DNA from: Macrostomum lignano
Lineage: Eukaryota
Length of the DNA stretch: 64,000 nucleotides
Assembly (NCBI GenBank): GCA_002269645.1
Contig: NIVC01001862.1
Span: 164,288 to 228,287 of the forward strand
Reading direction: 5' to 3'
The position numbers and the translations under genes were made by a program. Shown here piece after piece: positions 1 to 64,000 of the stretch; the first letter of the stretch is position 1; each line of letters begins with the position of its first letter. The notes beneath the pieces are model-generated. The model had not been told where the DNA came from, did no database searches, and saw only the letters and a program-made list of their open reading frames with translations.

Positions 1-330
1 GCGCTGCAGGCACTCATTTCAGCGCTGCAGGCACTCATTTCAGCGCTGCAGGCACTCATTTCAGCGCTGCAGGCACTCATTTCAGCGCTGCAGGCACTCA
101 TTTCAGCGCTGCAGGCACTCATTTCAGCGCTGCAGGCACTCATTTCAGCGCTACAGGCACTCATTTTGGCGACATGAAGAAAAATTATTGATTTCCAAAA
201 CGGGTCACAAGGTGGGAGTGGGGGGTCAAAGCATCTGCATGTATTACCCCACAGAGCTTTCACTGGGGGGGGGGACATTGCTCCTCTTTTGGGGGAAATG
301 GGGGAAGTTTACATCCCTGGTCTTCAAATA
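1..330. repeat. 21-bp minisatellite (gcgctgcaggcactcatttca, ~8 copies, 1-170) plus flank of a MITE-like element, truncated by the window start
   Basis: Direct tandem repeat. The unit and the 170-330 flank match the reverse complement of 55818-56540. Confidence 0.85.
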
Positions 331-870
331 AAAGTTTAAGCATCTAGCAGTTGTTGTCAGCCACTAACGTAAGAATTATTGTCAAGGTCAAGTGCTAGAG
401 GTCGATTTTCGATGCAAAATGCATTGTCCGAAGCAAAAACCAAAAAAAGCTTTAGGTTTTATAGCACTGTATTCACAAAATCTCACTTTCCAGACTTAGT
501 GTACTAATTTATTACTTACAGCCAGCACTGTTTTCTACGAAAATAATGCTCGGAGACTGTTCCGTAGCATATCGGTCTTCAGTCTCGGCATCTTAGTGCT
601 CAGCCATTGGACAGATCCGAAGGCCAACCAGAATCAGTTTAGATACAGATTAATATATACTGCAGCGCGTTCTTACAGCCAGCAGAGTACGAGCTAGAAT
701 GAACTCTTTTAACAACAACTTTCTTAATTTACTCGCTTAATAATTGCTGATAAAAGATATACCAGGTCACAGACAGCTGAACTTACTTAACACAGTTACA
801 ATTTCCCAGTTTCAACAGTTTTGCCGACTTCGCAACTAAACAAATCTGTGATTGCTGTAGCAAACTATCA

Positions 871-3800
871 ATGGCTGCAACATCGATGCAGCATCTGCTG
901 CCAGTGTTGCTGTGGCTGGCCGTTCTAATAATCGACATCACCAGCTCCTCGTCAGCCACCGTTGTCGTTCCGAACGCGTCCCGTCCGCCGATCCGAGTGC
1001 AGCAGGGCAAGTCGGTGGCGCTGACCGCCGCCCACCTGCTAATACGTCGGCAGCCAAGCGGCAGTGGCAGCCTTTGCCGAGTTGAAGTCGACTCAAGCGA
1101 TCCACTGACTCAGACAGTCGGACAAATGAAGCCTAAGGTAAAAATTTTTAAATTTGCATTTTGACAATGCAGCCGCTTCACAATGGAGAAATATTGGCGG
1201 CATTCCGATGCTTTATTATTTAAACTATAATTATTGCGTAGCTATATTAAAATAATTACGAGCGAAATGAGAGTCATAAACAAAAACCTGAGATCCCTTG
1301 AAAAAGCTCATCACGCACTGTAGAGTGCATTTACGAGGTATTTGTGTGAAAATTTAGTTATAGAAAACAGTTGTGTTGGTACTGCTTCTGAAGCACTGAT
1401 GAGGGCAAGAACGTTTTACTTAAAGTTTTGGAGTGCGATTGGGTGCAATAATTTGAAAATATTCTCAAACTCTACTCAGGTATTCGACTGCTTTTTCACC
1501 GAGGGCAGCGTATTTTACGAGCATGAAGGCTCCCCGTTGCGTTCACACGACTCGGTTCGCTTGCTGGTTTACAGCTTCCAACCTGGCAACAGAAGCGAGA
1601 TCGCGCCGATTCGCCTAGCCGTAGAAGTGCAGTTGAGGTCCAGACGCGGCAGCGGTCAAGGGGCCGTGGGAGAGCGGAGTTCCAGCACTGCGACGTACAT
1701 CGTGATGCCCGGTCCCAGGCCCTTAACGGTGCCCAGATTCCGAGGCACCTCGGCGCCTATCGACTCCAACGCGCTCAATTTTGTGTACGATCCGCTCACC
1801 ACTCGGTGCACTGTGGTCTACAGCGACTCAGTCCAAGCCAGCAGTAGCCTAGCTTTCCGCGACTGGCCCATGGTTGGCCGGCTGGTCGATGACCAGAGCA
1901 CGCGGGTGCGGGAGTTCAAACACGACTGCCGCCAATTCCTTCTAGCCGGCTATCGCTACGAGCACCAAAGACCGCCCAATCCCGACATGGATTATATTCC
2001 ACTGTCTGTCTACCTCCTGCGGCTGGATTTCAATGGATCAGTTGACGCGACTTCTGATGCGATCGTCACAGAAAAGTATTATCTGCCGGTGCTCATCGAC
2101 AAAGCGCAGAAGAGTGCTCCGCCACAGCTGCAGCTCCGACAGAGATCGGTGTCGCTGGCACATACTGGAGGCCTCCCAGTGGTTTTGCCAGCGGATTTAT
2201 TGCTTTTACCGTCTGCGTCTGCCTCGTCCACAACTTCCGATAGTGCACCGTCGACGGAGACAGATATAAGGAGAAGCGGTGATAGTAGCGGCGGTATCAC
2301 TAGTGGCTTGGTAGTTATGGTGACCCAGATCGAGCCTGTGCTTCCCTTCAACATCAATGCGTCGTTTGTGGACACTCGCGAGCCGACGGCGGGCCAGATT
2401 AGCGGCTTCCAACCGAGAGACCTGCGCGAAGGCCGAGTGGCGTTTCAGTTTGCTACGCCGACTGACACGGACAGAGTGGAGCTGCGAATCCGCCTTCGGC
2501 CCATTGATGCTTTCTTTCAAGATGGCCCGGACGTCCTTCTGAACCTGGCCAGCACACCGAACCGGCAACTGCAGCTGTTTCCGCGTCCTTTACTTGCCTA
2601 CACCCAGGCTACTGTCCGATTTAATTCGAGAAACTTGCTGTGCTCTGGCTCAGATTGCAATCTGGTCAGCTATCGAATTCGCCGTGAGCCGTACAGTGGC
2701 CGAATTCTAATGAATAACGCACCGATAGAATTCTTCGGTCCAAGAACTTTAAATAACCCAGAAGATTTTTCTATTACCTACACGCACAACGGCAACATAC
2801 CGTCAGAGGATAGCATAGAGCTGCGCACTCAAGTGTCGGAGAGCAGTGGAACGCCGATTGTTTTCAAATTTCCAATTCATGTAACCCGTCTCTGGGACTC
2901 GGTGTCGACTTTGAAATCGTCTAACGTGAACTATCGACTCGGACCAGGTGGTCAAGTATGCTTCGGCGTAGAAATCATTGACGAGAGTGTCTTGCGGACA
3001 CTGAAGCACGATTGCATTGACATGCGCTATGAAGTTGTCAAAAGGCCCGAGTACGGCAACCTGATCAGGGCGCTCAATCCTTTGTCGGACTGGGCGCGGT
3101 CGAGATCGACATCAACTTTCCTGACATTTGCTGTGAGCGATCTTTTACAGGGAAAGACGATTTGCTACCTACAACAGAGGAATCTGGAGCCCGGCCAGAC
3201 CAATGTCTGGGACTCCATGACTCTCAAGCAAGCCGGACGACCCGACTTTACTCCGCTGCTAATCCGACTCCGACTTCACGATAAGCCGAGAGCCCCACTA
3301 ATCAATCGATCAGCGCGGTACCTCTCAGCGCCGACGATGCTGGAGACTGATAATAACTTTGTTATTACGCGCGACTTTCTTCGGTACGAAACGGAAGGAC
3401 TTTCGCCCAATCAGATTGTTTACGAAGTACTGCTGCACCCGTACTACGCCGGCACCAACATCAGCATCGATGCGGGTCGCCTGCTAGACAAGCGGAAGCT
3501 CGAACGAATCTTTACGACGGGCGATAATGTGAAAGCCAAAGTGCGAATCACATCGTTCAAGGAGGTTGGATGCCTCAGCCAATTTACCCAAGAAGATGTA
3601 GACAACGGAAACGTTTTGTACGTGCCGCCGTTAAACGACGTTGGCATATCGAATCGCACAGTGAACGTTTACCTACAGCCGTATGACACGACGTGGAACA
3701 AGGCATTGCCCCACAAACTGACCTTTATTGTCCTACCGGTTGACAACCAAGAGCCGAAACTCGAACCTCAGAAACTCAGTGTTGAGCGAGGAAAGCGTCT

Positions 3801-6800
3801 GACTATTAAACTGAATCACCTGCGACCGAGGGACATCGACACGAAAGTCGATCAGCTGACACTACGACTACTGAAGGAGCCAAAGCACGGCAAACTTTAT
3901 GACGGAGACGTGTCCATTGGCGTTGGCCAGTGGTTCAAAGTTGGTAGAGTCCGGTCCGAAAAGATTAGGTAAGTTTGACAAAAAGCTTAATGAATGAGAC
4001 CCCTAACCCTAGTTAAAGACGCAAATGTTTTCGCTGTTAATTAAGTCAAGAAATTTGAAGTGAAACAGAACATTTCGAGTTTCTAATTGCAAGCCTTCAG
4101 TGCCTGGATGGGAATCGCCAGGTATCATAAGGCATCAAATTACTTTATGAAGGGCTGAATAATCGCCTGATCTGCCTTTTGACATTGACAGCCTCCCAGA
4201 CGGACCGCGCCCAGAATTCCTGATTTTCAGCTTGCATTTCATTGCCAAATTAAAAGCTGGAATACATTTTCCAGAGCAGCCGAGAGAACTAAGGCACACT
4301 TGAAAAAATAAGACCCGTCTCGTGCACTTGTTTACCTGCATTACCCGGCATTTTGCATTTCTTCTCCTTTTCTCCGCATTGAATTGCGTAAATAGGCCGA
4401 CTGGTAGATACAAAAAAGGATAAAATTCTTTCATATCCGCTCCGGATTCTTGTCCACGCGTTGCGGCAGTCGATATTGCAAGCTTCATTAACCACCTGAT
4501 ACAGGCCATATCTTCTTAAAGTTCCCGGAACTGGGATTCCAGCCAGATGGAGATCCGCATGATTGAAAGCACTTGGCCCGGTTGCAATGGCAGGGTTACA
4601 CGGATGTAAAACGGGTTCATTCTTCCCCTTTGCCTCTGGCGGCAGGCAAAAAGCCTTTTTCTGCGCTAAGCTATACTAATCCGTTGACATTCGATTTTGT
4701 TGCGAGCTTGTCTGGAATATTTCTGACGGAATTTTTCGTTAATTAATCCCACAATGGGAGAATTGTAACAATAATTTCTATTGTATAACTAAATAATGAT
4801 GAATAACTAAACATTTCTTCTTAGCCTATACGCGAAGATTTCAGTATAAAGTTTCACCCAAAAATAACCTGTTTGGCAGACAATTATTACCACGGTATTC
4901 TCACGAAGCAGCTAATGTAAACCTCGTTGCAAAATTTCGCTGTTAAATATATTCTATAAAGGATGCCTTTTCTATAACTATGGTCACTTGAGCACGAAGC
5001 CTCAGCCCACCTGTTATTCAGACGCTGTGATTCTCCTTTAACCCAGGTGCAATTTTCATTCGCATATCTGGGCAACTACCCAGACGATTCTCAAGAAGGG
5101 GGTCCACTTGAGCGAATGAATTGACTGAATTTAAGATGATGAGAGTAAAGGAAAGATATCTTAGCTGAGCTATCTTGTCTGGCATACAGCTCTTTCTATC
5201 ACAGCGGGGCCGCATAATCCATGTACAGAGACCGCTGGGGGAGCATTTGTCTACCGCCGAGTCTATAGGTCTACCGACCGACCGAGACTTATCCAGTCAC
5301 CCTTACCCCAGTAACAGGTAGGAAACAGATGCAGACGTTTGAAGGAAACTAGCGGTAGCGCTGTTATCTGTTTTAAGCGGAGAAGGCTTAAGTTTCATTA
5401 AAAGCTTAAGCTAGTCTTCAAATGCGTCTATACTTTGCTGTGTCGATTGCGTAATCTCTGTCAGCCTTGAGGGTGCTTGCCAGAGCTGATTAGATCATTA
5501 AACTCTCAAAGACGACTAGCCTTATCGCACCAGTTAGTTATACTGCCAGACTGGCTCAAACTGAGACAAACTGCACGCTGAGTACTGTATGCTTCATTAA
5601 CCGTTGTCCATTAAGCATTTTTACGCTCCTAATAACGTCTGATAGAATATCATGCAACTTTCAGCTACCAGCACGACGGTACAACAAGTTCAGCCGATTA
5701 TTTCGTGCTCCAAGTGACGGACAATAACCAGAACAGCCCAGATTACAACATATATTTGAACATAACTGAGCGTCAGGCATGGGACTACGGCACGAAATTC
5801 TATGCAAACAATACAATATTCGTACTAGAGGGTGGTCAAACCGTCCTAACCACAGAGATGTTTCCAACTTTGAAAAGCGAAACAATAGATCCAAGACAGA
5901 TTTCATATCTACAAGGTGAGCGACCAGTGAAGGGCGAATTCGAACTTCTGGGCAGTTCTAGTCGCAGCATATCCCAGTTCAATCACGAAGACTTGCGAGC
6001 CGGTCGTATCGTGTACCGCCACACTACTGGCGAAATCGGGCCACGAGCCATTGTCGACATCTGCCCTATGTTTGTCTACAGCGGATCCGACTGGCAGACG
6101 CACCGCCTGACCTTCTCCATTCAACCGGTTGACAACCAGCCGCCATCTATTACAGACGGGGCCCAGGTCCTGGTCAAGGAGGGCGACAGCACCGTCTTGT
6201 CAGGTAATGTCATTAAGGTGAGGGATGCAGACACCGAAGCTGACAAGCTGCTGCTGATGGTGCAAGACGCACCGAAGCATGGTGAAATTCGTTTGATCAA
6301 CGGAAGCGGAGCGACGGTTAACCAATTTAGCCAGCAACAACTTCTCGCTGGAGAGGTCGCGTTTTTGCAGAACAAAAATTTTGGCACGGAGTTCACCAGA
6401 GACAACTTCACAGTGATAGCAAGCGACGGAGAACGCAGATCGAGCCCCGTTACAGTTCAAGTGTACATCTATCCGGTGACCGACGAGCTGCCATCGATAG
6501 TTGGTCTCGCTGATTTCGCCATCAGTAAGGGCGAGTCTCGTGTATTGAATGCGACGTATTTTTCCGTCACCGATGCCGACGTGCCCGAAGAGGAAGTCAT
6601 CGTACGAATCCGTCGGTTGCCCAGCGTCGGGACTTTGTTTCAGGACTGGTTCACTGCTCGGATCAGCAAAAAGGTTACTGAAACTTCAAACAGGCAGTTT
6701 ACGAAGCGAAATCTGAACTATATGCGCCTAGTGTATCACCAAGACCTGGATGTCACATCGCTTAACGACAGCTTTGTGGTGGAAGCTTCTGATCCAGTTT

Positions 6801-9800
6801 ATCGCATCTCTAAGACCTGCCGTATTGCCATAGCAACCAGAAACGAACAGCCACCCGTGTTTTCGTCACCTCGGTCACAATTACAACTTTATTATGGTGA
6901 AAAAGTCCAACTGACCGAGAATCATCTCCTCGTACGTGATCCGGACACGCCAAAGGAAGCGATATCTATTTCCGTGGTATCCCTGCCAGCCAATTGCGAA
7001 TTGCTCAGGTTGGAGCCTAGTAGGTCCAGTGTCATTCTCAGTGGCAGAAGCCGCGACCGTCTGGTGGCGCTGCGCCTTGGCGAGAGTTTCAGCCAGCGAG
7101 ACGTGCAACAAAGCCGGATGTTTGTAAGGGCATCCAGATTGAGCAGCAGCTCGGCAGCCTCGCCAGCGACGGTGGAGCTGCGTCTAATGGCTGGTGACGG
7201 GCGTTTCTCTACTGATGCGGCAAACTTGATGCTGAGACTCGTGCCAAAACCTGCCGAGGTGCTGGAGCTGTTTCTGATTCGTACATCCCGACTGAAAGCA
7301 GTCACTCAAAGAGTCACAAAGTTAACACAAGAGGAGATTAGTGTCTATTACCGTGACCGAGTGCAGAACTCAGCCAGCTTCCAGGTTATTCCCCAACAAG
7401 TGTCCGATAGCCAACCATGCTATTCATTTGAGCTTGAGGGCGATCCAGTTGTTACCGACAACGAAACAGTATTCTTGATGTCGGACGTTTTGGATGGTCG
7501 AGTCTTGTTTAATGCGACCAATTGCTCTAAATCTAAAGAAGACATACTCTTTGAAGTGCGCTCAAACTGGATCGGAAAGTCAGCATCTGGTATGCTCCCT
7601 GTAGATCTTATCCGGCTGGACGTGGCGCCGCCAACGCTGGATCATGTCGGAACTCTGTCACTACGAGCCCACGAAGCTGTCGCCATTGATCAAACTGTCC
7701 TCAGAACATCGGACGCTGATACACCACCACAGGAAATTTTGTACCGCATCAAAAATGCACCTAAACAAGGCCTTTTAGTTATAGGAAACTCTCAACTTGG
7801 CCAAGAGGACTCATTTACTCAAGCTGACGTCAATAACGGAACTGTTTTATGGTACAGAAGCCTCATAGAGCCACCCACTGGCTTAGACAAGCTAAAATTC
7901 ACGGTTGAAGACATGAACAAAACACGCGGTTTCTGTTATAAATCGGCTATTCCGCGCTCCTCCCCAGTGACATTATCAATTCGAGTTGCCCCGTCGACTC
8001 GTAATCCAATTGAATTGGTTCGAGTCAAGAGCCCCTCCGAGCTGATGTCGTTTGGCACTGGTGGGCGCTTTGGGTTTCGTATTAAAAACGACTCCCTATT
8101 GGCAAAGCCGGCTATGGTCCTATTCGAGCTGGCTTCCCAACCAGGCTTGGGCATTCTGAAACTGGGCGAATCTGAAATCCCTGTTGGGGGAGTTTCACTC
8201 AGCGTGACGTCAATACCGGACGAGTGACTTACTGGTTCAATCAGCCTCAAGTAACCAGTGCAGTTAAAGCTCCGGACAATACATCCGACTCATTTGAGTT
8301 CATCGTACGCACCCAAGATAGACGCTTCAGCTCAGAGAGAAGCCGCTTCAGAATGGAATGGTCAGTGATCTTCTTTCGGCAGACTCGCTATTGGGTGCGT
8401 TGTCCACGGCCTGGCACCCTTCTGGTAGATGTTACCCGTACTGGCGCAATGGACCAGATGGCATTCGCCAGGTTCGAACTTGATGGCTCTGCTCAGGAAC
8501 GCAGGGATTTCACCGTGAGCTCAGCCAGGACTCTCAACTTCAATCCAGGTTGGTTTTTTAAACAAAATCGAATCCACATCCAGCTCATGTCTATTTGTAA
8601 TTTTAGATGTACTTGCGACACAGATTTATTTTTAACAGATTTCACTTCAAGCCAACTTTATTTCCCGTCCTATAGGTGACAGGACCGCCCAGATCAGACT
8701 GGAAATCAGCGAGCGAAACGACAGCTCGGACTTGCGACTACGCATCGATCTCATAGCCCCCGGTAACGCCCTGATCGGTGCCAACTCGCGAGCTACCATA
8801 CTACTTCAACCCGATCCTGCAGTTGACTGCACGGCCGACAGTGCTCACTTCACTCCGTCCAGTGGCGGAGACTTAGCCCTGTTTAGGTACTATCTGAGAC
8901 ACTACATGATGCGAAATCGACAGGTGAGTATTCGTACATATCTGACGAGTAGAAAGTACATCGGCGTGCATGAGTGAGTGCCTGCGTGTGCTCAGGAGTC
9001 AGCGGAATGGGCTGAATGCGCTGGTTGTGGGACGATATCACCGTTGCGCTAGGGTGCCAACAGACCTCCTGCGAATAGTTATCTATTTATATGCAGATAT
9101 CGTAAGGATACCAGTTGCACCTACAACCCCAACACAGGTCAATGTGCAGAGCTGTGATTGTTAAACTGTTTTCTGAGAACGATAAAGATTTTGATGTTAA
9201 GAATTTACGTCCCTTTTGTGCGGTGGGACGTCGGTAGACTTTGACGCTTGAATTAGACTTTCTGTTAACGCACACATACATTTCAGTTCAGCGATCAAGC
9301 TCCATCGGATCCCAACCAAGGACAAAAAGATCCAAATCAAGGACGAAACGGTTTGAACTTGAACAAGCCTGCAGTTAGCAGTAGCAGTGTTCAGAAGTCA
9401 AAGTTCAACGATAAATCCAGTGACAATGACCATAAGAATAACAAAAAACAATTCGATAATGCTGACAAAAATCGACAAAAATACTCGCACAACGAAAAAT
9501 ATTACAACAAGCCATACGAGGAAAAGGTCGCCATTCACGTTCCGTCTAGTGAGGCATTGAGGAAGCTGCAGAGAGAGGAGATGCAGCATGCTAACAAGGA
9601 CGGGGTGAGTTAGTGCTTGTGCCGTTGATTTTTAATGCTTTTCTGAAAGTATAGCTAGGAAGGATGTTGGTCATAAAGAAGGGAGGGTAGTGGTGCTCAA
9701 ACTAAATTACAGGTAGGGTAGCGGTGCTCAAACTGAATTACAGGTAGGGTAGCGGTGCTCAAACTGAATTACAGGGAGGGTAGCGGTGCTCAAACTGAAG

Positions 9801-12800
9801 GACAGGGAGGGTAGCGGTGCTCAAACTGAAGGACAGGTAGGGTAGCGGTGCTCAAACTGAAGGACAGGTAGGGTAGCGGTGCTCAAACTGAAGGACAGGT
9901 AGGGTAGCGGTGCTCAAACTGAAGGACAGGTAGGGTAGCGGTGCTCAAACTGAATTACAGGGAGGGTAGCGGTGCTCAAACTGAAGGACAGGTAGGGTAG
10001 CAGTGCTCAAACTGAAGGACAGGTAGGGTAGCAGTGCTCAAACTGAAGGACAGGTAGGGTAGCAGTGCTCAAACTGAAGGACACGGAGGGTAGCAGTGCT
10101 CAAACTAAAGGACAGGTAGGGTAGCGGTGCTCAAACTGAATGGCAGGGAGGGAAGGGTTGCTCAAACTGAATGATCTCGATACGTACAGCTTCAGAGTAC
10201 TTAGCAGCACAAAAGTACACCCTAAGTGTTCGAATTTCACTTCGTCGACACTTAAAAGTTTTTAAAGCTCTTGCTCTGGTTTGCGTTGCGACATAAAAGA
10301 AAAATTTATTAGCTATTTTATTCTCTGTTTTAAAGCAGCAATTAGTGACTGGAGCACAGGCTACTTAAGCTTAAACCGCAAAGACGATTCAATTAACTGC
10401 GTTCGATCATAAAAGCTAAAATTATTGCTGCCAATTCCACGATTTCAGTTCCCACGCTGCACAATTTACCTGAGCGGCGAGCAGCGTTCGAACGGAGACG
10501 GAGTTCGCTACATCTGCAACGGCGGCCGCTGGGTCACTCTGGCTAGCGTGGTCCAGTCTCAACGCCAGCCTCACCGCGGCTTCGGTTCCGCTACTGATAG
10601 GCAATCTCAAACTCCTGCCGCAGAGGACAAGACGATGATCAACTGCCCCACGGGTAGGGCTGCGGTTCTCTCGAAAGATATTTGAGATTTTTTTGTGGGT
10701 TCATATCGGTTATTTATGGTTTAGGGTAGCTTTTACGCGTAGCAGGGACGGTCGCGTCCTTGAAGGGCGCCATTCCGATTGAGAGGGGCGCCATTTCGAT
10801 TGAGAGGGGGCGCCATTTGGGTTGAGAGGGGGCGCCATTTGGGTTGAGAGGGGGCGCCATTTGGGTTGAGAGGGGTGCCGTTTGGGTTGAAAGGGGGCGC
10901 CGTTTGGGTTGAAAGGGGGCGCCGTTTGGGTTGAAAGGGGGCGCCATTTTGATTGAGAGGGGCGCCATTTGGGTTGAGAGGGGGCACCGTTTGGGTTGAG
11001 AGGGGCCCCATTTGGGTTGAGAGCGGCCCCATTTGGGTTGAGATGGAGCACCATTAGCACCAGAGGCTTAAGCACCAGGGGCGCCAGCACCAGGGGCGCC
11101 AGCACCAGGGGCGCCAGCACCAGGGGCGCCAGCACCAGGGGCGCCAGCACCAGGGGCGCCAGCACCAGGGGCGCCAGCACCAGGGGCGCCAGCACCAGGG
11201 GCGCCAGCACCAGGGGCGCCAGCACCAGGGGCGCCAGCACCAGGGGCGCCAGCACCAGGGGCGCCAGCACCAGGGGCGCCAGCACCAGGGGCGCCAGCAC
11301 CAGGGGCGCCAGCACCAGGGGCGCCAGCACCAGGGGCGCCAGCACCAGGGGCGCCAGCACCAGGGGCGCCAGCACCAGAGGCGCCAGCACCAGGGGCGCC
11401 AGCACCAGGGGCGCCAGCACCAGGGGCGCCAGCACCAGGGGCGCCAGCACCAGGGGCGCCAGCACCAGGGGCGCCAGCACCAGGGGCGCCAGCACCAGGG
11501 GCGCCAGCACCAGGGGCGCCAGCACCAGGGCGCCAGCACCAGGGGCGCCAGCACCAGGGGTGCAACTAGCACTCCAGAATCACCTCCATCTGAATCCCGC
11601 AGGCTGGACAGCCAAGTCAGGCCTCTCCTGCGTTCGCCTGTTCAAGGCGCGGCTCAGCTTCACTGCAGCGACCGCCGAGTGCGCCAAGTACGGAGCCCGC
11701 CTCTTGGAGCTGGGCAGCGCAGCTGATGCGCGCTGGATTCGCAAGAATCTGCGTACCAGAAAGCGCTATTGGATTGGTGAGCGCTGGATTGGTTTCGCTT
11801 TGCAAGAATTTGTCGCTATTCTTTAATGGGTGATTTGCTAGAACCCACTCGATAGAACTCCCACACGATAGAACCCACTCGCTAGAACCCACACACTAGA
11901 TCCTACACGCTAGAACCCACACAATAGAACCCACTCGCTAGAACCCACACGATAGATCCTACACGCTAGAACCTACACGCTAGAATTCCCACTCGCAAGA
12001 ATTCCCACTCGCTAGAACCCACACGCTACAACCCACATGCTAGAACCTACACGCTAGAATTCCCACTCGCAAGAATTCCCACTCGCTAGAACCCACACGC
12101 TACAACCCACATGCTAGAATCCACATGCTAGAACGCACTCGCTAGAACCCACACGCTAGAACCTACACGCTAGAACCCACTCACTAGATCCTACACGCTA
12201 GAACCTACACGCTAGAATTCCCACTGGCTAGAATTCCCACTCGCTAGAACCCACACGCTAGAATTCCCACTCGCTAGAACCCACACTCTAGAACCCACAT
12301 ACTAGAACCCACACGCTAAAACCCACATGCTAGAATCCACATGCTAGAACGCACTCGCTAGAACCCACACGATAGAATCCACTCGCTAGAACCCACACGA
12401 TATAACCCACTCGCTAGAACCCACACGATAGAACCCACTCGCTAGAACCCACTCGCTAGAACCCACACGATAGAACCCACTCGCTAGAACCCACACGATA
12501 GAACCCACTCGATAGAACCCACTCGCTAGAACCCACACCCCACCATCATTAAGGTCTCTACCGCGGCAAAGACGGCCGGTGGCGACAGCCGAGCGGCGAG
12601 GACGTTGCCTCAGCTCTGGCTGGCGGCCTCCGCTGGGCCCGCGGACATCCTCGTCGACGTGCCGATTGCGCTTTTGTCCACCGCAATCGCTGGCTGAAAA
12701 GTCGCCGATGCCGCCTAAGCCAGTCGAAGCCGAAAAATAAAAGTCGTGCCGGTCGTCGTCAAAGTCGTCGTCGTCGTCGTCGTCGTCAACGACTTCAAAG

Positions 12801-12924
12801 ACGAAGTCGACTAAAGCAGCGACCGGGTCGTCGAGCCGACTGGGCGGCGCCCTACGTGTGTCAGCTGACCGTGCGCTATAAACTTAGCAGACGGGCCTAT
12901 GTGAACCTCGTCAGGAGCAACTGA
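871..12924 (+). CDS. FREM1: FREM1/QBRICK-like ECM protein (signal peptide, NV domain, CSPG repeats, Calx-beta, C-type lectin), ~2318 aa; join(871..1137,1480..3968,5665..8548,8676..8923,9287..9604,10449..10653,11603..11776,12554..12924) with a 1-nt frameshift at 8186-8190
   Basis: All introns GT-AG with matching phases. Splicing gives [28 protein letters not shown] (cf. FREM1 [28 protein letters not shown]), repeated FTQxDVxxGxVxY CSPG motifs, a Calx-beta-like segment, [16 protein letters not shown] and CPTGW..C..WIG..C..W..C..YVC CTLD. Confidence 0.92.
9688..10155. repeat. ~31-bp minisatellite (gggtagcggtgctcaaactgaaggacaggta) in FREM1 intron 5
   Basis: Direct tandem repeat, ~15 copies. Confidence 0.9.
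10760..11045. repeat. 21-22-bp minisatellite (gggggcgccatttgggttgaga) in FREM1 intron 6
   Basis: Direct tandem repeat, preceded by a GC-rich cagggacggtcgcg start resembling a MITE end. Confidence 0.85.
11060..11560. repeat. 15-bp minisatellite (agcaccaggggcgcc, ~33 copies) in FREM1 intron 6
   Basis: Near-perfect tandem repeat; source of the spurious GAGAP/LAPLV/ASTRG ORFs. Confidence 0.95.
11838..12540. repeat. ~14-bp degenerate minisatellite (gctagaacccacac/tc) in FREM1 intron 7
   Basis: Direct degenerate tandem repeat. Confidence 0.9.
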
Positions 12925-13024
12925 CCAACTGGTCCCGAGTTCAAGGACTTTTAATGGCTGACAAGTCAAATGTGGACGGACTTTGTCTGATTGACAAGTT
13001 TATGAGCTTTGCCTTTATTGACTC

Positions 13025-13705
13025 AGATTGGCTGAGTGTTGATTTGACTGACTCAGTGATGATTTGACTAGCTGAGTGATGATTTGGCTGACTGGGTGAT
13101 GATTTGACTGTCTGAGTGATGATTTTACTGAGTGATGATTTTACTGAGTGATGATTTGACTGTCTGAGTGATGATTTGACTGTCTGAGTGATGATTTCAC
13201 AGTGATGATTTAACTGTGTGCGTGATGATTTGACTGAGTAATAATTTGACTGCGTGATGATTTGACTGTCTGCGTGATGATTTGACTGTCTGCGTGATGA
13301 TTTGACTGAGTAATGATTTGACTGACTGAGTGATGATTTGACTGTCTACGTGATGATTTGACTGAGTGATTATTTGACTGATGATTTGACTGTCGGAGTG
13401 ATGATTTGACTGTCTGAGTGATGATTTGACTGACTGAGTGATGATTTCACTGACTGAGTGATGATTTAACTAGCTGAGTGATGATTTGACTGACTGAGTG
13501 ATGATTTGACTGACTGAGTGATGATTTGACTGACTGAGTGATGATTTCACTGACTGAGTGATGATTTAACTAGCTGAGTGATGATTTGACTGACTGAGTG
13601 ATGATTTGACTGACTGAGTGATGATTTCACTGACTGAGTGATGATTTAACTAGCTGAGTGATGATTTGACTGACTGGATAATGATTTGACTGACCGGATG
13701 ATGAT
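13025..13705. repeat. ~16-20-bp minisatellite (gactgactgagtgatgattt) downstream of the FREM1 stop
   Basis: Direct degenerate tandem repeat. Confidence 0.9.
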
Positions 13706-14315
13706 CTGATTGATTTATCGGTGATATCCTGATGCAATTTAAGGCGCAATGATCCGCTGATCATATTATAACAGAATACAAGTGTAGCATGAAAGATGCT
13801 ACCGAAAAATAAATCTGCATGTTAATATTTTAACTCTGTATCCTCTTTTGCAAAGTTTTAAAGAATACTGTTATGTTCTATTAAAAACCTTTTATATTTG
13901 TCAGGAAAATTGAATATCAGACCTCAGCGCAACAGTGAAAATTAGGAATGCAATTTTACCACATTTATATGCTTCGAAATTTTAATATCGACATTTAAAT
14001 AACCCTAAGCCACACTATGTAAACTTATCGATTCTACAATCTAACAACATCCTTGACCTCACCTCTAGATCTCATCCTCATCTCTAGTCTCATTCTGAGC
14101 AAGATCTTTTACAAGTACAAAAATCTTATATTAGTTTGTCATTGTGTAAACTCACTTCGTCTCACTAAAAGTTTTTATTTGTTAAATCAACTCCTGTAGT
14201 TAAAAATATCTTTGCAATGTGTGATCACAATAAAATTTGGCTAAGCCAGCAATTTTTTGGGCATGAAAGTAATAAACTGACTCCCCAAGTTTTTTAATAC
14301 CATCCTTTATAGATA

Positions 14316-14520
<205 letters not shown>

Positions 14521-14528
14521 GTCGCTCC

Positions 14529-16674
<2,146 letters not shown>

Positions 16675-17337
16675 GACAACGCCCTAAACAGCTCAATGGG
16701 TAACACACCTTTTTTCGAGTGAGCCTGAATGCATGCCTTTTCTTATTAGAATCTCAGCGTAGGCTTTCCATATGGTTCATTCCCTGGCTTTTTAGAACTG
16801 GAACCTAGCAAGTATGAAATTGGCTTGGTTACCAATCGAACAGTGTTTATCTCTCTCCCCGCTGCTGTCATAACTATAGATTTTGATAGATAGTTCTCAA
16901 TCACTTCTAAAGCAGCTGTTGGAAAACTTTTAAATCAAACATTGAACCAAAGCCAGTATAGAGTTAACTGGATACCAAAACATTACAAATTGTGACTCGA
17001 GCACGAACAGGAAGCTTACTCGAGTTGAGCCTTAAAACGTGCTCATTTTAGTTCTACTTGAGTAGCCACGAAAAACTTACAAGGCTTGCACAGCAGGAAG
17101 CTTAACTTCTGTAGTCGGCACGGGCATCTCCATTTGATCGTTTGCGACGCGATTGGAAAGTAGCGGATATGAAGAAATGACGAACATTTAACTCCTCATT
17201 TTTGTCTTGATGTAGGGAGCCTATTTTAAAGCCTACATCAGGAGCCAGGTAAGCATTACAAGCTTAACTCTTGTGTGAAATGATGAGGCTTCAGGGCACT
17301 TCGTATAGCTAAACAAATATACATGTAGCGCTTAACG

Positions 17338-17612
17338 CAGAGGTCAGCAAACTTTTTATCTCAAGGGCCTAGAGCCTAGAGAACCTAGAGCATGACTAGG
17401 AGGGGAGTGGAGAGAGGATAGGGAATAGAGAAGAGAAATAGGAGAAAGGAGAAGAGAGGAGACGAGAGGGAGGAGAGATCAAATAGGAGAGAGAGGAGAG
17501 GGGAGCAGATGAGAAGACAAAACCTTAAGCGGGTCGGATTGCTATTGTGAAATTTCGAAGGACCCGAGGGCTGGATAGAGAGGCATTGCAGGCCGGAGTT
17601 TGGCGACCCCTG
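17338..17612. mobile_element. hAT-type MITE with purine-rich interior
   Basis: Imperfect TIRs cagaggtcagcaaac / gtttggcgacccctg and a perfect 8-bp TSD gcttaacg on both sides. Homologous copies at 53285 and 54181. Confidence 0.85.
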
Positions 17613-18592
17613 GCTTAACGGATACTTTACTACTAACTAATTCATTGCAAATTCGACTTGAACTAAGTTTCGTGTAGCTAGCGTATGTACGAGCGTATGA
17701 TTTAAAAAATACTTCACTATCATTTTGTTTTTCTTAGAAATGCAAGATTAATTCACCTTTTCTTGAGTGAAAGCTCGTCGATGCCGATCGAAGCCCGCAG
17801 CGCCAGCAGCAGCACCTCCTGCACCGACTTTGTACAGTTTAACTTGATCCACATTCTTTGTGAAAATTTAATGCTACGTCAAAATTTTAAATCATTGAAT
17901 AATGTTGTAGGGCGTAATTTAGGAGCGGAATCATATTTGCTTTTACTCTACTAACAGTAGTTTTCAGTAGCGGAAATATCGGTAATTAGATTAAGTTAGG
18001 GTTTTTATTATTAATAAAGAGCGGTTGGGCTCTTTGGAGAAGCATCCTTCGTTGCAATCTTTCGACTTAGAAAATGTCAACAAAAAGGGAATTAAACGTA
18101 ATGGAAATAAAGGGACTTTGTTTGGCATAGGAATTAATATTGCTCTAGATGAGTCTTGCTTCTAAAACACGGGAGTCTTGCCCAAGCACATTCTAGGGAA
18201 AACAGCTAGGAATTTAATGTAAAACAACATTTTGTATGTTAACAATCTTATCTATAGTTGAACATTTTGCTTGAAAACTAAGATTTATATTGGTTTCCTG
18301 TCTTCTTTAATCACTAAATATTAGGATTAGGGAGTATCAGGAAACCTGGTGGCAGCAACCTACCAACTAAACTATTAGAATCCACTAAGAATAATAACCA
18401 GAGAAACCAGTAGCCTAAACCGCAGGACCACGACTGCAAATATTGTTCAAAAATGAAAGTTCAAACAAAAAATAGACCGATTTTTGATAAAGCAGTTTCA
18501 AAGACGCAAAAATTATATTTAAACTGATAGAAAAGAAATACACAGTCCAGTTTCAGTTTATCAGCAAGCCGAACACTTAGTCCCAGTAGAAT

Positions 18593-19984
18593 TTAAAGCT
18601 CGTTTAACGCCTGCATCAGAGCCATCTTCACAATGTTTGCAGCCGTTTTCTTCTGCGTCTTCGCTATCAATCGGGCCACCATTTTTAGCAGCACGTTCGA
18701 CAGCAACTGGCTTAACTCGAGAGAGATTCTGTCCTTCACTTTCCTGCCAGCCACAGCTTTGCAGCTTGTCGGCATAGCTTGCAGCCTTGATTTCAACTGT
18801 TTTACACCCAAGCTTTCCTGCCTGTGTAGCTTGTTTGATGGCACTTCTTCATTATCCACCTCTGCTTCTTCATTATCTATCTCTGCTTCTTCATTATCCA
18901 CCTCTGCTTCTTCATTATCCACCTCTGCTTCTTCATTATCCACCGCTGCTTCTTCATTATCCACCTCTGCTTCTTCATTATCTATCTCTGCTTCTTCATT
19001 ATCCACCTCTGCTTCTTCATTATCTATCTCTGCTTCTCCATTACCCACCTCTGCTTCTTCATTATCCACCTCTGCTTCTTCATTATCTATCTCTGCTTCT
19101 CCATTACCCACCTCTGCTTCTTCATTATCCACCGCTGCTTCTTCATTATCCACCTCTGCTTCTTCATTATCCACCTCTGCTTCTTCATTATCTATCTCTG
19201 CTTCTTCATTATCTATCTCTGCTTCTTCTTCGTCCACCTCTGCTTCTTCATTGTCTGCTACGTTTTCCTCGCCGCTATCTTTTTCGTCCGCTATTTCATC
19301 ATCATTGTCAGTTACAAAGCTTTCATTTTCTGTGTCATAATCTCCGTTTTCTGGGCCATCAGGATCCTCAATTTCCGTAACTTCTTCTTCATTCTCCGTT
19401 CCATCCTCGTAATCTGTCCTTTCTTCGTCGTATTCTGTTCCATCCTCTTCATTCTCCGTCCCATCCTCTTCATTCTCTGTTTCTTCCTCTTCATCTTCTG
19501 TTTCTTCCTCTTCATAATCTGTTTCGTTCTCTTCATAATCTGTTCCCTCATCTGCATTCTCGGTTTCTTCCTCCAGTTCTTCAGGACCCTGCTCAGTGCC
19601 AGTTTTAGCGTCGTCAGTGTTAAAATGCATCCTCACAGCACCATTGTTGTCCAAACTAAACTGATCGTCATCATTTTCTGTTGTTTTGTCACTATTGTTA
19701 GGAGAAAATGGTTCTTCCTCGTCAGCAGCATAATCTGATGCATCGCTCACGATATTGTTGTCAGAATGAGCCGCGTCTCTGATCAGAACTTCGCCAAGTT
19801 TGTCGACCTCCTCCGTGCGCACGCCTTCATTGTTGCTCTCGAAAGTCACGCTCTCGACCTGCTCATTGCTCATGGCTTCCGCTCTAGCGCACACACCCAG
19901 CTCATCATTGTTGCCGAATCTTGCACTTTGCGTCAGGCTGCACACTTCTCGATGATCAGGATCCTTCAATATCTGCTCAGCCAT
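18593..19984 (-). CDS. Acidic low-complexity protein, 463 aa, with ~19 EEAEVDN heptads and a basic helical C-terminus
   Basis: ATG-initiated ORF with non-repetitive N- and C-terminal regions. The 21-bp repeat stays in frame and an upstream acceptor lies near 20113. No family recognised. Confidence 0.6.
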   Translation of the reverse strand: MAEQILKDPDHREVCSLTQSARFGNNDELGVCARAEAMSNEQVESVTFESNNEGVRTEEVDKLGEVLIRDAAHSDNNIVSDASDYAADEEEPFSPNNSDKTTENDDDQFSLDNNGAVRMHFNTDDAKTGTEQGPEELEEETENADEGTDYEENETDYEEEETEDEEEETENEEDGTENEEDGTEYDEERTDYEDGTENEEEVTEIEDPDGPENGDYDTENESFVTDNDDEIADEKDSGEENVADNEEAEVDEEEAEIDNEEAEIDNEEAEVDNEEAEVDNEEAAVDNEEAEVGNGEAEIDNEEAEVDNEEAEVGNGEAEIDNEEAEVDNEEAEIDNEEAEVDNEEAAVDNEEAEVDNEEAEVDNEEAEIDNEEAEVDNEEVPSNKLHRQESLGVKQLKSRLQAMPTSCKAVAGRKVKDRISLELSQLLSNVLLKMVARLIAKTQKKTAANIVKMALMQALNEL

Positions 19985-20733
19985 GTCGTCGGGGCGTTTA
20001 ACAACGAAAATTCGACGACAAAAATGTTTTTCGTTAAATACAGGTTTTTTTAAGCATGTTGCTCAGCTGGCCACTTCCTTATAACAATCAGTGATTATAT
20101 CCACAGCTGTGTCCTGAAAAAATAAATCTATTATTCAGAATTTATGTGGAAAAACTGTGTTATGCCACAGACAACAAAAACTAAACGAACGTTATGATAA
20201 GTCAATGCGAGAAAAAAGTCCTAAACGTCTATTGGCTTCTACTTTTAGTAAGAAGTAATGTAAACACGTAGATTTTTTAGCAGTCTGAAGAAGCAGTTCG
20301 GCTATGTACAAATCTTGTTAAAATAAATGTGGACTATTGGTATTCCGGCCTGTTGATAGGCAGCTGCAGATGGTCCTTAAACCGGTACCCGGCCAGCGCA
20401 TATCTGGCTCACGTAGGTCCCAGGTCTAATTGATGATAAAAGGAGATTTGACCTCGGAATTTTCTAGTTCTAGAATGAGCCTTTCATCTCTGTCCTTCAC
20501 TCTTCAGCCTAATCTTCCGATCCTGCGTTGCTTGTTCTACAATTTCCATTGGGCTTTGTTTATCCGAAATCCAGTGGGTCGGACGGCTTACTAGCTACCA
20601 GCCAACCAAATCTCATCAATAGTTTTCCATTTTCCGTCTGCCTTACCTTTCTTCGGCATTATATAATAATACAAGGCCTTTCTGACGGGCTTCAAAAGCG
20701 ATACTGATGCAAACCTCTCAGTTTAGATATTCA

Positions 20734-23700
20734 ATGCTGCCAATCATTTCTCGACTGCTGCTTGTCAGCATTCTGACGATCTTGGTAAGTTCAATACTTT
20801 GTGAACTTAATCGACGATGCTACTGTAAAAAGCGTGTCATGTTGTGTCATCCTGCAGCTAAGCATCGCACCAGCGCATTGCGATGCGACCACCAGCGAAG
20901 CGGTGAAATCGATCAACACATTCGAATACAACTGGGCAGAGGTTGAGAAAAAGAATTCCAAAGGAGTGGAATTCTCGGTGAGTGTATGTCTCTTGATAGC
21001 GAAACTTCATTCAAAGAGCAAATCTTTTCAAAACCTGTGGAGAAACAGAAACTATATCTTCGAATAAAATTTCCAGCAATATCTTTTTAAATAGATAGTG
21101 CATCTCCACACATACACGAGTCCAGTTTCTACTCAAGTTACGCTTGTTGAAAATCTGAATATTCAACAAGGACTACTCGATGCTAGAGACAGGAAACTAC
21201 AAAAATCCGATCCATTCATAACTTTGTGTTTGAAAATAATTGATAGTTTTTAACCAGAGAATATCGAGTATACATACTTTATACTTTATTTAAATACTTG
21301 GTAAATGAACTTTTTGGCCATAGACATTGAGTTTTAGCAGTTTAAGCTATCATGCACAGTTTTTCACCATGCTTTCATTAAACTCGAAATGTCTATGGCC
21401 AAAAAGTATAGAGTCCCGGAAGGAACGAAAATCAGCTTCACTTTAGACCCTTCTATTGGTATTCTATGTATACTGGATATTCTCTGGTTTAAAATTCTAA
21501 CCAGTGAGTTTGTGTCTGTGGTACAAACCTATCAAAGCAATGCTTTTCGTGGACTAAGTTATTAATAAATCGGCATTTAACTCTTGTACGAGCTAGCTTC
21601 CCGCAGTTACTAAATCACTAAGTGATAAGTACAAAGAAAGTTGTAGTAGCTAAATTGGATGGTTCACTCAACCATATTCTTCAAAACTACTCTCTGTTCC
21701 AGTAGTATGAGAGGAAAAAGCAATATGTACTTATTCGACTACCTCATGCAACTACCTTGAAAGCGGCAAAGTTGCTTGCGTGTGACACGAGCAGCTAGTC
21801 ATGCTTTTCTCCAAAAATTAATCTCTAAACAAAAAAATAAGGCAAATATACTCTTAGGCCATTGCAAGGAGAGCAGCAAGTCAAAATGACACATTAAGAT
21901 AGTGCTGAGTGAACCATCTGGTATATTTAGTATCTGTGCTTTCCCGTCCAAAGCAAAGATAAAGTAAGAAACACTACAGTGCTGCTCTTTTGCCAGACTA
22001 AATCAACTAAATCAATTGAGACTTGACAGAAGCGCAGTTAAATTAATCTCGATCGTATCGATTTTATATGATGTCATAAAATCAGCTCATCGAATTTTTT
22101 TTAATTATAGCTTCCCTCGACAAAGGATTCGAAATTCGATTGGACTCCAGGATCATTCGGACCTGTAAGTACAAGTGCCTATCGAATAATAATAATAATA
22201 TAATTGATTACACCTGCCCCAATGGGGCCAGATGTGCAACCGACAGCTCAGCCTCAGCTATTGCGCGGCGCATTTGAAGGCTGCGTACGGCTGTCCAGTC
22301 CAAGGACTGGGGGGTCGCCACTCCCATCCCCCATCCCCATTTACCCCAGCTAATGCTGGCACCCATTTTACAGCTGGGTGAACTGAAGCAATGCAGAATT
22401 AAGTGTCTTCTTTAAGGACACAGATTGTTTCAGTGGGATCGGGAATCGAACCCCTGACCTTCAAGTCGTGAGTCCGACGCTCTAACCGCTAGGCTATAAC
22501 CCCTCCCTAGGATACAACCCCTCCCTAGGCTGCTACAACCCCTCCCTAGGCTACAACCCCTCCCTAGGCTACAACCCCTCCCTAGGCTACAACCCCTCCC
22601 TAGGCTACAACCCCTCCCTAGGCTACAACCCCTCCCTAGGCTACAACCCCTCCCTAGGCTACAACCCCTCCCTAGGCTACAACCCCTCCCTAGGCTACAA
22701 CCCCTCCCTAGGCTACAACCCCTCCCTAGGCTACAACCCCTCCCTAGGCTACAACCCCTCCCTAGGCTACAACCCCTCCCTAGGCTACAACCCCTCCCTA
22801 GGCTACAACCCCTCCCTAGGCTACAACCCCTCCCTAGGCTACAACCCCTCCCTAGGCTACAACCCCTCCCTAGGCTACAACCTCTCCCTAGGCTACAACC
22901 CCTCCCTAGGCTACAACCCCTCCCTAGGCTACAACCCCTCCCTAGGCTACAACCCCTCCCTAGGCTACAACCCCTCCCTAGGCTACAACCCCTCCCTAGG
23001 CTACAACCCCTCCCTAGGCTACAACCCCTCCCTAGGCTACAACCCCTCCCTAGGCTACAACCCCTCCCTAGGCTACAACCCCTCCCTAGGCTACAACCCC
23101 TCCCTAGGCTACAACCCCTCCCTAGGCTACAACCCCTCCCTAGGCTACAACCCCTCCCTAGGCTACAACCCCTCCCTAGGCTACAACCCCTCCCTAGGCT
23201 ACAACCCCTCCCTAGGCTACAACCCCTCCCTAGGCTACAACCCCTCCCTAGGCTACAACCCCTCCCTAGGCTACAACCCCTCCCTAGGCTACAACCCCTC
23301 CCTAGGCTACAACCTCTCCCTAGGCTACAACCCCTCCCTAGGCTACAACCCCTCCCTAGGCTACAACCCCTCCCTAGGCTACAACCCCTCCCTAGGCTAC
23401 AACCCCTCCCTAGGCTACAACCCCTCCCTAGGCTACAACCCCTCCCTAGGCTACAACCCCTCCCTAGGCTACAACCCCTCCCTAGGCTACAACCCCTCCC
23501 TAGGCTACAACCCCTCCCTAGGCTACAACCCCTCCCTAGGCTACAACCCCTCCCTAGGCTACAACCCCTCCCTAGGCTACAACCCCTCCCTAGGCTACAA
23601 CCCCTCCCTAGGCTACAACCCCTCCCTAGGCTACAACCCCTCCCTAGGCTACAGCCCGGCCTATCGAACTAGACTTTGTTACTATAGCAGGTTCAACTTA

Positions 23701-26700
23701 TCGCACCCTGCAATTCACAGTGCTTCGGATGCGGGACTCGCAGCTATCGATACGTCAGTCACGACTGCGTCCACAGACTGCCAATCAATTTAACAGCTGA
23801 TGCGGTTTCAAAGTAAGTTGAATGCTTGATCTGGCTGCGTACACAGGAGCTATTGTGCCTCGCTACGACTATAACTAACACTGATTACCGACTTTTATTC
23901 CTTCTCAATCAGAACTCTAGTCGGCGTTTTCAAAGTCCCGAAGAGGAGTGCACGCGCCGCAAGGGCGGCCCGCCAGCGCAGAGGACCTTGTTGGGCTGCG
24001 GCCCGCCCTGCAGTCAGCTGAGGCTGCTTCGAGGTGGACTGACCGGGGTAAGTACCTTCTCGGATTAGGAGTCATTAATCCGTTGCTTTTGAAATGATTT
24101 GTCGGTAGGTAGGTGTCTTGTGAAAAGTGAACCTTATCTTCCTCTTCAGCCTTAATTGCTAACTCAGTGGCATCAAAGAATGCTTTTTGTGTGCCAACCA
24201 AAATCAATTGAATTCCATGGGGTATAAATAGTTTTAGACCGCAGAATCCATGAATAAAATTTACATGATCCTACTGCACAGTGTCGCTGTCTTCATGAGC
24301 GCAAACTAGCGTTCGACGTGCCGCGATTGACCTGCCAGGACACTCGCAACCGGTCGGTCAGCTTATCGTTGTGCCAAACAATCTACGAAAAAAGTACTCG
24401 ATTGTACACCGCCGCCCCCTGTGAATTCGACGCTGTCTGCTCTCAGCCAAGCGAGTGGGTAGTTGGCAATTGGACATTGTGCAGCGTGGACAGCCCCCAG
24501 TACCAAAATCGGGAGGTGGTCTGCGCCACTCGAGTACCAAACGGTGTTTACTTGATCATGCACGACTCAATGTGCGTCAAAGCTGCCAGACCCGTGGCCA
24601 ACAGATACTGCGCTCGCTGGGCTGCCGAGAAAAACTTCAAGGTGAGAACATTGAGATTTGTTACCGTGTCCTGAGATTACTGCGGGAGAGGCTTGTACTA
24701 GATTGAGGATATTGCGAGTACAAGAGCGAGGGGTGTACAGAACCGAGAATAGTACAAGAGTGAGGAGAATACATGATTGAGAATAGTACAAGAGTGTGGA
24801 GAATACATGATTGAGAATAGTACAAGAGTGAGGAGAATACATGATTGAGAATAGTACAAGAGTGAGGAGAATACATGATTGAGAATAGTACAAGAGTGAG
24901 AAGAATACATGATGGAGAATAGTACAAGAGTGAGAAGAATACATGATTGAGAATAGTACAAGAGTGAGAAGAATACATGATGGAGAATAGTACAAGAGTG
25001 AGGAGAATACATGATGGAGAATAGTACAAGAGTGAGGAGAATACATGATGGAGAATAGTACAAGAGTGAGGAGAATACATGATGGAGAATACGAGTAGTA
25101 CAAGAGTGAGTAGAATACATGATGGAGAATAGTACAAGAGTGAGGAGAATACAAGATGGAGAATACGAGTAGTACAAGATTGAGTAGAATACATGATGGA
25201 GAATAGTACAAGAGTGAGGAGAATACATGATGGAGAAAAGTACAAGAGTGAGGAGAATACATGATTGAGAATAGTACAAGAGTGAGGAGAATACATGATG
25301 GAGAATACGAGTAGTATAAGAGTGAGGAGAATACATGGTGGAGAATAGTACAAAAGTGAGGAGAATACATGATTGAGAATAGTACAAGAGTGAGGAGAAT
25401 ACATGATGGAGAATAGTACAAGAGTGAGGAGAATACATGATGGAGAATAGTACAAAAGTGAGGAGAATACATGATTGAGAATAGTACAAGAATGAGGAGA
25501 ATACATGATTGAGAATACGAGTAGTACAAGAGTGAGAAGAATACATGATGGAGAATAGTACAAGAGTGAGAAGAATACATGATGGAGAATAGTACAACAG
25601 TGAGGAGAATACATGATGGAGAATAGTACAAGAGTGAGGAGAATACATGATAGCGAATAGTACAATAGTGAGGAGAATACATGTACATGATTGAGAATAG
25701 TACAAGAGTGAGGAGAATACATGATGGAGAATAGTACAAGAGTGAGGAGAATACATGATGGAGAATAGTACAAAAGTGAGGAGAATACATGATTGAGAAT
25801 AGTACAAGAATGAGGAGAATACATGATTGAGAATACGAGTAGTACAAGAGTGAGAAGAATACATGATGGAGAATAGTACAAAAGTGAGGAGAATACATGA
25901 TGGAGAATAGTACAATAGTGAGGAGAATACATGATGGAGAATAGTACAATAGTGAGGAGAATACATGATGGAGAATAGTACAATAGTGAGGGGAATACAT
26001 GATGGAGAATAGTACAAGAGTGAGGAGAATACATGATGGAGAATAGTACAAGAGTGAGGAGAATACATGATGGAGAATAGTACAAGAATGAGGAGAATAC
26101 ATGATGGAGAATAGTACAAAAGTGAGGAGAATACATGATTGAGAATAGTACAAGAGTGAGGGGAATACATGATGGAGAATAGTACAAGAATGAGGAGAAT
26201 ACATGATGGAGAATAGTACAAAAGTGAGGAGAATACATGATGGAGAATAGTACAAGAGTGAGGAGAATACATGATGGAGAATAGTACAAGAGTGAGGAGA
26301 ATACATGATAGCGAATAGTACAATAGTGAGGAGAATACATGTACATGATTGAGAATAGTACAAGAGTGAGGAGAATACATGATTGAGAATACGAGTAGTA
26401 CAAGAGTGAGAAGAATACATGATGGAGAATAGTACAAGAGTGAGGAGAATACATGATGGAGAATAGTACAGGAGTGAGGAGAATACATGATGGAGAATAG
26501 TACAGGAGTATTACTAGTAGCAGGAAATGGCAATCAGTTTTATTTATTAAAGAAATTCTAACCAAGACGCCCTAACCACACCCTATTCAGTGCAAGTGCT
26601 CAGACTACATAGCCAGACGGATCGTGATTTGCATGCGCGGCCGCAGGGGAAGCAGGAAGCCGGTACCGGAGTTCAACTGTAACTGGCACGACAAGCCCCT

Positions 26701-26755
26701 TGCAATGCGATACTGCACCGAGTCGGAGAGGTCCGAATGCAGGCGGCGTCGTTGA
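20734..26755 (+). CDS. Secreted thrombospondin type-1 (ADAMTS-like TSP1) repeat protein, ~314 aa; join(20734..20784,20858..20977,23691..23812,23921..24047,24282..24641,26591..26755)
   Basis: Signal peptide MLPIISRLLLVSILTILLSIAPAHC. Six phase-compatible GT-AG exons. TSP1 motifs WVVGNWTLCS..REVVC..C..RPVANRYC and RRIVIC..C..KPLAMRYC. Confidence 0.78.
21254..21487. mobile_element. MITE-like element with nested inverted repeats
   Basis: Outer IR ccagagaatatcgagtatacata / tatgtatactggatattctctgg, flanked by TTAA / TTTA. Inner IR 21310-21333 / 21381-21406. Confidence 0.7.
22187..23658 (-). mobile_element. tRNA/CORE-like SINE (copy 2) with internal 18-bp array, in TSP1-gene intron 2
   Basis: Body homologous to 16030-16300, with an (ATT)n tail and a perfect 10-bp TSD gcctatcgaa at 22177-22186 and 23659-23668. 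Confidence 0.88.
22489..23653. repeat. 18-bp minisatellite (ggctacaacccctcccta, ~64 copies)
   Basis: Near-perfect tandem array inside the SINE head. Confidence 0.95.
24738..26515. repeat. 34-bp minisatellite (gagaatagtacaagagtgaggagaatacatgatg, ~50 copies) in TSP1-gene intron 5
   Basis: Direct tandem repeat with no spacers. Confidence 0.95.
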
Positions 26756-29650
26756 GCTGTCATAAGTTCTACAAACTATTTTTAACTAACATTAAAATCA
26801 GCAACCGTCAAACGTATAAATTCATTGGCCAGTTGAATCAGAAGACACTAAAAAATTGTGCAAAGTTCACTAGAGACCGATTTTTGCTGAAAAACGTATC
26901 AGCAAAATGCGTAGTTTTTTTTACCAAAAAGGATTGCAAAATATACCACAGATAGCACAGTATATCCTGCTACCCAGCTTGTCTATGATAAAACCCAATT
27001 AACGCTTTTGGCTAGTGTGAGTCATTCATCGATCAGTCAATGGGATTTTACTATGCACGAGTTGCGAGTGTGGCGTCTTCTACTTCAGCTGTCAAATGCC
27101 TAAAATTAACACAATAAAACTGACATCTCCTGAACTTGAAGTGATTATCAAAATTAAGTTATGTGAAGGCGTATTTTTAATTTCTCTGCCTAATATCGAT
27201 ATACCTTTCTACCGCTCTAACTTTTATTTTTCAACAAATCCGAATTTCTATTTTGTCCCATTATACATTTACAGATCTTTATATATTGCACTACTATCTA
27301 TCAATAGTGTGTAGAATATTGCTAAATATAGTCGCCATACTACACACAAAAACTCTTTACACTACTACAGTAAAATAAGTAGTAAGCATAGTGCTTTTAC
27401 TAGAAGCTTTTAGTAGTTTGGGTTCAAAACATTAACCATTAAATGGTCCCAAGAAGTAACTGAATTTTTTAAGTGTCTTTCTTCCTTGTTCTCCCGGCCT
27501 TCAACAATATCTTTTCTGTTTGCAGAGTTGGCTTGTCTGCCCGGGATTTCAGGCGAACCAATTTAGACGGCCTTGTCCACTTCTGTCTTTTTCTGACTTT
27601 CGCTCTCAGCCAGAAACTTCAATTGGCACTAACTAATGGATTTTATTCTTTTCTAACTCTCTTACCTTGTGTTTGGCCTCCAACTTAATTCTGTCTTCTC
27701 AAGGAGAATTGGAGGTTCTGCATTAGCAATGCACGGCTTATTAACAGTGACTATAGCTTTTTGCAGTCAGTTTGAGCTTGGGAGCAGTTGACTTAATCCG
27801 GAGTGGAAGAACGATACGCTCAAGACATTCTCAGCCAACCATCCCTGCTATGGAAGGGCTTTGGCTCATAGACTATCTCCCTGTGACAATCAAGCCATCC
27901 ATCATAATTTCATCAGTTCATTTTCCATTCATATCCGACCATCTGTTCATTTATGGTGCAACTAAGACCTACTTCTGACTTGGACTTCGGATCGAACGGT
28001 GAAACTGGTGCGGCTGCTGATTCAATTTGTGCTTGGCTTGCAACAATATTTACATGTAAATTCTTTACTACAATCTAAACGTTAGCACCCGACAAGCCGT
28101 ATACTGTGTACAGTTAGTTCCCCATGCACTTTGTATGCATTCTGATTCCCGTCACTCAAGTGTGCTAAAAACCGTCCCCTGACCGGCTGGGTTGGCACGT
28201 CTGGCCGAGAACAGCCATTCTTAAAACACAACGCTCAACTCATTAATGATGATTGCTGAGCACAGCACTCATTTGTGAGCTGCCTGTTTCTCATCATCAC
28301 TTACCTACTACCTAGCTTCGTCTCTGTATTCTCTTAACACTGCAGCGTCGTTGCGTGTGATCATTCGTTAAGGATGCTTGACTAACAACAAACAGTAGTG
28401 AATCAATTATGCCGACTGTGCAAGCTGGTGGGGTCTTAAGCTTTAAGGGTAACCGCTTGCTATGGCGATTGTATTGTCTACCTCTCTGCATGTCTAAGGG
28501 CTGCTGATGGCTGCTTCAAATAACAAAATCAACTGAATCATTGGTTATTGAGCAAAGCAGGGGTTCTATAACAATTGACTAAACCTTACCCTAACCCTTA
28601 CTCTAATCCTAATCCAAACCAAACCTAATCTAAAAAAGGGTGATGCAAAGCCTCTTAACTTGCGTGCTAACCTCAGTTAACTCAGCTTAACCTACAGCGA
28701 ATTCGCTTGCCAAATTGACTAGCAACCCCTTACATTTAAAGTACATGTGCTACTGTTACAGGATTAAAAGCGGCATTTTATCATTGGAATTTTACCAGAA
28801 AATGTCATTTGGTATATTCTATAAAATATCTTTCTGAAATCGAAGAATTTTAGAAGCCATGTCGGCAGTTGCTTTGCGTCACACCTTGCATTAGCTGCAG
28901 TAGCCGCCACTTTCAAAAACGTGTTAAAGCTCTTTGTTAAAACATTCAGCTTATTGCCAAAAAGTGTTTGAAAGGCACACCTTTAGAATTTTTGCTTGAA
29001 AATATTGAAGTGATTTATGAGTGAATGACAATTCGGCCCAAAGTGAAAATTGCGGTAAATGCTAGAAATGGCCCATTGTTGTCGATGGGTAATAACAGGT
29101 TTCGGCTAATGGCACCACAATAGAATTTTAACCACTTTTAACCACTTTGTCAGTTAACGCCAAAAAACTGCATTTTCAGCCTGAAGGGATAGATAGGCTT
29201 AAATGATCTTAATGATCGTGAAGATCGCAAAAGTTCAGTTCTGCGAGAAAATTGAATTTTCGGACTCCCAAATGTTTTCGAGGCCGAATTTATTTCACAA
29301 AATATATAACGATAAAAAGTTGACACACTCTGATGAATGATGACTTTGCGATGCGTAACTGAATGTCCGTCAATGTTAGAGCTGGATGAGCGCATGCATA
29401 AATTATTATTGTGCGAGTGGAAATCGGGTGACCTACCAGGAAGCGCAATAACCCATTTTTGTTACGGTACAAACGCATTCATACTGCATTTGCAATCGGA
29501 CTAGATGGTATATGAGAAAAAGAACAAATCTTACAAAAGATACGGTCGTTATTACTGGGCACGGAGAGGAAAGTTTTCAAGACTAAAGGGCCTCGATTTC
29601 TTCAGCTTGTGAAAAATATAAATTCCAAACAAATCCAGAGGTTAAAAAGG

Positions 29651-31831
29651 CTAGGGATAGTGGCACGGCACCGGAGCTGCCGTCCAGTGATGCCTGGAGC
29701 CTTGCGGACACTGGAACACCCTGGCAAATTCCGTCTGGCGCTGGAGCGCCGCGTTGAGCAGCAGACGGCTGTCCGCTGATTGACTTGCGTCAGTCGAGCA
29801 CTGCGTCTGGGCCCAGTTCAGGAAGAACAGACGCAGTCGTTTGTCAACCTCGGGACCGCCACTTAAAAAACTGTCGACTCCAAGACTTCGTCGGAATAGT
29901 ACCAGAGACACGGACAGCGACACGTGCTTAGCAACGAGCGTTTCAATTAGTTTCGTGTTTGGCTTGTCACCAGGCAGCTGTTTTGCAAAGCACTCGAATG
30001 ACTTTGTGAGCAGGTGCTCACTTGCTGACGAAAATAAGTCCTTACGGTGCTTCGGGGAGATGCTCCAGTACAGAACTTCCGCTACGGAGGCGCCCAAGTA
30101 GGAGTACATCAGCTCCTCTGGGTAGGCAAGGTGAAACAGCGGTGGATTGATTGAACTGAACGGCAGCCAGAGGTCGCTGCTGTTCGTGAGGCAAACACAG
30201 GCTGAGAAAGACTCGCGGAGCGCCTTGCACGGCTCTGGTTGGCATGGCTTGTCGGCTTGGTCAGACATCTGCAGGTAAAGCTGTTCTAGGCGCCTGTTTA
30301 AATGCCTGCTGCTTTGAAATTCGTGTCGCAGCACGCTCAGATCGGCATTGCCTGATGAGTCAATCATGGGGTGAATACGGTCAAGGCGGTTAGCCATCGA
30401 CTGACGCGTGTGAGGGCTGATTTTCTGCGCGTCTTGCACTCGTCTCGTCAGCTCGTTGCGTGCCCTGTGAAGCCGTAGGGTTGGTGAGTGAAATTGTAAA
30501 GTCAGCTTGTAATTGCAGTCAGCTTGGAAAAAAATTACGAACTAAAAAGAAGCCTTTTTCATAGAAAGACATCGTTGTTCCATTCGGACTCAAATTCATC
30601 TACGTATGTGACTGAATGTGCACATGCGTACATCTGTGCTATGCCCTTGAACTATTCTAAGCTCGTATAAAATGTGTACTTTGTACTATTCCGCGCCCAG
30701 TTCCTCATGCCAAACTTACGAGTTGAACAATTTCACTAGGACAGCATGAACACCAGTGGCATTGAAACTGCGATACCGAAGCAACGACTTCACCGACTCT
30801 GGCGCGGCCACTTGCAACGACGCGACGCACAGGTCGTCACTGTTCTCGACGCCTACCTCCAGTCGAATTTGGCAGCGGCGAAATGCGCCAGTCAGCTGTT
30901 GGCCCTCCGTTGACAGAAGCTGTTCAGCTTGAACGGCTCCTAGACCGTCAAAATCACCGTTTAATCGACGACGCACAGTCTGGGCTATCAAGGCTGACGT
31001 TAGCTCGATGATGTTCGTGGGACGATTGTATTGTTGCTGCCGGCTTGTCAGTGCCATCGGCCAGTGGAGCGTCTCACTTGCATAGCGATCAAAGTGTCCG
31101 CATGCGTAGCTGTAGAAATCTTCGCACGGGTGCGTGTGATTGTTCACTAGTCCGATAAGCCGACGATCCAACTGACGTAGAATTTCTGAGAGTTCCGTTT
31201 CGACTGGATCCAGCGTTGGCGAAGGCGCCGTTGTTGAAACGGCTGTCGCAGGCATTGTTGGTGGCACCCGCGAAGACGATCCTGCCGCTTCAACGAGAGC
31301 TGGAGTAGCCGCTGCGTCAGATTCGATTGGCCCAGCGGCTAAGAACGCAGAGTGCGCTTGGCTGCGAAGGTGAAGTCCCAGAAAGACTCCGCCAACGGTC
31401 AGCAAGGCAAGGGACACGGCGCAGAGGCAGAGGCTCATCAATAGCAGTGGACAGCAACAGCCTTTGCGACGACCGCCAGTGCCGTTGCTGCTTCTCTCCG
31501 GCCGCCGTCGGCGATTTTGTCGAACGCATGCGTCGTCCTGACGTCGTCTCTCCAGTCTAATGGTCGAAGCCGTGGCCGTGGCTAGTTCGTTCGGCATTGA
31601 AGCTCCCAGACCAGTCAGGGGATTCGCTTGTCCCTGACTCATAGGTTCCCATTCCCAGCACTGCTGGCCCGGCGGCAACCGGCGTGGGAAACTCTGCCCT
31701 CGGTACTCGCGCTGAAGGCTGTGCATCCTCATCTGCGGATGAAACGGCCAGCCACCAAAATTATCGTCATCTTCGTCAATGTGATTCTGCAAGACTGGCG
31801 CCCCCTGCTGCTGCTGCATTAGCTCAAACAT
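29651..31831 (-). CDS. Neprilysin/ECE (peptidase M13)-like type II membrane protein, shortened and lacking HExxH, ~641 aa; complement(join(29651..30464,30720..31831))
   Basis: Single N-terminal TM segment, HPCEDFYSYACG, INPPLFHLAYP..MYSYLG, LFFLNWAQTQC and EFARVFQCPQGS match M13 landmarks. Phase-2 GT-AG intron 30465-30719. The start codon could lie further upstream. Confidence 0.85.
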
Positions 31832-33131
31832 CGGCTCGGGTTGGACTGTCTCTTGAGGCGGCGGGGGCAGCGGCAGCGGCTGTAGACTGTTGCCGTGGCA
31901 GTGACAGCGGTGCCTGGACCGGCAGCGAGCTTTGTCGTGAATGCGTAGGGCGAGCCTCTAGCCTGGTTCTGGATCACTAAGGTCGGTGCGCAGGCCCGGC
32001 TGTGGGACTGGGAAATTCCCAGGTGAAGAAGGCGGATGTTCATCTCAAAATTGATAATAAAATTTGTTGCATAAGATCGAGTTTCATTGCCTCAAAATGC
32101 TTTGAAACCTAAAAAATCATAATGTTTCTTCCGAAAACGATCACTGTAGCCAAATAGCTCTTTGGATAGAAAAGGTTCCTGAAGATGGACTAAATGAAGA
32201 AGACTCGAGGCAAGGTTAGGTAGAAAAAACGTCGCGAATAAACGAGAGCAAATGAAGAAGTGAGAGAGACAGAAAACTGTTAAGACAAAGAAAACATGGA
32301 AAATGGAATGACAGCTTGGGTTGACTGTGACAGAGCACTTCAGCTGAGCCATTTTGGTCTAGCTGGAGTTGAGACTGGGACTCTTTCGTCCGTAAGATAA
32401 TGTTTGTCAGTCAGGTAGAATGAATGAATGCCCATAGGAAAAAGCTGACTGACTTGCTGCACTACAACTTTGCTGCTTTTTCCCCACTAATTTTTGCTAA
32501 ATTTTTTCTACTTGGGAGTTGGGATTGTGGGCTCCCATCAGGGATGTTGAGCCGATGTCCTACCTCCACTTTAGGCTGTGGAAGGAGGGGAAAGCATTTT
32601 AAAGCTGCCAGGGCCATTGCTGACTGGGCCAATGAATATTTAACCAGACTATTGAATCGGTCTTTCTCAACAAGAGAAGCCAGATGATGGTAGCCTGTCG
32701 CTGAGAAGTCTCTACTGTGCCTACAAAGCGAGAGTGAGCGGGGAGACGCCTGATGAGCTAGAAGAGCCAAGCTAGAATAGAAACTCGCGCTTAAAAACCA
32801 GTAAAGCACATGGCAGTCATATTGGAACTACCAAACAGGTCTCAAATCATGCTTTGACACTGCGCTCTTGCGTCAGGCAGAACATGCTTTAGTTGATTGT
32901 TGCAGTGTGCTTTTCTTCTTGGTGTAAAAAGTTGTGCAATTTGACGTCAGTAAATGGCAGTACATTCCAGTATGCAGAGTGTATAGATGTGCTAGGAACT
33001 TCCTGGTATAGAGGACAGTATTGCTAGTTCTACAGACTGATAGACTGTTGCAGTGTGCAGGTGCCAATGAAGCCGTAAGTGCGTTTTGCCAATGCAACTT
33101 CAAATACAGATAATTTTACAAATAACGTTTC

Positions 33132-33250
33132 ATTCAAACCGCCATGAAATGAGGCACCAAATGGAACAACCGATGTAAAAATGCTATGGAAATTTTTGCG
33201 CAAGCCGGATTATTACGCAAACATTGGCTTCATTTTATGGCGGTGAGAAT
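33132..33250. mobile_element. Small imperfect inverted repeat (possible degenerate MITE)
   Basis: aaaccgccatgaaatgaggc vs gcttcattttatggcggtga. Confidence 0.4.
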
Positions 33251-34341
33251 TAGCCTGATTAGCAAGCAAAATACTTCGTAGTTAAAAAAGTGTGCAGCTG
33301 AGCTTTTGAAGAGCATCGGCGTCCAACACGCGTATCTCGTGCATAATTATATGTAGATACGATCTAATATTACCTGGGAGTAAAACTCCTGAGCACGAGA
33401 AATACGGGCCCGACGTACTGTTGAATACAGGGTACTGGTGGCTGACAGCCTTTCTGTACTGTCAAACACCTGCGATAGGGGTCGATGAAAAGAGAGTAAA
33501 TGACGGTTGCGAATTCGTTCTCAAAATATAAGCATTCGGTCTATCCAATGAAGAGTCCTTAAGCCGCAGGCTTGAAGAGGTCGAAATGCAGCGGGCGAAA
33601 TATTGAGAAGGTAAGACAGTGGAACGGCGTGATTAGCTAAAACTAGTAGAAAATTCTGACTTGCAACAGAGCTAAAGCAGGCTAATGATGATGATAATTC
33701 TGACGGGCCGACCGACCTACGGAGGTGCGGATTAGAGCCGCGGATAAGGGCTAATCAGACCATAAATTTGAGAGATGAGCAGGGGCCCCGGGGACGTGTC
33801 CGCTCCAGTTCAAGGACGCTGCAGGCCGATGCACTGCAGTTTCAATCTGAAGAGTGAAATCCCTGCAATACCCTGAGCACGGATTTCGGCTGCAGCCACC
33901 GTTCCCCGTCTCTGGTTGATATTATTCAAACTGAAAGCTCAAACTCAATGGTCCACTGTCACAACAAATCAGCCTTGGGGAAGACCTGCCAGTCAAAATA
34001 AAAGCGGCTAGATTCCACTCTGTTCAATGGACATTAGATATTTGCAGCTGAAAAATGAGATTTTGTACACAATGGGCTTTTGAAAATGATGTTGCAACTC
34101 AAAATAAGGAGCTCGATAAGCGCGTCAAGTCTGCTCGACTCCGATGGATCTGTTGGAAATTTTCATTTGCTTTTTGCTTTTTGCTCATTTGCTTTTTGCT
34201 TTTGCTTTTTGCATTTCATTTGTTGTAAACGATTTGTTCAAAGGATTTTTTTCTAAAATCTATGCAATATTAATTATAAAAATTCAGGACCAAACAGTTA
34301 AGAGTTGAAAAATCGAGAAGCTCTCTTTGAACCGGCTACTT

Positions 34342-34715
34342 GGGGGCCGTAGCCTAGTCGTCTAGCGCGGCGCTCTGATGTTCCAGCGGTCCAGGCTCGA
34401 TTCCAAGTGCGGTCACATTATAATTGGTGCTAAATTTAAATCTCGGTTTGGGTCTGCTCGTGCAGTTAAAGTCCTTGAGGGTCAACTCCTGGTGCCTATG
34501 GTGTTTGACGATAAATAAGGTTAGAGCCGCTGTACACTCCTCCTTGAGTGTGTGCCTGTGCGGGAGTCAGCGGAATGGACAGTAATGCCTATCGCCAGTT
34601 GTGTGACAATGTCGCCTAACGTGCGCAAGGGTGCACACCCTGACTCTAGTAAAACAACCTGTCGCATAACCATATACCAGCCGCGCATACCTAACTACCG
34701 AAACTAAACTAAACC
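34342..34715 (+). mobile_element. Second tRNA-headed SINE-like element
   Basis: A-box tagcctagtcg, B-box-like ggctcgattcc and an (AAACT) tail. The body segment ggagtcagcggaatgg...ggtgc recurs at ~8975-9075 in FREM1 intron 4. Confidence 0.55.
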
Positions 34716-36674
34716 TTGGCAATGTCCTTCGATCAGTTTGTACGCACGATTATGTCACTGCTGGCTAATGCTTGAATCTCGGACTGCTTCGTTGCAGTCT
34801 ATAGAAAGTTAGTTCGTAGGGTAAGCCTCCTGTTAAGAGCAGCTCTACATTTAATTAACACGTTCGAGTCCGAATTAAACACTCCAAAAATCAGGGAAAA
34901 CGCATCGTGAGATCAAATCGTGCCGATACAGCCGAGTGAAAAGTGAAATGCAGAAATAGAAAATGGATTCGAGCTATAGACGGAGCAAAGCAGTCTCGCA
35001 CGAGTGTGTATAGAGATAGAGAGATCCTTAATTAATTGGGCTGCTTTGGGGCCAGAGGCGCAAGCAATCCAATTGACGCTGGTGCTTCGACCGGCGTTCG
35101 TTCCCAGCATTTCGACTCCGAGCGCGAGGCCACTTGCTGCACTCTCTTTCCAGCTCGATCCCACTCGACTCCCGTCCCACCCCCAGTCGTTTCAATCAAC
35201 GCCCGACGCTCTGTCGCCATCATTCCATCTCAGACGCCTCAATACCATTCTTTTGCCCCCTCTCCCTATCCTGAGCGGCACTAGATGCTAAGATACCGTC
35301 CGAAAGTAGGGAGGGGTCGAAACCGGTCCCCTAGCTTGAGGGCCTTCTGCGTGTCTGTTTGGCCGGCTGCGGAGATCAGAAGCCTCGCAACAACCCCACT
35401 TCAGCCTCCTGTCCCTAGGCCAAGCAAGTGATCGTGCACTGCTTTCCAATTAGCATAAGAAATGTGAGCGATTGACCAAAGCGAGGGAGAGGCGAGCGGG
35501 CGGAGCGGAGGGAGCCTGAGGGGTCAGGCGGTGGAGCAGCTCCTCCTCCCAAAATTGGGTTGCAAACCTCCTCCCAGACTCTCACTGGGTACCCTCGCCC
35601 CTCCCATCCGACACGTTTGAACGCCCTTTCAGCTGTGGAATACAAATGACCCCGGCCCCCTGTTGGTGCTCAATAGGAGACGCCATAGTTGGTAGCAGAC
35701 ACCAAACACAAAGCCTCTAAGAACTTCCACCCTTACTTTTTCACTTTGCTCCCTGCCTCCTCTCTCTCTCCCTTTCTCTCTGCAAACAATAAACGATTCA
35801 CAACTTCAGCGTCCCTCGACGATATGCCGTCGTTTTTTTCTATGGGCCAGCAAAAATCAATCAATTTTAATTGGCCCCACTAGTCATTGATCTGGCGCAG
35901 CTGGTTTCTCCCTTGCGACTGGGATCTTGAATTTCAACTAAAAGAAGAAAACGAGAGACTTGGCAAAGGACCAGAGACGAGACGTGGGCAAAACTCTACC
36001 TATTAGCTTACATGCAAATGGCTCTGCAGAAACGTTTACACTCTTAGCTGAAAAAACGAATTAAATGTATTTATTTCGGCTGGCCAAGTCAGCGTTGCCT
36101 CAGTCAGTTTCGGTTATTTTGTCTTCTTGGGAATAAAATCTACAGTGAGTTGAAGAGTTTGGATCAGGACTCCTATCTAATGACCCTATTGCGCAGGCCT
36201 CTAGCCAATGCTCAAGCGGTAGGTACAGTAATGTGAGGGCTGCCCCGCATTGGATTGTTTCTGGGTTAAAAGCTACACCAACTTTTCCTCCATTACGGGG
36301 GGCTGAAATTGTCATGCAATACAGAAAGCACTTGGATTGCAAAACAGCGCCTCCGCCCCATGCAGCTGAAGCAGCGATAATACGCGCTATTTGAATGGCT
36401 CAACAAGCCACTGCAAGCTATCTCAAGTGGACCAATGCAAGTGCAACTCTAGATAAGCTTCTTGGACTCTACAATATAAAGTGTAATTCTTGTCAGAATA
36501 TCGAGAGCGCACTCCTCCGTGCCTGACATGGATCTAAAGTGCCAATAGTTTTTTCATTATTTGGTATTTGAGAGGACAGGAGAGGAAAGAATAATGCTTC
36601 TCGTTTACTAGCCCGCCTCCACTGAAGCTGACAAGAAGCCGGCGTACCAGTGTAGGTTATTGAAGTGTGATACA

Positions 36675-39600
36675 TTAATTCATACGCTCGTAGACGTTTC
36701 CATCTACGTGCACCTGTCATAACGGGTGCATCGTTGAAAATTGACCGAAATGTGTTTTGCTATGCGAGTACACAAATGTGCTTTAAGAGGATGACATAGT
36801 CGCAAACTCACGTTGAAGTGCTCATCCTCATTTTCGTTCTCGTTGTCGCTATCCATCAGCAGCTGTTCACGTTGCTGCTCGATTCGACCATCGAGTTCGC
36901 TAGTTCGACTCGACGAAGATTTGTCAGCGTTTGCGTTCGAGCACATGGAGGCGGCACCTGTGCAGGAGGCGGCTGCGGTGGCACTTGGAACAACAGCCGC
37001 GCCAGAAAGCTCAGGCGTCTCCGACATGGCCGGTGACAAATCGTAGGCGCCACGAAATGAACTTGTCGTTCGACAGTGGGGCAGCAGCATCAGGTCGGCG
37101 CTGGCTTGGTCCGCGTTTGATCGGATGGACCTGCGCTGCTGGATTGTCTGGTGGTGCTGGCGAGGGCAAGGGTTCAGTTAGCTGGTTAGTTTTTGCATGA
37201 CGGGTAAGCACGAAGGGGGCTGCACCCTCTCTGCCCTGACTTCGCCGTTCATCAGGCAGTGTACATGCATGCGGAGGACATGAACCCCCACCTGAGCTGA
37301 ATGCATGAAATTTGAGACAAAATCAAGTTGCGACGTCAAGACGGTCGCAAAAGGGTTGAAAGGGTATTTTAAGACTTTAAAGGGATTATCTGATGGTTTA
37401 ATTCCAAGATCTTCTTAAAGCCATCTTCATCGGAGAGGGTGAAATCAGTTAGGGCTGAAACTATACTAAAGTCAAACAAATAAACAGATTATTTCTGACT
37501 TAGCGATGCTCCCTATTGCTTCAATTTCGTTTCAGTTCATCGTTTCGACATCATTTTAATCTAGTCGTCCATCGGGGAAATGTCGGTTGGATTCGATGGA
37601 TTAGAAAGACAAAGTTGGCTTTGTCCTCTGTTCGGAGCGGAAATGGCATAAATGAATTTTTTTCGCTTCAAATCACTGAGCTCATGGAGAGTCTACGAGT
37701 AGATCAAATCAATGCCTCAATAAGTTTCATAAAGTTTCCTATGCTCAAATCTTTAGTCGATGCTCCAGTCGGATTCTTCATTAGAGCATTTTAAAGAAAA
37801 TTTTCTAGAGAATTTCTTAAAATGAGAACGAAATTTTATGCTTGAAGGCCAAAGAAACTTGATCTGATTTCTGATAGCTCGGCAAGCAGCAAACAAAATG
37901 GAGCTCAGTAGATAGGCAGGAAATGAGAAGCAGCAATATGCAGCTCAGGCCTGCTTAACCCCTGGGGTTATTTAATATCGCCAGATAAAGGTGTTGTGAT
38001 GAAAAGGGGGTGTACTCAGGGAGTGCCATCTAATGCCTGGAACCTTTCAGACTGCACACTAACTAGTACTCACGCAGGCCAAGAGGTCTTGAAAGAGAGA
38101 GCGAGAGTGCCCGTCTGGCTGCTCAGATCTTCAGTTATCTGCCGTCGAAAAAAAGCGCCTGCACTCAGCGACTTCACGGTGCATACGAATTGACGAGTAT
38201 GCAGTGTACGTGCGGGCCTCATCCGCAGCTAATACTTCTATATCCTAGTGGAGAAGGAAGTCGAGGGGACATCACTGCAGGGCTCGATAAGTTTTCCCCT
38301 AGCTTTAGACTAAAATAGGGAAGAGTTGGTAGGTAGAGACCGAGAGAGTGCGGGAGCATGTGAGCGACTTGAGACTCGTGGGGAAGTGTCATCGGCATTT
38401 TTGGGTCAATTTTCCCGATAGACTGAACAACCAACTATACGTGTAGTTCGGCCTCCGTATATTGGAGAATAGAAAACTCAGACGCAAATGCAGACAAAGA
38501 AGTAAAGGATATGGGCCTCAGAATTTCACAGCGATTCTCGTTCTGCTGAAAAGGTTTGCCATCCACATTCAGCATGTCGTGAGACTGGTACAGCCTGCTA
38601 GAATTGTTCGAAGCACTTCACTCTGACTGGCAGCATCTGTGCTGCATCGATCGCTCAGAAGCGAACTCAGATCGATGTTGAAAGCCAAGCTAGAGAAAAT
38701 CAAGAAATTGACTTTCAACGGCTCTGCTTTTTTTCGCGCGCGCCTTCTCTACAAGTTGATTTGTGAGAAACCTCGAAAAATTAAATCAATTATTCTTTCC
38801 TCTTCACCTTCGAATGGTAAGACAGTCGAAATGACCTCCGGAGTGGGATCAGGTAATACACACATTCATTTAGATCGGATGTGCTAATTTAGTACTATTA
38901 TAGCTTCTATCTGGTCTGAGACTCTGCCTTTGGCACACTTAAATAGACTAAACTCCCTGAGCACTCCCTGAGCACTCCCTGTAGAATTACTAAACGGATT
39001 CAGAATTTGACCTTGATTTGTGTGGCTAAAGCTGTGCAATGTTCAGGTGGACAGGTGGACGAAAGCCGGTGCGTTTGAGGCCACACAGTAAGTTTTATAA
39101 TTGGCGTGGTTGCCCGGGAAGAATGCACAAAAAATCTTACAGAAAAGCCTGTTGCCCAATGGCTTGGTTTGATAAATGCAACCCTGATGCGAATCTAACT
39201 AGAAGATGAAAGGTAAGAATTTACAGTTGAGCATTCGTGTTTTGCAAGAGCTAAGTCGGACAAATAGCCGCTAGCGAAAAGATGGCGAGATGAGAAACAG
39301 AAGGGCGGCCCATCTCGCTATCACGTCTGCCTTAGTCCGCGAGCATTCGTGTAGCGAAGTGAAAAGATCAGGTAAATCTTTTGCAGAGCAACTGCCGAGG
39401 GCTAAAGTAGCTGTGCTTTAGATAAGAGAGTCAGATCCAGTCTCCGGGGTTTTATAGACAGAATGAAAAAGGCGGGTCAAGCCAATAGACCAACCATTTT
39501 AAGAACTCTTTTGCAACTGATAACATGGAATAGACCAGTAGCTGATCTGGGGGATACTGTGTCCACCAGGGTGTACTGTGTCCACCAGGGAATACAAGTT

Positions 39601-39903
39601 AAATTATAATTTTCAAGGTAGGCGCATACTCGTAAGTTTAACAAAAAATGCTTCAATAGAACCCAACAGTTGCTTCTAGTGTCTCACAATGGCTGCTTGT
39701 CCGGGCCCGTACAAGCTTGAGTAGGCTGAGTCAGTGGTGCACGAGCAGTGCGACAGAGCCGGATTAGTGGCGGCTTGCCTGACCGAGCGAGTCGCGGCTG
39801 CGGAGGCTGAGGAACTGGCCTCGCTGGTCGCAACGGCTGATGAAGGTAACGATGCAGCGGGCAGGAACGGATCGCTTCTTGGCGACAGCGCAAATGATGA
39901 CAT
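36675..39903 (-). CDS. Tentative Ser/Ala-rich disordered protein, ~199 aa or the 3' part of a larger gene; complement(join(36675..36713,36812..37156,39688..39903))
   Basis: Three GC-rich blocks joined by phase-0 GT-AG junctions (att|gtgaga, cag|cac, aac|gtgagt, cag|gtg). No family recognised. Confidence 0.4.
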
Positions 39904-39977
39904 TGTGAGAGCCTGGAAATCCCGGCGATGGACAGGTTTAGCTGGGAATGGCTTTGAATTCTAATCAGTATATACTT

Positions 39978-40305
39978 TGTCCACTACAATATACTGTGTC
40001 CATATGGGTATACTGTGTCCATTATGCTATACTGTGTCCACTAGGATATTCTGTGTCCATCCCCTAGGATATACCGTGTCCACATGGATATACTGTGTGC
40101 ACATGGGTATACTGTGTCCACATGGGTATACTGTGTCCACATGGGTATACTGTGTCCACATGGGTATACTGTGTCCACATGGGTATACTGTGTCCACATG
40201 GGTATGCTGTGTCCACTAGGATACACTGTGTCCACATGGGTGTACTGTGTTCACATGGGTATACTGTGTCCACTAGGATATACTGTGTCCACATGGGTAC
40301 ACTGT
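39978..40305. repeat. 19-bp minisatellite (acatgggtatactgtgtcc), with two more units at ~39550-39590
   Basis: Direct tandem repeat. Confidence 0.9.
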
Positions 40306-42536
40306 CTCTACTAGGGCATATTGTTTTAGTGTGCTAGCAAGCACGGACAGACAGACTGATTCATTAATCGCTAGTTTTCTTGAGAACCAGTGCACCCTAA
40401 GTTGTCGAGAAAAAAAAACAAGCTGAAAAAGCCGGTGAGCTCTCAGGCTGCATACGGAGCTGAACTGTGCATTCTGGTCTCCGCAGAGCTCCATTATTTC
40501 TTGACGTCCTCTCGATCCTGTCCCCCTCGATCTCCTCACTCTCGGACAAATCGATGAAATTAATATCGCGACAGGAGAAAAATAATAAGCCCCTCCCAGA
40601 TGGCCATACGGGTTGGTTCGCTGTGGGATTTTTTCAGCCCTAAGGTCGGTACACCATCTTGGGGGGGGGAGTCGGTCATGATTTTCAGAGCAAGCCACCC
40701 TGCAACCATAAAAAACTGCTATTCTCCAGGATCTGCAACAGCTCAAAAGTTCGGATTGGACATTCGACATCATTGCTCTTTGTTCCATAAAATTTTATTG
40801 CTCCATCTTGAATTTTGTGCCTTGGTGACATGTTATATGCTGTGAATACAGGAACAGTAAATAGCGTGCTAAACAGACATGACGGTGCAGATGGGGTCAA
40901 AGCCGATAAAAAGTCAATTCTTCAAGTCAATAAACAGAATCAAAATCTGCCAGAATTATTTTTAGTTCTCATAGTTTTTCGATAAGCCTGAAATTTACTG
41001 ACAGGCTAGTTTGGCCCTTTTAATTTCAGATATATAAGCTCATGTATGCCATAGCATCTCATAAGTCAGTGAAATTGAAAGTTCATGTTCCTAGGGCTAG
41101 CTTGAGCTAAAACCAAATTTCACTAAAGGAAGCTTCGACCCGGCCTTTCTAGCATAAAGATCGAGCAATGATATTGGACTGGTCCTCAGAAATTTCCCCT
41201 TTTTGAGCATCATTTCCTCCAGAGGATTAAAAAACGACTTGTTCAGAGCCGATGCAGGGAGAGGCGGAACGGGAATCGTTAGAAAGGAATTACAGGGGGG
41301 GAGGTAAGTCCAATACAGAGATGCGGTGAAATGTACTCTTATCTATCATCGGGGTCTGCTAGGCAGCTGAGATCAGCCAGATCTCGTTGCAAACAGCTTA
41401 CAGCAACTTTTTTTGGGGGGGAGGGCTGCTGGACGTCTTTAATAAGGGGGAGCTAGTGGCGAGAAGGGGGCGGGCTAGAGAACCCATTCGCAGCGTATTG
41501 ATCGCTCCGCATGGTTAGCAGAGAGGTGCGAGCCCATTTTGGTTGCTAGTGTTATTTCTTGCCTCACTCCTAGCCAGGGTCTGTTAGGCAAGTGACAGCG
41601 GCGACACGCATGGATTGGCGAGGGAGAGAGCACGGCCTGTGTCAGAGGCAATTACAGGCGAGCGTTAGAGCCAGTGGCGACTCCAAACATTCAAGCTAGT
41701 CGTATCCTGACTTAAAACGAACCGTTTCGGTTTTTAGGGCCTTGCAGACACAAGCAAAAACGCAGCAACTTACCCAGAGAGATACTGTACGGAACAGAGA
41801 CTACAGCGACCGGGCATCCAGGATTTAGCCTATTTTTAACAAAATCAGCTTAGAGGTAAATGAAACGGGAGAGGAAATATGGGGAGCGCAATAAACTGAT
41901 GGTAATAATAAATATCTCTCCCCTAGTCCCAATACAGGGCCCTCCTGCTCACCTGCTTCTGTTGAATGCCTTTGTAAGCAAACGATGACAATTCCACTAA
42001 ATTTTGGGATAACTCTTTGAAGCTGCTCGGCGACCCCTATGCCAAACTACAGCGTTGACGTGTTTATGCCCAATCCGTTATCCACGCACATCTGTCCGAA
42101 AGACATCAGGAATTGACAAGAAAACAGAGGGATTGAATGATGTAGCGAATGATTTCGAAACTAGAATCTGGACATAGAATCGTAGGCTCTATCAACAGAT
42201 TGGCAGGCAAAGAGAAGGATGATAGTGAATTTTTGCTATAGAGTTTTTTTCTCTTTTGGATCGGCGCTTTGCGTGTCGGAACTTCTGTAGACTCAATTGG
42301 GCCTCGTGGCAGCATACAGCTTTGAAAGCCGAAGCAAATGACTACGGAACTCGGCCAGGAATCCATCTCCACAGCTTCTGGGGGAAACTTGCAACAAACT
42401 GACTGAGTTACAAACGAAGGAAGCAAATGTAGAGAGATGTAACGAGTGAGAGACAGTCAGGAGGCAATAAGGCGGGAAGAATGTAACTATGACAAGAAAG
42501 AAGCACACTAGAAAAAAATAGAGTGACACCACAGAG

Positions 42537-43180
<644 letters not shown>

Positions 43181-45223
43181 AAGATATTGTGGTATTCAGA
43201 TGAGAAGCGTAAAGTTAGTCAGACGGACTCACCCCTCACCGGCTCTTGGACAAGTTCTCAGCAAAAATGCGTTGAAAGTTGTAGATCTAATATCGGCAAC
43301 TGTGGACGGCAAATTGTGAAAATGTAAAGAGCAAGGTTACAACTTGCATTGCAGAGATTCGTTATACAAAACAGCTTAATTAGAGGCTTTAGCAGATTAG
43401 CCAACCACCTGTTCCAGTCTCCGGGAGCGTACAAGAACACAAATAGGCAAAAAGGCAGCACAGCGGCTCATTGCCTGCATCCTATTTTTAAAAATGCTTC
43501 TTCCTCGTCTGTCACAGGCCAGGACTTGTCCTGAACTGACGACACTCCAGAAAACCTGCCAGCGCGCTCTCCTGATTGGCTGCCACCGCGGGAGCTGCTG
43601 GGGTGACCGGGCCTTAGTCGGTCCTCCGGGAAGAGACGCAAAGCTGTGGACGACACCAATTGGCTTTGACCCTGAATTTTTTGGCGTTTGAGTAGAAGAG
43701 GCAAGAGACAGGGGAGGGGGGACATGATGGCGACAGAGAGGGGAAGCGGAGGGATAATTTAATGCGCCTCACTCTGCCGGTGGAAATCCTCCGCTTCACG
43801 GCCAGTTTTGCTTACATTTGTCCCGTGCTGCTCTCGCTTCTACGCATGCGTGGGGAAGATAGATAGAGATGTAAGGGGCAGAGATGAGAGCAAAGACTAA
43901 TTAATCGCTGGGTGGAAGACGCCAAGTGGTGTGAGTGCTTTGAGCCAGCCAGCTCCGTGTCCAAACGCCAGTACTTATACTGAGCTTTGCAACTGCTGAT
44001 TCATCATTTGTGCCATCAGTAAACTGCAGGGACTCTGTCTGGATGGTCCACTCGACTTGTGGAACCGTTCCATAGCTGCACTGTCTCACTGTTTACCGCA
44101 CTGATTAGCTATTTGAGTTTCAGGTTTACTCTTGCCAAAGCTATTATATATAGTAATGTTAGATGGCTTAGTTCCTATTTATTTATGTGCTCCAGTGTCT
44201 ACTTGTTATAGTAGGATAATTTGAGGCTAACAAGAGTTGTTTTTAATGAGTGTAATTTAGTCAAACAGTACAGCGCTAACGTTTCAGCTAGTTTATCCAT
44301 ACGTTTACTCCGGCCCAGTAATCTAATCGACTAATTTAGCCTTGTATATTAATAGATAAAATCGACTTATTCACCGACCCACACACGTGCAACATTCCGA
44401 CGTCCGCCTGACGTGCCTGACGGTCCCGATGTCGATGGACGCTGCTGGCAAATGTGTTTTTACATTATTACACCAATGCTTCCGCTAAACATCGGTGTGG
44501 CGCCGCTGTGTTGCGTCACTTTTGATGAGCTAACGATCTACGAGCGTATGCGTTTCTGTTGACTAACTCTACATGTTTAGTGTACAAATACTGTACTCAT
44601 AGTGTAAGGGCGTGCCCGGCGTGAGCTCTTGTAGATTGTTGCACACGAATGAGATCTCGTTTTAGCACGACACGTTGCCTGTCCCTTCACTTGCGTGTTA
44701 CAATGTAAATATATATGATGCTCGATGGTATAACAACTCGTGAATCTCAGCATAACCAACTTGCCTCTGATTTCTGACCACGGCATGACAATCGGTGTAA
44801 TGTAAAAATACCCGTTTTCCAACAGCGTCGATATATGCCGAAAACCGTCAGCGGATGTCTCTGACATTGAGTCACTTTACAGGGACTGTAAGTCAACTGA
44901 CTCATTGATATTTTTTATCGGCCAATCTTCTTTGTATTCCAATAAATTACTATCGCCCTCAAGAACAGCGTTAGACGATGCAGAGATCGAAGAGCATTGA
45001 CTGAGAAGAAAGGCTGGGGAGGTTGCTGGCTAATGTGCGGTTTGCAACGAGGGATACCGATGGATGAGCAGACCAATCCTACATGTATCTAGCCTGCCCA
45101 CGCACGTGTTGCTCTTGGAGACGGTTGGCTATCCAAAAAATCGATATAAATATACTGACAAAATTTTCACAGCTTCCGCGCTCTCCAAGTCGCAATACAG
45201 TCCTGTCCTATGCTCCTAGCCTC

Positions 45224-45976
45224 ATGCCTCCGATCAACTACTCCCTACTGTTGCTACTGTTGCTTTTAAAAGCAAGAAACCTGGTGAGTTGCTTTGAAAC
45301 GGCAAAGTTCACCCTGAGAGACATTCGCCTCTGCCTGGAGCCGGAGCACCTGCTCGAACTGGAACTTAAACCTGGTCGAGAACGCGAATGCTCGTTTCGT
45401 TGCTCGGCTTTTGATCGTTGCCAGGGCTTCAGGCTTCTGCCGGAAAGCAGACTCTGCCAGCTGTTCTTGTTCGACAGATGCAGCAACTTCGCCAACACGA
45501 TCGGGCCCTGCCCTACCGTGCGCGCCTACGTAAAAAAATACAATGGCTTGCCCGACGGGCAGTTGTGTCCCAGCAGCTACGGACAAAAGTACGGCACGTC
45601 AGTCTACAAGCTGCTCTACTCCTCTGACTGGAATGACGGCCTGGCCAAGTGCAACTCGCAGCCGGGCCTCGTGAAAGCTGCCGACGCCAACGATTTAAAC
45701 GAGACCGTCCACTTTCACTGGATCAAGACTCATCTCAATCACGACATCGCCTACTTTATTGGCGGCTACAGGATTGGTGACTCCATCTGGGTCTGGGAGG
45801 CCTGCAACACGACCTTCGCCGCGAACATCTGGACTCCTGGCCAACCAGACGGCGACGGCCCTAAAGCCAGCATCTGGTCGAGCGTTTACGGACAAACCAT
45901 CGGCGTGAACGATGTCGCATCTGTCTCAGTCTACGCCAACAAAACTCTGTGCGAGTGCGTCGACCCGTTCCAGTGA
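45224..45976 (+). CDS. Secreted PAN/apple + C-type lectin domain protein, 250 aa, single coding exon
   Basis: Signal peptide MPPINYSLLLLLLLLK, PAN-like C..C..C.GF..C.L, CTLD with C-W-C, FIGG and W..GQPD. An acceptor ttttcacag lies ~50 nt upstream of the ATG. Confidence 0.85.
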   Translation: MPPINYSLLLLLLLLKARNLVSCFETAKFTLRDIRLCLEPEHLLELELKPGRERECSFRCSAFDRCQGFRLLPESRLCQLFLFDRCSNFANTIGPCPTVRAYVKKYNGLPDGQLCPSSYGQKYGTSVYKLLYSSDWNDGLAKCNSQPGLVKAADANDLNETVHFHWIKTHLNHDIAYFIGGYRIGDSIWVWEACNTTFAANIWTPGQPDGDGPKASIWSSVYGQTIGVNDVASVSVYANKTLCECVDPFQ

Positions 45977-46619
45977 ACGTCGGTTAAGCCCTACTTAGCG
46001 ATAAATTCGTTATGAAGTTTAACAGATACTGATGAGCGAACTGAGAAAAAAAACTTTAAGTATCCGTCAACTAAAAGTAGAAAGTCGTTACTTCTCAGAC
46101 AGAAACACCTGCAGTCGATAAACTTATAAAAGACACCCTCGGACTAAAGCACATGCTACCTTCGTGTAAATTGGATAAATAAATTGCCCATGCAACTCGA
46201 CTGTCAAGACCTAATGCAGACCTCCAGTGGTTATAGGAAAATTTCAGGAAATAAATTTATCTATAAAATATTTCAGCATCCATCAAGTCTATAGCTAACT
46301 CCGTTCCACCCACGTCGTTCAAACAACAGCCGATGGCTTTTAGCCAGGCATGGGCAGAAATTTTGCCTATGAATTTTTTAAACTTTTCTGAGACAATGCT
46401 GGGAGTCAAAATCATCTATGTATATCAATTGATTTAAGCATGGGAGGCTAGGGTAAGGTAGCGTGAAATGCATCAGTTAGCATCGTTATTGGCACTAGGC
46501 GCGTAGTGGGCGTTTAACGAGGTTTAGATGCTAGCAATATTCATATGGCGCGCTCAAAATTGCCAATGTATATACGGTAGTAATATTGTTAGAGTTTGGC
46601 AATGATGACCGGCTTAATA

Positions 46620-46826
46620 ATGCCACTCAGTATCTGAGGAGTGCTACTCAGTATCTGAGGAGTGGCCACTCAGTATCTGAGGAGTGTCACTCCGTATCTG
46701 AGGGGTGCTACTCAGTATCTGAGGAGTGCTACTCAGCATCTGAGGAGTGTCACTCAGCATCTGAGGAGTGGCCACTCAGCATCTGAGGAGTGTCACTCAG
46801 CATCTGAGGAGTGCCACTCAGCATCT
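46620..46826. repeat. 21-bp minisatellite (gccactcagcatctgaggagt) with internal ctcag/ctgag inversion
   Basis: Direct, ~10 copies. Confidence 0.85.
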
Positions 46827-47338
46827 GGGTGTAAACATAAGGTCGCAGTGTTATTTTGCTCTTCATTAATTCAAACCGTTGTATCATGCAGATAGCGGTG
46901 CAGTAGTATATGTGGCGTATCAAAAACAGCGGCAGCCAGCACATGTGACTAAGCTTCAGAGAAGTTCCAAACAATTTTGTTGCTCAACGAAAGTATTTCC
47001 GTTTCGGATTCCAGACCACCAAGTCTACTGAATAGTTTAAAATAATGATAGTTCCTCATCTCCTCAGGCAGACATACTAGAATTTCGAAAACTGGATATC
47101 TATGCTCCAGGCCTCAATTCTATGCATAGCGTTCCAAGACATATCATGAAATTAGAAACCTGAGCCGCCGGACTTCGCCACGCCAAAGTGGACTTGCTGG
47201 GGCAGCTTTCCTCTCATTAAATTCTGTGCTGAATTGAAAACTAACACTGAAACCGGCGTATTACTCACTAAGCTCGACCTCGCGGTCACGCCCTTTGATT
47301 GCGTGCTTACTTATGTTTGTTTTAGCGGATAGATAAAT

Positions 47339-47885
<547 letters not shown>

Positions 47886-48304
47886 CCAGTGCCAAAGAAA
47901 TCTGATCCAGGTAAGTGCAAGCAAACAGCGATAATATGTATATTCGTAATTTAACAAGCAACTAAGCGTTGAGCTGCTAGCTCATCACAAAAAAATGCGA
48001 CACGCCAAAGCCCGTTGCCTAGATGTGCTTATTAATTTTTTCTTTACAAGCCTTATTGGTATGAAAATAATGGCTTATAAAAATTTTAATAATGCATAGT
48101 AACATCATAACATTTCTCAAAATGACTCCTTTGCGTGACTAGACTGGGCGTTCTGGGTGTGGCCAACTATAGTGAGGAGTGACACTTCCGGTGGTAACAC
48201 TGTCCAGTCACTGGGTGACCCGCCAATTCTATTTTGAATTACATTGAACAATTTTTTCACCGGGTTGGATTCTACTAGTTAACAAGCTTTTCTACTACGG
48301 GCAA

Positions 48305-48635
<331 letters not shown>

Positions 48636-49149
48636 CTTAACACAGGGCCAGGATATTAATTCGGTCCAGATTGTCATTTAAGTAAATTGTGCATTTGGTT
48701 TTTTCACAAATTTTTAAAATAGACTGAATTTTGCTATCGCTTGTTTACCTTGCTGTTCCAAATTTCCTATCTAGACCCACATTTTAGTAGCGGATCTAAT
48801 TAAGTGTAGAGCGGACTTTACAAGTTCTGCAGATCGGTTTGGCTTGGCTTAACTGGGTCCTGTTTGCACTATTTGTCACCCGAGACAAATTACGGACCCT
48901 CTGTCTGTACAGGCGTGTCTTCTGTCCACATTTTTATTGCCTTGGACTCGGCAGCTGTTTGTTTCGACTCTTTGTTTTTGTCTGCGGGTGAAAAATAGTC
49001 TGGCTAAAGGGGTGTTGAGAGGACTATTGGGCCTGGAAAGAGATAGGGAAATCCAACCCATGGCATGTTGTGACATGCAGAGCGGATTTTCCATCTATCT
49101 ACCTACCTCCATCTATCTACCTACCTACCTATAGGTATATATGGATATA

Positions 49150-51111
<1,962 letters not shown>

Positions 51112-51586
51112 TTCTTCTATACACTCGTAGTTTTGTCATTACTAAGTTTTGTCGTCTGTCATTCTAGTTTTGTCATTACTTGCGTTAGTAATGCAATGTC
51201 CAAATGATTGATCCGTTTAAGTGGCTTCTTTACAGACTGAGAGACAACACTGCTGCTGCTGTCGTGGAAACGTACATGTATTTAGGAACATTAGTGTCAT
51301 GCTTTGTTGACGACATTCATATGAGAAATTCGCGTCACTAGCATAATTTCCAATTCAGCTCACCATATCTATCTTGCATAGCTAGCGAGTGCGAGCGCAC
51401 ATTTAAACCAGCTAGAGCTAAATTAACAAATGATCACGTTAGTTCTTTTTATAGATCATACCCCCACTCTTATCCCGTATCTCAGGTCTTCTTGGCTGGG
51501 TTTTCGAGTGCTAAAAATAGCATCAGTCAAGTCTCAACCCCGCGCCCACCCCTCCTCCTAGCAAAGCACGTGCATACATACGCTCG

Positions 51587-51596
51587 TATATAAATA
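51587..51596 (+). promoter_or_regulatory. Putative TATA box for the BH3-motif gene
   Basis: tatataaata ~110 nt upstream of ATG 51705. Confidence 0.45.
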
Positions 51597-51704
51597 AGAT
51601 CGAACTAGTCTAGGGCAGAGAGCTAGAGAAGCTGTGCTTTCAAAACACTTGAAATCTTTTAAACTCGCATGACTTGCAATAAATAGTCAGGCATAACCGG
51701 AGCA

Positions 51705-53115
51705 ATGTCTGAAACAAATGGAAAAAACAACAACAACAGTACTCAGGCTCGCGTATCACCCGACAGGCCGAGTCCTGCTAATCAGTCAGGCAGCCTACTA
51801 CTCAAGCGTCGTCGATTGCGCAGCACCACCTATGCGAATAACAGCAGCATGTCCAGTGTCACCAATGACAATGACGGCACTGCTGGGTCGGTTTGGAGTT
51901 CGGCGTTTAATCTGACCCAGCTGCGCGTGCGAACACCGTCAAGTCAGCCGCAGTCTCGCACTGTCAGTGAAGTTCGATCTGTTGAGAAACGCAGCGCGGA
52001 TATAGCTAAGCTTAGCCTAAGACTGATGCTGTTGCAGCGGCTGAGTAGTATGAACGCTGATGTGCGAGAGAGGGCGTTGTTTATGATGCGGCAAGCCAAC
52101 TGTGACTGCGATGGCTGGTGAGCTAAAATTTAGTTTTGTTTTAGTATACGTGGACTAGCAATAACAACCCCCCTCTGGGGAGGCACCCAATGAACGATTA
52201 ATTAAAAAAACTATTTGTTTTGGCTTCTTGTTAGATGTCGATTGTGTAAAACAAAGATATCATTTGCCATCACTGATGTCACGCTTTCCTGTCTAAGTCA
52301 TCAGCTTTCCTTTTCAGCCTATTTTGGCATCTCCCCTTTGGGAATTGGCGTCTCACCAGCTTTCCTTTGATTTTGAATTGAACCATGGCCTTAGCAGCTG
52401 CCCCATGACCTATAGAGCCATGGAATAAACTGAAGCCAGTAAGGTCGTGAAAGATTTGAATTTACAAATTTACGACTATTTTCTTCTTTAGCCCCCTCAC
52501 CTACGCAGCACACGGCTAAAATTAGCTTCTCTGCTTCTAAGCCACAAAGAGGGGCGTTTAGGCTTCAAAATTAGCATCAAGACAGACTAGACTCAAAACT
52601 GAGTATTTGGGGGTTGGAGTGAGCGTCAACAATGTACATTTGAGTATTTATTGTGGCCCCGGCACTCAATCTAAATTTCTTATAGAGCGGATACAGGTAA
52701 ACAGTGGAACTACTACTAGTTAAATACGGAACTGTAGCCAAATATAAGGCAAGAGTAACATTCCCCATTAAAAATTTCTTTTTCGATTTAGGCACGCTAA
52801 GACTACTTTTACTTGTTCCGGGCGACAAGGGAAAGGTTTAATTACAAAATTTACCGAACAAATCCAAGCCAATATGGCTATAACTAAAACTAGCTATAAG
52901 TAATAGCTATGACTATAACTTGCCTCAGGTGCCCCCAGCCGGAAGTCAGTAGCGGTCGCACTGCCGCTGACAAGACTCGATGGTTGGCGCGGAAACTGGC
53001 CAGATTTGCGGACGAGTTCGGCGCCACCTGGGCTGGCGGCGCGGCCGCTAGGAGGGCTCGGGAGGTGAGGCTGAGCTGGATGTTCAGGGAAGGGCTCGAG
53101 CGGGCCCTACTGTAG
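51705..53115 (+). CDS. Candidate BH3-only (BAD-like) protein, 199 aa; join(51705..52117,52929..53115)
   Basis: Donor tg|gtgagc and acceptor cctcag|g are both phase 2 and rebuild a Trp codon. Exon 2 encodes RWLARKLARFADEF (BH3 consensus). Exon 1 is Ser/Asn-rich with RLRSTT and RVRTPS motifs. Confidence 0.65.
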
Positions 53116-53284
53116 ACATGGCGCTTTGTTACTTTGTCGTTATTCAGTTTGCAAGTAGGGGGCTTTAGGCAACTGCGCAAACCAGCAAAGAGGCAAACAG
53201 TTATTCATGTACATGTCCATTCTGCTGACCCCTGAGCATGCACACGGATACTATGTGGACACGCACGAAATTGCACTTGAATAG

Positions 53285-53616
53285 CAGAGGCCGGCAAAAT
53301 TTTTACGTCCAGAGCCAGATAAATAACCTAGCGCATGATTGCGGTCCAGAGGAGGGAGGGAGGAGAGGTAATAAAGGGAAAAGAGAAAGGAGAAAGGTGA
53401 TGCGAGGGAATAAAGGAGATAAGAATAGAGGAGAATAAAAAGAATAGGAGAGGAGAGAAAAGCGAAGAGAAAGGAGATTATAGAGAAGAGAGCTGAGAAG
53501 AGACAAAAACCTTGAGTGGACCGGATTGCTATTGTGAAATTGCACAGGACCCGAGGGCCGGATAGAGAGGCTTTGCCGGCCGCATGGGGCTCGCGGCTCG
53601 AGTTTGCCGACCCCTT
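53285..53616. mobile_element. hAT-type MITE (same family as 17338), degenerate
   Basis: cagaggccggcaaa ... gtttgccgacccct ends and shared internal ggattgctattgtgaaatt..gacccgagggccggatagagagg. No TSD seen. Confidence 0.75.
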
Positions 53617-54180
53617 TACGTATTAGACCTAGATAGATACCGACAGACCATTTTTAGTATAATGGATTTGAGCCTCCCAGAGTCATCACGACTGTCGCCC
53701 GTGAACTATCGCAGATGAGCCTGCCTCAAGTATCAGGTAAAGCCGAATTACGTCACTGTCTCAACCATCATCTGACCGGCTTTGAGTCAGTCCGATGTCG
53801 CGTAGCGTTTCTGTTGATTCTCTGCTCTGAACTGGCTGCCAAGGCGGTGCTGCAGTGCAATGCTGTGGCTCTGGGGCTCATTGTCGGTTGTTGCTCCGAA
53901 CTGCTCTGCTGCCACATTGCTCCCATTGTGATTGTTCGAGGCTGGGTGAGATGGCTTATAATCTTATGCTTGTTGAACGATTTAAAATATAGTTTTGTAC
54001 TCATAACAATGCCTTGTAGACTGGGGTAGGGTCGAGTAGGGTCGTCTTGATGAATTGGTCTTGATCAATAAGGTGGGGTTGTCTAGATCAGTGGGATTGG
54101 GTTTCCCAGACAACTGGAGTATCTACATGTAAACCAATGGGTTAGGGCTGTTTGGATCAAAGCGGTTGTTTTGCCTAGAT

Positions 54181-54482
54181 CAGGGGTCGGAATAATTTTT
54201 TACCTCCAGGGCAAGATAGAAAATCCAGAGCATGACTGCGGGCCAGAAGAGGAAGAGAGAGAAGAGGGAATAGAGAAGAGAGTAGAGAGAACAGAAGAGA
54301 ATAGAGGACGAGAAGTGAGAGAAGAGGAGATAAGAGAGGAGATAAGACAGAAAAGAGCTGAGAAGAGACACAAGCCTCGAGCCGGCCGGATTGCTATTGT
54401 AAAGCTTCAAAGAACCCGAGGGCCGGATAGAGAGGCTTCGCAGGCCGCATGTGGCTCACGGGCTGGAGTTTGCCGAGCCCTG
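54181..54482. mobile_element. hAT-type MITE (same family)
   Basis: caggggtcgg ... gtttgccgagccctg ends. TSD gcctagat/gtctagat fits the NTCTAGAN preference of Charlie-type hATs, though the flank is itself a degenerate gtctagatc repeat. Confidence 0.8.
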
Positions 54483-55817
54483 GTCTAGATCGATGGGATG
54501 GGTTTGTCCAGATGAATTAAGTGGGGTTGTCTTGATCGATAAGGTGAGGTTTTCTGCATTAAATAATTTGTGTCTGGGCCTGTATTGAGATGGAAAAGTT
54601 GTCTTGACGTAACTTACAATTAAATCAAGTCAACCACACTACCTCTCGTTGTATGTATTGCAGAGCTACTTCATCAACGCAGCTGAGTTCACCCGAGCAA
54701 CCGGAGTTGGTCGCAGACTGCTCACTGCCCTAATTCTGATTGGCTGTATGGGCGCGTTTGCCAGCCGTACTCAAAGTCACTGAGAGCTGCTGTGATTGGC
54801 CCAACCAACTCCAAGTCATGTACATACGAGTGTTTGTGTACATAAAACAGTCGAACTTGCTATGTAAGTCAACACTTCAATGTACCAACTACTAATCGCA
54901 AAAAATCACAAACGCTGTTTTTTAAACCTTTATGGTGCTCTTCTACGCTTTTTTGTATAGCATGTTGCATTCTTGCATCAGTATTGTAAGTTTTCTGTTC
55001 TTTTCCAGTCATTTTTTACTTTGTGCGCGACGAATAAAGTCCCAGCTAGATATGCAATTGCGCTTTTTTAATTCATGCAGGCAAAACTTAATTTGCTTAC
55101 TGTACATAATTGCCATTGAATGCGCAGCAATATTATTTTTAAATCATATTGGTAACTGTAAATATAAATGTTAGACATGATATTATCAATAGAATGAGCA
55201 AAATCCACTACGCTGTTAAGTAGTGTTGGTGCTGGAGCAGTATCGAATATACGAAAAATGTTAACTGTTCTATTTATTTTATCTCTCAAAGTTAATTATT
55301 AAAACTCAAATATTTCTAAATAACCTAATTATTTAAACAAACTGTTTTGTTCAAACAGACGCATTTTAGTGCGGTGCAGATGTTAAACTTTCATTTAGAT
55401 CAACCTGGCAACCCCTGTTGAAAGAGTCAAGTTAGTTTCAGCAATAGATTCGACAGTTCAGCGGCAAATTCTTGCAAGCTTTGTACAGCAGAGCTCAAAC
55501 AACGGCTTTAGCAGCCTCTTGACCGTACAGGCAGAATACGTAGACGGAACCGCTACCGACCGACGCCCTCTAAGTTGATCGGATGGCCTCAGCGAAGTTG
55601 CACAAGACCGATTATTCGTATTGCTGGCCGAATATACATTAACAAACCGCTACATTAGGCCAGTCTCGTGCATTTCCTACATACTGATAACTTAATGTAC
55701 CTGTAGCATGCAATCTTATAAATTTTATAAGCTATAAATTAGGTCTTAAATCGTGAGTACGAAAAACCTACGCTAAAGTTTCAAAGCTCGATCATTCAGC
55801 ACATCCAACGTCATTCC

Positions 55818-56540
55818 CAGGCGCGTCGCCACCGGGGAGGGAGTGACAGGGGGACATGTCTCCCAGTAAAAGCTATGGGGGACATTTCAATGCTTTGTCC
55901 CCCCCCACCCCACCTTGTGACTCGTTGCGGTAATCAATAACTTGTTAATGATTAACAAAATGAGTGCCTGCGGCGCTAAAATGAGTGTCTGTGGCGCTAA
56001 AATGAGTGCCTGAGGTGCTAAAATGAGTGTCTGTGGCGCTAAAATGAGTGCCTGAGGTGCTAAAATGAGTGCCTGAGGTGCTAAAATGAGTGTCTGAGGT
56101 GCTAAAATGAGTGTCTGTGGCGCCAAAATGAGTGCCTGTGGCGCTAAAATGAGTGCCTGAGGTGCTAAAATGAGTGCCTGAGGTGCTAAAATGAGTGCCT
56201 GAGGTGCTAAAATGAGTGTCTGTGGCGCTAAAATGAGTGCCTGAGGTGCTAAAATGAGTGCCTGAGGTGCTAAAATGAGTGTCTGAGGTGCTAAAATGAG
56301 TGTCTGTGGCGCCAAAATGAGTGCCTGTGGCGCTAAAATGAGTGCCTGAGGTGCTAAAATGAGTGTCTGAGGTGCTAAAATGAGTGCCTGAGGTGCTAAA
56401 ATGAGTGTCTGTGGTGCTAAAATGAGTGCCTGTGGCGCTAAAATGAGTGCCTGAGGTGCTAAAATGAGTGTCTGTGGCGCTAAAATGAGTGTCTGTGACG
56501 CTAAAATGAGTGTCTGTGGCGCTAAAATGAGTGCCTAGAA
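55818..56540. mobile_element. MITE-like element carrying a 21-bp minisatellite (aaaatgagtgcctgaggtgct, ~27 copies, 55957-56540)
   Basis: Array plus unique flank homologous, in reverse orientation, to 1-330. Confidence 0.7.
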
Positions 56541-56710
56541 ATGAATTCTTCAGCAATGCTGCTTCTTGATTGCTGCTTAAGTGCCATTAGGCCAATTAGT
56601 CTGCTTTTGTAGTAGCAGAGAGCGTATTTTGTTTTACTGGCATAAAATCGGTCGCGGTACACTGTTTTTAAGTCAGTTTTTTTAGTCTAGTCAAGCCGAA
56701 CCAGAATCGG

Positions 56711-59700
56711 CTAGTACAGTACGCAGTCCATCGGTCTCTTGTTGCATAGTCGAGTCCAAGCCAATTCCAGCACCAGAATTAGCAACCCGATGGCGTACAG
56801 ACACCCAGTGACAACAAGGCAACCCGCTATGCCTTCCATATCGATGTTGTCGGCATCCGTTGTGGATGTGCTGGAGCCGCAGTCCTGGTCGCTGGACCAG
56901 TAGATATTAAATAGACGCCTCATCACCCCCGCCTCGTGCAGTTTCTGCATGCTGGAATAGTTCGTTTTAAAATGGGTCTTGAACCAACACCACTTTGATT
57001 TGAGCACTATTTGACCAGTGGAGCTATTAGTGCCAATGTGTGAACTGGCCTTAATTTGCAGGGGGGGGGCATTTGGCTCTGCCGAAAATCAAGGTGGCAG
57101 TGGACCGGAAGCCACACAAATTCGTAACGCAGGCACAAATCGAAGCTGAGTACCATTGTGTGCGAGGGTCAGATAGGCAACTGGTTTGTTGATCGGCCCC
57201 AATTACATTGCTGTGTTAATTTGTACTCAAATAATCTCTTTTCCTATGAATGCAAGAGACAACCTGCCTTAAAGTCAGCATGTAGCCAACACAACTTACT
57301 GAAAATCGAACAGGCCAGCATAGTAGGCATCTTTCGGATACATGAATGCCACAGTCGCCGTGTTAAATAACTCTTTAGCTAAGTAGTACTGACTGCAGTT
57401 TTTCGTCGCAACGGCTAGCAAGGTTGTGTAGTCAGCAATGCAAGCTTCGCTCTTTACTGGCGGCTAAAAATATTTCCGATTGTTCAAATGAAGTTAAATC
57501 AAAAAAACAAAAATTTAATCTAGAATATTGTGAAACAGACCTTCTTTGGACAATCGGCGTTGGATGCTATGACAAGCATTTGGTCCGCAATCTGTGTGTA
57601 CACACCAGACTGCGCCTCAGTGAGCAGGGTGTACAGATTGGTTCCATCGTTCACTACTGGTTTTATCTGGCTCTGTGACGCTAGATCTGCCAGTGTCTTG
57701 ATTGGATAGTCAGTAACAGTAACCGTAAGGTGAGCAGTTAGATCGCCTGTGAAAATTTATTGTACTGCTTTTTGACTATTGATCCTTAAAAATTCAATAC
57801 CGCCCCAGCTTTCATCACTCTAGAAAGAATAGGATCCCGAATTTTAACCGATCGAATCAACAAAATAATTCTCAAAACCGCCAAAAACGCCCGAAGTTTT
57901 TTAAAAGACCTACCGGTGTATGCTCCATAGATGATCACGGTGAACATCCACCAGAAAGACATAACAGTTCTTGGCGACATTGCAAATGGGTAGAAGTCCT
58001 GACCTTGCTGTAGAAAGCTTCCAATGGCGCTCCAGATGTACTCTTGCAACCAGAGCTCGTCAGCAACTGCATACTGCATGCCCAAGTTGTAGGCAGAGAA
58101 TGGACAGAAATAAGCTAATAGCCACATTGCCATGGAGCAGACCGCGAGAAAGCCGACCAGGGCCAGCCAGACATCCCAGCTGAATGGCATGAAAATGTTC
58201 CACGCTTTTGAAAGAGGCTCCGGTTTTACCACCAGCACGGCGTTAGATTCTTGAAATAAAGGGGTTGAAAAATCAACCACTGACTCTCGGATGGCGGTCT
58301 TTGTAAATGGTCCAGCAGAAAGGTTAACCATCTGAAGTTTCAACAAATATTCAATTATATTTCATTTATAATAACTGTTGACCACAAAGTTTCCACAAAG
58401 CTCTCCACAAGCACAAAACAACACAAATGCGAAACGAACTCACTCCTCTCTGAAGCTCTCCTACACAGCCAGTAAAATAGCTCAAGCCCACCTGCGGCGC
58501 GCCCCAATTTCCATCGTCCGAGTCTTTCGTAATAAACCTTCATTTAAACAAAACAATCAAAATTGATCGAACAAATAATTATTTAAATTCTGAAGTTCAG
58601 TGGAAAACTCACTTAAAATCTAGTCTTGAAGACAAGATGTCAAGAATGTCTCGCGTCAGTCCTGATATAATAACAGTGTTATTCAAAAACTTCTCCATAA
58701 AGACTGTCTTTGGAGAAGTCTAAAAGTTATAAAAATTCACTATAGACGTTTGATGATTTATAGAATTGTTGTTTTTTATCAACCCAGTCATTATATATCT
58801 TCGTTCAACGCTACCTGAGGAGTGCAAATAACAATTGTAGCATTCTTGAACCCCATGAAGGTGTTGGGGAATGCCAAACTGACTCCCTTGTAGCGAAACT
58901 GCTTGCTCAGAGCTCCGCTCGATGCATCGAACTGAGCCGACCTCAGCATCGAGACCGGAGACGACCACAGCTCATTGTAGGACGCGACCACTTCGACTCG
59001 TTGCGAGCTGAAGTGTCTGGTCAAGCTGTTGAACGAGATCAGGCCTCGCTGAGTGTCATAGTCGCTGATCTGCACATCGAGTAGGGATTGGGGAGAGACC
59101 AGCTCGAAACTAATAATGCTTGTCAATGCTAGCTAGCTAGTGAGCTCACTCACACTCATGAGTCTGTTGAGCACAGTCGAGCCCGATGTCCAGTGGCGCA
59201 GAGGCGCACACGAGGCGTTGCCGGGAGAGAATCCCGGATCCAGCAGCGAGTCATTGAGCGCCTTGGCCATGGCTTCTACGGCGTCTACGAAGCGAGCGTC
59301 CAGAGTCTGTCGAATGCGAATGCGACGATCGAGTGCGAGATCGAGTGCGACAGAGGCATGCATTGCACACGTGCGGTGCTGCATGATGAATCCCTGCAGC
59401 CATCAAGCAGCACACATGAAACGCTCACCCGAAGCCAGTCCGTCTGGCACTGAGGAAGCACATCCATCACTGCTGCTGTGCACTCGGTGAACACGCTGCC
59501 TCTCAGCAGAGCGACGTTCGCGTTCGTCGGCGTCACGCTGAGCACATCGGCCTTGGACAGTCCGGTGTCGAGCACAAGCCAGAAGTAGTTCTGCTGCATC
59601 ACTGCAGCTTCCCTGGCGAGCCTGAGCACACTGAGAGCATTGCGAGGAGAGGCGAGCAGCAGCAGCTTGAACACTTTCTTCTTGACCAGCCGCTTGAGGT

Positions 59701-60648
59701 GGTGCACCAGGTCAGGAGTAACAGAAGCGTTGACAGTGTCGTCCACTCGGAATGTGAGACTGCTCACACCGGCAGAGGAGAGGCTGGACTGCAGGCTCTG
59801 CAGCACTGTTGTGCCTACAGTGATCAAGTATAGACTTTAGTTATGTCTGACTTTTTGAACTTTGATAGAAGAAACATCCGTAAATATACTGAAAATATTG
59901 GAGCTCTCTAGGATTTTACTTTATTCACAGCACTCACTTTGCAGATTATCGAAGAAAACTGCCACACTGCTAACTATGGAATCTGACGTAAGGACGGTGG
60001 CGGCTGCAGCGACGATGTTGTCTGAGCTGTGGCTGCCCACGATGGTCATGTCTGCAATTCCGCGTGATTTCATGTCGAAACCGAATACAGATAGAAATGG
60101 TGGCAAGATGTCAGAAATCGATCTCAGTTACCTTTGCTCAGCCGAGCAGAGTCGCACAGTCCAGTCGGCAGGGCGATCAGCGGCAGCTGCAGAGACTTGC
60201 TCAGTGAGCTCACTTCATCCAGCAGAGAGCAGCTGCCGACGCCAATCAGACCTGACAGGCCGCTTTCCGAGCACACTGCGGAGCGAGACACACAGACACA
60301 TGCACAGTTTCACAGCTCGCACTCACACTTGCATTCGTGCAATTCATGCTTCAATTGTGTGCATTGATTGAGCAGGTTGAGCAGAGCAGCGATTGAGTCG
60401 CGTAGCAAATGCTTCAACTCACCAGTCCTGACAGCCTGGTGTGAGCTGCACGAGCTCACATTGACATGCACATATGAGAGTGTGTGGCCCTGCAGCACTC
60501 TCCAGTTGTAGTTGACCCGTCTGGCGAAGGCGATGTCGATGAGCGAGCCGTTCAAGCTTCCGGCCTCCGTGATCACGCCTATCTTGAAGTCCAGGCCGGA
60601 TGTGCAGCTTAGTAGGAGATATATGCACATAAAAAAGATGGCCGCCAT
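56711..60648 (-). CDS. Ionotropic glutamate receptor family subunit, 864 aa, 12 exons; complement(join(56711..56951,57300..57463,57541..57746,57914..58331,58444..58537,58613..58719,58815..59069,59154..59393,59429..59814,59938..60051,60132..60275,60423..60648))
   Basis: Signal peptide, ATD, S1 (DDGNWG..GCVGEL; AGPFTKTAIRESVVDFS), M1, pore SFLQQG, M3 AYTGDLTAHLTV, S2 and M4. All junctions are GT-AG and phase-consistent (2595 nt). Confidence 0.92.
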
Positions 60649-62534
60649 AAGTGTTTCAGACGTATTGCTCTTCTGGTTGTAGCTTGTTTTAGTGATTTTA
60701 AGTCTTTTTACGCTCTTTTAACTTTTCATTGTGTCATTTAAATGCGTGTAAGCTCTGATAGTTTTTACTGTCGAAAAAAGCAATTATTTTATCTGCTCTT
60801 TTTCGCTTGTAGAAAGGATTTTTTGCAGCCAATGGCGGACCCTGGTTAGGGTTTATATAAACGCGTGGCTGAAATATATTTCAATAAGGAAGACAGTGAA
60901 TCAATGAATAATTACTCTTTGGAAATGGTTTTTCCGGTCGAATCGGTGAAATCATAACTGCAATGGTACTACTTAGGCTCTAAGAACAATTTCTAGGAAT
61001 GCTTCCCAGTATGTTGTTTAACATAGGCTGTTTTGCTTTTTGCCTTTGTCTTTTGCTATGTCATTACGTCTTTTTTAAAGATCAATATTTGTTTGAATGG
61101 AGCATATTCTCGTTTTTTCAAGGATACAGCTTCCGTCTTGCGATAGAGCTATTGGTTGCTTTAAAGTTTGGTAAATCAAAGTCTTCAAAGGGCTTGTCAT
61201 ATGTGATTCAATCATTATCTGGTTCTTTCAGCTTTGTTTTAATGATGTCTTAGAAAAAGATTTCCACAAAAATCACTAACTCTCAGAGCTCTTTTATCTT
61301 TATAGGTATTTTATTGAGAAGCGTCAAATTTTAAGAAGCTCGTCGAGCAATAGGGAGTACCCAAAATTACGGCAATAAATTCATTTCTTTTACATTTTTG
61401 TACCTTGACTTACCTTATTCACAGCTAGGATTCAGAGTCGAACTTGTGACTGGATTTCAACGTGATACTTTTACTTTGGGACTTTGTTTGTTTTTTATTT
61501 GACTCGGACACTTCTGTGTGACTTGCTATCTTGGCAATCCATTTTTGTTTCATTGGGTAAGGATAAAATAATACCAATAAATTAGAATGAGTGCTGATTG
61601 GACACCTTGCAGAAACGCCTTCGGCGACATCGTCCCCTAAAACCAGCGCTTTTATTGACTCTTTTATTAGTGTCTTCGAGTTCTTGCCAAGTGTGTTCTC
61701 TTCTCGATATTTTCTGTGAACGGTGCTATAGGTTTGCTTTTAAAAATATGCTACAGGCAGTCATTTTTCTAACGCATTTATGTGTCATTAGTAAAACAGA
61801 AACAGAAATTGAATAATAAAGAACATAAAGAATGTTGACAGCAGCAGCTGTAATAATTATTTTTTTGTAGTACAACTACGTGCTCGCAAATATTTAATAA
61901 TTATAGAGGTGGATGTGCTTGTTTAAATTAATGATGAAATTATTCAGTACAGCAGGATCTGACACCTAGGACCTTAGATAATTTTCGACACTAATTAAAA
62001 CAAGAACTATTTCCTAGTCACAGTTTTTCCTGTCATTTACCGAATTTATACTTTCAAGAGGGCCTAAACAGTCAACTGCATTTTAGCATCCACACGATTA
62101 ATTAAAGAACTGATTGTTAGGTTCTTCGAGTCGCGCTGACTCGGCAGGCTCCTTATCGGTGAGGACAGGCGTGCACTGGCGGTTTCGTCGTCGACTGCCT
62201 TCTGCCGACGGCGGTCCCTCCGGCTTCGGTGGGCCTGCGTTGGCGACCAAGTCCAGAAGCGCGCCCTGTGACACTAGTTTTGCTTATTTAATTTTGTTGT
62301 TGTTGTTCGTGTTGCCTTGGTGATTGGACTTTTAAAATCGCTGGAATTATATTTAATCCGAGCGTCGTTCTTGCATTTTTGTCACCTACAGCCTTTGAAT
62401 TAGGGAAAACAGCAAGTACTTAGTGAGGATATCTTGGTGCATTTAGTTGTGCTTCTAATGACTACTGGTGCCTTTAGACAACGCGGTGAAAAATTGTAAC
62501 CAATCGATAGGTCGATTTCAATCTGATTAGTAGA

Positions 62535-63370
62535 TCACACAGTCAAGTGCTGTCTCTTGGCTAGCTTAGTCCAGGCCAGTTCCACCAGCAGGATTAGCAG
62601 TCCCACAACGTACAAAATCAGGCTAGTGATGAAGCACCCGCCAGCGCCTTCCAGGTTGATGGATGCCGCCTCGGTTGATGCGCCAACGCTGCAGGTGTTG
62701 TCGCTGGACCAGTACTTATCGAACCAGCGCTGTATCTGGCCGCTCTCATGCAGCTTCTGCATGCTGTGCGTTGACGAATTAACAAATTACTATTGAATTT
62801 AATACAGAGGCAAGTAAAGCAAGGACGTTGCACTCGCAAATAGTGCAAAGTTCACTGCAAATTCATCAGCGAGTTAGGAATTTATCAGTTGTTTTAGCAC
62901 AGAATTTCCAATATTTCACCTTCTGGACTTCCGAATTCCGAATGAAGCAAGAATGTGTTTTGTTCGAGTTGCATTCACAAATCTGTCCAGAAAACATACA
63001 CTACAGAGATGGGAACAGCTGAACTTCGACTGGAACTCCAGTGTGGGTGCAATTTTGATAAAACACCTAGTTGCTTCATTTGCTATTATTAAGTTCAGAA
63101 GTTGAGACAATAGTCAATTTTAGTGTTATATTAAACTTAAGACCTTCATCTTAGAAATGAATTTATCAATTTGAAGTGATCACTGAATTAAACCAAGCGA
63201 AACTTACTGAAAATTAAACAAATCGGCAAAGTAGGCATCCTCCTGAAACATGTAAGCCAAAGTGGCCGTGTTAATAGCTCATCGGCCAGGTAGAACTGGG
63301 AGCAATTTTTCCTAGCAATCGCCAGCAAGTATGAGTAGTCAACTATGCAGGCCTGGTCGGGTTGTGCCGG
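62535..63370 (-). pseudogene. 3' end of a tandem iGluR paralogue, exons 62535..62763 and 63208..63370, the latter with a 1-nt deletion; pseudogene or assembly error, 5' part outside the window
   Basis: Same exon boundaries and phases as the downstream paralogue (ACIVDYSYLLAIARKNCSQFYLADEL; HMQKLHESG..YWSSD..C), but the S2 exon is 163 nt versus 164 nt. Confidence 0.75.
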
Positions 63371-63530
63371 CTGAAAGAGTTAAGGCCCGGAATTGTAATT
63401 CATGCGGATCAGACTTCAAGTCGTCAAGGATTTTTATTAGGGATCATCTTTGGGTTCAGCGGAGTGTTGACAGCGAGGGGCGAGGGCGAAGTCATAGCAG
63501 GGTGCATATCTCTGGCTTGCCATTGAGGAC

Positions 63531-63835
63531 TGCTATCTCGGGCATGCTATCTCGGGCATGCTATCTCGGGCATGCTATCTCGGGCATGCTATCTCGGGCA
63601 TGCTATCTCGGGCATGCTATCTCGGGCATGCTATCTCGGGCATGCTATCTCGGCATGCTATCTCGGGCATGCTATCTCGGGCATGCTATCTCGGGCATGC
63701 TATCTCGGGCATGCTATCTCGGGCATGCTATCTCGGGCATGCTATCTCGGGCATGCTATCTCGGGCATGCTATCTCGGGCATGCTATCTCGGGCATGCTA
63801 TCTCGGGCATGCTATCTCGGGATGCTATCTCGGGC
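63531..63835. repeat. 14-bp minisatellite (tgctatctcgggca)
   Basis: Direct, ~21 copies. Confidence 0.92.
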
Positions 63836-64000
63836 ACGTATTGAGGGGTGCTACCTCGATCATGTGCATTGGGTTGCTATCTCGGGCATGTGATTTAGGG
63901 TGCTATCTCGGTCGTGCCATTGTGGGGCGCGTATATCACCGCTGCTGGCGCCGCCCCCCACTCCACGAATATGCCAATAACAACGTCGCCCCTAATGGTA

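Follow-up and report, generated by a model that had tools for sequence, protein, structure and literature searches.

Gene structure and annotation

The window analysed here, a stretch of 64,000 nt from the Macrostomum lignano genome, carries on its forward (+) strand a gene of four coding exons (51705-54783), whose main annotated models give a product of 299 amino acids. The original prediction took the gene to be unannotated, but it is already in GenBank as a "hypothetical protein" from an RNA-seq-based annotation: PAA63232.1 (BOX15_Mlig001000g3, 299 aa) corresponds to exactly this locus, with an identical product. Models of the BOX15_Mlig series are RNA-seq-derived, through StringTie/TACO plus TransDecoder (PMC5730564). 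GenBank also holds two further full-length models of paralogues, from two annotation efforts, and a two-exon form annotated at a paralogous copy (PAA69557.1, 198 aa); neither of the locus names Mlig001000 and Mlig008885 turned up in the literature searched. The four-exon model has an open frame of 900 nt, with G/GTGAG donors and AG acceptors throughout and an in-frame stop 9 codons 5' of the ATG (Table 1).

The two open reading frames from which a two-exon gene had been proposed (51705-52121 and 52909-53115) are both found, as is the phase-2 GT-AG intron that joins them (donor CTG/GTGAGC at 52117/52118, acceptor CCTCAG/G at 52928/52929); exons of 413 and 187 nt, read to the stop at 53113-53115, do give 199 aa, and the TATA box claimed upstream is present at 51587. 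The junction from 52117 to 52929 is backed by the RNA-seq-derived annotation and is shared by each of the five proteins annotated in the cluster. It is the 3' end of the gene that differs from the proposal, since the main models splice out at 53064 and add exons 3 and 4. Four of the five proteins use the strong donor 53064/GTGAGG and continue in this way, and both exons are intact also at the paralogous locus that is annotated with the 198-aa form alone. The Trp-containing tail said to follow the BH3 (VRLSWMFREGLERALL, 16 residues) comes from translating on into intron 2. Both proposed exons and the BH3-like motif do exist, and they make up the front half of the annotated four-exon gene.

Exon 1 begins with the low-complexity N-terminus originally described, Ser/Asn/Arg-rich and probably disordered over about residues 1-85, after which a low-confidence model predicts helices at residues 87-114 (candidate alpha1) and 118-136. 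Intron 2 holds a dispersed repeat (53468-53596) and AATAAA hexamers at 53370, 53410 and about 53434, roughly 255-320 nt in.

Table 1. Features of the locus, in coordinates of the window.
Feature	Position	Strand	Remarks
TATA-like element TATATAA	51587..51593	+	118 nt 5' of ATG; motif match
Coding exon 1	51705..52117	+	residues 1-137 and 2 nt of codon 138; identical to PAA63232.1
Intron 1	52118..52928	+	811 nt, phase 2, GTGAGC...CAG
Coding exon 2	52929..53064	+	residues 138-183, BH3 helix inside; donor GAG/GTGAGG at 53064/53065
BH3 motif LARKLARFADEF	52984..53019	+	residues 157-168; fits structural BH3 consensus
First 51 nt of intron 2	53065..53115	+	if read through: tail VRLSWMFREGLERALL and stop, end of the 198/199-aa model
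Intron 2	53065..53714	+	650 nt, phase 0
Coding exon 3	53715..53945	+	residues 184-260; alpha3/alpha4-like helices, BH1-like remnant, alpha5/alpha6-like pair, BH2-like IVIVRGW
BH1-like remnant F205-ESVRCRVAFLLILCSEL	53778..53831	+	profile alignment
BH2-like IVIVRGW	53925..53945	+	profile alignment
Intron 3	53946..54663	+	718 nt, phase 0, directly after TGG (Trp260) of RGW
Coding exon 4	54664..54783	+	residues 261-299; stop TGA 54781-54783; rest of BH2 (SYFINAAEF) and tail anchor
Tail anchor RR-LLTALILIGCMGAFA-SRTQSH	54718..54762 (hydrophobic core)	+	hydropathy, sequence
Candidate poly(A) signal AATAAA	55033..55038	+	250 nt past stop codon

The BH3 motif

The claim that the motif matches all positions of the BH3 consensus was confirmed in sequence and pattern: from L157 to F168 every position of h1-small-x-x-L-x-x-h3-small-D-acidic-h4 is matched, with L157, L161, F164 and F168 as h1 to h4 and D166 as the conserved Asp, and residues 150-167, which span most of the motif, are predicted to be helical (low-confidence model). 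The PROSITE BH3 signature PS01259 has no match in the candidate. By itself, a loose form of the BH3 pattern is near chance: the window, translated in all six frames, contains it twice, and shuffled windows contain it 0.53 times on average. The pattern with an acidic residue after the Asp is rarer, being observed once, with about 0.01 in shuffled windows. Most likely, the BH3 represents helix alpha2 in a Bcl-2 homologue of the multi-motif type, because the annotated transcripts run on into core-like helices, BH1/BH2-like remnants, a BH2-splitting intron and a tail anchor, each of which is considered below.

Similarity to the Bcl-2 core

Family-wide Bcl-2 HMMs were run with filters off on residues 85-299, in ten profile variants (the original and nine more) that include profiles built from database-retrieved or PDB-verified sequences alone. 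The scores of 4.5-11.4 bits, low in absolute terms, were equalled for each variant by 0-3 of 2000 composition-preserving shuffles, and the alignment was in all variants one near-ungapped block that placed RVAFLL on GRVVAL, RGW on GGW and anchor on anchor. The reversed sequence reached 0.3 bits against the Bcl-2 profile. When the predicted helix segments were permuted, 6 of 3000 arrangements attained the native score, and in all six the alpha5, alpha6 and BH2 segments were contiguous and in order. A local alignment by hhalign had the BH3, BH1, BH2 and TM segments collinear (P = 0.027, probability 1.8%). Judged by these profile comparisons, the match to the Bcl-2 core is shown to be weak but order-dependent.

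Concerning the classical signatures, that of BH1 (NWGR[IV]VA) is absent, the aligned segment V-R-C-R-V-A-F being without N, W and G, and of BH1 the segment RCRVAFLL keeps only the Arg and the hydrophobic residues that follow. From the BH2 signature (W-x3-GGW-x2-F) R-G-W-S-Y-F is present and the upstream Trp absent. In Pfam scans at E <= 10, neither the 299-aa product nor its domain part nor any of the paralogues matched Bcl-2 (PF00452), and the UniRef name of one paralogue, "DUF4476 domain-containing protein", was not reproduced by current Pfam. Searching the PDB with phmmer likewise gave zero Bcl-2 matches at E <= 10; the sole matches were carboxylesterases (E = 2.5), which were rejected. A tetrapod-BAK-only HMM did not separate the candidate, its score of -2.2 bits being reached by 673 of 2000 shuffles. 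Pairwise phmmer comparisons with individual Bcl-2 family members were insignificant throughout, and therefore no subfamily can be assigned; one local match to BAK, H-x-LTGF, was not collinear with the rest and was taken as chance.

A search of a 5.8-billion protein set returned the M. lignano cluster alone, and a 1.84-billion representative protein set gave the query itself and no homologue outside M. lignano, so that no informative alignment could be built. Two bacterial repeat proteins from the latter set, with 11 short matched stretches, were discarded as repeat artefacts. A search with residues 140-299 had zero matches, missing also the protein's own M. lignano cluster, and is thus uninformative.

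An intron that splits the BH2 region

At the junction CGA GGC TGG/GTGAGA (53945/53946) intron 3 enters in phase 0 after the BH2-aligned Trp. A phase-0 intron splitting BH2 is conserved in the Bcl-2 family (PMC7527217, PMC8998228), and a mammalian BAK gene, compared directly, reads GGC GGC TGG/GTGAGT, with the same position and phase. The chance of an intron at that spot is roughly 3 in 897 positions. Going by the aligned sequences, intron 3 matches the family's conserved BH2-splitting intron exactly in position and phase.

Hydropathy and structure models

The C-terminus, a 15-residue hydrophobic segment between RR and R followed by a 6-residue tail, is a predicted tail anchor, with a Kyte-Doolittle hydropathy of 1.58 (19-residue window). 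The alpha5/alpha6-equivalents, encoded with 8 Cys in exon 3, reach 1.85 and 2.13 on the same scale, more than the candidate's own anchor and more than reference Bcl-2 members, which have at most 1.5; these values are also compatible with membrane-spanning helices.

AlphaFold2 was run on single sequences, for the full protein and for residues 86-274, and was given no BAK-padded alignment, as this would be circular. Neither model is reliable, the mean pLDDT being 42.6 and 40.7. The two predict, at that low confidence, eight helices in the order and spacing of the Bcl-2 family, and the Foldseek top match was Bcl-xL with either model, every match having E > 2 and a TM-score < 0.33. Chains of the Bcl-2 family, which accounts for about 0.12% of distinct PDB sequences (220/177,635), make up 6/20 and 12/34 of the Foldseek matches listed, none of them significant; designed and natural transmembrane bundles are also among those matches. 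Since both models have a pLDDT of about 41-43, the Foldseek results are a weak hint only.

A probable divergent Bcl-2-family member

Taking the above evidence together, we consider it probable that the gene encodes a very divergent, membrane-anchored, full-length (multi-motif) Bcl-2-family cell-death regulator and not a BAD-like BH3-only protein. It would add a divergent member to a known family, and would not be a new kind of system. In the proposed architecture, a disordered Ser/Asn/Arg-rich extension (about residues 1-85) would be followed by alpha1, a Pro-rich loop, alpha2 as the BH3 (L157-F168), and alpha3 and alpha4. Next would come a hydrophobic alpha5/alpha6 hairpin, starting at a degenerate BH1 (VRCRV for NWGRV), which keeps the Arg that pairs with the Asp of a partner's BH3, and a degenerate BH2 (RGW) would lead into the tail anchor between basic residues. 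Through its anchor the protein would sit in the outer membrane of mitochondria (or in the ER), where BH3-into-groove interactions with the other Bcl-2 homologues of the worm could control outer-membrane permeabilisation and caspase activation. As to its role, we slightly favour a pro-apoptotic one, as a Bak/Bok-like effector or BH3 donor, because the BH3 is of the ligand type, with the bulky Phe164 at h3 where Bcl-2, Bcl-xL and Bcl-w have Ala, and because the alpha5/alpha6 pair is unusually hydrophobic.

The hydropathy values also bear on an alternative, that the product is a lineage-specific small membrane protein without a Bcl-2 fold, in which two or three membrane-spanning helices would come from exons 3-4, a cytosolic and partly disordered region would form the N-terminal half, and the BH3-like helix would be a chance occurrence or an independently evolved short linear motif. 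All three hydrophobic peaks lie at or above typical transmembrane thresholds, and the first two exceed every reference alpha5/alpha6; Pfam's one hint, without significance at E = 1.5-1.9, points to DUF2568, a bacterial membrane family. The near-chance frequency of the loose BH3 pattern, the Pfam and PDB searches without a Bcl-2 match, the structure models of low confidence and the transmembrane bundles among the Foldseek matches listed fit this alternative as well. However, it needs several coincidences: a collinear profile match that no more than 3 of 2000 shuffles and just 6 of 3000 permutations equalled, an intron placed exactly behind the Trp codon in RGW, and a BH3-BH1-BH2-anchor spacing within a few residues of that in BAK. 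Both hydrophobic helices moreover carry charged or polar residues in their middle (E222 and K226; E245 and H250), which are more usual in the buried helices of a bundle than in transmembrane spans. We regard a membrane protein of this kind as unlikely, and a divergent Bcl-2-family regulator remains the reading that we prefer.

The short form

The 199-aa product had been read as a BAD-like BH3-only sensor under growth-factor control; such a sensor would be regulated through Akt-type phosphorylation and through 14-3-3, and would neutralise pro-survival proteins of the Bcl-2 type. Several observations agree with a short BH3-only product: the complete BH3 consensus, the low-complexity N-terminus with its basophilic sites, the AATAAA hexamers inside intron 2, and a 198-aa protein of the same form annotated from transcript evidence (PAA69557.1); multi-motif genes with BH3-only isoforms are also known, as in N-Bak (PMC3288346) and MCL-1S (PMC11655658). 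The two RxRxxS/T sites that were pointed out, RLRSTT and RVRTPS, are both present, such sites lying at residues 35, 37 and 74. When this R/S-rich protein is shuffled, however, two or more of them turn up in 9% of cases, a chance level that speaks against Akt-type control, and regulation by 14-3-3 fares no better, as a strict mode-1 motif is missing, with no R[SFYW]x[ST]xP and no R..[ST].P in the short form. Neither the 199-aa product nor the 198-aa paralogue has any Pfam match at E <= 10, BAD and the BH3-only families included.

The annotation argues in the same direction, since the main products continue into exons 3-4 with their core-like helices, RGW and anchor, the donor at 53064 being used by all but one of the cluster proteins. 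The read-through segment (53065-53115) is identical in all three paralogous copies and hence carries no selection signal, so that its tail has no independent sign of coding, the copies being too similar to tell. An intron-retaining mRNA with downstream junctions is a typical target of nonsense-mediated decay, and the mRNA that retains intron 2 would be expected to be one. The link to Bcl-2 and BH3 that the original prediction drew is probably right, whereas a BAD-like, growth-factor-regulated BH3-only sensor in this lophotrochozoan is not supported, and that such a sensor is the functional product seems to us very unlikely. The 199-aa protein belongs to the same gene with intron 2 retained, and is at most a minor isoform.

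A variant would give the gene two opposing Bcl-2-family products, namely a tail-anchored multi-motif protein from the spliced transcript, and a soluble 199-aa BH3-only protein through retention of intron 2 or polyadenylation at its AATAAA hexamers. This arrangement, for which N-Bak and MCL-1S are the mammalian parallels, seems unlikely; if true, the BH3-only activity of the lineage would come from regulated RNA processing of a fast-evolving, Pfam-invisible family member and not from a dedicated BH3-only gene.

Paralogous copies and selection

The gene is present in three paralogous copies, 1-3% diverged, each of which keeps a frame of 297-299 codons, four exons and consensus splice sites. Relative to one of them (L002) the exons show 8 substitutions in 900 nt (0.9%) and the introns 44 in about 2180 nt (2.0%). 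At a divergence of only 1-3%, the copies do not allow selection on exons 3-4 to be demonstrated. This low divergence, like the restriction of homologues to a single species in both protein sets, would suit a transcribed locus without a functional protein, i.e. a young orphan ORF or, in a recently duplicated genome, a duplicate in decay, with Bcl-2-like features that are fortuitous, but the frames and splice sites kept in three copies, the fewer substitutions in exons than in introns, and several Bcl-2-like signals of different kinds make this barely credible.

Significance

Surveys of flatworm apoptosis genes depend on BLAST and Pfam. If the gene does encode a divergent Bcl-2 homologue, such surveys would overlook fast-evolving members, as exemplified by a canonical BH3, the hallmark intron and a tail anchor in a protein whose BH1 and BH2 are almost gone and which has no Pfam match. 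The platyhelminth repertoire is reported as very small, with BAK as the sole pro-apoptotic member and a few Bcl-2-like genes (PMC11463336); it would then be larger than thought in a widely used model of regeneration and stem cells. The gene would also provide a natural example of BH1/BH2 drift under a persisting gene structure and architecture, and a concrete cell-death gene for knock-down work in M. lignano.

Comparison with known systems

BAD resembles the candidate in its loose-consensus BH3 (..L..h-small-D-E-F) and in the low-complexity sequence with basophilic RxRxxS/T sites 5' of it. Unlike BAD, the candidate has no RSxpSxP 14-3-3 motif, and its density of basophilic sites is at chance; BAD, in turn, is without a Bcl-2 core, BH2 intron and tail anchor, whereas the main product of the candidate gene has equivalents of all three. 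The best analogue of the 198/199-aa model is N-Bak, a splice isoform of Bak that is BH3-only and specific to neurons, with a premature stop 5' of the last exon junction (PMC3288346). In each case a multi-motif gene has an alternative transcript that stops soon past the BH3, which is here a putative form; the N-Bak protein itself has been hard to detect (PMC3288346).

MCL-1 shares with the candidate a long disordered N-terminal region ahead of a Bcl-2 core and tail anchor, RGW and not GGW in BH2, and a hydrophobic residue at h3 of the BH3. It too has a shorter BH3-only isoform, MCL-1S, made through alternative processing (PMC11655658), although by exon skipping, where the short form of the candidate would come from intron retention. 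The candidate differs from MCL-1 in showing no detectable sequence similarity to it, and MCL1 is placed in molluscs and close relatives and not in platyhelminths (PMC11463336).

With respect to BAK, BAX and BOK (human BAK, Q16611), the candidate has VRCR for NWGR and lacks the first BH2 Trp, has no PF00452 match and is missed by the BAK-only profile, and its alpha5/alpha6 pair is more hydrophobic and Cys-rich. It is also extended at the N-terminus by 85 probably disordered residues and has one more helix ahead of the BH3, and the intron after the BH3 sits elsewhere than in BAK. Bak-like proteins have been reported from planarians and schistosomes. The candidate is like these effectors in how BH3, BH1 region, BH2 region and tail anchor are ordered and spaced, in a BH3 of the ligand type that has a bulky residue at h3 and keeps the conserved Asp, in a hydrophobic alpha5/alpha6 hairpin, and in a C-terminal anchor with basic flanks. 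To these the BAK gene adds a phase-2 intron a little 5' of the BH3, in a region that is not alignable, and a phase-0 intron immediately 3' of the BH2 Trp codon, as in the candidate.

Gene structure and annotation

The sequence features described in the original prediction were all found where it had placed them: the first of two ORFs extends from the ATG (51705) to 52121, the second spans 52909-53115, and a phase 2 intron with donor CTG/GTGAGC (exon 1 ending at 52117) and acceptor CCTCAG/G (52928/52929) joins them, read-through to the stop at 53113-53115 giving 199 aa. Nine codons before the ATG, the reading frame is interrupted by a stop. The gene, which had looked unannotated, is already in GenBank. 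One cluster was recovered from 5.8 billion proteins; its five members come from the flatworm Macrostomum lignano and are named hypothetical or uncharacterized, and among them PAA63232.1 (BOX15_Mlig001000g3, 299 aa) is identical to the four-exon product of the window (900 nt, 299 codons), which matches contig NIVC01001862.1. Two annotation efforts contributed three further members, models of full or nearly full length (288-298 aa), and the fifth, PAA69557.1 (198 aa), represents the two-exon read-through form at a paralogous copy. BOX15_Mlig models were derived from RNA-seq via StringTie and TACO, plus a de novo transcriptome and TransDecoder (PMC5730564), hence the predicted junction 52117>52929 is backed by transcript-derived evidence.

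The locus is present in three copies in GCA_002269645.1 (L001, NIVC01001312.1; L002, NIVC01001050.1; L003, the window, NIVC01001862.1) with about 1-3% divergence in aligned flanks and introns plus a few indels, consistent with the large duplicated fraction reported for the M. lignano genome (PMC5730564). Substitutions relative to L002 amount to 0.9% in exons and 2.0% in introns; with copies so similar, selection cannot be demonstrated from them. One paralogue (P0005, UniRef100_A0A1I8J172) carries the UniRef name 'DUF4476 domain-containing protein', and DUF4476 finds no match in it in current Pfam, even at E <= 10.

Features of the locus and of the surrounding window (slashes mark splice sites)
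Feature	Position	Strand	Details
TATATAA	51587		
BH3-like segment LARKLARFADEF	52984-53019	+	residues 157-168
Exon 2 donor	53064/53065	+	GAG/GTGAGG, used by full-length models
Exon 3	53715-53945	+	acceptor CGCAG/ATG, donor TGG/GTGAGA
Exon 4	54664-54783	+	acceptor TTGCAG/AGC, stop TGA
AATAAA, 3' of stop codon	55033		
Frem_N domain and many Cadherin_3 (CSPG-type) repeats	1342-8679	+	long ORFs
Array	11056-11560		15-bp x34 (TRF)
463-aa ORF	18593-19984	-	extremely acidic protein
Array	22489-23657		18-bp x65 (TRF)
Array	24717-26509		34-bp x51 (TRF)
Peptidase_M13 (neprilysin-like) exon	29651-31831	-	upstream exon encodes predicted membrane segment
Array	42531-43184		(ACAG)n x163 (TRF)
(TATC)n	49148-49679		beside 272-bp repeat
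272-bp tandem repeat	49664-51039		5.1 copies, 99% matches
(CTAT)n	51025-51111		beside 272-bp repeat, other side
21-bp satellite, unit AAAATGAGTGCCTGAGGTGCT	55957-56536		27.6 copies; ~1.2 kb downstream of stop codon
Ligand-gated ion channel (ionotropic glutamate receptor-like) exon	57786-58346	-	

The BH3 motif

Translated in six frames, the window contains the loose BH3 pattern two times, where shuffled windows average 0.53; the second instance is LSKELFGYSDRF at 32169 on the minus strand. With an acidic residue after the Asp, one is observed and about 0.01 expected. The pattern appears in 0.2% of shuffles of the protein, and PROSITE PS01259 is not matched by the segment. Taken alone, the motif is barely above chance. 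The proposed BAD-like identity did not hold up, as a Pfam scan gave no match to BAD or other BH3-only families. The protein has no strict 14-3-3 mode-1 motif, and the supposed Akt-type RxRxxS/T sites are uninformative, since two or more turn up in 9% of shuffled versions of this protein, which is rich in Arg and Ser.

Comparison of exons 3 and 4 with the Bcl-2 core

By eye, exons 3 and 4 resemble the remainder of a multi-motif Bcl-2 protein: the BH1-like FESVRCRVAFLL (BAK, FESGINWGRVVALL), which is without N, W and G, is followed by two hydrophobic helices, a BH2-like IVIVRGW/SYF (cf. GGW) and a C-terminal anchor, RR-LLTALILIGCMGAFA-SRTQSH. Pfam PF00452 matched neither the product nor its paralogues, a PDB sequence search gave no match, and no relatives emerged from 1.84 billion representatives scanned with full HMMER; two bacterial repeat proteins matched in that scan were rejected as artefacts. 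Family-wide HMMs were built from database-retrieved BAK orthologues and human BAX, BOK, BCL-2, BCL-xL, MCL-1 and BCL-w; of these, BAK, BAX, BCL-xL and BOK were verified against database or PDB sequences. With HMMER filters off, residues 85-299 scored 8.0 bits, a value reached by 2 of 2000 shuffles, and nine more variants, including verified-only and leave-one-out sets, gave 4.5-11.4 bits (0-3 of 2000 shuffles as high). The alignment is constant across profiles, a near-ungapped block of 78 residues which pairs RVAFLL with GRVVAL, RGW with GGW, and anchor with anchor. When nine helix-sized segments were permuted, 6 of 3000 arrangements scored at least as high as the native one, all six retaining the alpha5, alpha6 and BH2 segments contiguous and in order; the reversed sequence scored 0.3 bits. 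The profile match is weak and collinear; hhalign places BH3, BH1, BH2 and anchor in order, though at P = 0.027 and a probability of 1.8%. A narrow HMM of tetrapod BAK only did not distinguish the protein from shuffles, and none of the pairwise comparisons with Bcl-2 family members was significant, so that a subfamily cannot be assigned.

Concerning gene structure, a 'BH2-splitting' intron directly 3' of the BH2 Trp codon (TGG) is near-universal in Bcl-2 homologous genes (PMC7527217; PMC8998228). A mammalian BAK gene, which we checked, reads CGC GGC GGC TGG/GTGAGT and has the pre-anchor segment at the start of the next exon; window exon 3 ends CGA GGC TGG/GTGAGA, so both genes carry a phase 0 intron right after the BH2 TGG, and the Trp before intron 3 is the one that profiles pair with the BH2 Trp. 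A chance intron at this position has a probability of the order of 0.3% (three introns, 897 possible positions). This evidence is independent of residue similarity.

Structure prediction and membrane character

Both AlphaFold2 models, computed without an informative alignment, are unreliable (mean pLDDT 42.6, full length; 40.7, residues 86-274); their predicted helices (87-114, 118-136, 150-167, 174-183, 192-202, 209-229, 233-269 and 275-296) fit the Bcl-2 family order. Foldseek with these models gave no significant match (all E > 2); the top match was Bcl-xL for both, and Bcl-2-family chains made up 6/20 and 12/34 of the matches listed, none significant, the family representing ~0.12% of distinct PDB sequences. 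This counts only as a weak hint towards the family.

The alpha5- and alpha6-equivalents average 1.85 and 2.13 on the Kyte-Doolittle scale over 19-residue windows, reference Bcl-2 members reaching at most 1.5 and the protein's own tail anchor 1.58. Of the 77 residues encoded by exon 3, 8 are Cys, two CC pairs among them (within residues 205-260, 53778-53945). The Cys richness of this exon and the high hydrophobicity of its helices are unexplained by a Bcl-2 reading.

The short form

The tail proposed as amphipathic and Trp-containing comes in part from exon 2 (GATWAGGAAARRARE) and in part from the opening 51 nt of intron 2 (VRLSWMFREGLERALL plus stop). This intron is spliced out in four of the five annotated models, and at the paralogous locus annotated with the 198-aa form alone exons 3 and 4 are intact, with identical protein sequence. 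A transcript-derived 198-aa model does exist, and BH3-only isoforms of multi-motif genes are on record (N-Bak, MCL-1S); a BH3-only product is possible as a minor isoform. Introns 2 and 3 share a 129-nt dispersed repeat (53468-53596 and 54333-54461, 84% identical), adjoined by GA-rich stretches with AATAAA hexamers in intron 2 (53370, 53410 and about 53434), which makes these possible intronic poly(A) sites.

Genomic surroundings

The repeat block at 49148-51111 stops ~600 bp upstream of the ATG, and the long 'LSIY' ORFs over it were dismissed as artefacts of tandem-repeat DNA. A 21-bp unit that by eye is related to that of the satellite at 55957-56536 lies in opposite orientation at the window start (1-166). 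The ORFs with Frem_N and Cadherin_3 repeats belong, as exons, to the gene of a FRAS1/FREM-like extracellular matrix protein. The acidic ORF, without a Pfam match, contains tandem 7-residue EEAEVDN-type repeats based on a 21-bp DNA repeat (18844-19252). TRF-listed arrays together occupy a sizeable share of the window, and satellite and microsatellite arrays account for many spurious long ORFs.

Assignment and relation to known systems

We consider the protein to be, with fair probability, a new, highly divergent multi-motif Bcl-2 family member, apparently confined to Macrostomum. The original prediction of a BAD-like BH3-only regulator was thus in the right family neighbourhood, but its class and BAD-likeness fall with exons 3-4 and the missing Pfam matches. 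A serious rival, unlikely in our judgement, is a small multi-pass membrane protein whose BH3-like helix is fortuitous or convergent. It stays serious on account of the negative curated-profile, BAK-only and pairwise results, the loss of N, W and G from BH1, and alpha5/alpha6-equivalents more hydrophobic than those of all reference members and the own anchor, together with the 8 cysteines. What the analysis does show is the four-exon structure, the BH3 pattern, the intron position, the C-terminal anchor and the weak, collinear profile match.

As a Bcl-2 family member, the protein would be tail-anchored in the mitochondrial outer membrane or ER and would contact other members through BH3-groove interactions, which may in turn regulate outer-membrane permeabilisation; for this step in flatworms, Bak, Bcl-2 homologues and cytochrome c release have been reported (summarised in PMC8998228, PMC7022251). 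Profile-based censuses may, as this case suggests, undercount flatworm Bcl-2 genes (cf. PMC11463336).

The gene does not amount to a new kind of system. By analogy with MCL-1, its disordered N-terminus, rich in Ser, Asn and Arg, may have a regulatory role. Regarding polarity, a pro-apoptotic effector or BH3 donor is slightly favoured, given the very hydrophobic hairpin and a ligand-type BH3, in which h3 is Phe, whereas the Bcl-2, Bcl-xL and Bcl-w sequences compared have Ala.
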